Shown here: one piece after another, positions 1 through 64,000 of the stretch | Layout: each line of letters begins with the position of its first letter | How positions within the stretch are numbered: position 1 is the stretch's first letter | Origin: Candidatus Limnocylindria bacterium | GTDB taxonomy: Bacteria > Chloroflexota > Limnocylindria > QHBO01 | Length of the DNA stretch: 64,000 nt | Assembly (NCBI GenBank): GCA_036262075.1 | Contig: DATAJO010000040.1 | Coordinates: forward strand, 2,807-66,806 | Direction of reading: 5' to 3' | Notes under the pieces: generated by a model | The model's database searches: none | The model's input: the letters and a program-made list of their open reading frames with translations, nothing else | What the model was told of the DNA's origin: nothing | Translations under genes and position numbers: made by a program

Positions 1-1
1 C

Positions 2-136
2 GGGAACGCGGCGAGGGACCGGGACACCGACGCAAGGCTGGCCGCGGCGGGGTGGAGGGCCATCCGAGTCTGGGAGCATGAGGCGGCCGACGAGGCGGCC
101 AGCCGAATCGCCCAAGCCGTGAGGGCGAGCTGGTGA
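2..136 (+). CDS. vsr: Vsr-like (very-short-patch-repair/DUF559) endonuclease, C-terminal fragment; 5' end lies outside the window
   Basis: Frame-2 translation ...GNAARDRDTDARLAAAGWRAIRVWEHEAADEAASRIAQAVRASW* carries the C-terminal R-x-D...aGWxvlRvWEHE signature of Vsr/DUF559 endonucleases. The TGA stop (134-136) overlaps the GTG start of the downstream methyltransferase (GTGA), the classic vsr/dcm arrangement. Confidence 0.6.
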   Translation, partial: GNAARDRDTDARLAAAGWRAIRVWEHEAADEAASRIAQAVRASW

Positions 137-1401
137 CCCTTCGCTTCGTCGACCTGTTCGCCGGGATCGGTGGCTTCCATGAGGCGTTGTCGGGCGGCTT
201 CGGCGCGGAGTGCGTTCTGGCCTCGGACATAGACCCTGACTGCCGGGCCGTCTATCAGGACAACTTCGGCATCGAGCCATGGGGCGACATCAATGATCTG
301 ACGCCGGAGGGCGGGCCGCTCCGCGTGCCGGAGCACGATGTGCTCTGCGCTGGCTTCCCGTGCCAGCCGTTCTCGAAGTCGGGGTTCCAGCGCGGGATCA
401 ACGAGACCCGCGGGACGCTCTTCTACAACATCCTCCGGGTCCTGGAGGGACGCCGGCCACGCTGGGTGATCCTCGAGAACGTCCGGAACCTGGCCGGGCC
501 ACGGCACCGCCACACCTGGGCGACGATCGTGAAGCAGCTCCGGGCGCTCGGCTACCGCGTCGCGGACGAGCCGGCGGTGTTCTCGCCGCACCTCCTGCCC
601 CCGGACCAAGGCGGCCGGCCGCAGGTGCGGGAGCGAGTTTTCGTTCTCTGCCAATACGTCGGCGAGGGCGCGCACCCGGACGACCTCCGCGGCGAGCCGC
701 TGCTGACCAACCAGCCGGTGGGCGGGTGGGACCCGATGCGATGGCGGATCGAGGATTACCTTCAGGACGACGCCGAGGTGCCGTCCGACCGCTATGCCCT
801 CAGGCAGACCGAGGTGGCCTGGCTCGACACCTGGAACGACCTGCTGGGATCGCTGCCTGCGGACGTGCGGCTGCCGGGCTTCCCGATCTGGCTGGACGCG
901 TTCGAGGCGGACCCGGACATCGACCCGGAGACGCCGGACTGGAAGGCGGACTTCCTCCGGAAGAACAGCCGGTTCTACGTCGCGCACCAGGAGGTCATCG
1001 ACGCGTGGATCGACCGCCATCCTGAGCTGGCCGAGTTCCCCAACAGCCGGCGGAAGTTCGAATGGCAGGCGCAGCAGTCTGCCCGCGATGTCTGGGGCCT
1101 CGTGGCCCACCTCAGGCCGAGCGGCATCCGGGTGAAGCGGCCGACGTACCTGCCGGCGCTCGTGGCCATCACGCAGACGTCGATCATCGGCTGGAAGCGC
1201 CGCCGCATCACGCCTCGCGAGGCCGCCAGGCTCCAGGGCTTTGACGACAGCTTCCGGCTGCACGAGGAAGACGCCGTGGCATACCGCCAGCTCGGCAACG
1301 CCGTGAACGTCGGCGTCGTGGAGCACGCCGCGCGCGCCCTATTCGCCACGGCGGTGGAGCCGGCGGTGGAGGACGAACTCGTGGTGGCCGCCGCGAGCTA
1401 G
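133..1401 (+). CDS. dcm: DNA (cytosine-5)-methyltransferase, Dcm-type
   Basis: 422-aa ORF. Motif I FAGIGG (SAM binding), catalytic PCQ motif (GFPCQPFS), ENV motif (ILENVRNL), C-terminal target-recognition and motif IX/X region (ITPREAARLQGF...QLGNAVNV). GTG start overlaps the vsr stop. Confidence 0.9.
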   Translation: MTLRFVDLFAGIGGFHEALSGGFGAECVLASDIDPDCRAVYQDNFGIEPWGDINDLTPEGGPLRVPEHDVLCAGFPCQPFSKSGFQRGINETRGTLFYNILRVLEGRRPRWVILENVRNLAGPRHRHTWATIVKQLRALGYRVADEPAVFSPHLLPPDQGGRPQVRERVFVLCQYVGEGAHPDDLRGEPLLTNQPVGGWDPMRWRIEDYLQDDAEVPSDRYALRQTEVAWLDTWNDLLGSLPADVRLPGFPIWLDAFEADPDIDPETPDWKADFLRKNSRFYVAHQEVIDAWIDRHPELAEFPNSRRKFEWQAQQSARDVWGLVAHLRPSGIRVKRPTYLPALVAITQTSIIGWKRRRITPREAARLQGFDDSFRLHEEDAVAYRQLGNAVNVGVVEHAARALFATAVEPAVEDELVVAAAS

Positions 1402-1402
1402 A

Positions 1403-1426
1403 CTCGCCTCGTTCGAACGAGGGAGG
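1403..1426 (+). promoter_or_regulatory. Perfect palindrome CCTCGTTCGAACGAGG in the 29-nt gap between methyltransferase and downstream gene; it contains the SD GGGAGGGG
   Basis: Read directly: a 16-nt perfect inverted repeat immediately after the dcm stop TAG (1399-1401). It is followed by GGGAGGGG and the GTG at 1431. No T-tract, so an operator or attenuator is more likely than a terminator. Confidence 0.4.
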
Positions 1427-1430
1427 GGCT

Positions 1431-2186
1431 GTGGACGCACGCCAAGCTTGGGATGAGTTCCGGAGACGCTTCCGCGAGATCGAGCCCGAGTTCCTGCGGG
1501 GCATCACCGAACTGGTCGGTCGCTTCAACGTGTCCGAGCGGTCCAACCGCTTCGTCGTCGGCGACGTCGTGGAGTACCTGCTGGCGGGCAGCTTCTACGC
1601 TATGGGCATCCTGATCCTGCCTCGCGGCGGCAACCAGAACGACTTCGACCTCGACTCCCTCGTCCAGGCGATGCGGGGCAAGTTCTCGGTGAAGTCCAGC
1701 TTCTCGAAGTCGCGCCCGGCGATCGGGATGAAGAACAAGCAGGGAGACGCCGACTGGGAGTGGGCGGACCCAGTCATCTTCGTCCTCGCCGGGGTGGGGA
1801 TCGTGTATGCCGACCCAAAGGTCCACACCGACCTCGCCGCCAAGATTGTCGACGCCAAGGACGCCTTCAAACTGTCGATCAAGGCGATACGAGACCACGC
1901 CAAGTCGAACCCGGACTGCGTTATCGAGACCGCCGTCCCGTTCAACCCACGGACTGGCCGAGAGTCGGCCGGGCGGACGGTGTTCTCAGAGATATTCGAC
2001 CACGCTGCGTACCCAACAATCCGCAACTTCCTGCAGCGGACCCGGGCGAACGTCGAGGGGACGCCGATCTTCGAGGCGCTCGCCGAAGCCAGGGCCCTCA
2101 AGGAGCGCGGCGATCTGAAGGAGGACGCCTACGAGGCGCTGGTCGACGCCCTCATCGCGAGAGTCGGCGGGGAGCGCCCGGCCTAA
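1431..2186 (+). CDS. Hypothetical protein; candidate Type II restriction endonuclease partner of the Dcm methyltransferase
   Basis: 251-aa ORF, translationally coupled 29 nt downstream of dcm with its own SD (GGGAGGGG). No recognisable conserved family motif; position and size fit an R gene. No Vsr motif (Vsr is upstream). Confidence 0.5.
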   Translation: MDARQAWDEFRRRFREIEPEFLRGITELVGRFNVSERSNRFVVGDVVEYLLAGSFYAMGILILPRGGNQNDFDLDSLVQAMRGKFSVKSSFSKSRPAIGMKNKQGDADWEWADPVIFVLAGVGIVYADPKVHTDLAAKIVDAKDAFKLSIKAIRDHAKSNPDCVIETAVPFNPRTGRESAGRTVFSEIFDHAAYPTIRNFLQRTRANVEGTPIFEALAEARALKERGDLKEDAYEALVDALIARVGGERPA

Positions 2187-3034
2187 TCGGCCGTGGGGTC
2201 AAACTCCTCGACCTCCTGTTCCTCATCGTCCGCGAACTTCTCAGTGACCTTGCAAGGGCACGAGATCATTTGTCCTTGGCACCTTGGACACTGCTCGACA
2301 TCGCAGCCGGGGACGTGGAGCTGGCCCTTGCGCGCGCTGCAGTCGTGGCAAGGGCCCTTCTCGGCGACCTCCTCCCAGCCGATCTCGACCCCATAAGGTA
2401 GGCGCGGGTACTTCTGGTGCTCGATCTCCACATCGAGAAAGTCTTGCGCCGCGAGCAGCTCGGCCGGCCAGGTCTTGATGACGTCCATGCCGTTGTAGGA
2501 AACGAACTCCTCTCGGAAGACCTCCATGAGCGCGGCCTCCTTCCACCAGTTTTCCTCGCGGATGTGGTCGTGCAGGTCCCCGCCGAGTTCGGAACGGTGG
2601 AATGAATGCGCGAACTCAAACAGCCCGGCGTACACCTTGCTCGCCTCATCCAGCGACAGGTCCAGCTCGTAATGGGCGATCCTGTCCCGCCACCCAATCG
2701 CCGTGCGGATGGATGCCTGATCCGCCGGCTCGATCGCGACGCCGACGGCCTGAAGCCGCCCGAGGGCGACTTCCATTGAGACTGTGTGACCTCGCTTGTC
2801 CACGCTGCTGAATACCAACAGGTGGTGCTCGCGACGAAGCCGCTCCTTCATGAGCAGCTCCAAGGCGTGCACCAAGAGGAAGATCGCCAACTTCCATTTC
2901 CGCGCCTGCTCATCTGCGGCCTCTGCGTAGTCGGCGCTCTCGAGCGAGTCGTTCAGCGAGTCATAGGCGTTCTCGAGCAACGACAGGGTCAGCTTCCGTG
3001 GGGACGTCTCCTGCTTCTGGCCGTCGGAGTCCAT
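2183..3034 (-). CDS. Hypothetical protein with HEPN-like R-x4-H motif and C-terminal Cys-rich zinc-ribbon
   Basis: Minus-strand ORF, most plausible start ATG at 3034 (MDSDGQKQETSPRKLTLSLLENAYDSL...). Contains WRDRIAHYE (R-x4-H, HEPN-like) and the C-terminal cluster CHDCSARKGQLHVPGCDVEQCPRCQGQMISCPC. Convergent with the R-M genes and divergent from the STAND regulator. Confidence 0.5.
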   Translation of the reverse strand: MDSDGQKQETSPRKLTLSLLENAYDSLNDSLESADYAEAADEQARKWKLAIFLLVHALELLMKERLRREHHLLVFSSVDKRGHTVSMEVALGRLQAVGVAIEPADQASIRTAIGWRDRIAHYELDLSLDEASKVYAGLFEFAHSFHRSELGGDLHDHIREENWWKEAALMEVFREEFVSYNGMDVIKTWPAELLAAQDFLDVEIEHQKYPRLPYGVEIGWEEVAEKGPCHDCSARKGQLHVPGCDVEQCPRCQGQMISCPCKVTEKFADDEEQEVEEFDPTAD

Positions 3035-3095
3035 ACGCGGAGGGTACCCGGCACAAGCGCGCGGCGAGCCGGGCGACCGCCACGTCGCGTAATAA

Positions 3096-6000
3096 GCGAC
3101 CAAGGTCGCGTCGCCGAAGTACGCCACGCCCACGCTGCGCCGCGGCCGCCTGCTCGACTGGCTGCACGAGACCGCGAACAGCCGCGCCAGGGTCATCGCC
3201 GCCGATGCGGGTTACGGCAAGACGACCCTCCTGTGGCAATGGGAGCGCGAGGTCGAGTTCCCGTGCTACTGGTACAAGCTCGACCGCAACGATCGCGACT
3301 GGACGCTCCACATCAGCTACCTCGCCGAGTCGGTCGCGAAGCGGCATCCCGGGTTCGGCCGGCGGACGCACTCGATGCTCGAGCAGATGGGCGGACCGGG
3401 CACCTCGCGGCCCGGCGTCACGGCCTACCTCCTCGCCGAGATGCACAAGCGGCTGACGGAGCCGTGCACGTTCATCATTGACGACTGGCATTACGTCAAC
3501 GCCGTCACCGAGGTCCGCGGTCTCTGGAACCAGATCCTCCGCGACGCGCCGGCCACCTGCCGCTTCATCTTCGCCTCGCGGGTGAAGCCGACGCTCCAGT
3601 TCGCCCGCTTCAAGACCCACGGCGGCTACTCCGAGATCAGGACCGATGTGCTCCGCTTCACGGAGCCCGAGATCGACGAGCTGTTCCGCGACGTCTACAA
3701 CGACCCGCTCGAGCCCGGGCAGGTCGCCGAGCTCGAACGCCGCACCGAGGGCTGGGCGGCATCGCTTCAGCTGGTCGAGGTCTCGCTCCGCGAGCGGCAC
3801 ACGGCCGAGGAGCGCCAGGCGTTCATCCAGTCGATCAGCGCCGCGAATGACAACGACCTCTTCGACTTCCTCGCCGAGGAGGTGCTCGACCAGCAGCCGG
3901 AGGACACACGGAACTTCCTCCTGTCGACGTCGATCCTCCAGCAGATCACGCCCGAGGTCGCCGAGCGGCTGACCGGCTCGCACGATGGCCGCCGGGAGCT
4001 GAACGCCCTCGAGCAGCGCGGCCTGTTCACGAACCGGCTCGACGACCTCCGCTTCCGCTACCACAACCTGTTCCGCGAGTTCCTGGAGCGGCGCCTCATC
4101 GCCGAGCGATCCGAGGCCGAGGTCGTCGGCCTGCACATTCACGCCGCCTCGTATTTCGAGACGACCGAGCAATGGCCCGAGGCGATCCACCACTACCTGC
4201 GCGCCGGCCTTCAGCGCCAGGCCGCTCGCCTCATCGCGAAATACGGGGAAGACGTCGTCTCGGAGGGTCGGCTCGGCCTGGTCGATGAGTGGCTGCAACA
4301 GCTGCCCGAAGAGTCGATCAAGCAGAACGCGCGACTCAGCCTGCTGTTCGGCGAAGCAGCCGGCATGCGCGGCGATTGGCATCGCGCCCTTGAGGCCTTG
4401 AATCGCGCCAAGGCGTACTTCGCGCGCAAAGGTGATCGCCGTCTTGAGGCCCTCGCCTGCCTGAAGCTCAGCACAGTGAACTCGAATATGGGCGAGCCTC
4501 AAGCTTCATACGAGCTAGCGGAGGCGGGAGCCGACATCGTGCCTCAGGACGCCGCCGCCCTGCGATTGAGGCTGTCAGGAAACATCGCAATCACCCGCAC
4601 ATGGCTGACAGGGAGCCTTGACGCAGTTGCGTACGAGTGCGAGCGAATCGGCCGGGAGGCCGCCGCTTTGGGGTTGGAGCACTACGCCGCGATCGCGCAC
4701 CACAACGCCGGCGCGATGCTGCGCAGGATGGGCCGCCTCGAAGAGGCGCTGGCTGAACTCAAGGCAGCCGCGGACTTCTGGGCTGAGCCACCGTTATCAC
4801 CATTTGCCGACAACCAAGAGCTGGTCGCGGCGCTCATCGCACTCGGGCGACTTGACGAGGCGAAGACCGTCGCTTCTGAGGGCGTACGACGAACTGCCCC
4901 GTGGCCGCGGCCGCATGGTGACGCGCTAACCGGGCTGGCAGCAGCCCTTCTCGCCGATGGCCAGTTCGACGCCGCAGCAAAAGCAGTGGAACGTGCTCGA
5001 GCTCACGTCACCTTTCTGGGTGGTATCCGGGCTGTGGCTAACTCGTTGATGATCGAGGCGCTGTACCTAGCGGGCCGAGTCAGGGAAATTGGACCTTTTG
5101 CCGCCGACCTTCTTGCATTCCCGCCTGACCCACGCCACGCACCCGAATCTGCGGGCGCTCTGGCGATCGCCCGGCACGTCACGGGCAACCCTTGTGACGG
5201 CACCTGCCTGTCGACATTGACGGACCTGGACGAGGCAGAGGGCAAAGGGGCGCATTTGGCCGCTCTCATAGGCCGTGTCAAGGTTTCGACACTTGCGTTC
5301 GAACATCGAGAACCCCGCCGCCAGGCAATTGCCTGGCGGGCCGCGCATGCGGCAGTGTCCTCCAGATTGCATCCTGCGCTCCGATGGTGGCTTCGACGGC
5401 TCGCCCCGCATTCGGCACGACAGTCCAATTCCGAAACCAACGTCGATACGATTACCAAGCTGGCAATCGCGGACCCTGATGGATGGCGCGACGCGTTGGT
5501 GGAGGTGCTTCCGCGGGCGCGTGCCAACCGTCCAATCCTCATCGCGACGCTCTCGCGCATTGCCAATCGCCAGACGGTTGGCAGGCTCGACGGCCTTGAA
5601 GGAAGCGACGTGGCGGAACTCCGCCGTCACCTCCGCTATCTCCAATCTCCACGACTCTACTTGCGAACGCTGGGCGGTCTCGAACTGCACCGGTCAAGTT
5701 GGAGCGGCCCACTGGTGTCGATTGAGAAGAAGCGGGTACGGATGCTGCTGGCGGTGCTAGCGGCACACCACAAGACCCACCTCACACGGGACGCTGCGCT
5801 CGAAATCCTTTGGCCCGACTCGGACCCAAACGCCGCAATCAATAGCCTGAACCAGACGGTCTACCAACTCCGGCGGTACGTCGATGCGTCGTACCGGGGC
5901 GGAGAGAGCGTGGACTACGTCCTTAGCTCAGCCGAGCAGGTGGGACTCAATCCCGACCTGGTCGTCACAGACTTGGAGGAGATCAAACACCTGCCTGATC

Positions 6001-6431
6001 GGCTGGCGTCAGCTCAGTGGAAGTCCCGGGAGGCAATAGCGACCAGAACCATCGAACTCATCCGGGGAGAGTTCCTCTCCGACCTTCGATACGAGGACTG
6101 GGCAGCCCGACAGCAACTCGAGATTCACTCACTGATCAGGACTAGCTTGCTCCCCATCGCTCTACGAACTGACGCATCTACCTCTACAGGCGTCTCGATA
6201 CAGGCTTGCCTCGCCCTCCTGCGACTCGATCCGTTTGACGAGCAAGCAACGTTGGCGCTGGCTGATGCACTTTCGGCATCGGGTCGCGTGGCGGCGGCTC
6301 GAAAGGTTGTCATCGAGTACGTCCGCCGATTGAACGTCGATCTGGACCTCGAGCCTTCGCCGGAATTCTTCACGGCGGCCACTCGCCATGGTCAAGTGCG
6401 CGTTGACTCACGCCGACGCGACTTAAGTTAG
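3096..6431 (+). CDS. STAND/AAA+ ATPase - TPR - winged-helix/BTAD transcriptional regulator (SARP/AfsR-like, domain order reversed); start codon uncertain
   Basis: The annotated ORF starts at ATG 3375, but the same frame is open back to twin TAA stops at 3090-3095. It encodes LRRGRLLDWLHETANSRARVIAADAGYGKTTLLWQWE (Walker A GYGKTTLL at ~3200-3225) before any ATG/GTG/TTG; the only candidate is CTG at 3135. Walker B CTFIIDDWHY. A central helical/TPR region. C-terminal OmpR-type wHTH (LGGLELHRSS...RVRMLLAVLAAHH) plus a BTAD domain. Confidence 0.8.
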   Translation, partial: ATKVASPKYATPTLRRGRLLDWLHETANSRARVIAADAGYGKTTLLWQWEREVEFPCYWYKLDRNDRDWTLHISYLAESVAKRHPGFGRRTHSMLEQMGGPGTSRPGVTAYLLAEMHKRLTEPCTFIIDDWHYVNAVTEVRGLWNQILRDAPATCRFIFASRVKPTLQFARFKTHGGYSEIRTDVLRFTEPEIDELFRDVYNDPLEPGQVAELERRTEGWAASLQLVEVSLRERHTAEERQAFIQSISAANDNDLFDFLAEEVLDQQPEDTRNFLLSTSILQQITPEVAERLTGSHDGRRELNALEQRGLFTNRLDDLRFRYHNLFREFLERRLIAERSEAEVVGLHIHAASYFETTEQWPEAIHHYLRAGLQRQAARLIAKYGEDVVSEGRLGLVDEWLQQLPEESIKQNARLSLLFGEAAGMRGDWHRALEALNRAKAYFARKGDRRLEALACLKLSTVNSNMGEPQASYELAEAGADIVPQDAAALRLRLSGNIAITRTWLTGSLDAVAYECERIGREAAALGLEHYAAIAHHNAGAMLRRMGRLEEALAELKAAADFWAEPPLSPFADNQELVAALIALGRLDEAKTVASEGVRRTAPWPRPHGDALTGLAAALLADGQFDAAAKAVERARAHVTFLGGIRAVANSLMIEALYLAGRVREIGPFAADLLAFPPDPRHAPESAGALAIARHVTGNPCDGTCLSTLTDLDEAEGKGAHLAALIGRVKVSTLAFEHREPRRQAIAWRAAHAAVSSRLHPALRWWLRRLAPHSARQSNSETNVDTITKLAIADPDGWRDALVEVLPRARANRPILIATLSRIANRQTVGRLDGLEGSDVAELRRHLRYLQSPRLYLRTLGGLELHRSSWSGPLVSIEKKRVRMLLAVLAAHHKTHLTRDAALEILWPDSDPNAAINSLNQTVYQLRRYVDASYRGGESVDYVLSSAEQVGLNPDLVVTDLEEIKHLPDRLASAQWKSREAIATRTIELIRGEFLSDLRYEDWAARQQLEIHSLIRTSLLPIALRTDASTSTGVSIQACLALLRLDPFDEQATLALADALSASGRVAAARKVVIEYVRRLNVDLDLEPSPEFFTAATRHGQVRVDSRRRDLS

Positions 6432-6434
6432 GTC

Positions 6435-6463
6435 TTGACCCGGAAGTCGCCGACGCCTACAGT
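6435..6463 (+). promoter_or_regulatory. Sigma-70-type promoter TTGACC-N17-TACAGT
   Basis: Read directly: TTGACC (6435-6440), 17-nt spacer, TACAGT (6458-6463), lying in a lower-GC (~58%) 400-bp intergenic region upstream of the HD-GYP gene. Confidence 0.45.
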
Positions 6464-6829
6464 ACCGGTGTCCGGGAGTACTTTGGTACCGCCGGCGAAT
6501 ACCGTGGGACGCCGTGATCCACCTGCCGAACATGGGCACTTAGGCAGTTGGGGAGCAAGTAGTGCAACCGACCGTTCCGTCACCGGAGTGTGTCGGTTAG
6601 CAACAATTCCGTTCAGAAGAGGGCACCTTCTGATGGCGAGAGAGCTCGTTAAGGGCTGGTAACCAGCCCTGAGGATGATCAGCATGCGAGCGCGAATGAT
6701 GCGCCTCAGCGCGCTGGTATCGGCACTCGGATCCCTAATCGCCCTGGCACTTGCTGGTGGCGCTGGCGTCCGAGGCTGGTAGGAGGGGCGTGGTAGACTC
6801 CCGGCGCGTACGCGATTAAGACGCCGCCG

Positions 6830-8263
6830 GTGAATGCCAACGTAGTCCGCCTAATCCTCGCGACCGTAGCCGCTGCGATTCTCGTGATCGCAGCGGCTCT
6901 TTTCCTGTTCCCGTTACGGGCCGAAATCGCCGGCCCCGTAGGCCTCGTGTATTGGACCGCAGCGACCCTCGCTGCGAGCGCGATGCCGATCCGCCTTCCG
7001 CGCGGGAGCGCGGTGTCAGTCGCCTCGGCACCGATATTGGCGAGCCTTTTCCTTGGAGGCCCGGCCGCGGCTGTGATCGTCGCAGCCATCGGCACCACCG
7101 ACGAACGGGAGCTCCGGGGCGAGGTTCCGTGGTACGGGACCCTCTACAATCACGCTTCCGCGGTGGCCGCGGTAGGCGTCGCAGGCATCCTCTTCGAACT
7201 CCTGAGAGGTCCGGCCTCGTCAATAGGGCCGTTCGCTGAGTTCGTCGCCGCTGTCTTGGGCAGCGTCACGTTCCTAGTCATCAACTGGGCGCTTGGAATC
7301 ATCGCGGTCGCCGTACGCACCCAATCATCCGTTCGTATGGTGTGGGCGCAAGACGTCAGCAATGTGGCCCCTAGCCTGGGCGGTTTGGCACCGTTGGCGT
7401 GGTTGATGGCCCAGATCTTCCAGCTCCCGAACGGCGTCGGATGGTGGGCAACCCCGCTCTTCGTTGTTCCTCTCTTCACAACCCGTATGGCGTACGCGCG
7501 GTACGTCGAGACGCGGGAGATGTTCGAGCAGACGATCACCGCGCTCTCGCGGGCGGTCGACGCGCGCGATCGGTACACCCGCGAGCACTCGTCGCGCGTC
7601 AGCCACATCGCCGAGGAGATGTGCCGCGTCATGCGGTTGTCGGAGCACGAGATCGAGCGCATCAAGTGGGCCGGCCTGCTCCACGACGTCGGCAAGATCG
7701 GCATCCGCGACCACATCCTCCTGAAGGAGGGGCCGCTCGACAAGGCGGAGCGCACGCTGATGAACCGCCATCCGAGCATCGGCGCGGAGATCGTCAAGCA
7801 GGCCTCGCAGCTGATGCCGCTGGCACCGCTGGTCGAGACGCACCACGAGTGGTTCAACGGCTCCGGCTACCCGCTCGGCAAGGAGGCGCTCGACATCCCG
7901 CTCGGCGCCCGGATCCTCACCATCGCCGATGCCTACGAGGCGATGACGAGCTCGCGTCCGTACCGCAAGACGCCGCTCACCCACGAGCAGGCCATCGACC
8001 AGCTCGAGAAGTTCGCCGGCATCCAGTTCGACCCGGACATCGTCCCGATCCTCGTCAACCTCGACCGCAGCATCCTCGACCGGCCGCCGGATGGCCCCGA
8101 GCAGCTGCCGACGATGCTGAACGCCGACGAGGAGCCCGAGGAACGGGAGGAGGCGGCACCGGCAGCGGCGGCGGCGGCGGCGGATTCGACGGCCGCCAGC
8201 ACCGCGATCGACGAAGGTCGATCGCAGGCGAGGCCCGCCCTGGCCTCGGACGATGTTCCTTAG
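6830..8263 (+). CDS. Membrane 7TM-receptor / HD-GYP domain cyclic-di-GMP phosphodiesterase
   Basis: 477 aa. The N-terminal ~230 aa is hydrophobic with ~7 predicted TM segments. C-terminal HD-GYP domain: GLLHDVGKIGI (HD), HHEWFNGSGYPLG (GYP), ADAYEAMTSSRPYR. Confidence 0.9.
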   Translation: MNANVVRLILATVAAAILVIAAALFLFPLRAEIAGPVGLVYWTAATLAASAMPIRLPRGSAVSVASAPILASLFLGGPAAAVIVAAIGTTDERELRGEVPWYGTLYNHASAVAAVGVAGILFELLRGPASSIGPFAEFVAAVLGSVTFLVINWALGIIAVAVRTQSSVRMVWAQDVSNVAPSLGGLAPLAWLMAQIFQLPNGVGWWATPLFVVPLFTTRMAYARYVETREMFEQTITALSRAVDARDRYTREHSSRVSHIAEEMCRVMRLSEHEIERIKWAGLLHDVGKIGIRDHILLKEGPLDKAERTLMNRHPSIGAEIVKQASQLMPLAPLVETHHEWFNGSGYPLGKEALDIPLGARILTIADAYEAMTSSRPYRKTPLTHEQAIDQLEKFAGIQFDPDIVPILVNLDRSILDRPPDGPEQLPTMLNADEEPEEREEAAPAAAAAAADSTAASTAIDEGRSQARPALASDDVP

Positions 8264-10172
8264 CGCGATCCTCCTGGCGCTCATCGTCGGCGCCATCGCA
8301 GGGGGTGGATTTCCCCGGCTCGCGGAGCTGCGGCTCCGCTGGATCGGCCTCCTCGGCCTCGCCCTCGGGCTGCGCGTCTTCATCGGCCTGTCGCGCGAGC
8401 TCGGCATCGGCCTCGACATCCCCGCCGGCTGGGTCTACATCGCCGCCTATTCGCTGATCTTCGTCTGGCTCTGGGGCAACTGGCGCGTGCCAGGCCTCCA
8501 GATCGCCTCGGTCGGCATCGGCGCCAACATGGTCGCCGTCCTCATCAACGGCGGTCGGATGCCGATCTGGGCCGCCGCCTTCCAGGCGGCGGGGTTCACG
8601 CCCGCCGAGATCGCCAACGACCCGTTCCATTTCCTCCTCCAGGCCGATACGGTCGCCGGCTTCGTGGCCCGCGGCGGGCTCTTCGGCGACGTCATCCCGC
8701 TGCCGCTGCCGGTCATCCGCGACGTCGTCAGCATCGGCGACGTGCTCCTCGCCCTTGGGATCTTCTGGGCCATCGTGTATTCGATGACCCGGCCCGAGGC
8801 GCCATCGCGCTCGGCCTACGTCCTGGGCGGCAACCCCGTCATCCGCCCATCGGGCGCGGCGCTGGCCACGGCCGGCGTGCCGTACACCGATGCGCAGCGC
8901 ATCCCCGGCGACATCGGCCAGGCGGCGTCCGACGTCATGGGGCTGCGACGCCAGTCGCCGTACCTGCGCCTGGCGGCGAACCGGAACTTCTCGCTGCTGT
9001 GGGTCGGCCAGATCGTCAGCCTCCTCGGCGAGCGGATCCACCAGGTGGCCCTCGGCTTCCTCGTCCTGCGCGCCACCGGCTCACCGGTCGAGGTCGGCAT
9101 CACGTTCGCCGCCACGGCCGCGCCGAACATCGTGTTCGGGCCGCTCGCCGGCGCCCTCGTCGACCGCTGGGATCGGCGCCTGACGATGCTCGGCTGCGAC
9201 TTCGCCCGGGCCGGGCTGGTGCTCGCCGTGCCGTTCGCCATCACCGTCCACGTCGGGCTCGTCTACCTCGCCGGCTTCCTCATCGCCACGATCACCCTGC
9301 TGTTCCGCCCGGCGAAGACGGCGCTCATCCCGGAGATCGTCGACGAGCGCGACCTCGTGCCGGCCAACTCGGCCAGCTCGTTCGCCGATGGCGTGGCCGA
9401 CCTCCTCGGCCTGCCGCTGGCCGGCATCGTCGTCGCCTCGCTCGGGTCGCTCGAGCTTGCCTTCGCCGTCGATGCGGCGACCTACGCCCTCTCCGGCCTG
9501 CTCATCGCGTTCATGACCACGCGGCGCTCGGAGCTCGTCGAAACACCGTTCTCGGTCGGCGCGGTGTGGCGCGAGATGGTCGAGGGCTGGCAGTTCCTCA
9601 CCCGCCAGGCCGAGCTGTTCAGCAACACGATCTTCAGCACCGTCGCGCAGCTCGCCGTCGGGGCCGAGATCGTGGCCACCATCCCGTACGCCGGCGACGT
9701 CATCCAGCGCGGCAGCCTGGAGCCGGAGGAGGCCTACGCCTTCATCCTCGCCGCGATCGCCGCCGGCAGCGTCGTCGCGGGGCTGACGTTCGGCGCGGTC
9801 GGCGACCGGGCGCCGAAGGGGCTCGTCGTCATCATCGGCTTCATCGGCATGGGGCTGTCGCTGGCGGCCGCCGGGCTCGTCGACCAGCTGTGGGTGGCGA
9901 TGATCCTGTTCTTCGTCGTCGGCATGACGAACATGCTGTTCATCATCCCGACGATCACCCTGTTCCAGCAGCGAACCCCGGGCCGGCTCATGGGCCGCGT
10001 CGTGTCGAGCCGTCAGGCGCTCGTGTTCGGCGCCATCGCCCTGTCCATGGGCGTGTCGGGCGTCCTGACCGAGGCGATCGGGCCGAGCATGGTGCTCGTC
10101 GTGTTCGGCGCCATCTGCGCCGCCGCCGGCCTGGTCGCCCTCTTCGTCCCGGCGATGCGCACCGCCCGTTAG
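8253..10172 (+). CDS. Fusion protein: N-terminal DUF5317-like membrane domain + MFS transporter (EntS/enterobactin-exporter-like)
   Basis: 639-aa uninterrupted ORF overlapping the HD-GYP stop by 11 nt. Residues 1-~180 form a 5-6 TM domain resembling DUF5317, a family typically adjacent to 7TM-HD genes. From ~residue 230 (MGLRRQSPYLRLAANRNFSLLWVGQIVSLLGERIHQVALGFLVL...DRWDRR) it is a 12-TM MFS transporter. No in-frame stop separates the two parts. Confidence 0.8.
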   Translation: MFLSAILLALIVGAIAGGGFPRLAELRLRWIGLLGLALGLRVFIGLSRELGIGLDIPAGWVYIAAYSLIFVWLWGNWRVPGLQIASVGIGANMVAVLINGGRMPIWAAAFQAAGFTPAEIANDPFHFLLQADTVAGFVARGGLFGDVIPLPLPVIRDVVSIGDVLLALGIFWAIVYSMTRPEAPSRSAYVLGGNPVIRPSGAALATAGVPYTDAQRIPGDIGQAASDVMGLRRQSPYLRLAANRNFSLLWVGQIVSLLGERIHQVALGFLVLRATGSPVEVGITFAATAAPNIVFGPLAGALVDRWDRRLTMLGCDFARAGLVLAVPFAITVHVGLVYLAGFLIATITLLFRPAKTALIPEIVDERDLVPANSASSFADGVADLLGLPLAGIVVASLGSLELAFAVDAATYALSGLLIAFMTTRRSELVETPFSVGAVWREMVEGWQFLTRQAELFSNTIFSTVAQLAVGAEIVATIPYAGDVIQRGSLEPEEAYAFILAAIAAGSVVAGLTFGAVGDRAPKGLVVIIGFIGMGLSLAAAGLVDQLWVAMILFFVVGMTNMLFIIPTITLFQQRTPGRLMGRVVSSRQALVFGAIALSMGVSGVLTEAIGPSMVLVVFGAICAAAGLVALFVPAMRTAR

Positions 10173-10200
10173 ACGGGCGATCTGCTACCCTTCCGCCGCC

Positions 10201-10440
10201 GTGGGACTCATCCTCGACCTCGCGGTGACCGCGATCGCGGCGGTCGTCGTCGGCTCCCTCGCGCTCCTCGCCTGGACGCTCGGAGTGAGCAGCGTGCGCT
10301 CGGTCCGACGCGCGCGGCGTGACGTCGCCATGGCGCGAGCGACGGTCGGGCGGGCGGAGGCGCGCATGACGGCGCTGGCCCGGGCGGCACGGGCCGACGG
10401 CCAGCCAGACCAGGACGGAGAAGAGCAGACCGAGGCATGA
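10201..10440 (+). CDS. Small hypothetical membrane protein (79 aa)
   Basis: N-terminal TM helix (ILDLAVTAIAAVVVGSLALLAWTLGV). Stop overlaps the next ORF start (ATGA at 10437-10440). Confidence 0.35.
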   Translation: MGLILDLAVTAIAAVVVGSLALLAWTLGVSSVRSVRRARRDVAMARATVGRAEARMTALARAARADGQPDQDGEEQTEA

Positions 10441-10760
10441 CGAGCAGCAACGATCCGCAGCGCCCGACCGGCTATCGCGGCGCGCTTCCCGAGCGCGACG
10501 ACCGCCTGGCCAGGGCGTGGGTCCTGGCGGTCATCGCGATCTTCGTGCTCATCTTCGTCCTCGCCTTCCTCGAGGTCCCGTCGCGCTTCGTGCCCGACCC
10601 GACGCCGGTCCCCACGCCCTCGGCGAGCGCCGCGCCATCGGAGGAGGCATCCGCGGACGCGTCGGCGGAGCCATCGGCCGCCGAATCGGCCGATGCGGAC
10701 GCGAGCGCCGGCGCGAGCGCATCGGCTTCGGCCTCCGCGGAGGCATCGGCCGCGCCGTAG
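10437..10760 (+). CDS. Small hypothetical membrane protein with Ala/Ser/Glu-rich low-complexity tail (107 aa)
   Basis: One TM helix (WVLAVIAIFVLIFVLAFL), then a PTPVPTPSASAAPSEEASADASAEPSAAESADADASAGASASASA tail. Coupled to the preceding small ORF. Confidence 0.4.
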   Translation: MTSSNDPQRPTGYRGALPERDDRLARAWVLAVIAIFVLIFVLAFLEVPSRFVPDPTPVPTPSASAAPSEEASADASAEPSAAESADADASAGASASASASAEASAAP

Positions 10761-10791
10761 CGCCGAACCTTCCCGGCGGGCAGGCGGCCGT

Positions 10792-10820
10792 TTGTACGGT
10801 TAGCGAACGCCGCCTATACT
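10792..10820 (+). promoter_or_regulatory. Sigma-70-type promoter TTGTAC-N17-TATACT upstream of the sigma-54 activator gene
   Basis: Read directly: TTGTAC 10792-10797, 17-nt spacer, TATACT 10815-10820. SD GAGG at 10891-10894, 7 nt before the GTG at 10902. Confidence 0.4.
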
Positions 10821-10901
10821 CGGCCTCGTGCCCCCCGGGCAGCTGCCATCACGCCGGGCCACCTTCCACCGCCGAGCACCCCATTACCCGAGGTTTCCCG
10901 A

Positions 10902-12365
<1,464 letters not shown>

Positions 12366-12711
12366 GGCCCGCGCCACGGTGGCGTGACCGATCTATCGGC
12401 CAGATCGCACCGGAGCCCGAGTCCCTGCGGCATTTGGCCGATCCATCGGTCACCGAGCCCACGCCCCCGGCACGCGATCGCCGAAAGCGTCCGCGAAGGC
12501 CGGCTCCAGCTGGATTTCGGCGATACATCGCCGCCAACAGCATGAGCGCCACGGCTCGCAGGTGTAATGCCATTGGACGCGATGGGCGCCGTCCGCGCCC
12601 CGCCGGAGCCGACCGACGGCTGGGGTGTTGTGCAGTGTCGTTACAATCCGTTGCACATGGGAATAGCGCCATGCCACGCCCGGCGCCCGATGACGATGGA
12701 GGACTGGCGAC

Positions 12712-14043
12712 ATGCAACGGCAACGGCATTCAGCTCCAGGCGCTGCCCTCGCGTTCATCCTGGTCTTCGCCCTGAGCGCGTGCGGGACGACGACGACGTC
12801 ACCCTCGTCGGACGCGGCGTCGGAAGCGCCTCCGCCGGGCAGCGAGGCGCCCGAGTCCCAGGCGCCGGCCTCCGCCGCCGCCCCGACTGGCGACCCGATC
12901 GTCATCGGCTCGACCCTGTCGTTGACCGGTCCCTTCGCCGCCACGGCAGGCCTGCACCAGATCGCGGGCGAGATGTTCGTGGAGCGACTGAACGCGTCGG
13001 GCGGCCTGCTCGGACGGCCCGTGGAGTGGCAGCTGCTCGACGACGAGTCGGTGCAGGAGAACGTCGGGCCGCTCTACGACCGGCTCATCACGCAGGAGGG
13101 CGTCGACCTCATCATCGGTCCGTACGCGACCCCGAACATCATCGCCGCCATGGGCGCCGCGGAGCGCCACGGGTACGTGATGCCCCAGCACACCGCCGTT
13201 CATGCGCTGCTCATGACATACGAGTGCCAGTTCCCGGCGTGGTCGCTCGGCCCCGAGCCGAACGTGTTCATGCCGAACGAGCTGTTCGACGCGCTCGAGA
13301 CCCTCGACAACCCGCCGGAGTCGATCGTGGCGGTCACGAACGCCGGCGGATCGACCGACTTCATCACCCGCGGCCTGGCGGACGACCCGGATGATCCGGG
13401 CCTGCTGGCGATCGCGGAGGAGCGCGGCATCGAGGTCCTGGCCGACATCCCGTACCCGCCGGGCAACGCCGAGTGGGGACCGATCGCGCAGCAGGTGGCC
13501 GACGCGAATCCGGATGCCGTGATCATGAACTCGCTCGGCATCGAATCGGCGAGCCTGATCGAGGCGATGGAGCAGCTCGACTACCGGCCGCCGATCATGT
13601 TCAGCCTCTTCCCGGCCCCCGGACCGCTGCTCGGTCTCGGCGAGGCGGCCGATGGGCACCTTTCGGTCTCGGTGTTCGAGCCGAACGAGTCGCTCATCGA
13701 CGCCAAGGGCGACGAGGTGCGTGCCATCGTCGAGGAGTTCCAGTCCCGTGCCGAGGAGGCCGGCCTGCCGTACACCGCGTTCGAGACGCAGGCCACCAGC
13801 TCGTGGACGGCGTGGGAGATCCTGGCCGCCGGCGTCGAGGCCGCCGGGAGCCTCGACCAGGAAGCCATCTGCGACGCGCTGCACACCGACGGCGCCGACA
13901 CGACGTTCCACGGCCACCTCACCTTCGACCCGGACGACAACAACTTCTGGCCGAGTGACCAGGGGATCAAGCAGATCCAGGACGGTGACTGGGTGATGGT
14001 CTGGCCGGAAGACATCGCGGCGGCCGAGCTCCGCGGGCCGTAG
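12712..14043 (+). CDS. ABC transporter substrate-binding lipoprotein, branched-chain amino acid (LivJ/LivK) family
   Basis: Lipoprotein signal with lipobox (FALSAC), a Ser/Pro/Ala-rich linker, then a periplasmic-binding-protein type I fold typical of Leu/Ile/Val-binding proteins (IVIGSTLSLTGPFAATAG...). Confidence 0.88.
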   Translation: MQRQRHSAPGAALAFILVFALSACGTTTTSPSSDAASEAPPPGSEAPESQAPASAAAPTGDPIVIGSTLSLTGPFAATAGLHQIAGEMFVERLNASGGLLGRPVEWQLLDDESVQENVGPLYDRLITQEGVDLIIGPYATPNIIAAMGAAERHGYVMPQHTAVHALLMTYECQFPAWSLGPEPNVFMPNELFDALETLDNPPESIVAVTNAGGSTDFITRGLADDPDDPGLLAIAEERGIEVLADIPYPPGNAEWGPIAQQVADANPDAVIMNSLGIESASLIEAMEQLDYRPPIMFSLFPAPGPLLGLGEAADGHLSVSVFEPNESLIDAKGDEVRAIVEEFQSRAEEAGLPYTAFETQATSSWTAWEILAAGVEAAGSLDQEAICDALHTDGADTTFHGHLTFDPDDNNFWPSDQGIKQIQDGDWVMVWPEDIAAAELRGP

Positions 14044-14124
14044 CCGATCTGATCCCGGCGTGATCCCGCAGCACGACCCTCCGGCGACCACTGCCGGAGG
14101 GTCGTCGCGCACTTCCCGGTCGAC

Positions 14125-15006
14125 GTGATCTTCGTCCAGGCGGCCCTCACCGGCGTCCTCGTCGGCGGGCTCTACGCCCTCATGGCGATCGGCATGTCGC
14201 TCGCCTGGGGCATGCTGCGTGTCATCAACCTGGCCCACTTCGGGCTCATCCTGTTCAGCGCCTACCTCACCTACGCGCTGACCACCGACGTCGGGCTGGA
14301 CCCGCTGCTCACCGTCGTCGTGACGGTGCCGGTGACGTTCCTCATCGGTGCGGCCATCCAGTGGGGCTACCAGCGCTTCGCCGTCAGCGAGCTCAGCTCG
14401 CTGCTCGTCAGCTTCGGGTTGCTGATCATGGGCATCCAGCTCATCAGCAATGTCTGGAAGGCCGACTTCCGGCGCCTGGCGGCCGACGTGAACCCGTACG
14501 CCACGGGCTCGCTGACGATCGGTCCGCTCGTCTTCCCGATGCCGACGCTCATCGCGTCGGTCGCGGCCGTGACCCTCGTCGTGCTCATCCACCTCGTCCT
14601 CGCCCGCACCTACGTCGGCCGGGCGCTGCGCGCCTTCGCCGAGGACCCGCCGATCGCCGCGGCGTTCGGGATCGACCATCGGCGGCTGGGCGTGCTCCTC
14701 GGCGGGGCGGCCGGAGCGACGGCGGCGGTGGCAGGCACACTGTTCGCCATCGGCTGGTCGCTCACGCCGTCCACCGCGTTCGAGTGGTTCGGCGTGGTGT
14801 TCGCCGTCGTCATCCTCGGCGGCATCGGCAACGTCCTCGGAACGCTCCTCGCCGGCGCACTGGTCGGCGGCATCGCCGGCGTGATGACGATCGCCTGGTC
14901 GTCGGTGGCCGCACCGGTGGTCGTCTACTCGCTCGTCGTCCTGGCGCTCCTGTTCAGACCGAACGGGCTGCTGCCACGGCGCGGTGGCCATGGAGGACAC
15001 CGATGA
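14125..15006 (+). CDS. Branched-chain amino acid ABC transporter permease, LivH family
   Basis: 293-aa polytopic membrane protein (LTGVLVGGLYALMAIGMSLAWGMLRVINLAHFG...). Stop overlaps the next start (ATGA). Confidence 0.9.
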   Translation: MIFVQAALTGVLVGGLYALMAIGMSLAWGMLRVINLAHFGLILFSAYLTYALTTDVGLDPLLTVVVTVPVTFLIGAAIQWGYQRFAVSELSSLLVSFGLLIMGIQLISNVWKADFRRLAADVNPYATGSLTIGPLVFPMPTLIASVAAVTLVVLIHLVLARTYVGRALRAFAEDPPIAAAFGIDHRRLGVLLGGAAGATAAVAGTLFAIGWSLTPSTAFEWFGVVFAVVILGGIGNVLGTLLAGALVGGIAGVMTIAWSSVAAPVVVYSLVVLALLFRPNGLLPRRGGHGGHR

Positions 15007-17045
15007 TCTGGCGCGGCCTTGCCGGCATCGGCCTGGCAGTCGTCGGCCTGGCGGTGCTTCCCTGGGTGCGGGAGGCGCTCGACCTGCCAGTCTTCCTGCT
15101 CGCCTTCGGCACGCTCGTCCTGACGTGGACCGCCCTTGCGACGAGCTGGAACATCCTGTCCGGGTACAGCGGCTACTTCAGCTTCGGGCAGGGCGGGTTC
15201 TACGGGGTCGGGCTGTACACCACGGCCGTCCTGACCGGTCGCCACGAGTGGAACTTCCTGGCGACGGTGCCACTGGCGGGACTCGTGGCCGCGGTGCTCG
15301 GGCTGCTCGTGGGCATCGTCGCGTTCCGCCTCCGCACGCTGTCGGGCGAGGTGTTCGCGCTCCTGACCCTGGCCGTGCCGTTCATCGTTGCGCCGATCGC
15401 GCGCCTCAACCCGTCGATCGACGGCGGCCAGGGCATCACCGTCCCGGTGCCCGAGATCCCCGAACCGTTGAACGGGTTCCAGGACCTCTCGTTCCTCCTG
15501 TCGCTGGCGATCGCCGCGATCGCGGTCGTGGTCGCCTACGTCGCCCAGCGCACCCGGCTGGGCTGGGGCCTGTTCGCCATCCGCGACGCCGAGGGCGTGG
15601 CCGAGGGCCTCGGCGTCCCGACCTTCCGGAGCAAGATGGTCGCGATCGCCATCACCGCCGGCATCGCGGGCATGGCCGGCAGCGTGGGGGCCATCCAGGT
15701 CGGCTACGTGACGGTCGAGGGCACGTTCAACCTCCAGGTGCCACTGTTCGTCATCGTCATGAGCGTCCTCGGCGGACGGCTGCACTGGCTCGGGCCGGCG
15801 GTGGGCGCGTTGTTCATCGTCACGCTCCGGGATCGCCTGGCGACGAGCGGCTTCGAGGGCTCCAGCCTCATCGTCCTCGGAGCGATCCTCGTCGTGTTCG
15901 TCGTCCTCGCCCCGGAAGGCCTCGTCCCGAGGATGCGCCGCCGGCTCGTCCCGGTCCTCGTCACCGTCGCGGGCGTGGTCGCGCTGCTCGTGGTCACCGG
16001 GCTGCGCCAGGACCCGGTCGACTGGCTGGCGCTCGGCCTGCTCGCCGGGGCCGTCGTCGCGTTCCTGCCGGGCATCCGGCGCCGGGCGAGCGGCGAAGTC
16101 GAGCCGGTCGGACCGCCCGTGGCCGAAGGTGAACCCGCCGAAGGTGAACCCGCCGAAGGTGAACCCACCGAAGGTGAACCCACCGCGGACGAGCCGGCCG
16201 CCGCGCCCGGCGTGCTTCCGGCTGAGGCCACCGAGGCGACCGACGCGACCGCATCCCAGAGGGGGCCAACCCGCGAGCCGATCGTCGTGGCCACCGACCT
16301 CACGAAGCAGTTCGGTGGCGTCCGCGCGCTCCACGGCGTGTCGCTGACCGTCGCCGAGGGCGAGCTCATCGGCCTGGTGGGACCGAACGGGTCGGGCAAG
16401 ACGACGCTCGTCAATCTCCTGTCGGGCCTTCTCCGCCCGTCGAGCGGCTCGATCTCCGTCGGCGGCGTCGACATCGTCGGCCTGCCGCCGCACCGGATCG
16501 CCCATGCCGCCGTGGCGCGGACGTACCAGATCCCGCGGCCCTTCGCCTCGATGACGGTCCGCGACAACGTCGCGATCGCGATCATGTTCGGCCGCTCCCC
16601 GACGGACCTCGAGTCCGCCCGGGCCGCGGCGGAGGAGCACCTCGCCCTCGTCGGACTGGCCCACCTTGCCGATGCGCTCCCCGGCGAGATCAACCTCCAC
16701 GAGCGCCAGCTGCTCGAGATGGCCCGAGCGCTCGCCACGCGACCGCGCGTCCTCCTCCTCGACGAGGCGCTCGCCGGCCTCAACCCGGTCGAGGTCGACA
16801 ACGCGGTCGGGGTCGTGCGCCGGATCCACGCCTCCGGCGTGGCGATCGTCCTCGTCGAGCACCTGCTGCGGGTCGTGAACCAGCTTGCCACACGGATCGT
16901 CGTCCTCGACCACGGCCGCATCCTGGCCGAGGGCGACCCGGCCAGCGTGATGTCCGATCCCGAGGTCATCCGGGCCTACCTCGGCCGCCGCGCCGCCGGC
17001 CGGTCCGAGCCGGCGTACGAGCAGCGAGGGCTGGCCGATGCTTGA
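15003..17045 (+). CDS. Fused LivM-family permease + LivG-family ATP-binding protein (single 680-aa polypeptide)
   Basis: N-terminal ~340 aa is a LivM-type permease. C-terminal ~250 aa is an ABC ATPase (Walker A GPNGSGKTT, signature/Q-loop region, Walker B LLLDE, H-loop). The two halves are joined by a Pro/Glu-rich linker containing (EGEPA)2(EGEPT)2. There is no stop between the halves. Confidence 0.85.
   Translation: MIWRGLAGIGLAVVGLAVLPWVREALDLPVFLLAFGTLVLTWTALATSWNILSGYSGYFSFGQGGFYGVGLYTTAVLTGRHEWNFLATVPLAGLVAAVLGLLVGIVAFRLRTLSGEVFALLTLAVPFIVAPIARLNPSIDGGQGITVPVPEIPEPLNGFQDLSFLLSLAIAAIAVVVAYVAQRTRLGWGLFAIRDAEGVAEGLGVPTFRSKMVAIAITAGIAGMAGSVGAIQVGYVTVEGTFNLQVPLFVIVMSVLGGRLHWLGPAVGALFIVTLRDRLATSGFEGSSLIVLGAILVVFVVLAPEGLVPRMRRRLVPVLVTVAGVVALLVVTGLRQDPVDWLALGLLAGAVVAFLPGIRRRASGEVEPVGPPVAEGEPAEGEPAEGEPTEGEPTADEPAAAPGVLPAEATEATDATASQRGPTREPIVVATDLTKQFGGVRALHGVSLTVAEGELIGLVGPNGSGKTTLVNLLSGLLRPSSGSISVGGVDIVGLPPHRIAHAAVARTYQIPRPFASMTVRDNVAIAIMFGRSPTDLESARAAAEEHLALVGLAHLADALPGEINLHERQLLEMARALATRPRVLLLDEALAGLNPVEVDNAVGVVRRIHASGVAIVLVEHLLRVVNQLATRIVVLDHGRILAEGDPASVMSDPEVIRAYLGRRAAGRSEPAYEQRGLADA
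16125..16184 (+). repeat. Perfect/near-perfect 15-bp tandem repeat x4 (GAAGGTGAACCCRCC) inside the permease-ATPase linker
   Basis: Read directly: gaaggtgaacccgcc x2 then gaaggtgaacccacc x2. In-frame (15 = 5 codons), so copy number can vary without frameshift. Confidence 0.9.
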
Positions 17046-17745
17046 GGCGCTCGGCGTGGACGTCTTCTACGGCGAGGCGCAGGCCCTGAGGAGCCTGGAT
17101 CTCGCGGCGGCCGACGGCGAGATCGTCTGCATCGTCGGACCGAACGGGGCCGGCAAGACGACGCTCGTCCAGGCGATCGCCGGCATGCTGCCCGTGGCCC
17201 GCGGCTCGATCCGGGTGGGTGGGACCGAGGTGGCCGGGCTGCCGGCGCACCTCGTGTGCCGTTCGGGCGTGGCGATCGTGCCGGAGGGCCGGCGCATCTT
17301 CCCGGGCATGACGGTGGCGGACAACCTCGACCTCGGCGCGTACCGCTCCGACGCTCGCGCCCATCGCGACGCCTCGCTCGCCTGGGTCCACGAGCTGTTC
17401 CCGCGGCTGCGCGAGCGCGCGACGCAGCTGGCGGGCTCGCTGAGCGGTGGCGAGCAGCAGATGCTGGCGATCGGCCGAGCCCTCATGGCCCGACCTCGAC
17501 TGCTCCTCATGGACGAGCCGTCACTGGGACTGGCACCGGTCGTGGTCGACGGCGTCTTCGACGTCATCACCGAGATCAACCGCGCCGGGGTGACGGTCCT
17601 GCTCGTCGAGCAGAACGTGGAGCGTGCGCTCGAGATCGCGTCGCGCGGCTACGTCCTGGCCGAGGGCCGGATCGCGATGGCGGGCACGTCGGCCGAGCTG
17701 CTCGCGGACGCCGAGCTGCGACGGACGGTGCTCGGCGTGACCTAG
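17038..17745 (+). CDS. Branched-chain amino acid ABC transporter ATP-binding protein, LivF family
   Basis: Walker A GPNGAGKTT, signature LSGGEQQML, Walker B LLLMDEP. Overlaps the upstream gene by 8 nt. Confidence 0.9.
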   Translation: MLEALGVDVFYGEAQALRSLDLAAADGEIVCIVGPNGAGKTTLVQAIAGMLPVARGSIRVGGTEVAGLPAHLVCRSGVAIVPEGRRIFPGMTVADNLDLGAYRSDARAHRDASLAWVHELFPRLRERATQLAGSLSGGEQQMLAIGRALMARPRLLLMDEPSLGLAPVVVDGVFDVITEINRAGVTVLLVEQNVERALEIASRGYVLAEGRIAMAGTSAELLADAELRRTVLGVT

Positions 17746-18425
17746 CGCTCCTCGCGGGAGGTTCCCTGCTCCGGGAAGTGGATTCGGAGCGTCGTATCGT
17801 GGTCGTCCCGCCCGAGGACGAACCAGATGGCGTGGACCGGCACGTCACCCACGTTCTCGAGCCGGTGCGGCGTCGTCGAGTCGAGGGACACCGCGTCGCC
17901 GGCCTCCAGGACGTACTCCCGGAAGCCGATCGTGACCTTCAGCGTGCCCGACAGGACGTAGCCCCACTCGTGGCCCGCGTGCCGCTGGTACGCATCGGCC
18001 GCAGACGACGCCCCGCCGACCTCGTAGACCACGTGCAGGAACTCGGTGCCCGGCTCGGAGGTCGTGGTCAGCCGTTGCCACAGGACGCCCGAGGCGAGGC
18101 GGATGCGCTGCCGGTCGGTGGCGCGCTGAATCGGTCCGCCGGGCGCGTTGCTCTGGGCTCGATCGGTTCCACGCCGATCGCTGAACAGCAGCTCGTCGAG
18201 CGAGAGGTCGAGCTCCGCCACGAGGGCGTACAGCGTCGAGACCGACGGGTTCGCCCGCCCGCGCTCGATCTGCGAGATGAGGCTGGCACTCAACCCGAGG
18301 CGCCCGGCGACGTCGCGCAGCGAGAGCCCGAGCTCCTGGCGGCGCGCGCGAAGCCGGTCGCCGATCTCGGGATAGTCCGGGCGGCTGACGCGGAGCGCGG
18401 GTCCCTCGACCTCCGGATCGGTCAC
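17742..18425 (-). CDS. XRE-family HTH transcriptional regulator with C-terminal cupin domain
   Basis: N-terminal HTH (LRARRQELGLSLRDVAGRLGLSASLISQIERGRANPSVSTLYALVAEL); C-terminal cupin beta-barrel (GHEWGYVLSGTLKVTIG...EYVLEAGDAVSLDSTTPHRLENVGD). Confidence 0.85.
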   Translation of the reverse strand: MTDPEVEGPALRVSRPDYPEIGDRLRARRQELGLSLRDVAGRLGLSASLISQIERGRANPSVSTLYALVAELDLSLDELLFSDRRGTDRAQSNAPGGPIQRATDRQRIRLASGVLWQRLTTTSEPGTEFLHVVYEVGGASSAADAYQRHAGHEWGYVLSGTLKVTIGFREYVLEAGDAVSLDSTTPHRLENVGDVPVHAIWFVLGRDDHDTTLRIHFPEQGTSREER

Positions 18426-19117
18426 GTGGTCATCCAGCCGCCGTCCACCCGCAGGTCGAGTCCGTTCACCGCCGGATTCTCGAGCAGGAACCGAACGGCA
18501 TCGACGATGTCGGCCATCCGTGCGAGGCGCTTCGTCGGCGTGCGCGCGAGGATGTGGTCGAGCGGCTTGTTCTCCCAGAACGGGCTGTCACCCACGATGC
18601 CGGGGTGGATGGCGTTGACCCGGATCGGCGCCAGCTCCCACACGAGCGTGCGGACCATGCCGCTGACGCCGCCGTTCACCGTGGTGACGGTCGTGGATCC
18701 CGGATACGGCCGATCCTTGGCGAGCCCGCCGAACATGACGATCGAGCTCTCCGAACCGAGCCGATCGATGAGGCTGTGCACGACCTCGGTGTAGCCGATG
18801 AGCTTGAGCGTCACGAGCCGGCGCGCGCGCTCGATCGAGTACTCCGCGACCCGGTTGTCGTCCCGGTCGATGGCCACCACGACGAGGTGCTTCACCGGCC
18901 CGACCGAAGCCAGCGCCTCACCGATGCGCTCCGGCTCGGTGAGGTCGAGCGCCAGCCCTCGCGTCCGCCCGCCGATCTCGCCGGCCGCCTCCTCCGCGCG
19001 TTCGGCCTCGCGGGCGGTGATGACGACCTCGTCGCCGGCATCGGCGTAGTGCTGTGCGATCTCGCGGCCGATGCCGCGATTCCCCCCGACGACGACGACG
19101 CAGCCTTCGGCGGCCAT
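18422..19117 (-). CDS. SDR-family short-chain dehydrogenase/reductase
   Basis: Gly-rich NAD(P)-binding motif VVVGGNRGIGREIA, SDR-type central region and C-terminal NAVNGLDLRVDGG. Confidence 0.88.
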   Translation of the reverse strand: MAAEGCVVVVGGNRGIGREIAQHYADAGDEVVITAREAERAEEAAGEIGGRTRGLALDLTEPERIGEALASVGPVKHLVVVAIDRDDNRVAEYSIERARRLVTLKLIGYTEVVHSLIDRLGSESSIVMFGGLAKDRPYPGSTTVTTVNGGVSGMVRTLVWELAPIRVNAIHPGIVGDSPFWENKPLDHILARTPTKRLARMADIVDAVRFLLENPAVNGLDLRVDGGWMTT

Positions 19118-19141
19118 GTCAGTACCCTCCTTCGCCCGACG

Positions 19142-20044
19142 CTATTCGAAGCGCTTCCAGTGGTCGACCCAGCGGTACGAGTGCCGCGTCGGCGGCTGCG
19201 GTGCCTGGGTCTCGATCCACCGCACGCGCCCCGTTCCGGTGTTGAAGAAGCCGTGCGTGGCCCCGACCCCCGCGAAGACGACGTCTCCGGCACGGATCGT
19301 GTGCACCGTGCCGTCGAGCTCGGCCTCGATCTCACCGTCGAGGAAGAAGTACGCCTCCTCGAAGGGGTGGTCGTGGACCTGGGCCGATCCGCCGGGCTCG
19401 TAGTCCACGGTGAACATCGTCAGCAGATCGGCGCCGAACACCGGGTCGACCAGCATCTTCACGCTGATGCCGCTGTAGACGACGAGCGCGGTGTCGCGGC
19501 CGGCCGGGCGCCGCCCGCGCGCCGGGCTGTCGAGCGCGAGCGCCTCGGCCTGGGGTGGCGTGCCGTCGTAGTGACCGACGTGGCGCAGGCGCGGATCGCC
19601 GAACGGCGGGCGCTGAGCCGCGGCGGTGAATGCGTCGAGATCGAAGGGCTCGGATGCGAAGAACGTGTCGCGGCGTCCGGCATCGGGTGGCAGCCGCTGC
19701 GGGGTGCTCACCGAAAGCCAGCGGGCCTGCTCCGCGCCCGGGTTCGCGAGGGCGTGCCACGTCCCGACCGGCATGAGCGTGTAGTCGCCGGGGACGAGAC
19801 GATGGGTATGGCCGTCGATCTCGACGATCAGCTCGCCGGCGAGGACGTAGAGCGCCTCCTCGAACGAGTGGAAGTGGTGCTGCAACCAGCCACCGGGCTG
19901 GAACGCACCCACCGCGAGCTCGGTATGCACGGCGCCCTGCTCCGGCCCGACGATCACGCTCCGCGCGAGGCCGTGCCACGTCGCCGACGTCGGCATCGGC
20001 GAGTCGGCGAAGGACCAGTCGACGGGGGCGGCATGGGTCGCCAT
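19142..20044 (-). CDS. Bicupin protein (two tandem cupin domains; gentisate/quercetin dioxygenase-like fold)
   Basis: Two cupin metal-site motif sets: HHFHSFEEALYVLAGEL...GTWHAL and HDHPFEEAYFFLDGEI...GATHGF. Confidence 0.8.
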   Translation of the reverse strand: MATHAAPVDWSFADSPMPTSATWHGLARSVIVGPEQGAVHTELAVGAFQPGGWLQHHFHSFEEALYVLAGELIVEIDGHTHRLVPGDYTLMPVGTWHALANPGAEQARWLSVSTPQRLPPDAGRRDTFFASEPFDLDAFTAAAQRPPFGDPRLRHVGHYDGTPPQAEALALDSPARGRRPAGRDTALVVYSGISVKMLVDPVFGADLLTMFTVDYEPGGSAQVHDHPFEEAYFFLDGEIEAELDGTVHTIRAGDVVFAGVGATHGFFNTGTGRVRWIETQAPQPPTRHSYRWVDHWKRFE

Positions 20045-20223
20045 GGGATCGGCCCCTCCTTGCGTGTTCCAACGCCATTGAACACCACGAGCATGGTGGC
20101 AGTCGCGTCAAGAGCGTGCGACACGCCGCACGGCGAGGATCTGGACGTGTGCACTACCATTGAACTTCGATCAGGAAGGTTCGCCGGCCATCGGCCTCGA
20201 CGCCCCAGTCCAGGAGGAAGCAG

Positions 20224-21501
20224 GTGAGCGCTCTCGACACCGTTGCGCGGCCCGCGACGACGAATGCCCGGCCGATCGGCTCTCCCGGCCTCATGACCGT
20301 CGACTGGGAGGAGCGCGTCAACCCGGATCGGCTCCGCCAGTACCGGTTCGGACGTGCCCGCGACGCCCTGAACGCCTCCGAGCTCGGGTCCGTCCTCCTC
20401 TTCGACTTCAACAACATCCGCTACGTCACCTCCACCCACATCGGGGAGTGGGCGCGCGACAAGATGACCCGCTTCGCGCTGCTCACCCGCGGCGGCGAGC
20501 CGCATCTCTGGGACTTCGGCAGCGCCGCCAAGCACCACCGCCTGTACTGCCCGTGGCTGCCCGAGGAGAACGTCCGCGGCGGGATGATCGGCCTGCGAGG
20601 CGCGGTGGCGCCGGACGCCGGGCTCTTCACGCGGGCCGCGAAGGAGATCAAGGAGATCCTCGTCGCCGAGGGCACCGCCGACATGCCGCTCGGCGTCGAC
20701 ATCGTCGAGCCGCCGATGCTCGCAGCGCTCGAGGCCGAGGGCATCACCGTCCGCGACGGCCAGCAGACGATGCTCGACGCCCGCGAGGTGAAGTCCGCCG
20801 ACGAGATCATGCTCCTGAACATCGCCTGCGCCATGGTCGACGGGGCCTACCAGCTCATCGCCGAGAAGCTCAAGCCCGGCGTCCGCGAGTCCCAGCTCGT
20901 CGCGGAGGTCACGAAGGCGCTGTTCGACATGGGCAGCGAGCACGTCGACAACATCAACGCCGTCTCCGGCGAGCGCTGCTCCCCCCACCCGCACGTGTTC
21001 AGCGACCGCCTCATCCGGCCGGGTGACCAGGCGTTCTTCGACATCATCCAGACCTTCGTCGGCTACAAGACCTGCTACTACCGCACGTTCACCGTCGGCT
21101 CCGCCACCGATGCGCAACGTGACGCGTACAAGCGGGCACGGGAGTGGATCGACGCGAGCATCGAGCTCATGAAGCCGGGCGTGACGACGGACCAGGTCGC
21201 ATCGGTCTGGCCGAAGGCAACGGAGTTCGGCTTCGAGAACGAGATGGAGTGCTTCGGGCTCCAGTTCGGCCACGGCGTCGGCCTGTTCCTCCACGAACGG
21301 CCGATCATCAGCCGCCTGAACTCGCTCGAGAACCCGATCGAGCTCAAGGAGGGCATGGTCATCGCGCTCGAGACGTACTGCCCGGCGAAGGACGGCTACT
21401 CGGCCGCGCGGATCGAGGAGGAGGTCGTCATCACCAGCGGCGAGCCGCAGATCATCACCCGCTTCCCGTCGCAGGAGCTGTTCGTCGCCAATGCCTACTG
21501 A
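20224..21501 (+). CDS. M24-family metallopeptidase (creatinase/Xaa-Pro dipeptidase-like)
   Basis: N-terminal creatinase-like domain and C-terminal pita-bread fold with metal ligands (...HGVGLFLHERP...ALETYCPA...EEEVVIT). Confidence 0.85.
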   Translation: MSALDTVARPATTNARPIGSPGLMTVDWEERVNPDRLRQYRFGRARDALNASELGSVLLFDFNNIRYVTSTHIGEWARDKMTRFALLTRGGEPHLWDFGSAAKHHRLYCPWLPEENVRGGMIGLRGAVAPDAGLFTRAAKEIKEILVAEGTADMPLGVDIVEPPMLAALEAEGITVRDGQQTMLDAREVKSADEIMLLNIACAMVDGAYQLIAEKLKPGVRESQLVAEVTKALFDMGSEHVDNINAVSGERCSPHPHVFSDRLIRPGDQAFFDIIQTFVGYKTCYYRTFTVGSATDAQRDAYKRAREWIDASIELMKPGVTTDQVASVWPKATEFGFENEMECFGLQFGHGVGLFLHERPIISRLNSLENPIELKEGMVIALETYCPAKDGYSAARIEEEVVITSGEPQIITRFPSQELFVANAY

Positions 21502-22543
21502 GCAGCCACTGACCGATGCGGGCGCCGCGGCGCCCGATGTGCCGGCTCCCGAGGTGCAGGCAGCACCGGACACCGAGCTGCGGCTGCGGATGTACCGCAC
21601 GATGCTCGAGTGCCGCCTCTTCGAGCAGCGCACCCACGAGCTGTTCCTCGCCGGGCTCGTGCGCGGCACGACCCACCTCGGCATCGGCCAGGAGGCGGTG
21701 GCGGCCGGCTTCGCCGCCGCGATGCGCCCGGACGACTGGACGTTCTGCACGTACCGCGGCCACAACCACACCCTGGCGCGGGGCACGCCGATGACCCCGG
21801 TCCTCCTCGAGCTCGTGGGCAAGCAGGGCGCGCTCATGGGCACGAAGGGCGGCTCGATGCACCTGACGAGCGTCGAGCATGGCGTCATGGGCTCGTACGC
21901 GATCGTCGGCGCCCATCTGCCGATCGCGGTCGGGGCGGCGTGGTCGGCGCAGTACCGCAAGACCGACCAGGTGGCGGTCTGCTTCTTCGGCGACGGCACG
22001 ACGAACATCGGCTCCTTCCACGAGGCGCTGAACATGGCGGTGGTCTGGAAGGCCCCGGTCGTCTTCGTGTGTGAGAACAACCAGTACATGGAGTACACGC
22101 CGATCCGCTCGGTGACCGCGGTCGATCGGCCGGCGGCCGACCGGGCATCGGCGTACGGGCTCGAGGACCTCGTCGTCGACGGCAACGACGTCGAGGCGGT
22201 GTACGCCATGGCGCGGCGCACGATCGCTCGGGCGCGCGCCGGCGAGGGCCCGTCGCTCGTCGAGGCGGTCACGTACCGCCATGGCGGCCACTCCCGCGCC
22301 GACCCGGGCACGTACCGGCCCGAGGAGGAGGTCAAGGCCTGGCTGTCGCGCGACCCGATTCCCGCCCAGCGGGCGCGGCTCCTCAAGGCCGGCGTGGCCG
22401 AGGAGGACCTGGCGCGCGTCGAGGCCGAGGTGAAGGCCGCGGTTGCCGATGCCGAGAAGGCCGCCCGCGAGGCGCCCGACCCCGATCCGGCGGTCGCCAC
22501 CACCCACCTGTGGGCCGATGGAGGGGCCGAATGGCGGAGCTGA
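21491..22543 (+). CDS. Thiamine-diphosphate-dependent 2-oxo acid dehydrogenase E1 component, alpha subunit (pyruvate/acetoin dehydrogenase type)
   Basis: TPP-binding region GDGTTNIGSFHEALNMAVVWKAPVVFVCENNQYMEY and a phosphorylation-loop-like YRHGGHSRAD. Confidence 0.9.
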   Translation: MPTEQPLTDAGAAAPDVPAPEVQAAPDTELRLRMYRTMLECRLFEQRTHELFLAGLVRGTTHLGIGQEAVAAGFAAAMRPDDWTFCTYRGHNHTLARGTPMTPVLLELVGKQGALMGTKGGSMHLTSVEHGVMGSYAIVGAHLPIAVGAAWSAQYRKTDQVAVCFFGDGTTNIGSFHEALNMAVVWKAPVVFVCENNQYMEYTPIRSVTAVDRPAADRASAYGLEDLVVDGNDVEAVYAMARRTIARARAGEGPSLVEAVTYRHGGHSRADPGTYRPEEEVKAWLSRDPIPAQRARLLKAGVAEEDLARVEAEVKAAVADAEKAAREAPDPDPAVATTHLWADGGAEWRS

Positions 22544-23517
22544 CGTACCGCCAGGCCGTTGCCCGCGGGATCGCGCAGGAGATGGAGCGCGACCCGTCGG
22601 TCGTGGCGCTCGGCGAGGACATCGCCGCCGCCGGCGGCGTGTTCAAGACGACCGAGGGCCTGCTGGCGAAGTTCGGGCCCGAGCGCGTGCGGGACACGCC
22701 GATCAGCGAGCAGGCGATCATCGGCGCGGCGATGGGCGCCGCGATGACCGGCCTCCGGCCCGTGGCCGAGCTCATGTTCAGCGACTTCTTCGGCGTCGCC
22801 TGGGACATGGTCGCCAACCAGATCGCCAAGACCCGCTACATGACCGATGGGCAGGTCTCGCTGCCGCTCGTCATCCGCACCGCGAACGGCGGCGGGCTGC
22901 GCTTCGGCGCCCAGCACTCGCAGTCGATCGAGAACTGGGCGATGGCGATTCCCGGGCTGAAGGTCGTGGCCCCGTCGACGCCGCACGACATGGTCGGGCT
23001 CATGGCGTCCGCCATCCGCGACCCGGACCCGGTGATCGTGTGCGAGCACAAGTCGCTGTTCGCCGACAAGGCCGATGTCGACGACGGCGAGATCGTCGTC
23101 CCGCTCGGTCAGGCGCGGGTCGTGCGCGAAGGGACGGATGCCACGGTCGTCGCACTGGCCGCGATGGTGCCGCGGGCGCTGGCCGCGGCCGAGCGGCTGG
23201 CGGAGAACGGCGGGCCGTCGCTCGAGGTCATCGACCTGCGCACGCTCGTGCCGCTCGACATGACGACCGTGCTCGAGTCGGTCCGCAAGACGTCGCGGCT
23301 GTTCACGGTCGAGGAGAACCCGCGGCTGTGCGGCTGGGGCGCCGAGGTCGTCTCGATCGTGGCCGAGGAGGCGATCTACTCGCTCGACGGACCCCTCGTC
23401 CGGATCACGACCCCGCACGTGCCGCTGGCGGCGAACCCGGTGCTGGAGGACGCGCAGATGCCATCGGCCGACCGGATCGTCGACGTCGTGACGACGACGA
23501 TGGAGGCCACCGGCTGA
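22531..23517 (+). CDS. 2-oxo acid dehydrogenase E1 component, beta subunit
   Basis: MAELTYRQAVARGIAQEM...GEDIAAAGGVFKTTEGL...DTPISEQAIIGAAMGAAMTGLRP is a typical transketolase-like beta subunit. Overlaps the alpha-subunit stop. Confidence 0.9.
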   Translation: MAELTYRQAVARGIAQEMERDPSVVALGEDIAAAGGVFKTTEGLLAKFGPERVRDTPISEQAIIGAAMGAAMTGLRPVAELMFSDFFGVAWDMVANQIAKTRYMTDGQVSLPLVIRTANGGGLRFGAQHSQSIENWAMAIPGLKVVAPSTPHDMVGLMASAIRDPDPVIVCEHKSLFADKADVDDGEIVVPLGQARVVREGTDATVVALAAMVPRALAAAERLAENGGPSLEVIDLRTLVPLDMTTVLESVRKTSRLFTVEENPRLCGWGAEVVSIVAEEAIYSLDGPLVRITTPHVPLAANPVLEDAQMPSADRIVDVVTTTMEATG

Positions 23518-24416
23518 TGGTCCGCGTCGCCGTCGTCGGGACCGGGCGGATGGGCTCGGCGATGGCCCGCGCGCTCGCCCAGGGCGGGGCGACGCTCGTC
23601 CTCCACAACCGAACGCTGGAATCTGCCCGGTCCCTGGCCCAGGAGCTCGGCGCGTCGGTCGCCACCACGCCGCGCGAGGCGGCCGCGGCCGCCGACGTGG
23701 CGATCACGATGCTCGCCGACGGCGACGCGGTGCGGCAGACCTGGGACGGACCCAACGGGCTCGTCGCGGGCGCGCACGACGGAGGCGTCCTGGTCGACGC
23801 CTCGACCGTCCCGCCCGACACGATCACCGCGTTCGAGACGGCGGTCCGGGAGCGCGGCTCGGGGATCGTCGACGCGCCCGTCTCGGGCAGCACGAAGCTC
23901 GCGACCGACGGCCAGCTGACGATCATGGCCGGCGGCCGTCCCGAGGATCTCGAGCGGGCGAAGCCGGCGCTCGACCTCGTCGCGCGGCACACGACCCACG
24001 TCGGGCCGCTCGGCAGCGGCGCCGCGCTGAAGCTGGCGGTCAACGCACTGATCTTCGCGCTCAACAACAGCCTCGCCGAGGCCCTCGTGCTGGCCGAGCG
24101 CGCGGGCATCGACCCGCGGACCGCGTACGAGGTGTTCGCCTCGTCCGCCGCCGGCGCCCCGTACGTCGGCTACAAGCGCGACGCGTACCTCGCGCCGGAC
24201 GAGACGCCCACGGCCTTCTCCCTCGACCTTGCCCTCAAGGACCTCGGCCTCATCCTCGGCCTGGCCGATCGGCTCGGCGTGCCGACGGACCAGATCCGCG
24301 TCAACCAGCAGCTCATCGGCGCGACCGCGCGCCGCATCGGTGGCGACCGCGACATGTCGGCGGTTGCCGTTCACCTGCGCGAGCAATCCGAGGAGGGTGC
24401 CCGGGCCGAGACCTAG
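23517..24416 (+). CDS. NAD(P)-dependent oxidoreductase, 3-hydroxyisobutyrate dehydrogenase (HIBADH)/6-phosphogluconate dehydrogenase-like family
   Basis: N-terminal Rossmann motif VAVVGTGRMGSAMA and a catalytic region (GSGAALKLAVNAL). ATG overlaps the E1-beta stop (ATGA). Confidence 0.88.
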   Translation: MVRVAVVGTGRMGSAMARALAQGGATLVLHNRTLESARSLAQELGASVATTPREAAAAADVAITMLADGDAVRQTWDGPNGLVAGAHDGGVLVDASTVPPDTITAFETAVRERGSGIVDAPVSGSTKLATDGQLTIMAGGRPEDLERAKPALDLVARHTTHVGPLGSGAALKLAVNALIFALNNSLAEALVLAERAGIDPRTAYEVFASSAAGAPYVGYKRDAYLAPDETPTAFSLDLALKDLGLILGLADRLGVPTDQIRVNQQLIGATARRIGGDRDMSAVAVHLREQSEEGARAET

Positions 24417-24439
24417 ACCGAGACCGTCCCAACCCATCG

Positions 24440-25885
24440 GTGCATTTGGAGAACGGAGGCTGCGTACCTGTGACTGACCGAATCCTCATCCGCGGCGGCA
24501 CCGTCCTGACCCAGGACCCGAACCTGGGCGAGATCGCGAAGGGCGACGTCCTCGTCGAGGACGGCAGGATCGTCGACGTCGGCCCCAACCTCTCGGCCGA
24601 TGGGGCACGCGTCATCGATGCGGCCGGCGACATCGTCATTCCCGGGTTCATCGACACGCACCGCCACACGTGGGAGACGTGCATCCGGACCTGCGCGCCG
24701 GACTACGCGCTGATCACGTACTTCGGCTCGATCCTCGACAAGTTCGCGCCGCACTATCGCCCCGAGGACGTCCACTCCGCGACCCTGTGGGGCGCGCTCG
24801 AGTGCCTGAACGCCGGGATCACCACGCTCGTCGACTGGGCGCACATCATGAACACGCCCGAGCACGCGGATGCATCGGTCAAGGCGCTCCAGGAGTCCGG
24901 CATCCGATCCGTCTTCGCCTTCGGCTTCCCGAACACCTCGCTCCAGGACTGGTGGTTCGGCCCGGACTACGCCGGATCGGTCCTCACCTCCGATGGCGAC
25001 GAGGCGCGGCGCCTGAAGTCCACCTACTTCAACGCCGATGACGGCCTCGACGGCCGGATCACGATGGGCCTCGCCACCCGCGGCCCGGGCTTCTGCAAGC
25101 CGGATGTCGTCCGCCACGACTGGGAGCTCGCCAAGGAGCTCGGCATCAACATCACCGTCCACGTCGCGATGGACCGATTCGGCTACACGAAGGGCCAGAT
25201 CACCGCGCTGCGCGACATGGACCTGCTCTACCCCGGCACGACGTACGTCCACGCCTCGCACTTCACCGACGAGGAATGGGCGCTGGTCCGCGACTCAGGC
25301 GGGAACGTCAGCTTTGCGCCGCAGATCGAGATCCAGATGGGCCACGGCTGGGCCCCGGCCGTCACCGCGTTGGAATATTCGGTGCCGATCGGACTGTCCT
25401 CCGACGTCGCCACCACCGCATCGGCCGATCAGTTCACCCAGATGCACGCCATCCTCGGCTCCGAGCGCGGCCGCAAGCACCAGGACGCGTGGGACGCGAA
25501 CCTCGATGGTCTCGAGGCGTCACCCGGCCTCATCACCTCGCGCCAGGCGCTCGAGTGGGGCACCCTCGGCGGCGCGCGCGTCGCCGGCATCGAGGACCGC
25601 ACCGGCTCGCTGACGCCGGGCAAGCAGGCGGACATCGTGATCATCGACGGCTCCGCGGTGAACGTGGCCCCGATCATCGATCCCGTCGGCGCGGTCGTCT
25701 GCGCGGCCGACGTGTCGAACGTGAAGACCGTCCTCGTGGGCGGCAACGTCGTGAAGGAGGACTTCAAGCTCGCCGCCTCGCTCGACGGCCCGCGCCGCGC
25801 GGTCGAGGCCTCGCGGGACTACCTCCTCGAGAAGTTCGGCGCCCCCGACCCCGGCTGGATCGCCCCTTCGGCTTCCGCCGGCTGA
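24440..25885 (+). CDS. Amidohydrolase-family metal-dependent hydrolase (cytosine/guanine deaminase-like)
   Basis: TIM-barrel amidohydrolase signature: GFIDTHRHTWE (HxH metal ligands), later HV/HAS and the D of SSD. Confidence 0.85.
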   Translation: MHLENGGCVPVTDRILIRGGTVLTQDPNLGEIAKGDVLVEDGRIVDVGPNLSADGARVIDAAGDIVIPGFIDTHRHTWETCIRTCAPDYALITYFGSILDKFAPHYRPEDVHSATLWGALECLNAGITTLVDWAHIMNTPEHADASVKALQESGIRSVFAFGFPNTSLQDWWFGPDYAGSVLTSDGDEARRLKSTYFNADDGLDGRITMGLATRGPGFCKPDVVRHDWELAKELGINITVHVAMDRFGYTKGQITALRDMDLLYPGTTYVHASHFTDEEWALVRDSGGNVSFAPQIEIQMGHGWAPAVTALEYSVPIGLSSDVATTASADQFTQMHAILGSERGRKHQDAWDANLDGLEASPGLITSRQALEWGTLGGARVAGIEDRTGSLTPGKQADIVIIDGSAVNVAPIIDPVGAVVCAADVSNVKTVLVGGNVVKEDFKLAASLDGPRRAVEASRDYLLEKFGAPDPGWIAPSASAG

Positions 25886-25958
25886 CCCCGCTCTTCGGGC
25901 CGGCTGACCTCGTCCCTCGGCCCACGCGCCGTCCTTCGGCCCATCGGGCCGCCCGGAA

Positions 25959-25989
25959 CCCGCGAAAGCTCCGCGGCGGCCCGTTTTCG
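25959..25989 (+). terminator. Candidate intrinsic terminator (CCGCG-AAAGCTC-CGCGG stem-loop followed by GGCCCGTTTTCG)
   Basis: Read directly downstream of the amidohydrolase stop; short GC stem plus a T4 tract. Confidence 0.3.
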
Positions 25990-26108
25990 TGCTCGGCGAT
26001 CGCGCAACAGCCACGAAAGCCCACGGAACAGAGCTGGATGGGGCCGGTGGTATCCTTCTTGCCTTCCCTGAACGGGCAGAGATTCCACACGAAGGGACGC
26101 AAATCGCC

Positions 26109-26432
26109 ATGTTCAGCCGCGTACGAATCGCGATTCGCTTCTTCTTCGTCGGCCTGGCGGTTGGCGTGCTCCTCGCCCCCCGGAGCGGCGAAGAAACCCG
26201 CCGCATGCTGCGCGAGCGGGCCGATCGGCTCCTGAACGACATCCTCGACGCGGCATCGCTCGGTGCGGGCGGAGGGGCCTCCGCCTCCGGCACGACGCCG
26301 GATGAAGAGGCCACGGCGCCGCGCACGAGCCGATCGTCGAACGGCAGCGGAACGAGCTCGAGCCGCAGCCGCAAGGCGAGCACCGCATCGGAATCCGAGA
26401 CCGAGGCGGAGGCCACGAGCGCCGGGGCCTAG
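26109..26432 (+). CDS. YtxH-domain small membrane-associated protein
   Basis: MFSRVRIAIRFFFVGLAVGVLLAPRSGEETRRMLRERADRLL matches the YtxH motif (G-x3-G-x3-LLAPxSGxETR). It is followed by a Gly/Ser/Thr/Glu-rich tail. Start coordinate is +/-1 nt. Confidence 0.6.
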   Translation: MFSRVRIAIRFFFVGLAVGVLLAPRSGEETRRMLRERADRLLNDILDAASLGAGGGASASGTTPDEEATAPRTSRSSNGSGTSSSRSRKASTASESETEAEATSAGA

Positions 26433-26564
26433 ACCGGGGCACGAAACCGAGCCCCCGCCACCAACGAATCGCCGATGCGCTGGCCGCGACGACCGCGGCG
26501 CCCAGGACCCGCCGACCAGGACGATGATCGGCGGGTCCGTGACGATGCGCGCGAGCGCGAGCGG

Positions 26565-27212
26565 ATGGTGGCCGAGCAGCTCATGGCGCGCGGGATCCGC
26601 GACCCCGAAGTGCTCGAGGCGTTCCGCAAGGTCCCGCGCCACCTGTTCGTCGAGGGCGACGACCCGTACGGCGACCACGCCATGCCGGTCGGCGAGGGGC
26701 AGACGATCTCACAGCCGTACGTCGTGGCGCGGATGACATCGGCGGCCCGTCCGCCCGGACCGATGGGCTGGCGCGATGCCCCCGTCCTCGAGGTCGGCAC
26801 CGGCAGCGGGTACCAGGCCGCCATCCTCGCCGAGCTGGGGGCGCGGGTGACGACGATCGAGCGGCATCGGTCGCTGGCGGAGGAGGCCAGCCGCCGGCTG
26901 GCGGCCGCGGGCTACGGTCCCGACCGGGTGAAGATCGTCGTGGGCGACGGCACGGAGGGCTGGGAGCCGGGCGCGCCGTATCGGTCCATCATCGTCACCG
27001 CCGGCGGACCGAGGATCCCGGAGCCGCTCCTGAAGCAGCTCGATCCCGATCGCGGCCGGCTCGTCATGCCGGTCGGCAGCCGGTCGCACCAGTTCCTCAC
27101 CGTGGTGACGCGGATCGGCGACCAGTACGAGCGCGCGGCGCTCGAGCCGGTCGTGTTCGTACCGCTCGTCGGACGGCACGGCGTGCAGGAGAACGAGTCC
27201 TCCAACGTCTGA
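26565..27212 (+). CDS. pcm: Protein-L-isoaspartate O-methyltransferase
   Basis: MVAEQLMARGIRDPEVLEAFRKVPRHLFV...ISQPYVVARM...VLEVGTGSGYQAAILAEL (SAM motif I)...TAGGPRIPEPLLKQL. The ORF is open from 26475 but ATG 26565 gives the canonical length. Confidence 0.88.
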   Translation: MVAEQLMARGIRDPEVLEAFRKVPRHLFVEGDDPYGDHAMPVGEGQTISQPYVVARMTSAARPPGPMGWRDAPVLEVGTGSGYQAAILAELGARVTTIERHRSLAEEASRRLAAAGYGPDRVKIVVGDGTEGWEPGAPYRSIIVTAGGPRIPEPLLKQLDPDRGRLVMPVGSRSHQFLTVVTRIGDQYERAALEPVVFVPLVGRHGVQENESSNV

Positions 27213-27318
27213 GGCGGTCGGCCGCGCCGGTCGCATGGCATGCCTCGTGCATCCATGGGCGGGTGGGCCCGCCTGCCCAAATGCGCGGCCCGATCCGCAC
27301 GAGGAGGTACCTCGCGAC

Positions 27319-27801
27319 ATGACCTACCGACGAACCGATGCCGATCCGGGCGATGACACGCGCGTCGTCGAGCGCGAGACCTACGTCGAGCGCGATCCCG
27401 GCTACGTGCCTCCGGCGGCGCAGCCAGCGGGCAGCCAGGTGAACGTCAACGCGGGCACGGGGCGTGGCCCGACATATGTCGAGACATCGCCGGGGCCGCT
27501 CTACTACGCGCGGCGGATCCTGTCGCTGTTGTTCGGGATCCTCACCGTGCTCATCGCGCTGCGGATCCTGTTCCTGCTGCTCGTCGCGAACCCCGGCAAC
27601 GCGATCGTCGACTTCGTGTACAGCGTGACCGAGCCGTTCGTGGCGCCGTTCCGCGGCATCTTCGCGCTGGACCAGGTCGTCGTCGGCGACTCCACCTTCG
27701 AAGTCGCGGGGCTCGTGGCGCTCATCGGCTGGTTCCTGATCTACCTGCTGATCATGGCCATCCTCAGCCTCGGCGATCGAGGACGGAGCGTTCCGGCCTA
27801 G
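27319..27801 (+). CDS. YggT-family integral membrane protein
   Basis: ATG at 27319 preceded by SD GAGGAGG (27301-27307). Pro/Gly-rich N-terminus, then a YggT-type hydrophobic core (RRILSLLFGILTVLIALRILFLLL...WFLIYLLIMAIL). Confidence 0.7.
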   Translation: MTYRRTDADPGDDTRVVERETYVERDPGYVPPAAQPAGSQVNVNAGTGRGPTYVETSPGPLYYARRILSLLFGILTVLIALRILFLLLVANPGNAIVDFVYSVTEPFVAPFRGIFALDQVVVGDSTFEVAGLVALIGWFLIYLLIMAILSLGDRGRSVPA

Positions 27802-29120
27802 AGCGGCGGAACCTCCAGCGCACCGCGCTCGGCGCGAGGGGCGGCCACCCCGCGGGCGCCGGGCGTGTGCGGCACGCCGGCACGAGCCAGCTCCTCGTCG
27901 TAGACGTCCTCGATGCGCTTCACCTGCGCGTCGATGCTGAACCGATCGGCGACGGTCCGATAGCCGGCATCGGCCAGCCGATCGCGCAGCGGCGCATCGG
28001 CGAGAAGACAGACGATCGCGTCCGCCAGGGCGCCGGGATCCTCGGGCGGCACGAGCAGCCCGTCGACGCCCGAGGTGATGACTTCGGGCACGCCGCCGAC
28101 CGCCGTGCCGACGACCGGGACGCGGCGGGCCATGGCCTCGAGGATGCTGATTCCCTGCGCCTCGCGCAGCGACGGGAGGACAGCCACGGTCAGGTCGGCC
28201 GTGACGGCGGCGATGTCGTCGCGGCGCCCGGTGAAGATGACCCGCGAGGCGACGCCACGGCCCAACGCCCGTGCCTGGGCGCGCAGCGCATCGGCTTCGG
28301 AGCCCTCACCGACGATCGCCAGCCAGGCATCGGGGCGGCGCTCGAGGACGGACGGCCAGGCGTCGAGGAGATGCCGATGTCCCTTCTCGGGCTCGAGCCG
28401 GGCGACGACGCCGACCAGGGGCGCATCACCAGGAATGCCGAACTCGCGACGCAGGCGGCAGGCGGGCACCGGCGCGCGGAAGCGCGACAGGTCGACGCCG
28501 TTGGGAATGACGGCGAACCGCGCGTCACCGCGGCCCTCGTGGCGGACCTTGTGCTCGATCGCGGCCGACGGAACGATGAGCCGATCCATCGCCGGCGTGA
28601 GCGACGCGAGGAGCGCGACGTCCTCGGGCGGGCGGACGCGCGACGAGTGGACGGTGGCCATGATCACGGGGACCCCGGCCGCCACGGCGGCGCGGGTGCC
28701 GACGGTCTCGGCGCGGTACATGTGGGCGTGGACGAGATCGATCTCCTCGCGCCGCAGCCAGGCGGCCAGCTCGCGGACCGCCAGCTCGTCATCCGGCTCG
28801 TCGAGCACCTCGACCGCCAGGCCCAGCCGTCGAAGCCGATGCACCGCCGAGCCCTCGCTCAGCGACAGCGCCCGCACGTCGTACTTCGCCCGGTCCAGCC
28901 GTAGCAGCAGCCCGGTGTACGACTCCTGCGCCCCGCCGTTGCCGCCGGTGGCCAGCAGCTGGAGCAGCCGTGGGCGCGGATGGCTGCGCGACCGATGGAT
29001 CCGCCGATGCCGCGTGTAGCTCGCCCCGGCGATGGCGCCCTCGTGGTCGGGCGCGTGCTGGCGGGCCGATCCCGCCCGCCGGCGCCTCGGCGCAGTGGAC
29101 ATGCGCGTGGTATGGCTCAC
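27798..29120 (-). CDS. Glycosyltransferase, GT4 family (GT-B fold)
   Basis: C-terminal E-x7-E-type region (...ISILEAMARRVPVVGTAVGGVPEV...) and N-terminal GT4 sugar-acceptor domain. GTG start at 29120 sits inside a repeat-derived leader (see findings); the first ~45 aa are basic/low-complexity, so the true start may be downstream. Confidence 0.85.
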   Translation of the reverse strand: MSHTTRMSTAPRRRRAGSARQHAPDHEGAIAGASYTRHRRIHRSRSHPRPRLLQLLATGGNGGAQESYTGLLLRLDRAKYDVRALSLSEGSAVHRLRRLGLAVEVLDEPDDELAVRELAAWLRREEIDLVHAHMYRAETVGTRAAVAAGVPVIMATVHSSRVRPPEDVALLASLTPAMDRLIVPSAAIEHKVRHEGRGDARFAVIPNGVDLSRFRAPVPACRLRREFGIPGDAPLVGVVARLEPEKGHRHLLDAWPSVLERRPDAWLAIVGEGSEADALRAQARALGRGVASRVIFTGRRDDIAAVTADLTVAVLPSLREAQGISILEAMARRVPVVGTAVGGVPEVITSGVDGLLVPPEDPGALADAIVCLLADAPLRDRLADAGYRTVADRFSIDAQVKRIEDVYDEELARAGVPHTPGARGVAAPRAERGALEVPPL

Positions 29121-29400
29121 CCGGCGACGATAGGCCCCGGCGCTTTATCGGTCAAAGCGCCTTGGTGTGCGTTGGTTCGGCCCGTTCGCGCCGTGGCGAG
29201 AGGATTTCACCGGAAGGCCCGGAGGCGTTGCGTTTGCGCGCTGTGGCGAGCACTCGCACGCACGAAGGGCGCGCTGCGGCGCGGTTCACGCTTACCGGCT
29301 CTCGCCGCAGTCGACAAACGACGCGCCGCCAGCGCCTCACGTGAATTGTGCTCGCTCTGGCGAGAAGCGAGCCGGTAACCCGCCAGTAATCAGCCGATAA
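29121..29400. repeat. Intergenic repeat locus 1 (~1.5 units of the ~170-200 bp GC-rich repeat family; core GTGGCGAGCAC at 29243)
   Basis: Shares >80% identity over ~120 nt with units at 30.1, 31.5, 35.0 and 39.2 kb. Begins with the CGACGATAGGCCC...TATCGGTCAAAGCGCC leader also found at 31479. Confidence 0.85.
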
Positions 29401-29406
29401 GGACCG

Positions 29407-30102
29407 ATGGCGCACCATCGGCGCATGCGTCGAAGCCAATCGAGTCGCAGGCGATCCGCCGATCAGAGCGCCAAGATCGGGAGTGAGGTCGGCCTGGCCC
29501 GACGAACACAGGCGATGACCGTCCGCCAGGTGGCGGCGCGCGCCGGGGTGGCGTGGGAGACGGTCGCCCGGTCCGAGCTCGGCGATCCGAAGCTCAGCCT
29601 GGATCTGCTCGCGGCGATCACCGAGGCGGTCGGGCTGGACCTCGTCCTCTCGGTGTACCCCGGCAGACCGCCCAGCCTTCGCGACACCGGACAGCTGGCC
29701 TTGGCCCGGATGCTGATCGGCATCGCGCATCCATCGCTGACGCCGGAGCTCGAGGTGAACATCGGGCCGCATGGCGAGTCGATCGACCTCGTCTTCTTCG
29801 GGCCATCCGAGATCATCGCCTTCGAGATCGAGCGCCTCTACACCGATCACCAGGGCCAATATCGCCGCGCCAACGGTAAGCGCGAGGCGCTCGCCGCTCG
29901 TCATCAGCGCCCGGTTCGGCTCGTCCTCGCCGTCCAGGACACCCGGCGCAACCGTGCGGCCGTCGACCGGCACGAGCCGGTGATCCGCACCAGCCTTCCG
30001 GCCGGCAGCCGCGAGATCCTGCGCGCCATCCGCGAGGGAACGCCGCTGGGTCGAGATGGGTTGCTCTGGCTGCGCAAGCCACCCCGTGCGGACCCGGCGT
30101 AG
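29407..30102 (+). CDS. HTH-domain protein with C-terminal DUF559/Vsr-like (PD-(D/E)xK-fold) endonuclease-like domain; start uncertain (possibly ATG ~29515)
   Basis: HTH: MTVRQVAARAGVAWETVARSELGDPKLSLDLL. C-terminal IDLVFFGPSEIIAFEIERLYTDHQG...RPVRLVL follows the DUF559/Vsr pattern vDf...l.iE.DG..H...vlR. Confidence 0.55.
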   Translation: MAHHRRMRRSQSSRRRSADQSAKIGSEVGLARRTQAMTVRQVAARAGVAWETVARSELGDPKLSLDLLAAITEAVGLDLVLSVYPGRPPSLRDTGQLALARMLIGIAHPSLTPELEVNIGPHGESIDLVFFGPSEIIAFEIERLYTDHQGQYRRANGKREALAARHQRPVRLVLAVQDTRRNRAAVDRHEPVIRTSLPAGSREILRAIREGTPLGRDGLLWLRKPPRADPA

Positions 30103-30104
30103 CT

Positions 30105-30500
30105 GCCTGGGAATCTCGCCGCGTGCTCGCTGGGCCGAGAGCAATTCACCGGAAGGCCGATCCGCGTGGTGTTTTCGCGCTGTGGCGAGCACCGGCACGC
30201 ACGAACGGCACGCGGATGCGCCGCTCACGCTCCCAGGCTCTCGCCACGCTCGACAGATGACACGGGGATCGGGCATAGCGTGAAGAACGCTCGCTGTGGC
30301 GAGACGAACGCGGCGGCAGGCTGATCGGCGTGGCGTTTTCGTGCTGTGGCGAGCACCGGAGCGCAGGAAGGGCTTGCCCATGCGCCGCTCACGCTCCCAG
30401 GCCCTCGCCACACTCGACAGACGACGCGCCGGCGGCCCTATCGGTGAATAGCGCTCGCTGTGGCGCGCACCAGGGCCGTCGAACAGGGACAACGACGACG
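30105..30500. repeat. Intergenic repeat locus 2 (two units; cores at 30182 and 30345) between convergent genes
   Basis: GCTGTGGCGAGCACCGGCACGCACGAACGGCACGCGGATGCGCCGCTCACGCTCCCAGG is repeated twice ~165 nt apart. Confidence 0.85.
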
Positions 30501-30512
30501 CGGCGGCGGCCT

Positions 30513-31481
30513 TCAGTGGCAGTCGGTTGAGCCGATGTCGGCAGCGGCGGCCTCCGCATCGGCCTCGAGGAATCGCCAGTCGTAGCCGTCGGGCCGCAGT
30601 GTGAGCTCGAGCACGCCGTAGGAGTTGTCGATGGTGACCTCGCTACCGGCGTCCAGGTGCTCCACCTCGGTCAGCGGCCCGCCGCCGGTCCCGACCGTGA
30701 ACGCGCGCAGCCCGTCGCGTGGGGCGAAACGCTCGTAGAGGTGATCGTGTCCGACGAGCAGGACGTCGGCATCGGCCGCGACGAGCGCGTCCCAGAGCGG
30801 CGCCACGTCCTCGTCGTCGCCGTGCCGGCCGGAGCTGAAGCGCGGGTGATGCCAGTAGGCGAGCGTGCAGGTGGCGGGGTGCTGCGCTAGGTCGGCCGTG
30901 AGCCAGGTGAGCTGCTCCGATCCCTCGCCGCAGCCGATGAGGCGGCAGTTTGAGTTCAGCACCACGACATGCCAGGCGCCGAGGTCGTACGAGTACCACC
31001 CCTCGCCCGGCGTGCCGGCCGCGTCGCCGAAATACGCGGCATAGGCCTGACCGCCGTCGAGGAAGACGTCGTGGTTACCGAGGGCCGGACGCGTCCGATC
31101 CTTCCACGCGCCCCACACCGGGTCGTAGCACTCGCTGTACGTCTGCTCGCTCCCGTCCGGGTAGGCGAGATCGCCGAGCGTCGCCACCGTTGCCTCAGGG
31201 TCCAACCGCGCCACCAGGGAGCCGGTCGCCTCGTCCCCCTCGGCGTCACACACGGCGATGTCCCCGACCGCGATGAGCGTCGCCACCGGCGTCGGCGCCG
31301 CGCTGGCGTCGGCGGCCGGGGTGGACGATGAGCTCGGCGTGGGCGGTGGCTTCGTCGGGATCGCACGCGGTCCCGATGGCGAGCCACAGGCCGACATGGT
31401 CACGATCATGGCGAGCACGGCGAGCACTGAGGCGGCTCCAGCCCGCTGGCGCTTCGGGGACTTGCCCGTCGTGGGGGTCAC
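30513..31481 (-). CDS. Calcineurin-like metallophosphoesterase, lipoprotein (signal peptide + lipobox MSAC)
   Basis: Metallophosphoesterase motifs GDxxY...GNHD...GHDH (IAVGDIAVCD...GDLAYP...GNHDVF...VGHDHLYER). N-terminal KSPKRQRAGAASVLAVLAMIVTMSAC is a lipoprotein signal. GTG start at 31481 lies in the repeat-derived leader. The 650-aa annotated ORF extending to 32465 is an upstream read-through artefact. Confidence 0.8.
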   Translation of the reverse strand: MTPTTGKSPKRQRAGAASVLAVLAMIVTMSACGSPSGPRAIPTKPPPTPSSSSTPAADASAAPTPVATLIAVGDIAVCDAEGDEATGSLVARLDPEATVATLGDLAYPDGSEQTYSECYDPVWGAWKDRTRPALGNHDVFLDGGQAYAAYFGDAAGTPGEGWYSYDLGAWHVVVLNSNCRLIGCGEGSEQLTWLTADLAQHPATCTLAYWHHPRFSSGRHGDDEDVAPLWDALVAADADVLLVGHDHLYERFAPRDGLRAFTVGTGGGPLTEVEHLDAGSEVTIDNSYGVLELTLRPDGYDWRFLEADAEAAAADIGSTDCH

Positions 31482-31762
31482 CGGGCGACGATAGGCCCGG
31501 GCGCTCGTATCGGTCAAAGCGCCCCCGACCCGGCGCTGCGCTCGCTGTGGCGAGAGGAAGTCACCGGGAGGCCGATTCGCGCTGCGTTTTCGTGCTGTGG
31601 CGAGCACAGGCACGCACGAACGGCACGCGGATGCGCCGTTCACGCTCCCGGGCTCTCGCTCCAGTCGACAAACGACACGCGCCCAAGGCTTCAGGTGAAA
31701 AGCTCTCGCGGTGGCGAGAACAGCGACGGAGCGCCGGCGAGCGGATACCAGCGTGCTGAGGG
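31482..31762. repeat. Intergenic repeat locus 3 (one full unit, core at 31597, plus the shared leader motif)
   Basis: See locus 1; identical architecture (leader motif, ~20 nt, then GCTCGCTGTGGCGAGAGGAAGTCACCGGGAGGCCGAT...). Confidence 0.85.
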
Positions 31763-32596
31763 TTACGAATGCCAGGCTTCGTAGGCCTCGCCGACGACGG
31801 TCTCGAAGCGGAGGCCCATGAGGACGATGCCGGCGAAGCCGTGCTGGCGCGCCTGAGCGGCGCACTCCCTGGCCATCTGCCAGCCGAAGGCGCGCGCATC
31901 GGCCGATGAGAGGCCGGACAGGCGCTCGAGCAGACCGTCGGACACGGCGATGGCGCCGACGCGGGTGAGGCGGCGGACCCAGCGCTCGCTGAAGGGCGGC
32001 GTGATCTCGAGGTAGACGGCGGGGTCGCCGGGCTGGAGCTCGAGGCGCTGGGCGACATCGGCGACGGTCGAGGGATCCATGACCGGGCCGGTCGTGAAGA
32101 ACTGGCCGCCGACCTCGATGCGGCGGCGGAACATCCATCGGCGCGAGCGCGTGCTCATCCCGACCTCGAAGCCGGGGTCGGGCAGCTCGGACTGGAGCGC
32201 GCGGAGGTGCTCGACGATCTCGTACGAGTTCGACCAGTGCTCGACCTCGGGCAGCATGTCGCCCTGGACCACGAGGAACGAGGTCACGCCGTTGCCGATG
32301 GCGCCGCGCACCTCGGACTCGATGGCCAGGATGTTCCGATCGCGCGTCGAGCACACCACCGTCGGGCGCACGCCGGGAACGTCGTGCGTGATGCGGGCGG
32401 CGAAGGCGTAGGGCGAGACGCGGACCTGCTTGAACGGGTTGTCCGTGATGAGGACGTCCCGCCATCGGCCCTCGAGCTCCCGGTGGACCATCCCGGGCAG
32501 GCGCGGCGGGTTGATCTCGACCATCTCGACCCAGCCGCGCGGGGACGAGAGCTGCGGGCTCTCCGGCTGATCGTGGACGTGGGCTTCGGTCGTCAT
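31763..32596 (-). CDS. Methylenetetrahydrofolate reductase-family protein (MetF-like, divergent)
   Basis: MTHFR-like blocks: VEMVEINPPR (cf. SFEFFPP), VVCSTRDRN, FLVVQGD (cf. ILALRGD), QFFTTGPVMD (cf. ITQLFFD). ATG at 32596 overlaps the metE stop (ATGA), indicating a metE-metF operon. Confidence 0.7.
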   Translation of the reverse strand: MTTEAHVHDQPESPQLSSPRGWVEMVEINPPRLPGMVHRELEGRWRDVLITDNPFKQVRVSPYAFAARITHDVPGVRPTVVCSTRDRNILAIESEVRGAIGNGVTSFLVVQGDMLPEVEHWSNSYEIVEHLRALQSELPDPGFEVGMSTRSRRWMFRRRIEVGGQFFTTGPVMDPSTVADVAQRLELQPGDPAVYLEITPPFSERWVRRLTRVGAIAVSDGLLERLSGLSSADARAFGWQMARECAAQARQHGFAGIVLMGLRFETVVGEAYEAWHS

Positions 32597-34776
32597 GCGC
32601 CTCGAAGCGCGCGGGCGGCGGCGACCATGTCGCCGAGCTGTCGCTCGATCTCCTCCCAGCGACGCGTCTTCAGGCCGCAGTCGGGGTTGACCCACAGGTC
32701 CGACACGTCCATGAACTCGCGGAAGTGGCGCAGCCGATCGGTCATGACCTGCGACCCCGGCGTGTGCGGGGAGTGGACGTCGAACACGCCCGGCCCGATC
32801 TGGAGGTGGCCGTCACCGAACAGCTCGTAGAACTGGCGGATGTACGAGTCGTCCTTGGAGCGGCTGAACTCGATCGAGGCGACGTCGACGCCGGCATCGG
32901 ACCACAGCGGCACGATGTCCCCGAAGTCGCCGTAGCACATGTGCGTGTGCATCTGGACGTTGGCCGGCTGGTTGAACGCGTGGTTCAGCGCCGCCCGCAC
33001 GCCGCGGGCGTAGATCTCGCGCAGCTGCGGCGCGTCCTCGGTCGGCAGCGGCCAGCGCTCGCGGACGGCGGGCTCGTCGACCTGGATGATCCGGCAGCCG
33101 GCGGCGACGAGGTGGCCGACCTCCTCCGCGATCGGCTGGGCGACCGCCCAGAAGAGCCGATCGTCCGGCACGCCCGGCGGTCGGAACGACCAGTTCACGA
33201 TCGTGACCGGCCCGGTCAGCATGCCCTTCACCGGCTTGTCGGTGGCGTCCTGCGCAATCCGCCACTCGTCGACGGTCATCGGCTCGCTGATGGAGGGCGG
33301 CGCGTCGAGGATGGGGGCGCGAACGCATCGGGATCCATACGACAGGACCCAGCCGTTGCGGGTGGTGAAGAAGCCGTCCATCTGCTCGGCGAAGTACTCG
33401 ACCATATCGGTTCGCTCGAACTCGCCGTGGACGACGACGTCGATCCCCATCCGCTCCTGCCAGGCGACCGACTCGGTGATGAGCCGCGCCATCTCGCGGT
33501 CGTACTCCTCCCGGCCGATCTCTCCCTTGCCCAGGCGAACGCGGAGCTGGCGGACCTCGGCGGTCTGCGGCAGCGATCCGGTCGTGGTGGTCGGGAAGGC
33601 GGGCAGGCCGAGGTCGGACTGCGCATCCCGCCGCTCCGGCCGCGGCGCGCGCGGCACGAGCGAGCCGACCTCCGGCCAGGAGGCCATCGGCGGCTGGGTG
33701 ACCTCGGGGGTGCGTCCCTCGGACAGCGCAGCCGGCCATGCGGCCAACGCCCGAGCCTTCTCGCGGGCGAACTGGAAGCCCGCCGGCAGGTCCTCGCCCT
33801 CGACGGTGACGGGCAGGAACATCAGGCTCGTCGACGGCACGAGCCGCACTGCCTTGCCGTCGTCGGCGGCGCCCTCGAGGCCCGCGAGCGCGTCATGCGC
33901 CGCGGCGAAGTCATCCGGCCACACCGAGCGCCCGTCCATGACCGCCACGACATGCTCGGGCTGCGCCTCCCACGCCGGCGTCCCACGCAAGGAAGGAACG
34001 GAGGCAGCCGGAACCTGGACCGCCAGCCCGTGCCGTCCGAGCCGCTCGACGGTCTCGGCCGAGGGGCGGCCGAACTGGACGGTCACGAGCGGCGTGTGGC
34101 GCAGCTCGAACTCGTCGATGCGCTCGTAGGCGGCGTCGCGCAGGCGCCGGTCCTCGTCGGACAGGACCATGCCGAGGCACGGCTCGTCGAGCTGAAGGCG
34201 GAACGTCCGCCCGTCGAGCACCTGCTCGGAGCAGAAGGCCCACAGCGACTCGGCGGCGGTGCGCGCAACCTCGGTGATCGACAGGTCGCCCACGATCTTC
34301 GAGAGCTTCGCCAGGCTGTACGGGCCGAGGACCGCCCATGTCACGCCGTCCTGGTTGAGCGGCTGGCGCCACGGCAGCGGCCGGATCTCGTCGGGGAGGT
34401 CGTGGATCTCGGGGACGACGTAGTGGTAGTTCGTGTCGAACCACTTCGTCATCTCCCACGCCTCGCGCTCCGGCGTGCCGCGTGCGGCGGCGGTCAGCAC
34501 GCCGAACGGGTTGGCGTCGAGCCGCGGCCCCTCACCCTCGGGCGTGATGCCGAGCATGAGCGCGGTCTCGAGGACCTCGTCGTACAGGAAGTAGTCGTCG
34601 ACGGCGGAGCCGATGGCCTCGCGCTGCTCGTCGAGGTGCGCCTGCCGCAGCTCGGCGACGCGCTCGAGGAACGAATCGGTGTCCATCCTGCCGCTCCAGG
34701 CGCGCTCGAGCGCCCACTTGAGCTCGCGGTTGGGACCGATACGGGGGTAGCCGATGAGCTGCGCGGTGATCTGCAT
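32593..34776 (-). CDS. metE: 5-methyltetrahydropteroyltriglutamate--homocysteine S-methyltransferase (cobalamin-independent methionine synthase)
   Basis: 727 aa from MQITAQLIGYPRIGPNRELKWALERAWSG (canonical MetE N-terminus), with both UroD/MetE-like barrels and the C-terminal zinc-site region (...HMCYGDFGDI...). The annotated ORF extends upstream to 34968 through the leader. Confidence 0.92.
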   Translation of the reverse strand: MQITAQLIGYPRIGPNRELKWALERAWSGRMDTDSFLERVAELRQAHLDEQREAIGSAVDDYFLYDEVLETALMLGITPEGEGPRLDANPFGVLTAAARGTPEREAWEMTKWFDTNYHYVVPEIHDLPDEIRPLPWRQPLNQDGVTWAVLGPYSLAKLSKIVGDLSITEVARTAAESLWAFCSEQVLDGRTFRLQLDEPCLGMVLSDEDRRLRDAAYERIDEFELRHTPLVTVQFGRPSAETVERLGRHGLAVQVPAASVPSLRGTPAWEAQPEHVVAVMDGRSVWPDDFAAAHDALAGLEGAADDGKAVRLVPSTSLMFLPVTVEGEDLPAGFQFAREKARALAAWPAALSEGRTPEVTQPPMASWPEVGSLVPRAPRPERRDAQSDLGLPAFPTTTTGSLPQTAEVRQLRVRLGKGEIGREEYDREMARLITESVAWQERMGIDVVVHGEFERTDMVEYFAEQMDGFFTTRNGWVLSYGSRCVRAPILDAPPSISEPMTVDEWRIAQDATDKPVKGMLTGPVTIVNWSFRPPGVPDDRLFWAVAQPIAEEVGHLVAAGCRIIQVDEPAVRERWPLPTEDAPQLREIYARGVRAALNHAFNQPANVQMHTHMCYGDFGDIVPLWSDAGVDVASIEFSRSKDDSYIRQFYELFGDGHLQIGPGVFDVHSPHTPGSQVMTDRLRHFREFMDVSDLWVNPDCGLKTRRWEEIERQLGDMVAAARALRGA

Positions 34777-34927
34777 GGTGCCGCGCATGATCGCATGCTC
34801 GCTCGCCCCGTGCGGAAGGTGCGCGCCGTCACCACGCGACTCCCCCGGCGCGTTGTCTTGTCGGCCTGTGTCTCCGTGTGTCTGCGTGCCTCCACGTGCC
34901 TCCGCGCGGTGTGTTTGTGCGGTCGCT

Positions 34928-35395
34928 GCGTGCCGCTGCGTGTGCTCGCCGTGGCGAGAGGAATGCACGGGAGGCCGGATCTGCGCGCGCTTTGTCGAGT
35001 GTGGCGAGCACCGGCACGCACGAACCGCACGCCGATGCGCCCCTCACGCTCACCAGCGCTCGCCCCAGTCGACAAACGACACGCCGGGAGGGCTTCCGGT
35101 GAAAAGTTCTCGCCCTGGCGCGAACCGGAGCGCGAACCAGCGCCTCTGCTCGCTGTGGCGAGAGGAATGCACCGGAAGGCCGATCCACGCTGCGTTTTCG
35201 CGCTGTAGCGAGCACGGGCACGCACGAACCGCACGCCGATGCGCCCCTCACGCTCACCAGCGCTCGCTCCAGTCGACAAACGACACGCCACCAACGCTTC
35301 CGGTGAACAACGCTCGCTCCAGCGCGAACGGCGCCGATGCAAGGCGAGGCGACAGCAGGAACGCGCCGGAACGCGAAGAGACGCGAGCGGGGGCG
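34928..35395. repeat. Intergenic repeat locus 4 (two units; cores at 35001 and 35215) upstream of metE and downstream of the hybrid kinase gene
   Basis: Two ~200-nt units, >90% identical over the GTGGCGAGCAC...GTCGACAAACGACACGCC segment. Confidence 0.85.
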
Positions 35396-35401
35396 CAGGT
35401 C

Positions 35402-37885
35402 CTAGGTGCCGACCGGCTGCGTGACCGATCCGAGCCACTCCCGCAGCCCGGAGATGGCGGCGTCGCCCTTGGCCAGGACGCGGAGGGCGTGCCGGTTCAG
35501 GCGCTCCTTGGTGGCCTCGCTGAGGGTGTGGCCGGTGACGACGACGATCGGGATGTCGCGGGTGAGCGCATCGGCTCGGAGCTGGGCGGCAACCTGGAAG
35601 CCCGAGAGATCGGGGAGGACGAGGTCGAGGATGATGGCGTCGATGCCGCCGGCCATGGCGCGCTCGACGCCCTCGAGCCCGGTGCGGGCGGTGACGACGG
35701 TCAGGCCGTCCCGGCCACTGAGCGCGTTGCGGTAGAGGACGAGGGCGGCCGGATCGTCGTCGATCGCGAGCACCGTCCGTGGCGCATCGCCGCCGTTTAG
35801 CGATCGCGCCAGCGCGGTGACCAGCGTCTCGCGCGCGACGGGCTTCACGAAGTAGTCCTGCGCCCCGAGTGTCATGCCCAGCGCCGCGTCGTCGACGACG
35901 GTGACGACCATGACGGGGATCGCGCGCGTCGCGGGATCGGAGCGCAGGGCGCGCAGCACGTCCCAGCCGTCGACGCCGGGCAGGACGATGTCGAGGAGGA
36001 TCGCCGCCGGCGCCAGGGTGACGGCGGCCTTCAGGCCGCTCTCACCATCGACGGCCACGGCGGCGCGGTAGCCAGCCTGGCGCAGCTGGACGCGGAGCAG
36101 CTCGGCGGCCACGGCGTCGTCCTCGATGATGAGGACGAGCGGGCCCTTGCCGTCATCGGCCTCGACCGACCCGGCGTCGCGGATGACCGGGCGCTGCATC
36201 GGCAGATGGACGGAGAACGTGCTGCCGGTGCCGGCCTCGGAGGCGAGCTCGATCCGGCCACCATGGGCCTGGACCAGCCGGCGCGTGAGCGCCAGCCCGA
36301 GGCCGGTGCCCTCGGCGCTGCCGGGGGTGAGCTGCTCGAAGGCGGCGAAGATCCGCTCCTGGTCGGCCTCGGCGATGCCCGGACCGGTGTCGGCGAACCG
36401 CAGCACGACTCCGTCGTCGTCCGGCGCGACGGAGACGGACACCGAGCCCTCGGACGGGGTGAACTTGATCGCGTTCGAGAGGAGGTTGTAGACGATCTGG
36501 CGGAGCCGGGCCGCATCGGCCTCGAGGAAGAGGCTGGCGGGAAGCGAGGAGGTCAGCGCCAGGCGCTTCACCTCGGCCAGCGGCGTGACCGTGGCCATCA
36601 CCTCGCGCACGAGGGTAGCGGCATCGACGTCCTCGTAGCGCAGCTCGAGCCGGCCGGCCTCGACCCGCGACAGGTCGAGGATGTCGTTGATGAGGTCGAG
36701 CAGGTGCTCCCCGGCACGATGAATGTGCCCGGCGTACTCGCCGATCGACTCCTGGGTCAGCGGGGCCGGCGGCGTCTCGAGCAGCTCCGAGAAGCCGATG
36801 ATCGCGTTGAGCGGCGTCCGCAGCTCGTGGCTCATCGCGGCCAGGAAGTCGGACTTCGCGGCGCTGGCGCGCGCGAGCTCGACGTTCGTCGCCGCCAGCC
36901 GCTCGCCGATGGCGGTGCGCTCCTCGATGATCTTCTCCCGCTCGCTCGCGCCGAGCGTCTGGCTGCCGAGCATGGCGACCAGCGCGAGGTCGTCCTCCTC
37001 GAACAGCGCCGGGCCCGGGGTCCGGAGGCGCAGCGAGCCGGACATGTCGGCCATCGAGAAGGGGACGTCGGTGAGGTACGGCGCCAGGCCGTTCTCGACG
37101 CCGGCGGTGGCGATCGGCTGCGACGACCCGTTGACCCGCACCTCGGCGCCGAGCGCGCCGGTCAGGCCGATCGCCAGGTTCGCGAGCTCCTGCCACAGGC
37201 CGGCGGTCCCGGCGCCGGGCTGGGTACGGGCGAGGTCGTTGAAATAGCCGAAGGCGACCGCCTGCTGAATGACGCGGCGCAGCCAGCGGGGCGGGATGAA
37301 CGAGAGGATGAAGGCGACCGCGGCGAGGATGCCGACCCAGCGCGACAGCTCCGGACCCACCGGCCCGCCGGCCAGCAGCGCCACGATCGCCACCGCCAAC
37401 AGGGCCATCGCCCCGGCCGCGGCGAGAAGGCGCCAGCGCGCCAGGCCGGCCCGGCGCCGGCCCTCGCGAGCGAGGACGAAGGCCGCGACGCCGTCGCCGA
37501 CGACGAAGTACGCGCCGACGAGCCAGATGAGCCACGGGAACTGCTGTCCGAGGGTGAGGACGCTGGCGACCATCGCCACGTAGGCCACGACCATGGCCGG
37601 GAACGCCCAGCGTGGGACCGCGGCGGTGATGTGCTGCGTGAGGCGGATGGCGAACGCCGGCTGCGCCACGAGCAGCATCGAGCTGACGAGGTTGAGCAGC
37701 TCGCGGGCGGAGGGGAACAGGACGCCCAGGAACTGGAAGGCATAGAGGCCCGCCAGCGAGGAGAACATCAGGAGGATGTCGAACGCGATCCGGTTGCGCT
37801 GGGTGATGAAGCCGACGAGGGCAACCAGGAACAGCAGGTAGAACGCGCCCTGGAGGATGATGGCGTCCATCGACGGCTCGGCCAC
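35402..37885 (-). CDS. Hybrid sensor histidine kinase: N-terminal 7TM sensor - HisKA - HATPase_c - REC - REC
   Basis: ~270-aa hydrophobic N-terminus (7 TM). HisKA H-box SHELRTPLNAIIGFSELL. N, G1 (DTGPGI) and G2 (GTGLGL) boxes. Two receiver domains (LVLIIEDD... and VLAIDDDP...) with conserved Asp. Confidence 0.9.
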   Translation of the reverse strand: MAEPSMDAIILQGAFYLLFLVALVGFITQRNRIAFDILLMFSSLAGLYAFQFLGVLFPSARELLNLVSSMLLVAQPAFAIRLTQHITAAVPRWAFPAMVVAYVAMVASVLTLGQQFPWLIWLVGAYFVVGDGVAAFVLAREGRRRAGLARWRLLAAAGAMALLAVAIVALLAGGPVGPELSRWVGILAAVAFILSFIPPRWLRRVIQQAVAFGYFNDLARTQPGAGTAGLWQELANLAIGLTGALGAEVRVNGSSQPIATAGVENGLAPYLTDVPFSMADMSGSLRLRTPGPALFEEDDLALVAMLGSQTLGASEREKIIEERTAIGERLAATNVELARASAAKSDFLAAMSHELRTPLNAIIGFSELLETPPAPLTQESIGEYAGHIHRAGEHLLDLINDILDLSRVEAGRLELRYEDVDAATLVREVMATVTPLAEVKRLALTSSLPASLFLEADAARLRQIVYNLLSNAIKFTPSEGSVSVSVAPDDDGVVLRFADTGPGIAEADQERIFAAFEQLTPGSAEGTGLGLALTRRLVQAHGGRIELASEAGTGSTFSVHLPMQRPVIRDAGSVEADDGKGPLVLIIEDDAVAAELLRVQLRQAGYRAAVAVDGESGLKAAVTLAPAAILLDIVLPGVDGWDVLRALRSDPATRAIPVMVVTVVDDAALGMTLGAQDYFVKPVARETLVTALARSLNGGDAPRTVLAIDDDPAALVLYRNALSGRDGLTVVTARTGLEGVERAMAGGIDAIILDLVLPDLSGFQVAAQLRADALTRDIPIVVVTGHTLSEATKERLNRHALRVLAKGDAAISGLREWLGSVTQPVGT

Positions 37886-39025
37886 CTACGCGGCCGGAGG
37901 CTCGGGGATGACCGGCTGGCCGGGCTCGGGCTCGACGCCGCCGCCGTCCTCGACGGTCGCGACGAACAGGTCCGTCAGGACCGGGTCGAACTGGTTGCCG
38001 GACTGGGAGCGGATCTCCTCCAGCGCATCGGCGGTGCTGCGGGCCGCGCGGTAGCTGCGGTCGTGGGTCATGGCGTCGAACGCATCGGCCAGGGCGACGA
38101 TCCGCGCGCCGAGCGGGATGGACTCGCCGCTCAGGCCGTCGGGGTAGCCGCGGCCGTTCCAGTGCTCGTGGTGGTGGCGGATGATCGGCAGGAAGCCGAT
38201 GGCCGCGCCGAGCGGCCGGCAGATGCGCTCCCCGATCTCGGGGTGCTTCTTCATCAGTTCCCACTCGTCGGCGTCGAGTGGACCGGGCTTGGTGAGGATC
38301 GCCTCCGGGATGCCGATCTTGCCGACGTCGTGGAGAAGGGCGCCGTAGGCGATCGTCTCCTCCTCGTCGTGGTCGAGGCCGACGCGCTCGGTCAGCCGGG
38401 CGGCGAGGAACGCGAGCCGCTGGCAGTGATGCTCGGTCATCGGGTCCTTGGCCTCGACCGCGTTCGCCAGCGTCGCGACGACGGCGTGGGCCGATTCCAT
38501 GCGCACCAGCGCGGCGCGCAGCCGCAGGGCTGACCGGATGCGCGCGAGGAGCTCCGGCTGCCGGAACGGCTTGGCGAGGTAGTCATCGGCTCCGACGCCG
38601 AGCCCGTGGACGATGTCGTCGAGCTGCACGCGCGCCGTGAGCATGATGATCGGCAGCGTCGCGTTCTTCGGGTCCTGGCGGAGCCGGGTGCACACCTCGA
38701 GGCCGTCCATGCCGGGCAGGCCGACATCGAGGACCACGAGGTCGGGGCTGTCGCTGGCGACGCGCTTCAGCGCGTCCTCGCCGTTGGCCTCGGCCACCAC
38801 GTCGTACCCCGCGCCGCCCAGGACGCGGGTCATGAGCAGCCGGCTGGCAGGATCATCCTCGACGACCAGGATCGTCGGCTTCGCTCGCCCGATGAGCTGC
38901 GGGCCGCGAATGGTCAGCGGCTCTGGCTCGGACTCCGGCTCGGGCTCGGGCTCTGGCGCGTCGGGACGGCGTGGGTGGAGCATCTCCCCTCGGATTGGTT
39001 GTTGATGCAAAATAAATGCTTGCAC
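37886..39025 (-). CDS. Response regulator with HD-GYP output domain (RpfG-like c-di-GMP phosphodiesterase)
   Basis: REC domain (ILVVEDDPASRLLM...DLVVLDVGLPGMDG...KPF), then HD-GYP (LLHDVGKIGIPE...HHHEHWNGRGYPDGL...ADAFDAMTHDRSYR). The N-terminal PEPEPEPESEPEPL stretch is encoded by a GAGCC-type hexanucleotide tandem at ~38919-38960; the start may be the internal ATG at ~38983. Confidence 0.9.
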   Translation of the reverse strand: MQAFILHQQPIRGEMLHPRRPDAPEPEPEPESEPEPLTIRGPQLIGRAKPTILVVEDDPASRLLMTRVLGGAGYDVVAEANGEDALKRVASDSPDLVVLDVGLPGMDGLEVCTRLRQDPKNATLPIIMLTARVQLDDIVHGLGVGADDYLAKPFRQPELLARIRSALRLRAALVRMESAHAVVATLANAVEAKDPMTEHHCQRLAFLAARLTERVGLDHDEEETIAYGALLHDVGKIGIPEAILTKPGPLDADEWELMKKHPEIGERICRPLGAAIGFLPIIRHHHEHWNGRGYPDGLSGESIPLGARIVALADAFDAMTHDRSYRAARSTADALEEIRSQSGNQFDPVLTDLFVATVEDGGGVEPEPGQPVIPEPPAA

Positions 39026-39059
39026 GGTAGGGTAGCCGATGCGCTAGGACCTTCGGGCT

Positions 39060-39619
39060 AGTTACGTGTGCCACGGCGCGGCCTTGGGCCGGCCTTGGGC
39101 CGGCTTCGCTCCGGTCCGCAGGTCCGCGGTACCTGGCGCACCGCTGCTCGCCACACCGAGAGGAATGCGCCGGAAGCCTTCTCTGGGCGCGGGATGTCGA
39201 GTGTGGCGAGCACCCGCACCCACGAACCGCACGCCGATGCGCCCCTCACGCTCACCAGCGCTCGCCCCAGTCGACAAACGACACGCCAGCAAGGCTTCCG
39301 GTGAACTCTGCTCGCTCCAGCGCGAGCGGCGCGTCGTGTGTCTACGTCCCTGCCGCGTTTGCTCGCTCCAGCGCGAGCGACGCGGTGTGTGCCTGCGCTT
39401 CGCTGCGTGTGCTCGCTCCAGCGAGAAGAATGCACCGGAAGGCCGATCCGCGCGGCGTTTACGCGCTGTGGCGAGCACCCGCACGCACGAACCGCGCGCC
39501 GATGCGCCCCTCACGCTCACCGGCTCTCGCTGCAGTCGACACACGACACGCCGCCAACCCTTCCGGTGAACAACGCTCGCTCCAGCGCGAGCGCCGCCGA
39601 TGAACGAGACGACGGCGGC
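39060..39619. repeat. Intergenic repeat locus 5 (2.5-3 units; cores at 39203 and 39468) upstream of the RR-HD-GYP/kinase operon
   Basis: Also contains an 11-bp mini-tandem GGCCTTGGGCC x2 at ~39083-39106. Confidence 0.85.
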
Positions 39620-40198
39620 CTATTCGGCCTTCGCCGGCATCAGCCGCATGACGAGGCCGATGAAGGCGGTGATCCCGGCGATGCTGAACAGCACGATGCC
39701 GATCACGCGCGGGATCCAGTTCCGGCCGAACAGCTCCGGAGCGTAGGTCAACGTAGCGAGGAAGCCCGCCAGGGCGAAGACCGACACGAGGATGCCGACC
39801 GCGAAGGCCCACGGGTTCGCCGCTCGCATCTCGGCCGCCGACCAACGCAGCGCGACCGCGTAGAGGAGGAGGCCGGCGGTGAGCGCGGCCAGGATCGGGA
39901 TGTCGCCCGAGCGCTCGGGATTGTTGAGCGTCACGATGGTGAAGAGCGCGCTGAGGAAGACGAGGCCCATCGACAGCCGGCTGTACGTCGAGAAGACGCG
40001 CGCCGGAATCTCGCCGACGACGACCGGCACGCGTTCGACCTGCGCCTGGCGACGCTCACGCTCGCGTCGGTGCTGCTCGACGGTGGCCGCATCGGCGTCA
40101 CGTGGGGTCTTGCATCGGTAGCAGCGCGCGTCGCGCGCCCGGTTCGGCTTCCAGCAGGAACGGCAGATCCATCCGTCGGCGAACGTCATGCGTCGCAT
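39620..40198 (-). CDS. Hypothetical membrane protein with N-terminal zinc-ribbon (CxxC...CxxC) and 4 TM helices
   Basis: Start ATG at 40198 (MRRMTFADGWICRSCWKPNRARDARCYRCK...) preceded by SD GGAGGGAGGG (minus strand of 40201-40210). C-terminal hydrophobic segments. Confidence 0.55.
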   Translation of the reverse strand: MRRMTFADGWICRSCWKPNRARDARCYRCKTPRDADAATVEQHRRERERRQAQVERVPVVVGEIPARVFSTYSRLSMGLVFLSALFTIVTLNNPERSGDIPILAALTAGLLLYAVALRWSAAEMRAANPWAFAVGILVSVFALAGFLATLTYAPELFGRNWIPRVIGIVLFSIAGITAFIGLVMRLMPAKAE

Positions 40199-40249
40199 CC
40201 CTCCCTCCGCCCGCATGCTCGGTCGGCGGGCGTGGGCCGATGCTACGAG

Positions 40250-40335
40250 ATCAGCACAAGCGCCCGATCAGGACAAGCGCCCGATCAGGACAAAGAGCCC
40301 GACAGGAGAAGAGCCCGATCAGGACAGGAGGGCGA
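40250..40335 (-). repeat. Five tandem direct repeats of a ~17-bp unit (GATCAGGACAAGCGCCC on + strand) immediately upstream of the Zn-ribbon membrane protein gene
   Basis: Read directly: gatcagcacaagcgccc / gatcaggacaagcgccc / gatcaggacaaagagccc / gacaggagaagagccc / gatcaggacaggagggcg. Overlaps the last codons of the upstream gene. Confidence 0.8.
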
Positions 40336-40648
40336 GCGAGAGGCTGTTCGTGGCGAAGCCCAGGAAGCCGAGTGCCGTGGTGGCGGCGCCGCCCCACACG
40401 AACAGGCGCGGGAACCGGCGGGCGGTGGCCACGAGCAGCGCGATGGTGCCCACGATGACGATGCCCTTCGCGACCAATACGGCCTCGAGCCCGCCGATGG
40501 CGAACAGGCCGGACGCGAGGCCGTTGCTCTCGACGCCGATCCCGAATCGGCTGACGCCGATGGTGAAGGTCAGGGCATCGGTGAGCTGGGCGAGCACCAT
40601 GCCGAAGAGGATGAGTCGAGGGGCCAGCACGCCATCGGTCCCATGCAT
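40319..40648 (-). CDS. Small hypothetical integral membrane protein (~110 aa, 3-4 TM)
   Basis: Hydrophobic ORF (MHGTDGVLAPRLILFGMVLAQL...); start ambiguous (ORF open to 40708). Confidence 0.4.
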   Translation of the reverse strand: MHGTDGVLAPRLILFGMVLAQLTDALTFTIGVSRFGIGVESNGLASGLFAIGGLEAVLVAKGIVIVGTIALLVATARRFPRLFVWGGAATTALGFLGFATNSLSLALLS

Positions 40649-41144
40649 GAACCGTACCGATGGGCCGGGCGCCATCCGTATGCCCCGCGGGTGGCCCGTC
40701 CGGGTCATGGGCGCGAACGCACCGGCAGCCGATACTCAGCCGGTCATCCGCCCAACCGAGGGACTCATCCCATGGAAGCCGTCATCCCGATCTTCCTGCT
40801 CTTCGTCGCCGTGCTCGCCTTCGCGTGGTTCTACCTCCAGCGGGCCAAGGCCCGGACGACGAACGCGCCGACCGCCGGCAGCGACTCGCACGACTCCCCG
40901 AACAGCTGACCTCGTCGAGGGCCTGAGCGCTTGACAGCCGCGCGCATCGTGAGCCGATGCGGGCGCTGCTCGTCCTCGTCCTGGTCGTGATCCTCGTGGG
41001 CGCCGGCCTGAAGCTGGCGGGCGTCCCGCTTCCCTTCATCGACTACGCCGTCGGCCCGATGGGCGAGGGACGCGGTCCTGGCATGCCCGACGTCGTCATC
41101 GAGGCACCCGGCTTCGGGGACAGCGACCAGCTCCCCTAGCCCTG

Positions 41145-42422
41145 CTACGACAGGCGCGAGACGAGCCGCTCGGCGAGGTCGATCGAGTAGTTCTGCCCGC
41201 GATCGTGCGGGTAGACCTGGAACATGCTCGCCACGAAGAGGTTCGGGATCGGCGTGGTGAACGGTGGGATGTGCTCGCGGTAGTCGACGGTCACGATCGG
41301 CTGCGCGAACGGGGCGGCGAACGACCAGGCGTCGGTGACCCAGGAACGGGCGAACGCCGGGTTGATGCGTGCCACCGCCGGCGTCATCTCGTCGAGCACG
41401 GCGTCGCGCGAGGCGGTCATGAGCGGGTCGTCCATCGGCCGGTAGTTGCCGAGGTAGACGAGATGCCGACCGCCGTACTCGCCGGCGGGGACGTAGTTCG
41501 TGTGCTCCACCAGGGCCATGAAGGGATAGCCGGGATCGTTGACGTTCAGCCAGTAGGCCGATGTCAACGGCCGATCCAGCGCCAGCACCAGGCAGTGCGC
41601 GCCGAACGCCTGGCCCCACTCGTGGCGATCGCGCCAGGCCTGCGGCAGCTCCGGGACGAGCCGGGCGGTGAGGCGGACGGCCAGGGTGCTGATGACGCGG
41701 TCGAAGCGCTCGACGCCGGCATCGGTCTCGACGTCGAGGGTCGAGTCATCGGCGGTGCGGACCTCCTTCACCGATTCGCCGAGCCGGACCTCGCCGCCGT
41801 GGCGGCGAATCTCATCGGCCAGGCGGAAGTAGAGCTGCTGGAAGCCGCCGCGCGGGTAGCCGAGCTGGGTCGTGCGGTCGTGGACGCGGCCCCAGAACCA
41901 GGGCATCGCGATCGTCGATGCGGTCGCGCCGAACTTGCCGCGCAGCAGCGGCTCCCAGACGACCTCGTAGCCGCGGCGGCCCATCCATCGGCGCAGCCAG
42001 GCCTCGGCCGTGCGGCCTTCGAGCAGCCGCGGATCGGGCATCGCCTTGAGGACGGCGAGGGCGGCCCCCATCCGCACCCGGTCCAGGATCGGCAACGGCG
42101 TGAACCGCAGGAGCGAGGTCGGCGAGTCGAGCCGATGCACCCGCCCGCCATGGAGCGTCGCGGTCACCGGTGCCTTCCACTCGAGCCGATCCTCGAGGCC
42201 GAGCTCGCGGAACAGCGCGATCGCCCGCGTGTCGGAGCGGAAGAGGTGGTGATAGAACTTCTCGAGCCACATCCCGGGCTCGATCTCGAACCCCGCCGCC
42301 AGCCCGCCGGGCAGCGGCTCGCGCTCGATCACGGTCACCCGTTCGCCCCGCTGCGCCAGCCGCAGCGCAGCCGTCAGCCCGAGGGCACCGCCGCCGAGTA
42401 CTGCGGTTCGTCTCGTGCGCAT
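41145..42422 (-). CDS. FAD/NAD(P)-binding oxidoreductase (amine-oxidase/phytoene-desaturase-like)
   Basis: N-terminal dinucleotide-binding motif AVLGGGALGLTAALRLAQRGERVTVIEREPLPGG. Confidence 0.85.
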   Translation of the reverse strand: MRTRRTAVLGGGALGLTAALRLAQRGERVTVIEREPLPGGLAAGFEIEPGMWLEKFYHHLFRSDTRAIALFRELGLEDRLEWKAPVTATLHGGRVHRLDSPTSLLRFTPLPILDRVRMGAALAVLKAMPDPRLLEGRTAEAWLRRWMGRRGYEVVWEPLLRGKFGATASTIAMPWFWGRVHDRTTQLGYPRGGFQQLYFRLADEIRRHGGEVRLGESVKEVRTADDSTLDVETDAGVERFDRVISTLAVRLTARLVPELPQAWRDRHEWGQAFGAHCLVLALDRPLTSAYWLNVNDPGYPFMALVEHTNYVPAGEYGGRHLVYLGNYRPMDDPLMTASRDAVLDEMTPAVARINPAFARSWVTDAWSFAAPFAQPIVTVDYREHIPPFTTPIPNLFVASMFQVYPHDRGQNYSIDLAERLVSRLS

Positions 42423-42458
42423 CGAAGGTCAGCGTACGGGAATCCCCGAAACTGATGC

Positions 42459-43601
42459 ATGATGCGCGGCGGTGCAGAGGTTCACGCAACGCGACCACGA
42501 CTCGAGATGAACCGGGCGACCCGCGTGCGGCGCCTGGCGATTGCCGCCCTCATCGTCGTGCTCCTCGTCATGGTCGTCGCCATCCTGACGCTCAGACCCG
42601 CCCCCGGGCGCCAGCTCGGAACGCCGATGGACATCGAGGCTCGAGGGGACCTCATCCTCGCCACGCTGGCGGAGGGCCAGATCGTACGGGTCACCGTCTC
42701 GGGCGACGACGCCTCGATCGACACGCTGGCCGACGGCCTGCATTACCCGCGCGGTCTCGCCCTGACCGATGACACGGTCTACGTGGTCGAGCTCGGTGAG
42801 CTGCCGTGCGAGAACCCGATCCCCAGGTGCAAGGGTGAGCAGATGGGTGCGGGCAGCGTTGCGGAGGGAGAGCTCGAGATCCTCCGAGCATCGGCCGGAC
42901 GCGTGCTGGCCTACCCGAGGATGCCTGACGGAGGACTCGGCGAGCCGACGACCCTCGTCGACGGCCTCCCGTTCGTGAACGCGGACCACGGTCTGAACGA
43001 CCTCGACCTCGGTCCGGACGGGATGCTGTACCTGTCCATCGGCAACCTCGACCGCCTCGCCTGGCCCGACGTCGAGCCGATCCCTCCCACCGAGCTGCCG
43101 GCGACGCTCGGGGTGATCCTACGGATCGATCCGCGGAGCGGCGAGACGGCGACGTACGCCACGGGCCTTCGGAACGTCTACGGACTGTCGTTCGATGCCG
43201 CCGGCGCACTCTGGGGCGTCGACAACGACGGCCCCGGCAAGGGCGGATGGCGCTTCGAGGAGCTGATCAGGCTCGAAGAGGGGCTGGACTACGGATTCCC
43301 CGACGATGGCACCGTCGGCCCGTACGAGCGACGGACGGGCTTCGCCACCTGGATCATGCCGTCGGGTGCCGGTTCCAGCGGGTTGCTCGTCGAGGGCGAC
43401 GTCATCTTCAGTGGCGCCTGCGGATCGGTGCAGCGTCTCGGCCTCACGTCCTCGACCGGAGACGCGGCCCTCGTCGAGGCCAACCACCCCGGCTGCGTGA
43501 CCGCCATCGAGCGGCTCGACGACGGGCGGCTGCTGCTCGGAACCGTCTTCGGAGCGGCGTCCTTCGAGGTGGTCCGCGACGCCGATCTGTTCGGGCGGTG
43601 A
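42459..43601 (+). CDS. PQQ-dependent sugar dehydrogenase family protein (glucose/sorbosone dehydrogenase beta-propeller), membrane-anchored
   Basis: N-terminal TM anchor (RLAIAALIVVLLVMVVAIL). sGDH-like blocks LDLGPDGMLYLSIGN and GLRNVYGLSFDAAGALWGVDNDGPG. Confidence 0.75.
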   Translation: MMRGGAEVHATRPRLEMNRATRVRRLAIAALIVVLLVMVVAILTLRPAPGRQLGTPMDIEARGDLILATLAEGQIVRVTVSGDDASIDTLADGLHYPRGLALTDDTVYVVELGELPCENPIPRCKGEQMGAGSVAEGELEILRASAGRVLAYPRMPDGGLGEPTTLVDGLPFVNADHGLNDLDLGPDGMLYLSIGNLDRLAWPDVEPIPPTELPATLGVILRIDPRSGETATYATGLRNVYGLSFDAAGALWGVDNDGPGKGGWRFEELIRLEEGLDYGFPDDGTVGPYERRTGFATWIMPSGAGSSGLLVEGDVIFSGACGSVQRLGLTSSTGDAALVEANHPGCVTAIERLDDGRLLLGTVFGAASFEVVRDADLFGR

Positions 43602-43602
43602 C

Positions 43603-45891
43603 GTGAGCCGGCGAATCCCCTTGACCCTCGCGGCGGCGCTGGCCGCCCTGGCCTACGGCGTCCTGCTCGGCGGCACCGGCTTGGGAGAGCTGCATCCGGT
43701 GCTCCGCGTCATCAATATGGCCGTGGGCGGCTCGCTAGTGGCTGCCTACCTCGTCTTGGCGCCGCGCCGCATGGATCGGGTGGATGCCCTCACGCTCCTC
43801 GCGCTGCTCCTGTTCCTCGTTCCCGCGGTGCTCTCGGCGTATCCGCGCCAGTCCCTCGACTCGGCCCTCGGAGCCCTCGTCTTCGTCGCCGCGCTGTTCG
43901 TCGCGCGTCGAGTCACGGCCGGGGCGACCGGTCGACGCGCGACGATCCTCGTGGTGTGCGGCCTGTCTGCCGTTCTCGCCCTCCTCGCCGCGGCGCGGTG
44001 GCTGCCGGACACGATCGAATGGTGGCGGCTCACCAGCTGGACGGTGACGCCACCGCTGGACATGGACCGCAGCGGCATGCTCTGGGGCCACCGTCATGAC
44101 CTGGCGCTCCTCCCGATCATCACCGCCCCCGCGTGGTGGATCGGCGATCCGGGGCCCATCCGGCGGGCCGCCGGAGCGGTGTTCACCGCGCTCGCCCTGC
44201 TGCTCGTCGTCCTCGATGGCTCGAGGACGATCTGGCTGGCACTCGTGCTCGCCACCCTCGTCGTCGCCGTCCCGCGACTCGCCGCCCGCTGGCGACCGTC
44301 TCGCGCGACCCGAACGGTGGCGATCGCGTCCGTCGCAATGGGCGCCATCGGCATGACTGTCTCCGGGATCGGCTCCGCCGCGCTCGACCGACTGCTGACC
44401 ACGAACACCCTCGCGAGCCGGGCCGACCTGTGGAGCTCCGCGACCGACGTGTTCCTCGGCCGGCCGCTCACCGGCGCGGGCCCCGGGTCGTTTCCATGGC
44501 TCCTCCAGCGCACCGACTACTTCGATGCGAACAGCTGGGCGCCCCGACATCCCGACAGCCTTCCCTTCCAGGCGCTTCCCGAGCTCGGCCTGTTCGGCGT
44601 CGCCGCGATCCTCGTCGTCGCGGTGGCCATCGTGCCCGGGGTCTGGCGCGGACCATGGCAGGCGCGATGGGCCATCGGCGCCATGGCGTTCGCCAGCGTC
44701 GGGACGAACCCGTCGGAGTTCGCCTTCTTCGTCCTCCTCGCCATCGCCTGGGTGGCGATCGCCGCGCCGAGCATCCGAGCTTGGGAGCCGCTCGAGCGCC
44801 GGGACCTCGTCGGGGCCGTTCGATTCGCGTCACTCGGCGCGCTCCTCGTCGTCGGGATCGCCGCATCGTCCACCGCGGTGGCGGCGTTCGCGTATGCGGA
44901 TGGCCGCGCGGCCGTAGCGCGAGGGTCCTTGCCGGAGGCGCACGACGCGCTCGCGCATGCGCGATCGCTCGACCCCGGGATGGCGCTCTACGTGCGCCAA
45001 CAGGGAGCCGTGAGCCTCGTGGCCGGCGAGGTCGACCGGGCGGTCCGCGAGCTCGAGACGGCGGTCGCCATGAACCCCCAGGACGACCTCGCGTGGAGAT
45101 CGCTCGCTTTGGCCCGCCTCGCGATGGACGACCTGGACGGGGCCGCGGAGGCGAGCGCACGAGCGGTGGCGACCCAGCAGTCGGACCCGACGAACCTCCT
45201 CGTGCAGCTCCAGGTCGCCGATGCGGCGGGGGACGCGACCACGGCCACCGATGCGGCCACGGCATTGGTCCAGGCCTGGCCCTGGCTCATCGGTGCCGAC
45301 GCCTGGTCATCGGTCGCGCCGGCCGCCAACGACCAGCTGCTCCAGAGCGCGGCGCAGCGGTGGGGTGATGGCACGCCGACGCCCCAGTCGAACGCCCTGC
45401 ACGCACTATGGCTCGCGGTCCTCGCCGGCCGCGAGGACCTGCGGCCCGAGGCGATCGGCTCGAGCGGCTTGCCCGCATCGCTGGCCGAGACCTACGCCGC
45501 GGCATTGGTTTGCGAACCCGACGCGGAGCAGCGGCTGGACGACGCTTCTGCCAACGAACGACGGTTCGACGAGTACTGGGCGGCGTCCCTCCGGCTGTCG
45601 TCCCTGGCGGGAGCGCCGGACGAGACTGCTCGCCGCCTGCTCGAGATCATGTCGCCGGCCCCGTACCGCCCAGAGGCCGCGCAACGGGCGCTGGACCCGC
45701 TGGACGAGAACGGAGCATGGGGCCTGAGTGGCGACACCTGGGGGTATCGTCGCCCTCCGATGGACTGGCCAGCGGCTCCCGAACGCGCGACCCTGCCGCC
45801 GCCTGACGCCGCATGGATCAGGTGGACGCTCGACCCCGCCGGGGCGAACGGTGCAGCGGGCCTCTCGACCCTCGAGCAATGCTCGCCGTGA
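43603..45891 (+). CDS. O-antigen ligase (Wzy_C)-family polytopic membrane protein with C-terminal TPR-like repeats
   Basis: ~11 TM helices and a large periplasmic loop in the first ~430 aa. The C-terminal ~330 aa is helical-repeat (TPR-like: ...LAWRSLALARLAMDDLDGAAEASARAV...). Confidence 0.75.
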   Translation: MSRRIPLTLAAALAALAYGVLLGGTGLGELHPVLRVINMAVGGSLVAAYLVLAPRRMDRVDALTLLALLLFLVPAVLSAYPRQSLDSALGALVFVAALFVARRVTAGATGRRATILVVCGLSAVLALLAAARWLPDTIEWWRLTSWTVTPPLDMDRSGMLWGHRHDLALLPIITAPAWWIGDPGPIRRAAGAVFTALALLLVVLDGSRTIWLALVLATLVVAVPRLAARWRPSRATRTVAIASVAMGAIGMTVSGIGSAALDRLLTTNTLASRADLWSSATDVFLGRPLTGAGPGSFPWLLQRTDYFDANSWAPRHPDSLPFQALPELGLFGVAAILVVAVAIVPGVWRGPWQARWAIGAMAFASVGTNPSEFAFFVLLAIAWVAIAAPSIRAWEPLERRDLVGAVRFASLGALLVVGIAASSTAVAAFAYADGRAAVARGSLPEAHDALAHARSLDPGMALYVRQQGAVSLVAGEVDRAVRELETAVAMNPQDDLAWRSLALARLAMDDLDGAAEASARAVATQQSDPTNLLVQLQVADAAGDATTATDAATALVQAWPWLIGADAWSSVAPAANDQLLQSAAQRWGDGTPTPQSNALHALWLAVLAGREDLRPEAIGSSGLPASLAETYAAALVCEPDAEQRLDDASANERRFDEYWAASLRLSSLAGAPDETARRLLEIMSPAPYRPEAAQRALDPLDENGAWGLSGDTWGYRRPPMDWPAAPERATLPPPDAAWIRWTLDPAGANGAAGLSTLEQCSP

Positions 45892-46715
45892 CGGGCGGCA
45901 CGTGGCGTGCGGTTCGGCACGCGCTCGTCGTCGCCGGCCTCGCATACATAGCGCTCGTCTGGCTCCGCGTCGTGCCCTACGCGCTGCCGGTGCCCGAATA
46001 CGGTCCGGCGTTCGACGCGCGGGGCTTCTGGATCGCATGGGAAGGTGGCCTGTACGACATCCCGTGGCGGACGAACGAGGCGTACGTGTACTCGCCGGTG
46101 TTCGCGCAGGTCCTGTGGCCCCTCACCCTCCTGCCCTGGCCCGTCTTCATCGGGCTGTGGACGACTGCCGCGATCGCCTGCCTGTTCTGGATGCGCGTGC
46201 CGTGGATGCTCGCGTTTCCTGGCGTCATCGACGACATCCTGCGCGGGAACATCCACGTCTTCATGGCCGCGGCCATCGTCCTCGGGTTCAGGGCGTCGGC
46301 CGCGTGGGCCTTCCCGATCCTGACGAAGGTCACACCCGGGATCGGCCTGGCGTGGTATGCGGCACGGGCCGATTGGCGCCCGCTGGCGATCGCGCTGGCC
46401 GCCACGGCCGGGATCGCCGCGGTGTCGTTCGCGTTCAGCGCACCGCTGTGGATCGAGTGGATCGGGCTGCTCGCCGAGAACGCCCGCGAGACAGCACGAA
46501 TCCAGGTCATCCCGCTGCCGCTGGCCGTCCGTTTGCCCGTCGCGCTCGCGATCGTCCTCGTCGGCGCTCGAACCCAGCGCGCGTGGCTGCTCCCGATCGG
46601 CGTCATGGTCGGGCTGCCCAACGTCTGGACGAGCTCGACCGCACTCCTCGCGGCGGGCGCGTCGCTCTGGCGTCATCCCCCGCTCGTCCCTCGCGCAGCC
46701 GGGGCATCAAAATGA
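45879..46715 (+). CDS. GT87/DUF2029-like membrane glycosyltransferase (GT-C, polyprenyl-phosphate-sugar dependent), paralog a
   Basis: Polytopic membrane protein with the family Y-x-Y-[SP]-P loop motif (EAYVYSPVFAQ). ATG overlaps the end of the upstream gene. 4 such paralogs lie in the window. Confidence 0.7.
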   Translation: MLAVTGGTWRAVRHALVVAGLAYIALVWLRVVPYALPVPEYGPAFDARGFWIAWEGGLYDIPWRTNEAYVYSPVFAQVLWPLTLLPWPVFIGLWTTAAIACLFWMRVPWMLAFPGVIDDILRGNIHVFMAAAIVLGFRASAAWAFPILTKVTPGIGLAWYAARADWRPLAIALAATAGIAAVSFAFSAPLWIEWIGLLAENARETARIQVIPLPLAVRLPVALAIVLVGARTQRAWLLPIGVMVGLPNVWTSSTALLAAGASLWRHPPLVPRAAGASK

Positions 46716-48157
46716 TCGGCCGCTCCTTCCTCGCCATCGCGCCGGCGGCCCTCGCAGCGACGTTCGTCCTTCGGGGCTTCGTGGCCAATGCGGTGCCGCT
46801 CGACCTGCTGTGGCGCCCGCTGGCGGTGAGCGTCGCCATCGCGATCGTGATCCAGGTGATCCTGGTGCGAGCGTTCGGGTGGACGCGCGGGCATGTCTGG
46901 GCGTTCGTGGCCGTATCGGTCCTCACCGGCCTCTTCGTCCTCGCCGGCGCAGCATTGCTCGCGCTGACCCTGTTCAGCGTCGTGCGATCCGGTCCGGATC
47001 GCGAGTACCAGCTGACCGGGATACTCGCCGCGGCCGTGTCCGGCCTGCTCTTCGTGGCGGTGGTGTCCCAGGGTGTCGCCGCGGGGGCCTTCGATTGGCA
47101 GCCGATCCTCGTCACCGCCACACCGATGACGCTGGCCGATGACAGCCCGAGCCTTCACGTGCTGCTCCTCGACGGCTACCCGCGCCAGGACGTCCTCGAG
47201 GCGAACGGCGTCGACAACGAGCCGTTCCTCGCCGTGATGGAAGTGATGGGCTTCGACGTGTACCGCGACAGCCGATCGAACTACACGCGGACGCCGTTCT
47301 CGGTGCTGTCGATCCTGAGTGCCCGCCACATCGACGAGATGTCAGAGCTGTGGGCCGACGTGCCCTCGGGTGCGGCCGCCCAGCAGCGGCTCGTCGCGCG
47401 CGCCCTGCTCGCACCGCCGATGCTCGAATGGTTCCGCGCCGCCGGCTACGCCACCCGCGTCCTGCCTGCGACCGTCGCCCACGTTCCGCTGGGCGGCGCG
47501 GACGAGGCGCGAGGCGCGGGCACGGCCAACAACTTCGAGCTCGACCTCCTCCAGCGAACCCCGCTCGCCGCGCCCCTCGAGGTCATCGGCTTCGCGGCCG
47601 GCCAGCAGCGCACCCATATCGAACGGACGCTCGACACCTGGGCCGATCCGCCATCGGGCCGCACGTTCACCTTCGCGCACGTCATGTCGCCACACGCGCC
47701 CTTCGTGTTCCGATCCGATGGCTCCCCGGCTGACGCGCCGCCGTGCTATCCGGCGACCTGCTCGCTGTTCGATTCCGATGTCGGGGACCTGGGATGGCCG
47801 GCGGACGAGTACGTTCGTCGCTGGACCGGCCAGGTCGAGCACCTCAATACGCTCGTCCTGGCGGCCGTGGAGCGGCTGGTCGCGGAGGATCCCGGAGCAG
47901 TCGTCCTCGTCGTCTCGGACCACGGCGTGAGGGGACCAGCGGAGGACGTCCAGCACCGCAACCTCATCCTGGCGCGGGTGCCGGGCCATCGCGGCGTGCT
48001 CGGCACCTCGCCGACGCTCGTGAATGTCATCGTCGACGCGATGGCGCCGTGGGCCGAGGGGACCGTGCCCCGGGCGAGCGACATGCTGTATCGGAGCGGC
48101 GACGATCCGTGGCTCTTCGTGGAGCCGCTGCCATCTTCGGCAGCCGATGGTCCATGA
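46712..48157 (+). CDS. Membrane-anchored alkaline-phosphatase-superfamily (sulfatase/LtaS-like) protein, paralog A
   Basis: 4-5 N-terminal TM helices. Extracytoplasmic domain with the blocks LLLDGYPRQDVL ... FAHVMSPHAPFVF ... VLVVSDHG shared by all four paralogs (46712, 48447, 52429, 60662). ATGA coupling to the upstream GT87 gene. Confidence 0.7.
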   Translation: MIGRSFLAIAPAALAATFVLRGFVANAVPLDLLWRPLAVSVAIAIVIQVILVRAFGWTRGHVWAFVAVSVLTGLFVLAGAALLALTLFSVVRSGPDREYQLTGILAAAVSGLLFVAVVSQGVAAGAFDWQPILVTATPMTLADDSPSLHVLLLDGYPRQDVLEANGVDNEPFLAVMEVMGFDVYRDSRSNYTRTPFSVLSILSARHIDEMSELWADVPSGAAAQQRLVARALLAPPMLEWFRAAGYATRVLPATVAHVPLGGADEARGAGTANNFELDLLQRTPLAAPLEVIGFAAGQQRTHIERTLDTWADPPSGRTFTFAHVMSPHAPFVFRSDGSPADAPPCYPATCSLFDSDVGDLGWPADEYVRRWTGQVEHLNTLVLAAVERLVAEDPGAVVLVVSDHGVRGPAEDVQHRNLILARVPGHRGVLGTSPTLVNVIVDAMAPWAEGTVPRASDMLYRSGDDPWLFVEPLPSSAADGP

Positions 48158-48446
48158 CGCCTGATCCACAGGTCCCGTGGCGCGACGCCGCCCGGCTGCC
48201 ACACTGGCCGCCGATTGCCGAACCGAGCACCAACGATGACGTTCCTGTACATCGATCCGGGCGCCGGAAGCATGGTCGTCCAGGCCCTGCTGGCCGGTCT
48301 CCTGGCCGTCCCGTTCTTCTTCCGCACGCATGTGCGTCGCGCCGTCGACCGAGCCCGCGCGTGGCGTGGCCGGTCGAAGGACCGGGAATCCGACACCCCG
48401 CGCTGACGTTCGCCGTCCGGCGCTCCCGCGGACTCCAGTGACGGCG

Positions 48447-49997
48447 ATGCGCCCCGCGCTCGACGTTCCCGTGCACCCGATCCTCGTCGCCGCCACGATC
48501 GTCGTGACGGCGTGGCTCGACGCCGCCGTGTCGCCCTACGCCGCGACGCGGTCTCTGCTCGTGGCCTTTGGCCTCGCACTGGTCCTGACGGTCATCGCGT
48601 CGGCGGTCGCTCGGTCAGCCCAAGTGGGCGCCCTGGCCGCCACGGCCATCCTGCTCGCGCTCTGGAGTCGCGTGGCGCTCGAATTCGTGCTCGAGGTCGT
48701 CGGCGCGATGGGGTTCGTCATCGGGGTTGTGTGGCTGCTCCTCGTGGCCCTGCTGGTGATCCTCCTGGTCCGGCGGACGCGCGGTCGCTGGTCGACGGCG
48801 GCCGCCACGACCGCGCTCAACCGCGGATCGGCCCTGGTCCTGCTGGCGGCCCTGCTCCTCGGGATGGTCAACGGACGCCTCCCGTCGCTCCTCCCCGATT
48901 TCGCGCAGGGCGGGCCGATCTCGTCCCTCTACCTCGCCTCCGACGCCGCCGAGGACCGGCCCGACGTCTACGCGATCCTTCTCGATGGCTATCCCCGGGC
49001 CGACGTCCTCGACTACGCGTTCGGCATCGACAACTCCGCGTTCGTCGACGCGCTCACCGAGCGTGGGTTCACGGTCGCGTCGGAGTCACATTCCAACTAT
49101 CTCTGGACGCACGTCAGCCTGCCGACGACGCTGAACATGACATTCGCCGAGCAGATCCCCGAGATGCGAGCGGTAATCGACCTTCAGCGCCCTCGCCAGC
49201 CGACGTTGCGCCAACTGGTCTCGAACAGCGCCGCCTTCGGCGTGGCGCGGGATGCCGGCTACACGACCGTCGCGATCGGCTCGGGCTTCGAGGAGGTCGC
49301 TGCCCGGCAGGCCGACGTCTACCTCGACGGTGGCCAGCTCAACGAGTTCGAGATCAGCCTCCTGACCAGCACCTTCGTCGCCGACCTCATCCGTCCGTTC
49401 GCGCCCGACGTCGCCAGCGGCCAGCAGCGCGAACGGATCCGCCACAACCTCGCGGTGCTTCCGGACATCGCCGGAATCGGCGGAGCGCCCGTCTTCGTGT
49501 TTGCCCACGTCCCGTCGCCGCACCAGCCCGTCGTCTTCGGGCCCGACGGACAGCCGGTCGCGGAACCACTGAGGTCGAACTGGTTCGCGGACTCGCCGGG
49601 AGAGCGGGGCCAGGACCCCGAGGAGTTCCGCGAGCGGTATCGTGCCCAGCTGCCGGTCCTCAATGACCTCGTGCTGGATGCGATCGACGGCATCCTCGCC
49701 GCCTCCGACGAGCCGCCGATCATCGTGGTGTTCGCGGACCATGGTTCCGCGTCGGCCGTCGACTGGAACGAGACCGAACCGGCGGAGGCCGATCCGGCGC
49801 GCCTTCTCGAGCGGACCGGAACGCTGTTCGCGGCGTTCACCCCCGGCCGGACGGACGTCTTTCCCGACGACGTCTCGAACGTCGACATCTTCCGCCTGCT
49901 GTTCGACGCCTACCTGGGGACCGAGTACGGGCCTGCGACTCCGCCCGAGGGCGGCGGGCACGTGCAGCCCGTCGACGCATCGGTCCTCGACGACTGA
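48447..49997 (+). CDS. Membrane-anchored alkaline-phosphatase-superfamily protein, paralog B
   Basis: Blocks ILLDGYPRADVL ... FAHVPSPHQPVVF ... IVVFADHG; N-terminal TM region. Confidence 0.7.
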   Translation: MRPALDVPVHPILVAATIVVTAWLDAAVSPYAATRSLLVAFGLALVLTVIASAVARSAQVGALAATAILLALWSRVALEFVLEVVGAMGFVIGVVWLLLVALLVILLVRRTRGRWSTAAATTALNRGSALVLLAALLLGMVNGRLPSLLPDFAQGGPISSLYLASDAAEDRPDVYAILLDGYPRADVLDYAFGIDNSAFVDALTERGFTVASESHSNYLWTHVSLPTTLNMTFAEQIPEMRAVIDLQRPRQPTLRQLVSNSAAFGVARDAGYTTVAIGSGFEEVAARQADVYLDGGQLNEFEISLLTSTFVADLIRPFAPDVASGQQRERIRHNLAVLPDIAGIGGAPVFVFAHVPSPHQPVVFGPDGQPVAEPLRSNWFADSPGERGQDPEEFRERYRAQLPVLNDLVLDAIDGILAASDEPPIIVVFADHGSASAVDWNETEPAEADPARLLERTGTLFAAFTPGRTDVFPDDVSNVDIFRLLFDAYLGTEYGPATPPEGGGHVQPVDASVLDD

Positions 49998-50015
49998 CCT
50001 GGTCGCAGGAGTGAC

Positions 50016-51524
50016 CTAGTTGCAGGAGCGCAGGTACGCGACCTCGTTCTCGTCGCGGTAGACCTCGCACCAGCCCTCGTCCTCCGCCGGGCCCTTCGTG
50101 ATGGCGCGGTACGGCGGGAAGATCAGCGCGTCGACCTCGTATCGGTCCGCCACCTCCGCCCAGCCCGGGTCGGCGTCGCGGACGAGGCCGTATTCGGTGA
50201 GGATGGCGTCGTCGTACATGTCGTTCCGCCCGTCGACCATGACCCGGGCACCGGAGTCGTACATCTGGCCGATGACGTAGCCGCCCCAGCCGTACTCGGC
50301 GAGGATGCGGCCGCTCGGAACGCGTTCCTGGAGGAGCTCGACGCCCTGGACCGGAAGCTCGCGCTCGATGCTGGCCCGCACCGCTCCCATGAGGTCACGC
50401 GGCACGAAGATGATCACGCCCGCGACCGCGATGAGCGCTCCGAGCACCAGCTCCATGATGCGGCGCTGCCGGGCGATGCGCGGGCTCGGCTCGCGACGGT
50501 GCGGTCGCCAGTCCCGGAGCGCCGCGTCGATGCCCACGGCAAGTGCCGGTGCTCCGAGGATCGCCGCGACCGGACCGTTTCGGAGCGCGAAGAGGGTCAT
50601 CGCGATGCCCATGAATGCCAGCAGGCTCATCCACCACGGCACGCGCCACCGGCCGAACACCGCGACAGCCGCCATGTAGATCACGAGCGGCCAGTGGGCC
50701 GGATCGTGGAAATCGGGCGACTGCCACTCGGTGATGTTCGCCGCGCCCCAGTCGCCGGCGTCGACGTAGCGTAGGGGATAGAGCAGAAGCCCCGGGCCCT
50801 CGGGCGTGAGGACCGTTCCGGCCATCGCCAGCGGAACCATGGCAAGCGCCCATCCCTTCGCCTGCGCCATCGGCGTCATGCCGAAGACGGTCATGACCGC
50901 GTACGCCGCGAGGACGACGAGGCCGACCACCCACAGCCCGTGAAGGTTCGCCCAGAGGACGAAGAGGGGAACGAGGGCCAGGGTCCAGCGCCGTCGGTCG
51001 GGCCGCAGGTGGACGAGGCCCGCGACGAGCAGGGCGAACATCACCCAGGACAGGGCTTGGGGCCGGATCGTCGCGTAGGGGATGATCAGGAGGGCCGTCA
51101 GCGCGGTCGCACCGGCGACCGCGACGGTCCGGAGCCCGAGCCGATGCAGCGCCACCGCGAGGATCGCCACGGCAACGACCGGTACGGCCGCGAAGATCAG
51201 GACGGCGCCCAGATAGCCGATGCCGTCGACGAGCACGGCAATGATCAGCTCACCCAGCCACTCGTGGAGCGTCCACGGCTGGCCGCCCCACGTGAAGCTG
51301 AACGGGTCGGTGCGCGGGAAATCCCCGGCCGCGATCAGGCGGCCCGTTTGGATGTGCCAGTAGAAGTCGGAGTCCCACGGTCCCTTGGACAGGAACGCCG
51401 CATACAGCAGGGCGCCGAGGACGACCACGTGAATGGCGATCGGCGACGGGAGCCAGCGGTGCAGGTCCGGGGTGGTGCGTGAACGCATCGGGGGCGAGTC
51501 TACGGTGTGAAGACGGCGCGACAA
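50016..51524 (-). CDS. Large polytopic membrane protein (~13 TM), putative GT-C-like glycosyltransferase
   Basis: 502-aa hydrophobic ORF with a soluble C-terminal ~120-aa domain; no precise family call. Convergent with paralog B, divergent from GT87 paralog b. Confidence 0.6.
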   Translation of the reverse strand: MSRRLHTVDSPPMRSRTTPDLHRWLPSPIAIHVVVLGALLYAAFLSKGPWDSDFYWHIQTGRLIAAGDFPRTDPFSFTWGGQPWTLHEWLGELIIAVLVDGIGYLGAVLIFAAVPVVAVAILAVALHRLGLRTVAVAGATALTALLIIPYATIRPQALSWVMFALLVAGLVHLRPDRRRWTLALVPLFVLWANLHGLWVVGLVVLAAYAVMTVFGMTPMAQAKGWALAMVPLAMAGTVLTPEGPGLLLYPLRYVDAGDWGAANITEWQSPDFHDPAHWPLVIYMAAVAVFGRWRVPWWMSLLAFMGIAMTLFALRNGPVAAILGAPALAVGIDAALRDWRPHRREPSPRIARQRRIMELVLGALIAVAGVIIFVPRDLMGAVRASIERELPVQGVELLQERVPSGRILAEYGWGGYVIGQMYDSGARVMVDGRNDMYDDAILTEYGLVRDADPGWAEVADRYEVDALIFPPYRAITKGPAEDEGWCEVYRDENEVAYLRSCN

Positions 51525-51595
51525 GGCACCGGTGGTCCTATCACCCGCCGTTCGTCCCGTTGAGCGGGGAGTGACGAGCGGTACCCTGCGCCCCG

Positions 51596-52432
51596 ATGGA
51601 TGCGGCCACCCTTCGCTCGTCCGCGCTCGACCGATGGCGGCCGCTGCTGCCCGCCGTCTACTGGGTCGTCACGGCCATCGGCGCGGCCTGGTGCTTCCTC
51701 ATCGTCTTCGACGTCGTGCCGTACGGACTGTGCGGGAACACCGGCACCGTGCCGTGCGACGCCTACAGCTACTGGGCCGTCGACGCGACCCCGTACACCT
51801 GGGAGACGAACCTCGAATATCGCTACTCGCCGGCGTTCCTGTGGGCGATCGCACCGCTGACCTGGATGCCGTTCGGGGCGTTTCTCGCGGCATGGACGGC
51901 GCTCCACGTCGCCGCCGCGATCTGGCTGCGCGTCGGCTGGATCCTCATCATCCCGGCGCTGAACGAGGATGTCCTGCGGGGCAACATCAGCCTGTTCCTG
52001 GCGGTCGCCGCCGTCCTTGCCATTCGGCAGTCCGGCGCGTGGTGGGCCCCCGTGCTCCTCACCAAGGTCACGCCCGGCGTCGGGATCGTGTGGCACGCGG
52101 TGCGTCGAGAATGGAGGTCGCTCGCCGGTGCGGTCGGGGTGACGGCGGCGATCGTGGCCATCGGCTTCGTCCTGGACGCCGGCCTATGGCGCGCGTGGAT
52201 CGACACGCTGGCGAATGCCGACGCCACGTACGAGGTGGGTCACCCGCTCGGGCCGCCCCTCCTCCGGGTGGGGATCGCCGCCGTGGTGGTCGGGTTCGGG
52301 GCGTGGACCAGCCGTGCGTGGCTCGTGCCCGTCGCGATGTTCGTCGCGGTCCCCGGCCTGTGGTGGTTCAACTGGGCGCTGCTCGCGGCGATCCCCCGGC
52401 TCCTCGAGCGTGGGCCGGCACCGCAGTCGTGA
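51596..52432 (+). CDS. GT87/DUF2029-like membrane glycosyltransferase, paralog b
   Basis: Motif NLEYRYSPAFLW; polytopic. Confidence 0.7.
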   Translation: MDAATLRSSALDRWRPLLPAVYWVVTAIGAAWCFLIVFDVVPYGLCGNTGTVPCDAYSYWAVDATPYTWETNLEYRYSPAFLWAIAPLTWMPFGAFLAAWTALHVAAAIWLRVGWILIIPALNEDVLRGNISLFLAVAAVLAIRQSGAWWAPVLLTKVTPGVGIVWHAVRREWRSLAGAVGVTAAIVAIGFVLDAGLWRAWIDTLANADATYEVGHPLGPPLLRVGIAAVVVGFGAWTSRAWLVPVAMFVAVPGLWWFNWALLAAIPRLLERGPAPQS

Positions 52433-53706
52433 AGGTCGTGCGGAATCGCGTCATTCCCGCGGCGGCGGCCTCGTTCCTGACGTGGTCGGCCGTCGTCATG
52501 CTCGTCGCGACCACGATCGCGGCACCGCTCGACGTCCTCGGGCGACCGATGCTCATTGGCCTGGTCGTGGCGGCAGCCATCTCGGTCGCATCGATCCCCC
52601 TCGGAGCGTTCGGTCGCTACGGGGCGGTCGCGATGACGATCCTGTTCCTCCTGCCTGCGCTGTGGTGGCTGGTCGCGGCGCTCGGGCTCGTCGAGGTCGC
52701 TGCCGCGCTCGCGGCCCGTTGGCGGCGGGCCGAGCGATGGCCGATCGGGCGCGCGTCGGTCCTCCTCGTGGGACTGCTGTGCGTGGTGAGCGCCGTCCAG
52801 CTGGCACCGCGCTCCCTCGACTACGTCGGCGAACGGCCGCCGGCCATCGCGGACGCCGACGTCCCGGTCTACCTGCTCCTTGTGGACGGCTACCCGCGAA
52901 TCGACACGCTCCAGGGCCTGGGGATCGAGAACGACGCTTTCGTCCATGCGCTCGAGGAGCGCGGGTTCGACCACTATCCGGATGCGACGTCGCTGCACCA
53001 GTGGACGCATCGGACGCTGGATGCCATGGCCGCGACGGACCCGCGGGCGGTGCCCGACGAGGGAGGAAGCGCTGCCGATCGCGAGGAGGTCCGCGAACGC
53101 CTTGGCATGCCGGAGAACTTCGTCGTGATCGATCCGCCTGCCAGCCATGTCATGATGCGGGGCGGTCCGACCATCAGCGCCGGAGGCATGAACGACTTCG
53201 AGGCGCACCTCATCGGTCGATCGGTCGTGACCTGGATCGCTCCCGAGCTCGCGCGCGATCTCGTCGAGGCCGGGCTTCGGCGCCACCTGGAGGGAACGTT
53301 GGACCTCGTGGCCCGGACGCCGTCAAGACAGCTCTTCGCCCACCTCCTCGCGCCCCATCCGCCATTCCTCTACGCCGACGGCTTGTCAACGTGCTGGCCA
53401 GCCTGCGGCACGTTCGAAGTGGACGCGGAGAAGCTCGGCATGAGCCGTGACGCCTGGGCCGCCCATATGGATCGCCACCTGGACGGGGTCAACCGCCGGC
53501 TGTTGGACGCGGTCGATCGGGTCCTCGACGCCCATCCCGATGCGGTCATCGTCCTGTTCGGCGACCACGGTGCGCGCTACGGAGGCGATCGGGACGAGCC
53601 CCACCGAACGTTCCTGGCGGCGCGGACGCCGGGCGCTCCGCACCTCTTCGATGCCGAACCGCATCCGCACGCCATCCTTTCCGTCCTCGCGGAGTTTCTC
53701 CGGTGA
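52429..53706 (+). CDS. Membrane-anchored alkaline-phosphatase-superfamily protein, paralog C
   Basis: Blocks LLVDGYPRIDTL ... LAPHPPFLY ... IVLFGDHG. GTG overlaps the upstream stop (GTGA). Confidence 0.7.
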   Translation: MKVVRNRVIPAAAASFLTWSAVVMLVATTIAAPLDVLGRPMLIGLVVAAAISVASIPLGAFGRYGAVAMTILFLLPALWWLVAALGLVEVAAALAARWRRAERWPIGRASVLLVGLLCVVSAVQLAPRSLDYVGERPPAIADADVPVYLLLVDGYPRIDTLQGLGIENDAFVHALEERGFDHYPDATSLHQWTHRTLDAMAATDPRAVPDEGGSAADREEVRERLGMPENFVVIDPPASHVMMRGGPTISAGGMNDFEAHLIGRSVVTWIAPELARDLVEAGLRRHLEGTLDLVARTPSRQLFAHLLAPHPPFLYADGLSTCWPACGTFEVDAEKLGMSRDAWAAHMDRHLDGVNRRLLDAVDRVLDAHPDAVIVLFGDHGARYGGDRDEPHRTFLAARTPGAPHLFDAEPHPHAILSVLAEFLR

Positions 53707-54728
53707 GACTCCGCGCTGGCCATCTCGTGCTCCTCACGGCCGCGGCGTTCCTGCTCGCCGACGCGATCATCGTGTGGATCGGCGCCCGGGCGGACTTCGG
53801 CTTCGACTTCACGTGCTGCTACCAGCAGGCCGCCGCGCGGGCCGTCGAGGACCCGGCATCGCTGTACGAGTGGTCCGACACGTACACGTTCCGCTACACA
53901 CCGCTGGGCGCGCTCGTCTTCGCCCCCCTGGTCCCGCTGTCCGAGTCCGCGGCCACGTTGGCGTGGCTCGTGGCGAAGCTGGCGATCCTCGCGATCGCCG
54001 CGGCATGGTTCTCCAACCGATGGACCGGCACGCAACGCTGGCTTGCGTTCGCCGCCGTGGTCGCCTTCCCGCCGCTCGTCCACGACCTCGTCATCGGCAA
54101 CGTGAGCACGCTCACATTCCTCGTCCTCCTCGCGCTCGCCCGATGGACCGATGGGCGCGGTGGCATCGCCCTCGGGCTGCTGCTCATCCTCATGCCCAAG
54201 CCGCACCTCCTTCCGATCCTCGCCTACCTCGCGCTGCGGCGGCGGCGTGACGCGATCTCCGCCACGGCCACCGCGGTGGCAGGGGCCGTCGTCGGCCTCG
54301 CGCTGTTCGGTACCGGGCCGTGGCTGGAATTCGTCGGCACCCTTCGCGAGCCGCTCGAGCGCACGTTCACGGCCAATGTCGGCTTCAGCGGACTCCTCGG
54401 TCCCGCCGGCGTCGTCGTCGGCGTCGTGGTCGCCGTCGCCATCTTCGCCGCCGCGGTCGTCATCGGCGGGACGCGTGGCTACGGGCTCGCGATCCTGTCC
54501 GGCATCGCGGCCGGCCCGTACACGTTCATCCACTACCTGGCGGGGACGCTCGTCGCCGCCGAACCCGTGCTCAGGACCCGTCCACGGTGGCTCGCCCCGT
54601 TCCCGTGGCTCCTCGTCTTCTTCCCGCTGATCCCGGTCTGGCTCACCGCGCTGGCGGCGGTCGTGGCACGCTCCCCGGAGCCTGCTGGCGGCGAGGAAGC
54701 GGAGCGGCCAGCAGCAGCGCGAGGTTGA
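53703..54728 (+). CDS. GT87/DUF2029-like membrane glycosyltransferase, paralog c
   Basis: Motif TYTFRYTPLGALVF. GTG overlaps the upstream stop (GTGA). Confidence 0.65.
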   Translation: MRLRAGHLVLLTAAAFLLADAIIVWIGARADFGFDFTCCYQQAAARAVEDPASLYEWSDTYTFRYTPLGALVFAPLVPLSESAATLAWLVAKLAILAIAAAWFSNRWTGTQRWLAFAAVVAFPPLVHDLVIGNVSTLTFLVLLALARWTDGRGGIALGLLLILMPKPHLLPILAYLALRRRRDAISATATAVAGAVVGLALFGTGPWLEFVGTLREPLERTFTANVGFSGLLGPAGVVVGVVVAVAIFAAAVVIGGTRGYGLAILSGIAAGPYTFIHYLAGTLVAAEPVLRTRPRWLAPFPWLLVFFPLIPVWLTALAAVVARSPEPAGGEEAERPAAARG

Positions 54729-55599
54729 CGAGCAGCACGCGCGGCAGCGCCACGAGCTGGAGCAGCGTGGCGAGCAGCCAGCCGTAGCGCGTGCGCGCCC
54801 ACCAGATGGCGGCAACCAGGACGGCAACCGTCCCGACGATCCAGGGAACGACGCCGAGGGCGCGCAGCGACATGCCCGGGATCGTCTCGGTGGCCACCGG
54901 ATCGGTCAGGTAGAAGCGGAGCATCGGCTCCAGCCACGGGAGCTGCACGAGCGCGAGCACGGCCATCGCCACGGCGTACCAGCCCAGCGGCACCCAGTCG
55001 CGCCGCCCGACGTACCACGCCAGCGCGAGCGCCGGGTGGAGCTTGAGCATGGTCGCCAGCGCGAGCGCCGGTCCTCCCCATGCGCCGATGAACGGCACGA
55101 CCGCGAGCAGCGCCACGACGATGGCCTGGGCGTTGCCGTTCAGAAGCTGCTGCCCCCACGCGCCGATGAGGAGGGCGGCCGGGAGGAGCCCGGCCGGTCC
55201 GGCAACGCGCCACGCGACGACGATCGGGACGGCCGTCGCGACCGCCAGGATGGCGTACCAGAGCGGCGGCCAGCCGAGGACCGGGATGGCCATCGCGAGG
55301 AGCGGCGGGTACCGGTAGCGGTAGTCCTCCGGCACCGCTCCGGCGGACGCGTAGGGATCGCCGGCCGTCCACAGGTCGTGCGCGGCCCGGTTGTACGTGT
55401 CGAGATCCGCGCCGATCGACGTGGTGTCGGCCAGGTACCACGCGCCCGCCAGTCCGAGCGCGAGGTAGACCGCGACGAGGAGCACCCAGCGCGTGTTCAC
55501 GGGCCGCACGGTAGCAGTCGGGCCGTAGGCCGCCGCTGGTACCTCCGGGTGGGCGGAAGGCGTCGGGGCTGCCGGTAGACTGCCCGGCGATGCATCCAC
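54643..55599 (-). CDS. GT87/DUF2029-like membrane glycosyltransferase, paralog d
   Basis: Motif PEDYRYRYPPLLAM (the canonical GT87 Y-R-Y-P-P). The start probably lies downstream of 55599 (GTG at 55500 or 55509) because 55590-55599 would overlap the divergent start of the next gene. Confidence 0.65.
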   Translation of the reverse strand: MDASPGSLPAAPTPSAHPEVPAAAYGPTATVRPVNTRWVLLVAVYLALGLAGAWYLADTTSIGADLDTYNRAAHDLWTAGDPYASAGAVPEDYRYRYPPLLAMAIPVLGWPPLWYAILAVATAVPIVVAWRVAGPAGLLPAALLIGAWGQQLLNGNAQAIVVALLAVVPFIGAWGGPALALATMLKLHPALALAWYVGRRDWVPLGWYAVAMAVLALVQLPWLEPMLRFYLTDPVATETIPGMSLRALGVVPWIVGTVAVLVAAIWWARTRYGWLLATLLQLVALPRVLLVNLALLLAAPLPRRQQAPGSVPRPPPAR

Positions 55600-57203
55600 G
55601 CATGCGCGACCTGGTCGCGCTCGCCATCGGGGCCATCGTGGCCCGAACGCTGGCAGTCGCCCTCGTCCCGTGGCCGCCGTTCACCGATCCGGCGTACTAC
55701 TCCCTCGTGGCGCAGCGGCTGGCCGAGGGCCACGGCTTCACGATCCCGGTGCTCTACAGCTTCCTCGAGGTCGGCAGCCGGATCCCGGATCCGGCGACGC
55801 TGCCGGTGGCGAGCAACGGGCACTGGATGCCGCTCACCTCGATCGTCGCGGCGGGATCGATGGCGCTGTTCGGACCGACCTACGTGGCGGGCACGATCCC
55901 GCTCGTCGTCCTGTCGGCCGCGCTCGCGCCGTTCACGTACTGGCTGGCGCTCGAGCTTGGCGCTTCGCGCGGCGCGGCCATCGCCGCCGGCATCCTCGCC
56001 ATCTTCGCCGGCCCGCTGCTGATCATGTACCCGACGACCGACAACTTCGCCGTCTTCGGGGTGGCCGGGGCCGGAAGCCTGTACGCGTCGACCCGCGCGA
56101 TCGGCGCATCGCGTCCCGGGCCGTGGCTCGTGCTCGCCGGCGCCCTGGCCGGGCTCGCCACGCTGGCACGCATCGACGGCGTTCTGCTGACGATCGCGGT
56201 CGCGACGGCCTGGTTCGTCCGCCGAGGGTGGAGCCCGTGGCGACCCGCGGTCACCGGCGGGGCGAGCGTCGCCTGGGGCGCCGCGTCGGCGCTGGCCTTC
56301 CTCGCCGTCATCGCGCCGTGGGCGGCTCGGAACCTGGCGACGTACGGCAGCCCGCTCCCGTCGGCCGGCGGCCACACGCTCTGGATCCGGACGTACAACG
56401 AGCAGTTCTCAATCGGCCACGAGGTGAGCCTCGGCACGTACCTCGACTGGGGCCTCCCGAATATCGTCGGGTCCAAGCTGACTGCCGCCGGCGAGCTGAT
56501 CGGCCGGACCGGCGTGCTCCTGGGCGGGGTGTTCCTCCTGTTCTTCGCCGCCGGGCTGTGGATGCGGCGACGAGAGCCGCGCCTCGCGCCGTTCGCGGTC
56601 TACTTCGCCGTCATGTTCGTCGCCATGGCGGGGATCTTCACGTTCCACGCCCCGAGAGGCGCCTTCTACCATTCAGCGCCGGCCTGGCTCCCCTGGGCCT
56701 TCGCGATCGGCACGATGGCCGTGGCGCCGACCGCGACGGCGGCGGGCCGGCTGTGGCCGTTCCTGCGGCGACCGGCGACGCATCGGTTCCTGCTGACGGC
56801 CGGCGTGGCGGGAGCGATCGTCCTGTCGGTCGTCGGGTCGGCGATCCTTCACGCCCAGTGGAGCCGCTCGCGCGACCGAGACGAGCAGGCGGCCGCGTAC
56901 CTGCTCGCCAACGCGGAGCGGACCGACGTCGTGATGGGCAGCGATCCGGCGAGCATCTTTCCGCTGACGCAGAACCCGGGCGTGGCGGCACCGTTCGATC
57001 CGTACCCGGTCGTCGAGGACGTCGTCGAGGCGTACGGCGTGGACTGGGTCGTCGTGTACCGCCCGGGACCGGGCGAGACGGATCCGCTCGGGCTCTGGGA
57101 CGGCGCCGCGGCGACCGACAGCGAGGGCAACCACCCGGCGTTCCTGCCCGCCGAGCCCGCGTTCGAGGGCGATGACCTGAGGATCTTCCGTGTCACGCGC
57201 TGA
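55590..57203 (+). CDS. GT-C-fold membrane glycosyltransferase (ArnT/PMT-like, GT39/GT83-type)
   Basis: N-terminal first-loop motif WPPFTDPAYYSLVAQRLAEGHGF, ~11 TM helices and a C-terminal periplasmic domain. Confidence 0.65.
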   Translation: MHPRMRDLVALAIGAIVARTLAVALVPWPPFTDPAYYSLVAQRLAEGHGFTIPVLYSFLEVGSRIPDPATLPVASNGHWMPLTSIVAAGSMALFGPTYVAGTIPLVVLSAALAPFTYWLALELGASRGAAIAAGILAIFAGPLLIMYPTTDNFAVFGVAGAGSLYASTRAIGASRPGPWLVLAGALAGLATLARIDGVLLTIAVATAWFVRRGWSPWRPAVTGGASVAWGAASALAFLAVIAPWAARNLATYGSPLPSAGGHTLWIRTYNEQFSIGHEVSLGTYLDWGLPNIVGSKLTAAGELIGRTGVLLGGVFLLFFAAGLWMRRREPRLAPFAVYFAVMFVAMAGIFTFHAPRGAFYHSAPAWLPWAFAIGTMAVAPTATAAGRLWPFLRRPATHRFLLTAGVAGAIVLSVVGSAILHAQWSRSRDRDEQAAAYLLANAERTDVVMGSDPASIFPLTQNPGVAAPFDPYPVVEDVVEAYGVDWVVVYRPGPGETDPLGLWDGAAATDSEGNHPAFLPAEPAFEGDDLRIFRVTR

Positions 57204-58686
57204 GCGCCTGGTGCTCCTGGGCGCGCTCGCCCTCGGGGTGTTCGTCCGCCTCTACCCGTCCTTCGGAGCCGATGGACCCATCGGCGACGGCGGGCTGTTC
57301 TACGCGATGGTCGAGGACGTCCGCCGGGCGGGGCTCGGGATCCCGGCGACGACCTCGTACAACGAGCTCGGCATCCCGTTCGTCTATCCGCCCCTCGCCA
57401 TCCTGGCCACCGCTGCGCTCGGGCAGGCGGCGGGGGTACCGACCCTCGACCTGCTCACCTGGGTCCCACCCCTGCTCGCCATCGCCAGCCTCGGCGCCTT
57501 CGCGCTTCTCGCCATGCGCTGCCTGCCCCCGATGGCGGCGGCGCTCGCGACCGCGACCTACGCGCTCATGCCGCACGCCTACGACTGGGTCGTGGGCGGT
57601 GGCGGGCTCACCCGCGGGCTCGGCCTCACCCTGGCCCTGCTCGCGGCCGCGGTGGCGTGCGGACGACTCCGCCGGAGGCGCGATGTCGTTCTCGCCGGAG
57701 TGCTCATCGGCGTGGCGGGGCTGTCCCACCCACAGGCGGCGATTTTCGGGTTGATGGCGGTCACCGTCCTCTCCTTCGAGCGCGACCGCGCGTGGGTGCC
57801 CCGCATCGCCGCGGTCGCGGGGATCAGCCTCATCGTCTTCGCACCCTGGCTCGCGGTCGTGGCCGCGACGCACGGGATCGGCGCCCTGCTCGCGGCCGGG
57901 AATCGCCTCGAGCCGGCCATCGGCCTCGTTCGCCTGCTCAACCTGGAGTTCGCGGGCGCACCGTTCATGAACGTCTTCGTCGTCCCCGCGACCGTCGGCA
58001 TCTTCCTCGCCGTCGTGCGCGGCAGCTGGCGGATCCTCGTGCTCCTGCTCCTGACGTATCTCCTCGGCGCCGGAGGCGGCGAGTACCTCGCCGCGGTTCC
58101 GTGGTCGCTGCTCGCCGGTATCGGCGCGGCGGGGATCGTGGACCTCGTGGCACGGGATTGGCGGTTGCCAAGGGGCAGCCGCCTCCCGGTTACGCTCGGA
58201 AGCACGGCGCTGCTCGTGCTCCTTGCCATCATCGGCTCGATCGGTTCGTCGGCTGATCGGTCCTCCAAGCTCCAGGCCCTGGGGTCCGATCGGCTGGAAG
58301 CCATGCGCTGGGCCGCGGACAACCTGTCGTCCGACGCCGGGATCGTGGTCGCCACGGTGGACGTCTGGGGCGACGACGAGATCAGCGAATGGCTGCCGGC
58401 CATCGCGGGCCGGCACAGCATCGGGACGGTCCAGGGATCGGAGTGGCTCGGCGTCGACGGGTTCGAGCGCCAGCTCGCAGCCCATGAGGCGATCCGCGAT
58501 TGTGCCGGCCATACCGCCGCCTGCTATCGGGCTGTTGCCCCGGACGCGGTCATCTTCGTGCCGAAGGGGCCGATCGCCGGGCCGCTGTCGCAGGACGACT
58601 GCTGTCCGGCACTCCGCGAGACGCTCGAGGATGACGGCTACGAGATCGTGTACGACGGGCCGGGGGCAACGATCGCGATCCCCTGA
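57190..58686 (+). CDS. Polytopic membrane protein, putative GT-C-like glycosyltransferase
   Basis: 498 aa, ~11 TM in the first 330 aa plus a C-terminal soluble domain with Cys pairs. GTG overlaps the upstream gene. Confidence 0.55.
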   Translation: MSRAERLVLLGALALGVFVRLYPSFGADGPIGDGGLFYAMVEDVRRAGLGIPATTSYNELGIPFVYPPLAILATAALGQAAGVPTLDLLTWVPPLLAIASLGAFALLAMRCLPPMAAALATATYALMPHAYDWVVGGGGLTRGLGLTLALLAAAVACGRLRRRRDVVLAGVLIGVAGLSHPQAAIFGLMAVTVLSFERDRAWVPRIAAVAGISLIVFAPWLAVVAATHGIGALLAAGNRLEPAIGLVRLLNLEFAGAPFMNVFVVPATVGIFLAVVRGSWRILVLLLLTYLLGAGGGEYLAAVPWSLLAGIGAAGIVDLVARDWRLPRGSRLPVTLGSTALLVLLAIIGSIGSSADRSSKLQALGSDRLEAMRWAADNLSSDAGIVVATVDVWGDDEISEWLPAIAGRHSIGTVQGSEWLGVDGFERQLAAHEAIRDCAGHTAACYRAVAPDAVIFVPKGPIAGPLSQDDCCPALRETLEDDGYEIVYDGPGATIAIP

Positions 58687-58689
58687 GCG

Positions 58690-58809
58690 TGCGCACGAAG
58701 GGGCGGTAGTACTTCCGGCGCCCAAAGTACTGTTGCTCGTATGCATCGCGCGCCGACAGCATGGCGCCGGCGTCCGGTACTAGCCCGGACCCGGTACTCA
58801 AGGGGAACC
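58690..58809 (+). promoter_or_regulatory. Lower-GC intergenic region with inverted repeat AGTACTT-N10-AAGTACT and direct repeats CCGGTACT x2 upstream of the DegS/DegU-like operon
   Basis: Read directly: gtAGTACTTccggcgcccaAAGTACTg ... CCGGTACTagcccggacCCGGTACTcaaGGGGAaccATG. SD AAGGGGA lies before the ATG at 58810. Confidence 0.35.
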
Positions 58810-59829
58810 ATGCACCAGAACCCGGCGACGCGAGCAGGCCAGGAGCGGTTCGACCGCATCGGCGCCGAGGCCATCGAGAGCCTCCGCGGCGACGCGCGCC
58901 GCGTCCACGACCTCGCCGAGCAGTTCCGGTCCCAGTACCGGAGCGACCTCGAGGAGTGGATGCAGCTCCGGGCACGCCTCGACCACCGCGGCGGAACCCT
59001 CCGTCCGGTCGGGACCGATGCGCTGCGCGCCGAGTACGAGGCCCGCGGCCGCGAGCTCGCGGCGCTCCAGTCGCGCCTGAAGCGGCTCGACGTCGTCGCC
59101 AAGCAGCTCGACCTGCTGTTCACCTACCTCGAGTCCAACGAGGACGTCGCCGAGGAGCCGGGGCCCATGGCCGACGACTCGCCGGCGACGATGGGCCTGC
59201 GCATCATCGAGGCCCAGGAGGGCGAGCGGCAGCGCATGGCCGAGGACATCCACGACGGCCCGGCGCAGGTGCTGACGAACGCGATCTTCCAGGTCGAGTA
59301 CCTCGACCGCATGCTCGACCCGGACGAGCGCGAGGCCCACGCGGAGCTCGCCTTCCTGCGCGACATGCTGCGCGGCGGGCTCGAGGAGGTGCGCTCGTTC
59401 ATCGCCGACCTGCGGCCACCCACCACCGACGTGCCGCTGACACAGACGCTCGCCACCCGCGCCCGGCAGCTCGAGGAGCGCCACGGCATCGCCGTCGACG
59501 TCGAGGTCGACGGGCTCGACGAGCGGCTGACGCAGCCGCAGCGCGCATCGGTCCTGCGCATCGTGCAGGAGGCATTGCAGAACGTTCGAAAGCACGCGGC
59601 GGCCAGCCGCGTATCCATCGGCCTCGAGGCAGACACCCTCGTGATCGCCGATAACGGTCGGGGCTTCGACGTCATCCGGCTCGCGTCCGCGCGTGGCCGG
59701 AGCTTCGGGCTCCAGTTCATGCGCGAACGCGCCGAGCTCATGGGGGGTGAGCTGCGGATCGAGTCGCGCCAGGGAGAGGGCACCCGCATCCTGCTGCGCC
59801 TGCCGGCGTCGCAGGTCGTGTCACGGTAA
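58810..59829 (+). CDS. Cytoplasmic sensor histidine kinase, HisKA_3/HATPase_c type (DegS-like)
   Basis: N-terminal coiled-coil region, H-box EGERQRMAEDIHDGPAQVL (HisKA_3) and a C-terminal ATPase (DNGRGFD...SFGLQFMRERAELMGGEL). Confidence 0.88.
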   Translation: MHQNPATRAGQERFDRIGAEAIESLRGDARRVHDLAEQFRSQYRSDLEEWMQLRARLDHRGGTLRPVGTDALRAEYEARGRELAALQSRLKRLDVVAKQLDLLFTYLESNEDVAEEPGPMADDSPATMGLRIIEAQEGERQRMAEDIHDGPAQVLTNAIFQVEYLDRMLDPDEREAHAELAFLRDMLRGGLEEVRSFIADLRPPTTDVPLTQTLATRARQLEERHGIAVDVEVDGLDERLTQPQRASVLRIVQEALQNVRKHAAASRVSIGLEADTLVIADNGRGFDVIRLASARGRSFGLQFMRERAELMGGELRIESRQGEGTRILLRLPASQVVSR

Positions 59830-59839
59830 GGAGGAGACC

Positions 59840-60598
59840 ATGGTGGACACCCAGAACGAGACCCAGGAGGAGACGCGGACCGATGAGCGTCGCCGTGGCG
59901 GCGATCGCCGGGCCACCGGCAAGACGCGCGTCGTCATCGTCGACGGCCACACGCTCTTCCGGCGCGGCGTCCGGAACATCCTCGAGCTCGAGAACGACAT
60001 CGAGGTCGTGGGCGAGGCCGGCAGCGGGCGCGAGGCGCTCGCCACCGTCGAGGAGCTGACGCCGGACGTCGTCCTCATGGACCTCGGCCTGCCGGCTCCG
60101 AACGGCATCGAGACCACCCAGCGCCTGAAGCGCGAGCTGCCGCACACCGGCGTCATCGTGCTCGCCAGCAACGACGACGAGGACCAGCTGTTCGACGCCA
60201 TCAAGGCGGGCGCGGCTGCCTACGTCCTCAAGGACATCGATCCCACCGACCTCATCGCCATCATCCGGCGCGTGCGGTCGGGCGAGTACCTCATCAACGA
60301 CAAGGTCTTCGCCAAGCCCGCCGTCGCCAGCCGCGTGCTCAAGGAGTTCCGCGAGCTGGCTGTCTACGGCGCCGAGGCGCAGCCCATCTTCGCGCCGCTT
60401 TCGCCGCGCGAGGTCGAGATCCTGGACAACATCGCCCAGGGCATGACGAACAAGCAGGTGGCCTACGCCCTCTCGATCAGCGAGCAGACGGTGAAGAACC
60501 ACATGTCGTCGATCCTGCGCAAGCTGTCGGTCAACGACCGCACCCAGGCCGTCGTGTACGCGATGCGCCAGGGCTGGATCAAGATCCCGGAGGACTGA
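59840..60598 (+). CDS. NarL/FixJ (LuxR)-family response regulator (DegU-like)
   Basis: REC domain (VVIVDGHTLFRRG...DVVLMDLGLPAPNG). C-terminal LuxR-type HTH (LSPREVEILDNIAQGMTNKQVAYALSISEQTVKNHMSSILRKL). SD GGAGGAG lies before the ATG. Confidence 0.92.
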   Translation: MVDTQNETQEETRTDERRRGGDRRATGKTRVVIVDGHTLFRRGVRNILELENDIEVVGEAGSGREALATVEELTPDVVLMDLGLPAPNGIETTQRLKRELPHTGVIVLASNDDEDQLFDAIKAGAAAYVLKDIDPTDLIAIIRRVRSGEYLINDKVFAKPAVASRVLKEFRELAVYGAEAQPIFAPLSPREVEILDNIAQGMTNKQVAYALSISEQTVKNHMSSILRKLSVNDRTQAVVYAMRQGWIKIPED

Positions 60599-60661
60599 GC
60601 CACGACCTCCTTCCGTACCTCGAGAGGCCGCGGTGCTAACCGCGGCTCTCTCATTTCCTGA

Positions 60662-62101
60662 ATGACCCAAGAACCTCTGTCCGGGCGCCAATCGGGATCC
60701 GCTTTCCCCTGGTATCCGGTCGCTCTCGCCGCGGCCGTCGTACTGGGTGCCTACACGGCGAACCAGGTGCCACTCGACCAAGTCTGGCGACCGCTCACGG
60801 TCAGCCTGACGATCGTCGCGACTGTACTCGTGGGCGCCGCCCTGGTAGGCCGATCACACGGAGTGTCGCTCACGCTAGCTGGGTCCGTGCTTCTCGTGGT
60901 CGGACTTTGGCCGGTCCTCCTCTTGCTGATCGGAGCCGTGATCGCTCTCGGATGGTGGACCGTCCGCAACCGAGCCGGCTCCGTGCGCCTCGCCGAGCTG
61001 GCGCCGAAGCTGAACGTGGTCGCGAGCATGTGGCTCGTTGTTTCGATCGTGCTCACCGCAGCGACCGCAACGGCGCGACCCACCGTTGAACCGACGTCTG
61101 CACTTGCCGTTGCCCGATCCCCAGCTTCACGCCCAAATGTGTACCTCCTCCTTCTCGATGGCTATCCGCGCGCTGATTCGCTGCGTGAGTACTTCAACTA
61201 CGGCAACGACCCGTTCATTCACGACCTTGAGGATCGCGGGTTCGTCATCGCCGCCGGATCACGCGCGGCAGCAACGACGACGTTTCAGTCGGTTCCGAGC
61301 TTGCTGCATATGCGGTCGCCGGCTGCGCTGGGCCTCGTGCCGTTCTACAGCACGCCGGCAGAGAGAACCCACGTTAGGGACCTCATCAACGAGTCACCGG
61401 CAGTCGCTACGTTTCGGGAGGCCGGGTACTCGGTCGTCAGCATTCCGTCGGGAGCGGGACCCCTGGAGCTCAGGGACGCTGACGTCGTCGTGGAAGTCGC
61501 TCCGTTGTCGGCACTTGAAACAAGTCTCATCGACGGCGGGATCGTCAATGTGGTCGCGACGAATGCGCTCTACGAGATTCGGCGCCGGACAGTTGACGCG
61601 GCCTTCGATGCTTTCGCTTCGTCACCTTCTCTCGCCCCGAGTCCCCGATTCGTCTTTGCGCACGTCATGAGTCCACATGCCCCATTTGCGTTCTCTAGCA
61701 CGGGTGCGGCCTTGCCCCCGCTGGCGTGCGCACCCTGGTGCGACATGGGGACGGCTCAGTTGCCCGCCCTCGGAATGACGATGGAGGAGATCGCGGGCCC
61801 ATTGATCGGGCAGCTGGAGTATGTCAATGGACGTGTATTGGAGGCGGTCGACGCAGTGGTCGCGCATGACCCTGATGCGGTGATCGTCATCTTCTCTGAC
61901 CACGGCGCGCGCTTGGATCCAGATGATGTCGAAGAGTGGCATCGCACCTTCTTCGCTGCGAGACTCCCCGGAACGCCAAACGCATTTGGGGATTCACCGA
62001 CGCTGGCGACCGTGCTCAGCACCCTCTTCGACGTGTACTTCGACAAAGGGACTACCGCTCGAGCGACAGGACACCGTCCGCCACAGTCGAACACGCGTTG
62101 A
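60662..62101 (+). CDS. Membrane-anchored alkaline-phosphatase-superfamily protein, paralog D
   Basis: Blocks LLLDGYPRADSL ... FAHVMSPHAPFAF ... IVIFSDHG. GC3 is visibly lower than in neighbouring genes. Confidence 0.7.
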   Translation: MTQEPLSGRQSGSAFPWYPVALAAAVVLGAYTANQVPLDQVWRPLTVSLTIVATVLVGAALVGRSHGVSLTLAGSVLLVVGLWPVLLLLIGAVIALGWWTVRNRAGSVRLAELAPKLNVVASMWLVVSIVLTAATATARPTVEPTSALAVARSPASRPNVYLLLLDGYPRADSLREYFNYGNDPFIHDLEDRGFVIAAGSRAAATTTFQSVPSLLHMRSPAALGLVPFYSTPAERTHVRDLINESPAVATFREAGYSVVSIPSGAGPLELRDADVVVEVAPLSALETSLIDGGIVNVVATNALYEIRRRTVDAAFDAFASSPSLAPSPRFVFAHVMSPHAPFAFSSTGAALPPLACAPWCDMGTAQLPALGMTMEEIAGPLIGQLEYVNGRVLEAVDAVVAHDPDAVIVIFSDHGARLDPDDVEEWHRTFFAARLPGTPNAFGDSPTLATVLSTLFDVYFDKGTTARATGHRPPQSNTR

Positions 62102-62120
62102 CGACGGGCAGCGGAAGGTA

Positions 62121-62148
62121 TTGCAATTTGTCCTATGGGGGTCATAAT
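62121..62148 (+). promoter_or_regulatory. Sigma-70-type promoter TTGCAA-N16-CATAAT with ~255-nt 5' leader for the SLH protein gene
   Basis: Read directly: TTGCAA 62121-62126, CATAAT 62143-62148. SD GGAGGAG at 62391-62397 lies before the ATG at 62410. Confidence 0.4.
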
Positions 62149-62409
62149 CGCGGGCGGACCACCCCGATCAATGTGCCCAGGTCGCCCATCACGACCTTAT
62201 ACCCGCGCAGGACTATTGCCGCGCGGTCCCGACCTTGGGCACGGGGGAGCCGAGGGAGGGAGGTGACGCTCGCTAGGACCACGGCCGCATGGCCGGGACC
62301 GAGCGAACCTACGAGCGATCGCGCGGGGGACCAGCCCCGACTCCCATGCCCGTGGTAGGCCCAAGCTTGCCGCTATCTCCATCTCATTCCACGGAGGAGT
62401 CATTTCGCA

Positions 62410-63561
62410 ATGATTCGACGCTTTGGCGCGGTCCTCATCGGCCTCGCCCTCACGCTGCCGCTCTCGCTGTCGGCGGTGACCGCCCACACCACGGCCGGTG
62501 TGACGGTCGACTATGACGTCGTCGGTGACACGATCGTCGGCACCGTCACCAACCACACGAGCACGCGGCTGGCCGGCATTGACGTCACCGCGACCTGGGA
62601 CGAGACGCCGGATCCCGACGTCACCGCCACAGGGCCTGTCCTTGTCACGAACCTCGCACCGCATGCGGCGTCACCATTCGAGCTTGCCGTCCCGGATGAG
62701 GCAGACGGGCTGACGCTGACAAGCGTCACGGCAGCAGGAACGGTTTCCGGGACAAAGCCGATCGGCGGACTCGACCTGGCCGGCAGCCTGACCGGGGACA
62801 CGTACAACGGCACGATTCACAACGAGTCGGCCTCGAACGGCACCAACATCGTCGTGTACGCGGTCCGCAGCGACGGCACCGGCTTCGAGGATGCCGCCGA
62901 GTCGGCTCCGGTCACTGTGAATGCCGGCGTGTCCGGCGCCGCATTCACCATCAACTTCGACGCCGCCGGCGACGGGACGACCGTCTATCTCATCGCCAAG
63001 ACCAGCGCCGGCGCGTTCCTGACGAGCTGGAACAACTTCTTCGGCGACCTCGGCAAGACGGCGTTCAAGAGCGAGATCGAGTTCCTCGCCGACGAGGGCA
63101 TCACCCTCGGCTGCGGGAACGCGAACTTCTGCCCGACGTCGAACGTGACGCGCGAGCAGATGGCGCTCTTCCTCGTCCGCGCGCAGCCGACGGTGTTCGA
63201 CGACCCAACTCCGTACGGCTTCACCGACATCGACCACCTGTCGCAGGCGTCGCAGGATGCGATCAACGCCCTCGCCAATGCCGATGTCTCGGGCGGCTGC
63301 TCGCTGGAGCCGCTCAAGTACTGCCCGAAGAGCTCGGTCACGCGCGGCCAGATGTCGAAGTTCATCGCCCTCGCGTACGACCTGCCGCCAGCGACGGACG
63401 ACTACTTCACCGACGACGAAGGCCACTTCTCTGAGGACTTCAACAACCAGATGTTCGAGGCCAGCATCACCTCGGGATGCGGCACGGACAAGTACTGCCC
63501 GAGCTCGACGCTCAAGCGTGAGCAGATGGCGAAGTTCCTGTTCGAGGCCGAGACCCCGTAG
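62410..63561 (+). CDS. Secreted cell-surface protein with three C-terminal SLH (S-layer homology) domains
   Basis: Signal peptide (MIRRFGAVLIGLALTLPLSLSAVTA). Thr/Val/Gly-rich beta-rich region, then three ~55-aa repeats with SLH hallmarks (F.D......A...L....I..GC....YCP...VTR.QMA.F). Confidence 0.75.
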   Translation: MIRRFGAVLIGLALTLPLSLSAVTAHTTAGVTVDYDVVGDTIVGTVTNHTSTRLAGIDVTATWDETPDPDVTATGPVLVTNLAPHAASPFELAVPDEADGLTLTSVTAAGTVSGTKPIGGLDLAGSLTGDTYNGTIHNESASNGTNIVVYAVRSDGTGFEDAAESAPVTVNAGVSGAAFTINFDAAGDGTTVYLIAKTSAGAFLTSWNNFFGDLGKTAFKSEIEFLADEGITLGCGNANFCPTSNVTREQMALFLVRAQPTVFDDPTPYGFTDIDHLSQASQDAINALANADVSGGCSLEPLKYCPKSSVTRGQMSKFIALAYDLPPATDDYFTDDEGHFSEDFNNQMFEASITSGCGTDKYCPSSTLKREQMAKFLFEAETP

Positions 63562-63581
63562 TCGACGCCTGAACCCAAGCG

Positions 63582-63612
63582 AGGAGAGCCCGAGTCGTCG
63601 ACTCGGGCTCTC
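63582..63612 (+). terminator. Strong hairpin terminator GAGAGCCCGAGTCG-T-CGACTCGGGCTCTC followed by TTCATAT
   Basis: Read directly: 14-bp perfect inverted repeat 20 nt after the SLH gene stop. Confidence 0.6.
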
Positions 63613-63824
63613 TTCATATGCCCCCACCCGGCGGACCTCGGAGGACCGCCGACCCGTGCCTCGCCGGCTCGGAAGTAAGGCATCGCTCGGTACGGGAGTC
63701 CCGTATCGGCTTGCGGGCGCGCGGCGCAGCATGCCTGCACGTCGTCACGGGTATCCGCGGCGACCTTCATCTGGGGGGTCGACGGCTCAGCGTCGGCCCC
63801 CAGGGTCTCCTCCTCCGGTGCCGG

Positions 63825-63862
63825 GAAGCCGCCTCGCAAGGGGCGGCTTCTCCGTTCTTTCG
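63825..63862 (+). terminator. Second hairpin (GAAGCCGCC-N8-GGCGGCTTC) followed by TCCGTTCTTTCG
   Basis: Read directly: 9-bp perfect stem with a U-rich tail, inside an apparently non-coding, highly structured 380-nt tail region. Confidence 0.35.
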
Positions 63863-64000
63863 CCGTACTTGGGGGTCCGGACACCGAATCCGGCGCGATC
63901 TATTGACACCTTCATCCTCCGTGGCGCAAGGTACGGCCCGCGACGGTAGCCTCTGGGACCATCGGGCCATTTCGACCCGGGGGGAGAGCCCATACGCTCC

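Follow-up and report, generated by a model that had tools for sequence, protein, structure and literature searches.

Palindromic intergenic repeats and a putative HTH-nuclease gene suggest a previously undescribed repeat-plus-enzyme system in Limnocylindria

In a 64-kb stretch of DNA from an uncultured Limnocylindria bacterium (hereafter, the window), a repeat search detected a 198-nt family with eight copies, all on the plus strand, distributed over five consecutive intergenic gaps (Table 1). The units are about 190 nt in length (range ~180-198 nt), can be aligned with each other without gaps, and share 63-89% pairwise identity. A 26-base core pattern matches the 64 kb exactly eight times, always at the units, and never in 100 shuffles, and nhmmer profiles found no further copies in the remaining 53 kb. 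Repeat family, core pattern and profiles together bear out the eight same-strand, GC-rich repeats of a preliminary description of this DNA, and the five gaps are indeed intergenic. Each gap contains one or two full units, never the three that had been proposed as an upper number, and the fifth gap additionally contains an orphan hairpin; the gap occupied by u2 and u3 (30105-30500) lies between convergent genes. The core and arm sequences quoted previously were correct; however, GTGGCGAGCAC begins at 30346 and 35205 rather than at 30345 and 35215, and in the copy at 35205 it is replaced by GTAGCGAGCAC.

Table 1. Coordinates of the repeat units and associated features in the window
Feature	Position	Strand	Remarks
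Inserted block	29121..40318		~10.5-11 kb; missing from the GT4/118-aa gene interval of syntenic L008
GT4 5' end and promoter-like TTGACC-17-TATCGT	29097..29165	-	ends 6 nt before GTG start
Repeat unit u1	29180..29377	+	between GT4 gene start and HTH-nuclease gene start
HTH-nuclease gene	29407..30102	+	231-aa; N-terminal XRE-type HTH and C-terminal PD-(D/E)xK nuclease fold; proposed cognate enzyme
Repeat unit u2	30119..30316	+	starts 17 nt past HTH-nuclease stop codon
Repeat unit u3	30283..30480	+	terminal hairpin common to u3 and u2
Copy of GT4 promoter and first codons	31458..31527	-	heads metallophosphoesterase gene; TTGACC-18-TATCGT
Repeat unit u4	31534..31731	+	between MTHFR-like gene end and metallophosphoesterase gene start
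Repeat unit u5	34938..35135	+	upstream of metE
Repeat unit u6	35142..35339	+	downstream of hybrid histidine kinase; L004 positional orthologue 91% identical
Repeat unit u7	39140..39337	+	upstream of RR-HD-GYP gene; L004 orthologue 87% identical
Orphan terminal hairpin (S-site)	39360..39397	+	between u7 and u8
Repeat unit u8	39405..39602	+	

A collapsed or duplicated assembly can be ruled out as the source of the repeats because the copies differ by 11-37%, because L002, assembled independently from short reads, matches the window at 100% identity until it breaks inside unit 8, and because units are present at the corresponding loci of L004, a relative with 94% identity. A coding role was also considered and rejected, as substitutions between units lack 3-base periodicity (37/35/40) and no start codon is conserved.

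The HTH-nuclease gene is the only plus-strand gene in the repeat region and had escaped notice in the preliminary description. The AlphaFold2 model of its 231-aa product (pLDDT 92.7) contains a Cro/C1-type five-helix DNA-binding domain (XRE-family HTH) and the alpha-beta-beta-beta-alpha-beta core fold of the PD-(D/E)xK superfamily; XRE HTH proteins, including controller proteins of restriction-modification systems, are among its top structural matches. Judged from this model, the protein is a putative DNA-binding nuclease in which an HTH is fused to a PD-(D/E)xK fold. In particular, residues D127 and E140 show no variation among 32 diverse homologues, in which E142 is at least 90% conserved, and all three are located on predicted strands 2 and 3. 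The third position of the (D/E)xK motif is occupied by E142 instead of K, a counterpoint to an enzymatic role, and the following helix has an invariant K158 and R159. A glutamate at the third catalytic position resembles BamHI. The protein family comprises about 580 clusters at 50% identity, and its divergence roughly parallels that of host genes. Phage and plasmid collections contained no relatives of the protein, neither PADLOC nor NCBIfam yielded a family for it, and its nuclease domain is covered by neither a Pfam nor an NCBIfam model.

The repeat region corresponds to a block that is inserted relative to L008 and contains, along with the HTH-nuclease gene, metallophosphoesterase, MTHFR-MetE, HK-RR, and 198-aa protein blocks. 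Units separate these gene blocks, but the 198-aa gene and the homologue of the 118-aa gene have no unit between them. Within the window, the GT4 promoter and u1 were duplicated together as the metallophosphoesterase promoter and u4. It had been suggested that the units could carry promoters. They do not: the only two promoter-like sites lie beside u1 and u4 and belong to a separate short repeat outside the units. In L007, a segment consisting of the HTH-nuclease 3' end and a unit occurs on both sides of a 330-aa gene, and its copies are 97% identical. The duplicated flanks are 230-285 nt long, and the duplicated segments reach 25-70 nt past the units into unique DNA. Moreover, L004 has four units where the window has two: at the position of u8, it carries three tandem copies with a mutual identity of 94-99%. 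Identity is 92-99% between neighbouring L004 units and 78-91% between positional orthologues of the window and L004, compared with 94% for the flank. In these comparisons, gene blocks that were inserted or duplicated have units at their borders, where close relatives differ in array copy number and gene content, and the earlier proposal of a recombination hotspot fits such unit-bounded indels and duplications.

Another early reading was that the units are MITE-like. As classical MITEs, they would be non-autonomous transposons moved in trans by a conventional transposase encoded elsewhere in the genome. Palindromic ends, an intergenic position, and the breaking of short-read assemblies in units are consistent with this possibility, which is nevertheless weakened by the passage of duplicated segments beyond the unit ends into unique DNA. 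In addition, no target-site duplication was seen, the repeat boundaries are variable, and the eight copies, which occupy consecutive gaps within 10.5 kb, all point in one direction. Neither transposase nor integrase domains were detected in the 23 neighbouring ORFs scanned, the scanned neighbour ORFs yielded no Y1_Tnp match, and those between 25 and 43.6 kb contained no integrase domain. A true match to the core pattern was also absent from 185,579 species genomes (one chance match, in a TPR coding region) and from two scans of JGI metagenomes, one of which returned nothing and the other an AT-rich chance match. We regard a classical MITE as highly improbable. As judged by the genome and metagenome scans, the strict core is confined to the source lineage; diverged copies of the unit were reached only via the neighbourhoods of HTH-nuclease homologues. 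Rfam produced no matches at the gathering threshold and none in the units at E up to 5. The family is absent from Rfam and no description of it was found in the searched literature, which upholds its designation as previously undescribed.

Each unit is a nested imperfect palindrome that matches its own reverse complement (E 1e-20 to 1e-9) and includes four 14-bp sites of the form CTCGC-N4-GCGAG. The arms are TTCACCGGA/TCCGGTGAA, and the core, CTCACGCTCAC, is conserved as sequence. These 14-bp palindromic sites are specific to the units and to each genome: exact CTCGC-N4-GCGAG occurs seven times in the window, seven of seven times within units, and exact CTCGA-N4-TCGAG occurs nine times in L011 and three times in L008, again always within units. 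The many hairpins and the REP-like character noted earlier are supported. The nested dyad symmetry extends across genomes (92.9% of cells paired), with compensatory changes in 8 of 13 dyad pairs and a dyad covariation that none of 500 shuffles reached. Covariation of the sites is compatible with protein-binding palindromes and with hairpins alike.

Long hairpins of REP and ERIC elements have been proposed to stabilise, process or terminate mRNA, and units co-transcribed with the flanking minus-strand operons might serve as structured RNA of this kind. In the window/L004 subfamily, the two core arms differ by seven transitions, each of which produces a G.U pair if the minus (sense) strand is read and an A.C mismatch if the plus strand is read (two-sided p about 0.016); however, strand-biased C-to-T mutation could yield an equal G.U excess. 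The sense strand folds better by 19-35 kcal/mol in five of five L004 units and by 8-23 kcal/mol in five of eight window units, and RNAalifold gives -50.7 kcal/mol for the minus strand versus -41.7 for the plus strand, but L007 and L008 show no strand preference. Furthermore, the core shows almost no consensus pairing across genomes in spite of its conserved sequence, u1, flanked by divergent genes, lies upstream of the GT4 promoter, which is predicted to be leaderless, and the units lack both Rfam matches and U-tract terminators, which were sought within them. The core also points the opposite way in the syntenic L008 and L011. Of the RNA function originally envisaged, there remains a weak, lineage-specific folding signal, against which the flip of unit orientation between syntenic genomes has to be set; an RNA role is unlikely.

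Diverged units were found on both flanks of the HTH-nuclease homologue in all seven loci examined (the window, L007, L008, L009, L010, L011, and L012), which were selected for carrying this gene, represent at least six uncultured Limnocylindria (Chloroflexota) assemblies and, apart from the 64-kb window, span 21 kb or less each. In ~170 kb of sampled DNA, all observed units are within 10 kb of an HTH-nuclease gene, and 42 kb of related DNA without this gene (L005 and L006) contains no units. The class of the 14-bp site tracks the recognition helix of the HTH, which reads AWET, SWST or GWAT (five genomes, three classes). The unit-bracketed gene occupies three chromosomal contexts, among them the map/infA junction, where the module is present in both L010 and L012; an empty map/infA site was sought in one relative, L012, which likewise carries the module. 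A 74%-identical homologue, P0122, was compared by gene order alone.

Alternatively, the protein might be mainly a repressor or architectural factor, with its nuclease fold inactive or otherwise employed, and each unit would offer it several binding sites for regulating or insulating the flanking operons and its own gene. The XRE HTH and restriction-modification controller proteins among the top structural matches would fit such operator arrays, and so would the position of the last 14-bp site, ~40-50 nt upstream of the HTH-nuclease start codon in every locus, and the location of four of the five window loci 5' of genes. Nevertheless, the nuclease motif keeps its acidic residues in all or nearly all of the 32 homologues, units also lie between convergent genes, and a 190-nt unit conserved throughout, with an asymmetric conserved core, goes far beyond an operator. 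Moreover, unit-bounded indels and duplications would be left unexplained, and we consider operator arrays rather unlikely.

Palindromes are recombinogenic even without a dedicated enzyme. The units could in principle spread and rearrange through processes to which long palindromes are inherently prone (slippage, template switching, unequal recombination), the HTH-nuclease gene being a passenger in a hotspot. The self-matching of every unit, the tandem amplification in L004, and the inclusion of adjacent unique DNA in duplications can all be accommodated in this way, but the recurrence of the unit-bracketed gene in three chromosomal contexts, the co-variation of site sequence with the recognition helix, and the lack of units in related loci without the gene argue against passive palindromes, which are distinctly unlikely.

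The explanation that we favour, tentatively and at somewhat less than an even chance, is that the units are compound palindromes acting at the DNA level and are the cognate partners of the HTH-PD-(D/E)xK nuclease whose gene lies in their midst. The locus is best read as a possible pairing of repeat and enzyme in the manner of REPIN/RAYT, albeit with another type of enzyme, and would act on DNA as a recombination hotspot. An HTH dimer would bind the 14-bp CTCG...CGAG sites, four per unit, and the nuclease domain would nick or cut the bound sites or extruded hairpins. Repair via homologous recombination, unequal exchange or single-crossover integration could then duplicate units and homogenise them between adjacent gaps, and insert or delete the gene blocks lying between units. 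Because each proposed repair event would yield direct repeats, this scheme would account both for the same orientation of all units and for the adjacent unique DNA carried in duplicated segments. The data as a whole suggest a previously undescribed repeat-plus-enzyme system that reshuffles this stretch of the chromosome. A more far-reaching version, which seems improbable, is a chromosomal gene-shuffling platform in which the nuclease and its ~190-nt palindromic sites capture, duplicate, and delete adjacent gene blocks, including housekeeping operons (metE-metF and a two-component system). Such a platform would be a functional analogue of the integron, operating via nuclease-induced homologous repair instead of a tyrosine recombinase.

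To our knowledge, REPIN-RAYT is the sole well-studied case of a domesticated enzyme paired with extragenic palindromes of its own. If the pairing described here is functional, it would represent a second, mechanistically different domesticated enzyme living with its own extragenic palindromes, and a new family of sequence-specific nucleases whose recognition sites can be read from flanking DNA. Local genome plasticity in Limnocylindria, which are abundant yet uncultured inhabitants of soil and freshwater, would then also have an explanation, as would the breaks in their assemblies.

Several known systems share features with the locus. As already recognised in the preliminary description, it is not a CRISPR array, which consists of short identical repeats and unique spacers, whereas the ~190-nt units are homologous to each other over their whole length and are separated by genes. 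From MITEs they differ in that no target-site duplications were seen and duplicated segments extend past the unit ends. ERIC/IRU and BIME elements are likewise intergenic, possibly transcribed, imperfect palindromes of >100 nt or hairpin mosaics; the Limnocylindria units belong to a different phylum and show no sequence relation to them, and we know of no dedicated flanked enzyme gene of the HTH-nuclease type in these families. A small nuclease gene between the conserved map and infA (L010, L012), possibly spread by break repair, is reminiscent of free-standing homing endonucleases. However, the protein diverges roughly in step with host genes, its gene is always embedded in long palindromic units, and it has no known cleavage target or intron/intein context. 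The arrangement resembles that of integrons in that gene blocks are arrayed to one side of an enzyme gene, are separated by imperfect palindromes of the same orientation and are present or absent between relatives. In contrast to integrons, no IntI-type tyrosine recombinase is encoded in the scanned ORFs (25-43.6 kb), the sites are ~190 nt long and often tandem, the blocks, which converge on the enzyme gene, include multi-gene housekeeping operons with promoters of their own, and integration appears to be homology-driven, given duplicated flanks of 230-285 nt.

The closest parallel is with REPIN/RAYT systems. In these systems, a single-copy enzyme gene that is passed on mostly vertically has extragenic palindromes of its own on its flanks, and the repeats form inverted hairpin pairs, are lineage-specific, and apparently co-evolve with the enzyme (PMC3337134, PMC3733652, bioRxiv 10.1101/2022.05.22.493013). 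REP repeats are 20-40 nt palindromes with a GTAG or CGTC tag at one end (PMC3733652). The HTH-nuclease gene is similarly flanked by its own repeats in seven of seven loci, and host-parallel divergence together with the site shared by L010 and L012 points to vertical inheritance. The Limnocylindria units are also built of inverted hairpin pairs, and their sequence is lineage-specific and appears to co-evolve with the enzyme. Relative to REP repeats, the units are longer (~180-198 nt), have four CTCG...CGAG sites, and are without a GTAG/CGTC tag. Furthermore, RAYT is an HUH Y1 (IS200/IS605-like) transposase, whereas the enzyme proposed here combines XRE-HTH and PD-(D/E)xK. REPs are present in high copy number and dispersed over the genome; in the sampled loci, the units are so far clustered no more than 10 kb from the gene in direct orientation. 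Finally, the duplications at the Limnocylindria loci extend into flanking DNA, as would be expected of recombination more than of single-strand transposition.

Comparison of the window with itself recovers one repeat family, represented by eight copies of 198 nt that all lie on the plus strand, align without gaps and share 63-89% pairwise identity. A 26-base pattern drawn from the invariant core matches at these eight units only (expected from shuffles, 0), and nhmmer detects no further copy in the 64 kb; the eight same-orientation copies of the preliminary description are thus confirmed. Two of its core starts are corrected to 30346 and 35205, and the gaps, said to hold up to three units, contain one or two each. 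An assembly artefact is excluded because the copies differ from one another, an independent Logan assembly (L002) matches the window at 100% identity until it breaks inside unit 8, and a relative of 94% nucleotide identity (L004) carries units at the same loci. The units are indeed not CRISPR. The Rfam search proposed earlier places no known RNA family in them (no match at the gathering threshold, nothing inside units at E up to 5), and the core pattern gives only chance matches in 185,579 species genomes and JGI metagenomes. A coding role was also considered and rejected, as codon periodicity is absent from unit substitutions. No description of the repeat/gene system was found in Rfam, Pfam, NCBIfam, PADLOC or the searched literature.

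Each unit also aligns in reverse complement to the unit profile, across positions 5-189 (E 1e-20 to 1e-9), and is therefore a single long imperfect palindrome. An alignment of 24 units from six genomes gives the layout S1 - TTCACCGGA arm - S2 - core - S3 - AAACGACACGCC - TCCGGTGAA arm - S4. S1 and S4, palindromes of 14 bp with the sequence CTCGC-N4-GCGAG in the window, are common to neighbouring units in tandem. S2 keeps its right half alone and S3 its left half alone, so that the two form an inverted pair flanking the core. Paired cells amount to 92.5% for S1-right with S4-left, 97.2% for CAC with GTG and 90.8% for S2-right with S3-left, against 71% and 62% for local hairpins at S2 and S3; the counts favour a nested, long-range symmetry rather than inner hairpins formed locally. 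Under the long-range model, compensatory changes occur in 8 of 13 pairs, and the observed values were reached by none of 500 shuffles. The core, CTCACGCTCAC, is conserved in sequence rather than structure. Passively fragile palindromes, an explanation that takes up this symmetry and leaves aside the neighbouring gene, are quite improbable.

The sole plus-strand gene of the repeat region, the partner gene, encodes a 231-aa protein with an XRE-type HTH and a PD-(D/E)xK nuclease fold. Its homologues, in Candidatus Limnocylindria MAGs, are annotated as XRE regulators; Pfam at default thresholds assigns the product no family, and neither NCBIfam nor PADLOC has a model covering the nuclease domain. 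The AlphaFold2 model (32 homologues as input) has a pLDDT of 92.7. Among 32 homologues D127 and E140 never vary and E142 hardly does, and the model predicts these residues on strands 2 and 3, the expected place of the nuclease motif. The two-domain family comprises 581 clusters at 50% identity (E <= 1e-10), with no phage or plasmid relatives found.

Units and related features in the window and fetched loci
Locus	Feature	Coordinates	Strand
Window	unit starts (self-repeat search)	29180, 30119, 30283, 31534, 34938, 35142, 39140, 39405	+
Window	partner gene	29407-30102	+
Window	sigma-70-like sites	29127-29155, 31488-31517	-
Window	metE leader	34800-34937	
Window	region compared with the third response-regulator gene of L005 and L006	35340-35402	
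Window	17-nt tandem repeats	40252-40335	
Window	118-aa gene homologue	40346-40675	
Window	sigma-54 activator to YtxH	12359-26109	
L005	third small response-regulator gene	13627-14037	
L006	third small response-regulator gene	13502-13972	
L007	three units		
L008	units	9774-9958, 10730-10910, two more close by	
L008	divergent unit	7048-7201	
L009	978-nt contig, both ends in units		
L010	two units		
L011	three units		
L012	two units		
L012	84-aa ORF	4845-5099	

Units lie on both flanks of the partner gene in all seven gene-bearing loci examined, namely the window and six homologue loci fetched from other Limnocylindria assemblies (L007, L008, L009, L010, L011 and L012). An iterated profile finds none in the rest of the window or in L005 and L006, related genomes reached via the RR gene. 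The 14-bp site is specific to units and to each genome: all seven exact CTCGC-N4-GCGAG in the window fall inside units, as do all exact CTCGA-N4-TCGAG in L011 (n=9), L008 (n=3) and L010 (n=1), and the L007 sites are CTCCATGGAG-type. The recognition helix of the HTH begins with AWET in the window, SWST in L008, L010 and L011, and GWAT in L007. Site type and helix residues appear to vary in parallel, which is only suggestive because the comparison covers five genomes in three classes. That the units are simply operator arrays, a reading concerned with the sites and the HTH rather than the nuclease domain, is unlikely. One L008 unit belongs to a divergent subfamily whose sites read GCCGAT-AT-ATCGGC; its core is oriented opposite to the other three L008 units, and a TTGACCGAT motif directly upstream of the next gene is overlapped by its last site.

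The backbone YtxH-PCMT-YggT-GT4(-)-118-aa gene is common to the window, L007, L008 and L011. A unit-gene-unit module separates the sigma-54 activator from YtxH in L008 and L011, where the window has other DNA instead. The window has the module on the far side of GT4, and four gene blocks come after it: the metallophosphoesterase, MTHFR-MetE, HK-RR and a 198-aa protein. Each block is set apart from the next by units, but no unit follows the 198-aa gene before the homologue of the 118-aa gene. In L008 only 42 nt separate GT4 from the 118-aa gene, and the 10.5-kb repeat region is therefore one indel. Single blocks vary in presence too: by gene order only, a 74%-identical partner homologue directly adjoins the MTHFR gene, and a metallophosphoesterase gene is absent from between them. 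L007 has an additional 330-aa gene, flanked by two copies (97% identical) of a segment of ~230 nt that starts within the nuclease gene's 3' end and runs to the last site of the unit. In the window, a stretch made up of the first GT4 codons, the promoter and u1 recurs as the first metallophosphoesterase codons, promoter and u4. Duplications that overrun unit edges in this way are better explained by homologous or unequal recombination, or by single-crossover integration, than by transposition of a discrete element, and such events also account for the uniform unit orientation. A classical MITE is rated very improbable.

Where the window has two units L004 has four, and identity among neighbouring L004 units is 92-99%, whereas positional orthologues in the window and L004 share only 78-91%; u6 and u8, 4 kb apart, are 90% identical. 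By these copy numbers and identities, the unit array turns over rapidly. Within the ribosomal gene cluster of L010 and L012, the module occupies the junction of map and infA; the partner proteins are 69% identical and Map 86%, so the module has been stably inherited at this position.

Several smaller features accompany these loci. The sigma-54 activator/YtxH junction, a second variable junction of the neighbourhood, spans 13.7 kb without units in the window and the 1.26-kb module alone in L008 and L011. At the right edge of the inserted block, a 17-nt unit (CAGGACAAGCGCCCGAT-like) is present in five tandem copies that bridge the interval from the 198-aa gene to the 3' end of the 118-aa gene homologue. 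The 84-aa ORF of L012, between map and the left unit, has no Pfam match and no counterpart in the L010 insertion, which is otherwise equivalent. In L005 and L006 the RR-HK operon closes with a small third response-regulator gene; this gene is missing from the window and L004, where units start directly after the kinase stop codon. Only two sigma-70-like sites occur in 28.9-39.8 kb, both TTGACC-17/18-TATCGT; one stops 6 nt short of the GTG start codon of GT4 and the other 6 nt short of that of the metallophosphoesterase, which implies leaderless mRNAs. A GGCGCTTT...AAAGCGCC hairpin has the -35 element in its loop, and GT4 of L008 is also preceded by a homologous promoter. The metE leader is GT-rich and imperfectly repetitive (GTGTCTCCGTGTGTCTGCGTGCCTCC...), without a cobalamin or SAM riboswitch match in Rfam; GTGTGT-rich linkers resembling it occur in the u7-u8 interval.

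From the observed gene-repeat association, unit architecture, site specificity and unit-bounded indels and duplications, the system is tentatively read, with slightly less than even confidence, as a repeat and HTH-nuclease pairing that acts on DNA. The HTH would bind the S-sites, the nuclease domain may act on DNA, and repair could then drive duplication and capture of gene blocks. The structured RNA suggested earlier keeps some ground in the window/L004 subfamily, where each of the 7 transition differences between the arms of the core leaves a G.U pair on the minus (sense) strand, and this strand folds better, by up to 35 kcal/mol. However, L007 and L008 have no strand preference, core orientation is opposite in syntenic L008 and L011, the core lacks a consensus structure and terminator-like tails were not found; action at the DNA level is therefore favoured, and sense-strand RNA is a rather improbable minority rival.

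Among known systems, the block structure resembles that of an integron, but the ORFs scanned between 25 and 43.6 kb include no integrase. Dispersal is a defining feature of REPIN-RAYT, whereas the present units are known from the window and fetched loci alone; moreover, the HUH transposase and the 20-40 nt GTAG/CGTC-tagged REPs of that system have no counterpart here. REPIN-RAYT is nevertheless the closest in its working: in two accounts of it (PMC3337134; 10.1101/2022.05.22.493013), a vertically inherited single-copy enzyme gene is found amid its own palindromes, and the partner gene likewise sits among its own palindromic units.

Follow-up and report, generated by a model that had tools for sequence, protein, structure and literature searches.

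Does a run of glycosyltransferase-like genes interspersed with genes for membrane-bound members of the alkaline phosphatase (AP) superfamily amount to a new polymer-assembly system, and what might its product be? The window, i.e., the whole stretch of 64,000 nucleotides that was analyzed, comes from a metagenome-assembled genome of Candidatus Limnocylindria (Chloroflexota), an uncultivated soil bacterium. Genes were mapped using a GC3 frame plot together with reading of the open reading frames (Table 1), and the genes of the locus are real.

Table 1. Features of the locus and its downstream flank, with window coordinates and Pfam scores.
Feature	Position	Strand	Description
g0b	42459..43601	+	GSDH-like beta-propeller protein, N-terminal hydrophobic anchor; GSDH 32.6 bits
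g1	43603..45891	+	Wzy_C polytopic protein, C-terminal TPR region; Wzy_C 58.3 bits
g2 (GT87a)	45888..46715	+	275 aa; GT87 28.4 bits
g3 (APa)	46712..48157	+	481 aa; membrane-anchored AP-superfamily protein
micro-ORF	48236..48406	+	56 aa, MTFLYIDPGAGSM..., one hydrophobic helix
g4 (APb)	48447..49997	+	516 aa; AP-like paralog, no Pfam match
g5	50016..51488	-	conserved polytopic membrane protein, no family match
g6 (GT87b)	51596..52432	+	278 aa; GT87 40.5 bits
g7 (APc)	52429..53706	+	425 aa; AP-like paralog by alignment
g8 (GT87c)	53703..54728	+	341 aa; GT87 67.9 bits
g9 (GT87d)	54643..55500	-	285 aa, YRYRYPP; divergent GT87-like by hhalign
g10	55590..57203	+	537 aa; PMT_2-like polytopic; PMT_2 22.8 bits, sub-threshold
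g11	57190..58686	+	498 aa; second PMT_2-like polytopic; PMT_2 20.1 bits, sub-threshold
g12	58741..59829	+	HisKA_3 histidine kinase; HisKA_3 55.8, HATPase_c 53.3 bits
g13	59840..60598	+	response regulator, LuxR/GerE output; Response_reg 93, GerE 79 bits
terminator-like hairpin	60626-60647		3' of g13
g14 (APd)	60662..62101	+	479 aa; fourth AP-like paralog
g15	62410..63561	+	secreted protein, C-terminal SLH repeats; SLH 34.7 bits

Chained plus-strand genes share the 4-nt overlaps reported in the initial annotation (GTGA at g1/g2, g6/g7, and g7/g8, and ATGA at g2/g3), and g8 and the convergent g9 have 86 nt in common. Stoichiometric co-expression had been deduced from these overlaps; however, they are routine in such compact high-GC loci and indicate operon membership, from which alone stoichiometric complexes do not follow. 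The stop codon of g0b lies 1 nt before the start of g1, and the plus-strand unit probably begins with g0b; the g0b product has one hydrophobic segment (residues 26-44), and the gene varies among relatives, an orthologue being seen in L021 only. Pfam searches detected no nucleotide-sugar glycosyltransferase, flippase, or initiating transferase inside 42459-58686, and the annotated parts of the window yielded no polyprenyl-phosphate-sugar synthase.

Four AP-like paralogs exist as proposed, but only three lie inside 43603-57203; the fourth, APd, is found beyond the two-component system, where it forms its own transcription unit behind the terminator-like hairpin in a lower-GC stretch (GC 0.65). 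The paralogs are anciently diverged; APb and APd are 29% and 34% identical to APa, respectively, and both keep every invariant residue. APb has an alternative start at GTG 48438, and its orthologues in L001 and L003 (56-60% identical) align from residues 7-10 of the 48447 start. The motifs quoted previously (LLLDGYPR, FAHVMSPHAPF, and DHG) are all in the sequences. No AP-like protein matched a well-characterized family at curated thresholds: Pfam Sulfatase reached 18.4 and 22.3 bits (g14) against a cut-off of 25 and did not match g4 or g7, and NCBIfam gave nothing. Their family is large and uncharacterized, with 4,411 clusters found at E<=1e-30, and 60 diverse members all have D154, T194, H323, H328, D403, and H404. 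With Thr at the invariant nucleophile position and without the formylglycine motif C/S-x-P-x-R, they are membrane-anchored AP-superfamily enzymes and not formylglycine sulfatases. A co-occurring Cys pair (46 of the 60 members for each residue) suggests an extracytoplasmic disulfide.

The AF2 model of APa (pLDDT 92.9) comprises N-terminal helices and an AP fold, in which helix 194-203 begins with T194, strand 148-153 leads to D154, and strand 397-402 leads to D403-H404. Full-length MCR-1 and EptA were the best Foldseek matches of this model (~560 columns aligned), and sulfatases scored as high as EptC/LtaS, so that the fold search does not separate transferases from hydrolases. The polytopic N-terminal domain is kept family-wide, with matches beginning at profile positions ~5-10; hydropathy gives four, not five, clear transmembrane segments in APa, so that we infer, rather than read directly, that the catalytic domain lies outside. 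The 289-nt gap between APa and APb holds a conserved micro-ORF (LYIDPGAGS) directly upstream of APb, which the initial annotation had missed; 14 other loci have the same micro-ORF just 5' of an AP-like gene, and it has no meaningful match in Pfam.

The GT87 assignment holds in profile searches for g2, g6, and g8, which exceed the Pfam cut-off of 25 bits, and for g9 by profile-profile comparison only: g9 has no Pfam match and resembles g8 poorly in BLASTP (E=6.9), but in hhalign its aligned orthologues match those of the GT87-like proteins (99.95% probability, E 1.4e-38, 246 columns). The Y-x-Y-[ST]-P loop ascribed to each of them is present in these proteins, except that g8 reads FRYTP. All four are short (275-341 aa), and their GT-C fold is a sequence-level assignment, the AF2 model of GT87c having a pLDDT of 48 and the best PDB sequence match of the GT87-like profile being GPI mannosyltransferase 1 (weak, E 0.035). 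Orthologues of GT87a occur in L001 and L003 (73-78% identical), and those of GT87b in L001, L002, L003, and L021.

The O-antigen-ligase-like protein with a TPR tail was recovered as g1, whose Wzy_C score is above the cut-off (31.7 bits) and whose TPR_16/2/19 matches are all below the Pfam threshold; the domain assigns it to the O-antigen ligase/polymerase/O-oligosaccharyltransferase superfamily, and orthologues were found in L001, L003, L015, and L032. The two to three further GT-C-like proteins that had been predicted fared less well. Both g10 and g11 stay under the PMT_2 cut-off of 26.1 bits, although the L001 orthologue of g10 has a PMT_2 match on record (unmarked); g11, which starts at GTG 57190 or 57211, is similar to g10 in BLASTP (E 7e-4). 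No match to g5 was found in Pfam, NCBIfam, or PDB, nor any similarity to g10/g11 by hhalign (probability 1%); it has a DSD motif past its first helix, a soluble C-terminal domain, orthologues in L001, L002, and L003 (72-75% identical), and 13 metagenome matches. Pfam also bore out the two-component system and the SLH protein reported downstream. The kinase g12 has no hydrophobic segment, shows a DegS-like architecture, and is conserved as the downstream flank in L011 and L066, the ATG of g13 at 59840 is preceded by AAGGAGGAG, and g15, with a signal-like N-terminus and three repeat-like segments, is possibly a wall-polymer-binding surface protein.

Synteny of the locus extends to L001, L002, L003, and L021. 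In L011, an amine oxidase gene again lies upstream and genes for a HisKA_3 kinase and a regulator downstream, but they enclose a shorter, different gene set. The locus is syntenic with no LTA or arabinomannan cluster known so far. A GT87-AP pair repeated three times, as described initially, is not what the map contains: there are two GT87>AP junctions, APb follows APa, and APd stands alone. Nor is the pair strictly iterated elsewhere, since AP and GT87 copy numbers vary independently, AP-AP tandems are commoner, and solitary AP genes exist, some of them adjoining PEPCK, GluRS, or MFS genes. Across 79 metagenome loci, a GT87-like gene was present at 13 of 129 assessable AP flanks and another AP gene at 28, and 11 of the 25 loci of at least 6 kb contained a GT87-like gene. 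APc, which is present in L002 and absent between GT87b and GT87c in L001, L003, and L021, is dispensable in relatives. GT87-like and AP-like genes nevertheless recur together on other contigs and are adjacent again in L007, L008, and L009, the adjacency in L008 being part of a Wzx/GT4/DegT polysaccharide cluster that also encodes an SLH protein. The GT87-to-AP coupling is thus real, but not obligatory.

With this gene set, these family-level folds and conserved catalytic residues, and the observed synteny and variability, we lean toward a lineage-specific, gene-content-variable Limnocylindria-type cluster that assembles or decorates a surface glycoconjugate wholly on the outer face of the cytoplasmic membrane. 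A putative topology, with donors, acceptors, step order, and product, can be drawn as follows. The four GT87-like proteins would use polyprenyl-phosphate-sugars as donors and add the sugars to a glycan that is either still growing or already formed, and the two PMT_2-like proteins probably carry out the same type of transfer. In the AP-like proteins, about five N-terminal helices would carry an extracytoplasmic AP-fold domain with its Thr nucleophile and Asp/Asp-His metal site, which may take a head group of the phospho-alcohol type, such as glycerol phosphate or phosphoethanolamine, off a membrane lipid and pass it via a phospho-Thr intermediate to the glycan, a transfer modelled on GacH, LtaS, EptA, and BcsG. 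The Wzy_C-TPR protein may ligate or polymerize the product, the LYIDPGAGS micro-protein could serve some AP paralogs as an accessory subunit, and the polymer may anchor SLH proteins.

It is unlikely, in our view, that the locus instead glycosylates and phospho-modifies secreted or S-layer (SLH) proteins, with g1 as an O-oligosaccharyltransferase of the PglL/TfpM type, the PMT_2-like and GT87-like proteins as protein glycosyltransferases, and the AP-like proteins adding phosphoethanolamine/phosphocholine to proteins as Neisseria PptA does. The Wzy_C domain is common to O-oligosaccharyltransferases but fits ligases and polymerases equally, and g1 matches NCBIfam TfpM (O-linking oligosaccharyltransferase) weakly, at 31 bits where the cut-off is 600. 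PMT_2 is a protein-mannosyltransferase-type family, but the matches here are below threshold. An SLH protein is encoded 1.8 kb downstream and another near the GT87-AP pair of L008; however, the former gene belongs to a separate lower-GC unit past the terminator-like hairpin, and the operon has no linked acceptor protein. Somewhat less likely again is an LTA-like pathway, in which at least one AP-like paralog would act as an LtaS-type polymerase building a polyol-phosphate chain on a glycolipid, and the GT-C proteins would only glycosylate the chain. The first metal ligand of the AP-like proteins is the Asp in DGYPR, whereas LtaS and EptA have Glu at this position. Although a GT-C partnership with LtaS (LtaS/YfhO) has been reviewed (PMC8035078) and the AP-like proteins share the N-terminal transmembrane and ectodomain architecture of LtaS, they do not match it at the sequence level, and diverged multiple paralogs of variable copy number are more in keeping with decorating enzymes than with a single processive polymerase. 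We give least credence to AP-like proteins as membrane-tethered hydrolases (phosphodiesterases or phosphonate/sulfate esterases) that scavenge nutrients or trim polymers in a GT87-like neighborhood without mechanistic meaning, which would suit the solitary AP genes beside housekeeping genes and the phosphonate biosynthesis genes in L009, but not the missing formylglycine motif and invariant Thr, the conserved polytopic domain, or the 4-nt coupling and recurring adjacency to GT87-like genes, which are contrary to chance.

As for the preferred reading of outer-face glycoconjugate assembly, the initial annotation had regarded the GT87-phosphotransferase combination as undescribed. The logic of the locus is not of a new kind because GT-C proteins combined with AP-superfamily transferases have precedents in GacL/GacH, LtaS with YfhO/GtlB, and GPI assembly. 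In the last, PIG-M/V/B GT-C mannosyltransferases and PIG-N/O/G AP-superfamily ethanolamine-phosphate transferases act on one lipid-linked glycan at the non-cytoplasmic face, and the AP-like DG-x-(P)-R-A-D motif presumably recalls the DGLRAD motif of PIG-N. GPI core assembly is an analogy only, with no significant homology; its PI-GlcN steps are absent from the window, and a PIG-L-family deacetylase is present in the related locus L010. EptA, EptC, and MCR-1 share the N-terminal helical membrane domain, C-terminal AP-fold ectodomain, Thr nucleophile, and DH metal pair of the AP-like proteins, but TM-scores are ~0.4, sequence E-values are 0.05 or worse, the first metal ligand differs as noted above, and the Ept acceptors are lipid A, LOS, and flagellar proteins of diderms, which the monoderm Chloroflexota do not have. 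Late PIM/LM/LAM assembly likewise employs several GT87 paralogs in series, but the proteins here are ~275-341 aa versus ~430 aa for PimE, we know of no AP-superfamily partner in LM/LAM synthesis, and the locus is not syntenic with PIM/LM/LAM clusters. The mycobacterial PimE and MptC are GT87 GT-C enzymes that use a polyprenyl-phosphate-mannose donor outside the membrane (PMC3123699; PMC3485146). The partnership of LtaS with YfhO/GtlB differs in that the genes are usually unlinked and LtaS is a processive polymerase. The gac cluster has a single GT-C protein and a single AP enzyme versus four of each here and encodes cytoplasmic steps (GacI, GacJ, and the flippase GacK) that are absent here; GacL is PMT_2-type, not GT87-like, and the searches detected no similarity of APa to GacH at the sequence level. 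The likeness to GacL/GacH (and SccH of S. mutans) lies in the arrangement: outside the membrane, the GT-C enzyme GacL uses an undecaprenyl-phosphate-sugar to attach the GlcNAc side chain to the group A carbohydrate, the membrane-anchored AP-superfamily enzyme GacH, a GroP transferase on this side chain by experiment, then puts glycerol phosphate on the GacL-added sugar, and both genes lie in one polysaccharide cluster (bioRxiv 10.1101/337519; PMC8035078).

With a GC content of approximately 70%, the window yields raw ORF lists crowded with spurious frames, and genes were called from third-position GC and frame switches. The resulting map includes four GT87-like genes (GT87a-d) and four genes for membrane-anchored alkaline-phosphatase-superfamily proteins (AP-like; APa-d). 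The product of g3 is identical to the NCBI entry 'hypothetical protein VHR55_12870' from a Candidatus Limnocylindria bacterium MAG (phylum Chloroflexota). The 4-nt overlaps described in the initial annotation (g1/g2, g2/g3, g6/g7, and g7/g8) are all present in the sequence. The convergent genes g8 and g9 share 86 nt at their 3' ends (window 54643-54728). Scanning for promoters and terminators yielded one hairpin after the regulator gene and nothing else informative; this terminator-like hairpin (60626-60647) separates the regulator gene from the APd/SLH stretch, where GC is lower (window 60001-64000, ~0.65, down from about 0.71-0.73).

Genes of the glycoconjugate locus and their assignments (window coordinates)
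Feature	Position	Strand	Assignment
g0b	42459-43601	+	GSDH-like propeller, N-terminal anchor
g1	43603-45891	+	Wzy_C, 58.3 bits (cut-off 31.7); TPR matches sub-threshold
g2 (GT87a)	45888-46715	+	GT87, 28.4 bits
g3 (APa)	46712-48157	+	AP-like
Micro-ORF, 56 aa	48236-48406	+	between APa and APb
g4 (APb)	48447-49997	+	AP-like
g5	50016-51488	-	polytopic, no family assigned
g6 (GT87b)	51596-52432	+	GT87, 40.5 bits
g7 (APc)	52429-53706	+	AP-like
g8 (GT87c)	53703-54728	+	GT87, 67.9 bits
g9 (GT87d)	54643-55500	-	profile-profile match to GT87-like alignment
g10	55590-57203	+	PMT_2, 22.8 bits (below cut-off 26.1)
g11	57190-58686	+	PMT_2, 20.1 bits (below cut-off 26.1)
HisKA_3 kinase, then LuxR-type regulator	after g11	+	
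g14 (APd)	60662-62101	+	fourth AP-like gene
SLH protein	after g14	+	

The AP-like proteins could not be placed in any well-characterised family, since they fall below every curated Pfam and NCBIfam threshold: the Pfam Sulfatase profile gave 18.4 bits for g3 and 22.3 bits for g14 (cut-off 25) and no match for g4 and g7, and no solved structure is significantly similar by sequence (best PDB E-values 0.054 for EptC and 0.006 for a sulfatase). A profile built from the four paralogs and searched against 1.84 billion representatives matched 12,930 clusters (50% identity) at E <= 1e-3, with matches running full-length, and the 4,411 clusters retained at E <= 1e-30 represent a large membrane protein family that is annotated as 'hypothetical'. 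AF2 modelled g3 with high confidence (pLDDT 92.9, pTM 0.91), giving an N-terminal helical bundle (residues 2-123) and an alpha/beta domain (148-472), in which D154 follows the first strand, T194 starts a helix, and D403-H404 follow the strand 397-402; Foldseek aligned it over its full length with MCR-1 (9nww) and EptA (5fgn). Thus modelled, the AP-like proteins appear to combine an N-terminal multi-helix membrane domain with an AP-fold domain, with a predicted Thr nucleophile and Asp/Asp-His metal site, as in the LtaS/EptA type. Eight residues (D154, T194, H323, P327, H328, P330, D403, and H404, numbered as in APa) are invariant in 60 diverse family members, of which 46 share a pair of co-occurring Cys residues.

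Whether the nucleophile is Thr/Ser or formylglycine, a point raised by the initial annotation, was decided by the corresponding column, which is an invariant Thr in the context S-N-Y-x-x-T. A formylglycine (type I) sulfatase could therefore be excluded, because the C/S-x-P-x-R motif (CxPxR) is absent at the nucleophile position and Thr occupies it. A non-catalytic, PbgA-like role was rejected as well, since every catalytic residue is invariant. To our knowledge, every membrane-anchored phospho-alcohol transferase has an N-terminal membrane domain and uses Thr or Ser as its nucleophile, and the predicted active-site residues of the AP-like proteins would fit such enzymes; hydrolytic roles represent a rival explanation for the same proteins. 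The four paralogs are mutually 29-34% identical, and each has its own orthologues with 49-60% identity, a difference that speaks against recent tandem duplication of the AP genes.

The GT87 assignment (Pfam PF09594, DUF2029; membership was defined by the curated gathering score) of the initial annotation held by profile search for g2, g6, and g8 (cut-off 25 bits) and failed for g9, which had no Pfam match and, by BLASTP, no meaningful similarity to g8. When aligned g9 orthologues were compared by hhalign with ten aligned GT87-like proteins, the match reached 99.95% probability (E 1.4e-38, 246 columns). Pairwise identity among the four GT87-like paralogs is 28-42% versus 60-78% for their orthologues in related loci; therefore, the duplications are old. 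These proteins are short for the family (275-341 aa), and the NCBIfam search of the locus gave no name for any GT87-like or AP-like protein. An AF2 model of GT87c with the four window paralogs as only input was unusable (pLDDT 48, pTM 0.35), so that the fold of the GT87-like proteins is assigned from profiles only. In the GT-C fold of GT87, the catalytic Asp lies in the first extracytoplasmic loop (D58 in PimE). As a possible counterpart, all four paralogs have an Asp a few residues ahead of a conserved aromatic residue, past helix 1, and D32 is invariant across g9 orthologues. Against PDB sequences, the top match of the GT87-like profile was GPI mannosyltransferase 1, which is weak (E 0.035) and spans the D..Y / YRY-P region.

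Among the remaining genes, g1 belongs to the O-antigen ligase / polymerase / O-OTase superfamily by its above-threshold Wzy_C match; its TfpM score is 31 bits against a cut-off of 600. In the related locus L001, Wzy_C-TPR and GT87a form one stop-free ORF (2322-5894) called as a 1025-aa gene, which may reflect a genuine gene fusion or an indel in the assembly, unlike in the window, where g1 and GT87a are separate genes in different frames with a GTGA overlap. Neither g10 nor g11 reached the gathering score of PMT_2 (GT-C, ArnT/PMT-like), and the g10 orthologue in L001 has an unmarked PMT_2 match on record. The polytopic protein g5 is highly conserved and was found in 13 metagenome loci, with invariant blocks including KGPWDSD.YWH, WANLHG, EWQSPDFH, and VDGRNDMY; no relative was detected in Pfam, NCBIfam, or PDB sequences, or by hhalign against g10/g11. 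The micro-ORF (MTFLYIDPGAGSM...), which encodes an LYIDPGAGS motif and one hydrophobic helix and matches no Pfam family, is also conserved: in 14 further loci it directly precedes an AP-like gene, with a gap of only a few nucleotides in five of them. Its product is a candidate small subunit of the AP-like protein, and this partnership is testable.

To examine how general the GT87/AP pairing is, 79 metagenome loci were retrieved by the LDGYPRAD motif, many of them from one lineage because orthologues of the amine oxidase, g1, and g5 recur, and these provided 129 AP-gene flanks with at least 900 nt of DNA. The immediate AP neighbour was a GT87-like gene in 13 flanks, another AP-like gene in 28, and something else in 88, and a GT87-like gene was present in 11 of the 25 loci of at least 6 kb. 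Solitary AP genes adjoin PEPCK, GluRS, MFS, or methyltransferase genes, and the distant family member P0186 has no GT87 neighbour. Three contigs found via distant family members carry both gene types: an AP gene followed by two GT87-like genes (L007), a 280-aa GT87 gene immediately 5' of an AP gene within a Wzx/GT4/DegT/epimerase cluster, with an SLH protein near the pair (L008), and five AP-like and two GT87-like genes (L009, 1012-20739). These data show a real association, far in excess of the chance expectation from a handful of GT87 genes per genome, and it is facultative, with AP-AP tandems being commoner. In L009, the neighbours include PEP-mutase/cytidylyltransferase fusion, phosphonopyruvate-decarboxylase-like, Fe-ADH, and TagF-like genes, a set suggesting that this organism may make a phosphonate-bearing glycan.

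The gene order of the window is kept in three loci, namely L001 and L002 (ENA assemblies) and L003 (an 'uncultured Chloroflexia' MAG). The scan of the genome collection relied on patterns specific to APa orthologues and for that reason returned two loci only, and repeat homologue searches (alignments A3 and A5) recovered essentially the known close orthologues, with little taxonomic information. In L001, L003, and L021, no APc lies between GT87b and GT87c, and L003 has extra AP copies. L011 has the same flanks as the window, i.e., DUF5317-MFS, PCMT, YggT, GT4, and amine oxidase genes on the upstream side and those for the HisKA_3 kinase and regulator on the downstream side, which enclose only ~8.6 kb with one AP-like gene, two strong and one marginal GT87-like matches, and other unknown genes. 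L010 shares the upstream HD-domain, DUF5317-MFS, and PCMT genes; in place of GT87-like genes it has an Alg6/Alg8-like GT-C (31.9 bits, above cut-off), whose gene overlaps the first of three AP-like genes in tandem, and a PIG-L-family deacetylase (6250-13099). It also carries two PMT_2-like genes and sugar-nucleotide genes. The region thus behaves like a variable surface-polysaccharide locus flanked by conserved genes.

Apart from a GT4 gene at 27798-29144, the annotated remainder of the window has no relation to the locus and encodes a DNA methylase, regulators, HD-GYP proteins, a branched-chain amino-acid ABC transporter, and dehydrogenases. A C-5 cytosine DNA methylase gene (82-1401) lies at the window start, and the stretch 2001-8000 is lower in GC (0.64-0.66) and holds a large BTAD/TPR regulator and an HD-GYP-type protein. 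The HD-domain protein, DUF5317-MFS fusion, PCMT, YggT, GT4, and amine oxidase genes are located at 6797-10172, 26433-29144, and 41145-42422. Genes of this wider neighbourhood are collinear in L010 and L011 with very different spacing, which helps to delimit the variable locus.

Every protein encoded in the stretch 42459-58686 is polytopic or membrane-anchored and has known relatives that work on the outer face of the membrane with lipid-linked donors, and no nucleotide-sugar transferase, flippase, or initiating enzyme was found within this stretch. For these reasons we favour a role in late, extracytoplasmic steps that assemble or decorate a surface glycoconjugate. Judging from the behaviour of the families, sugars would be added from polyprenyl-phosphate-sugars by the GT87-like and probably also the PMT_2-like enzymes, phospho-alcohol groups might be moved from phospholipids by the AP-like enzymes via a phospho-Thr intermediate, and the Wzy_C-TPR protein may carry out ligation or polymerisation. 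The donor of GT87 enzymes is polyprenyl-phosphate-mannose; no polyprenyl-phosphate-sugar donor synthase was found in the annotated parts of the window, which cover it except for some of the DNA at about 23.5-26.4 kb and 30-35 kb. The same gene set could be read as a system that O-glycosylates SLH or S-layer proteins and adds phospho-forms to them, or as an LTA-like polyol-phosphate polymerase with glycosylating GT-Cs. Within late-stage glycoconjugate assembly, a more speculative proposal, which we consider rather unlikely, is that the AP-like proteins form a large clade of extracytoplasmic phosphotransferases that has not been described before, recognisable by its DGYPR motif and Thr nucleophile and often with an LYIDPGAGS partner, and that this clade and the minimal GT87-like GT-Cs constitute a bacterial GPI-like assembly line. 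Each GT87/AP unit would then add a single hexose carrying a phospho-alcohol to a lipid- or wall-linked glycan, and serotype-like variation of the surface among abundant soil Chloroflexota would arise as units are gained and lost.

Limnocylindria-type Chloroflexota, which are uncultivated, abound in soils and freshwater, and we know of nothing reported on their envelope polymers. The locus, being conserved yet variable, offers a concrete starting gene set for a surface glycoconjugate. If the AP-like proteins are phospho-alcohol transferases, chemistry of the GacH/LtaS/Ept type would reach a phylum and a sequence clade that are both new to it, and surface charge in a monoderm without classical teichoic acids might be explained.

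In eukaryotic GPI assembly, GT-C mannosyltransferases alternate with AP-superfamily ethanolamine-phosphate transferases, and LtaS with YfhO/GtlB is a further precedent for combining GT-C and AP-superfamily enzymes. GacL, a GT-C enzyme of the group A carbohydrate cluster, adds GlcNAc (PMC8035078), on which the AP-superfamily GacH then puts glycerol phosphate (bioRxiv 10.1101/337519); the likeness of the GT87/AP locus to GacL/GacH is one of gene adjacency and fold resemblance. Our literature search returned no paper connecting GT87/DUF2029 with such AP-like proteins, and a 2026 paper on Limnocylindria makes no mention of envelope genes. Hence, the view that the repeated gene pairs form an undescribed module stands for these particular families and does not extend to their logic, for which GacL/GacH, LtaS with YfhO/GtlB, and GPI assembly are precedents. 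The locus combines a large unannotated enzyme family with unusual multiplicity and variability, in an unstudied phylum.
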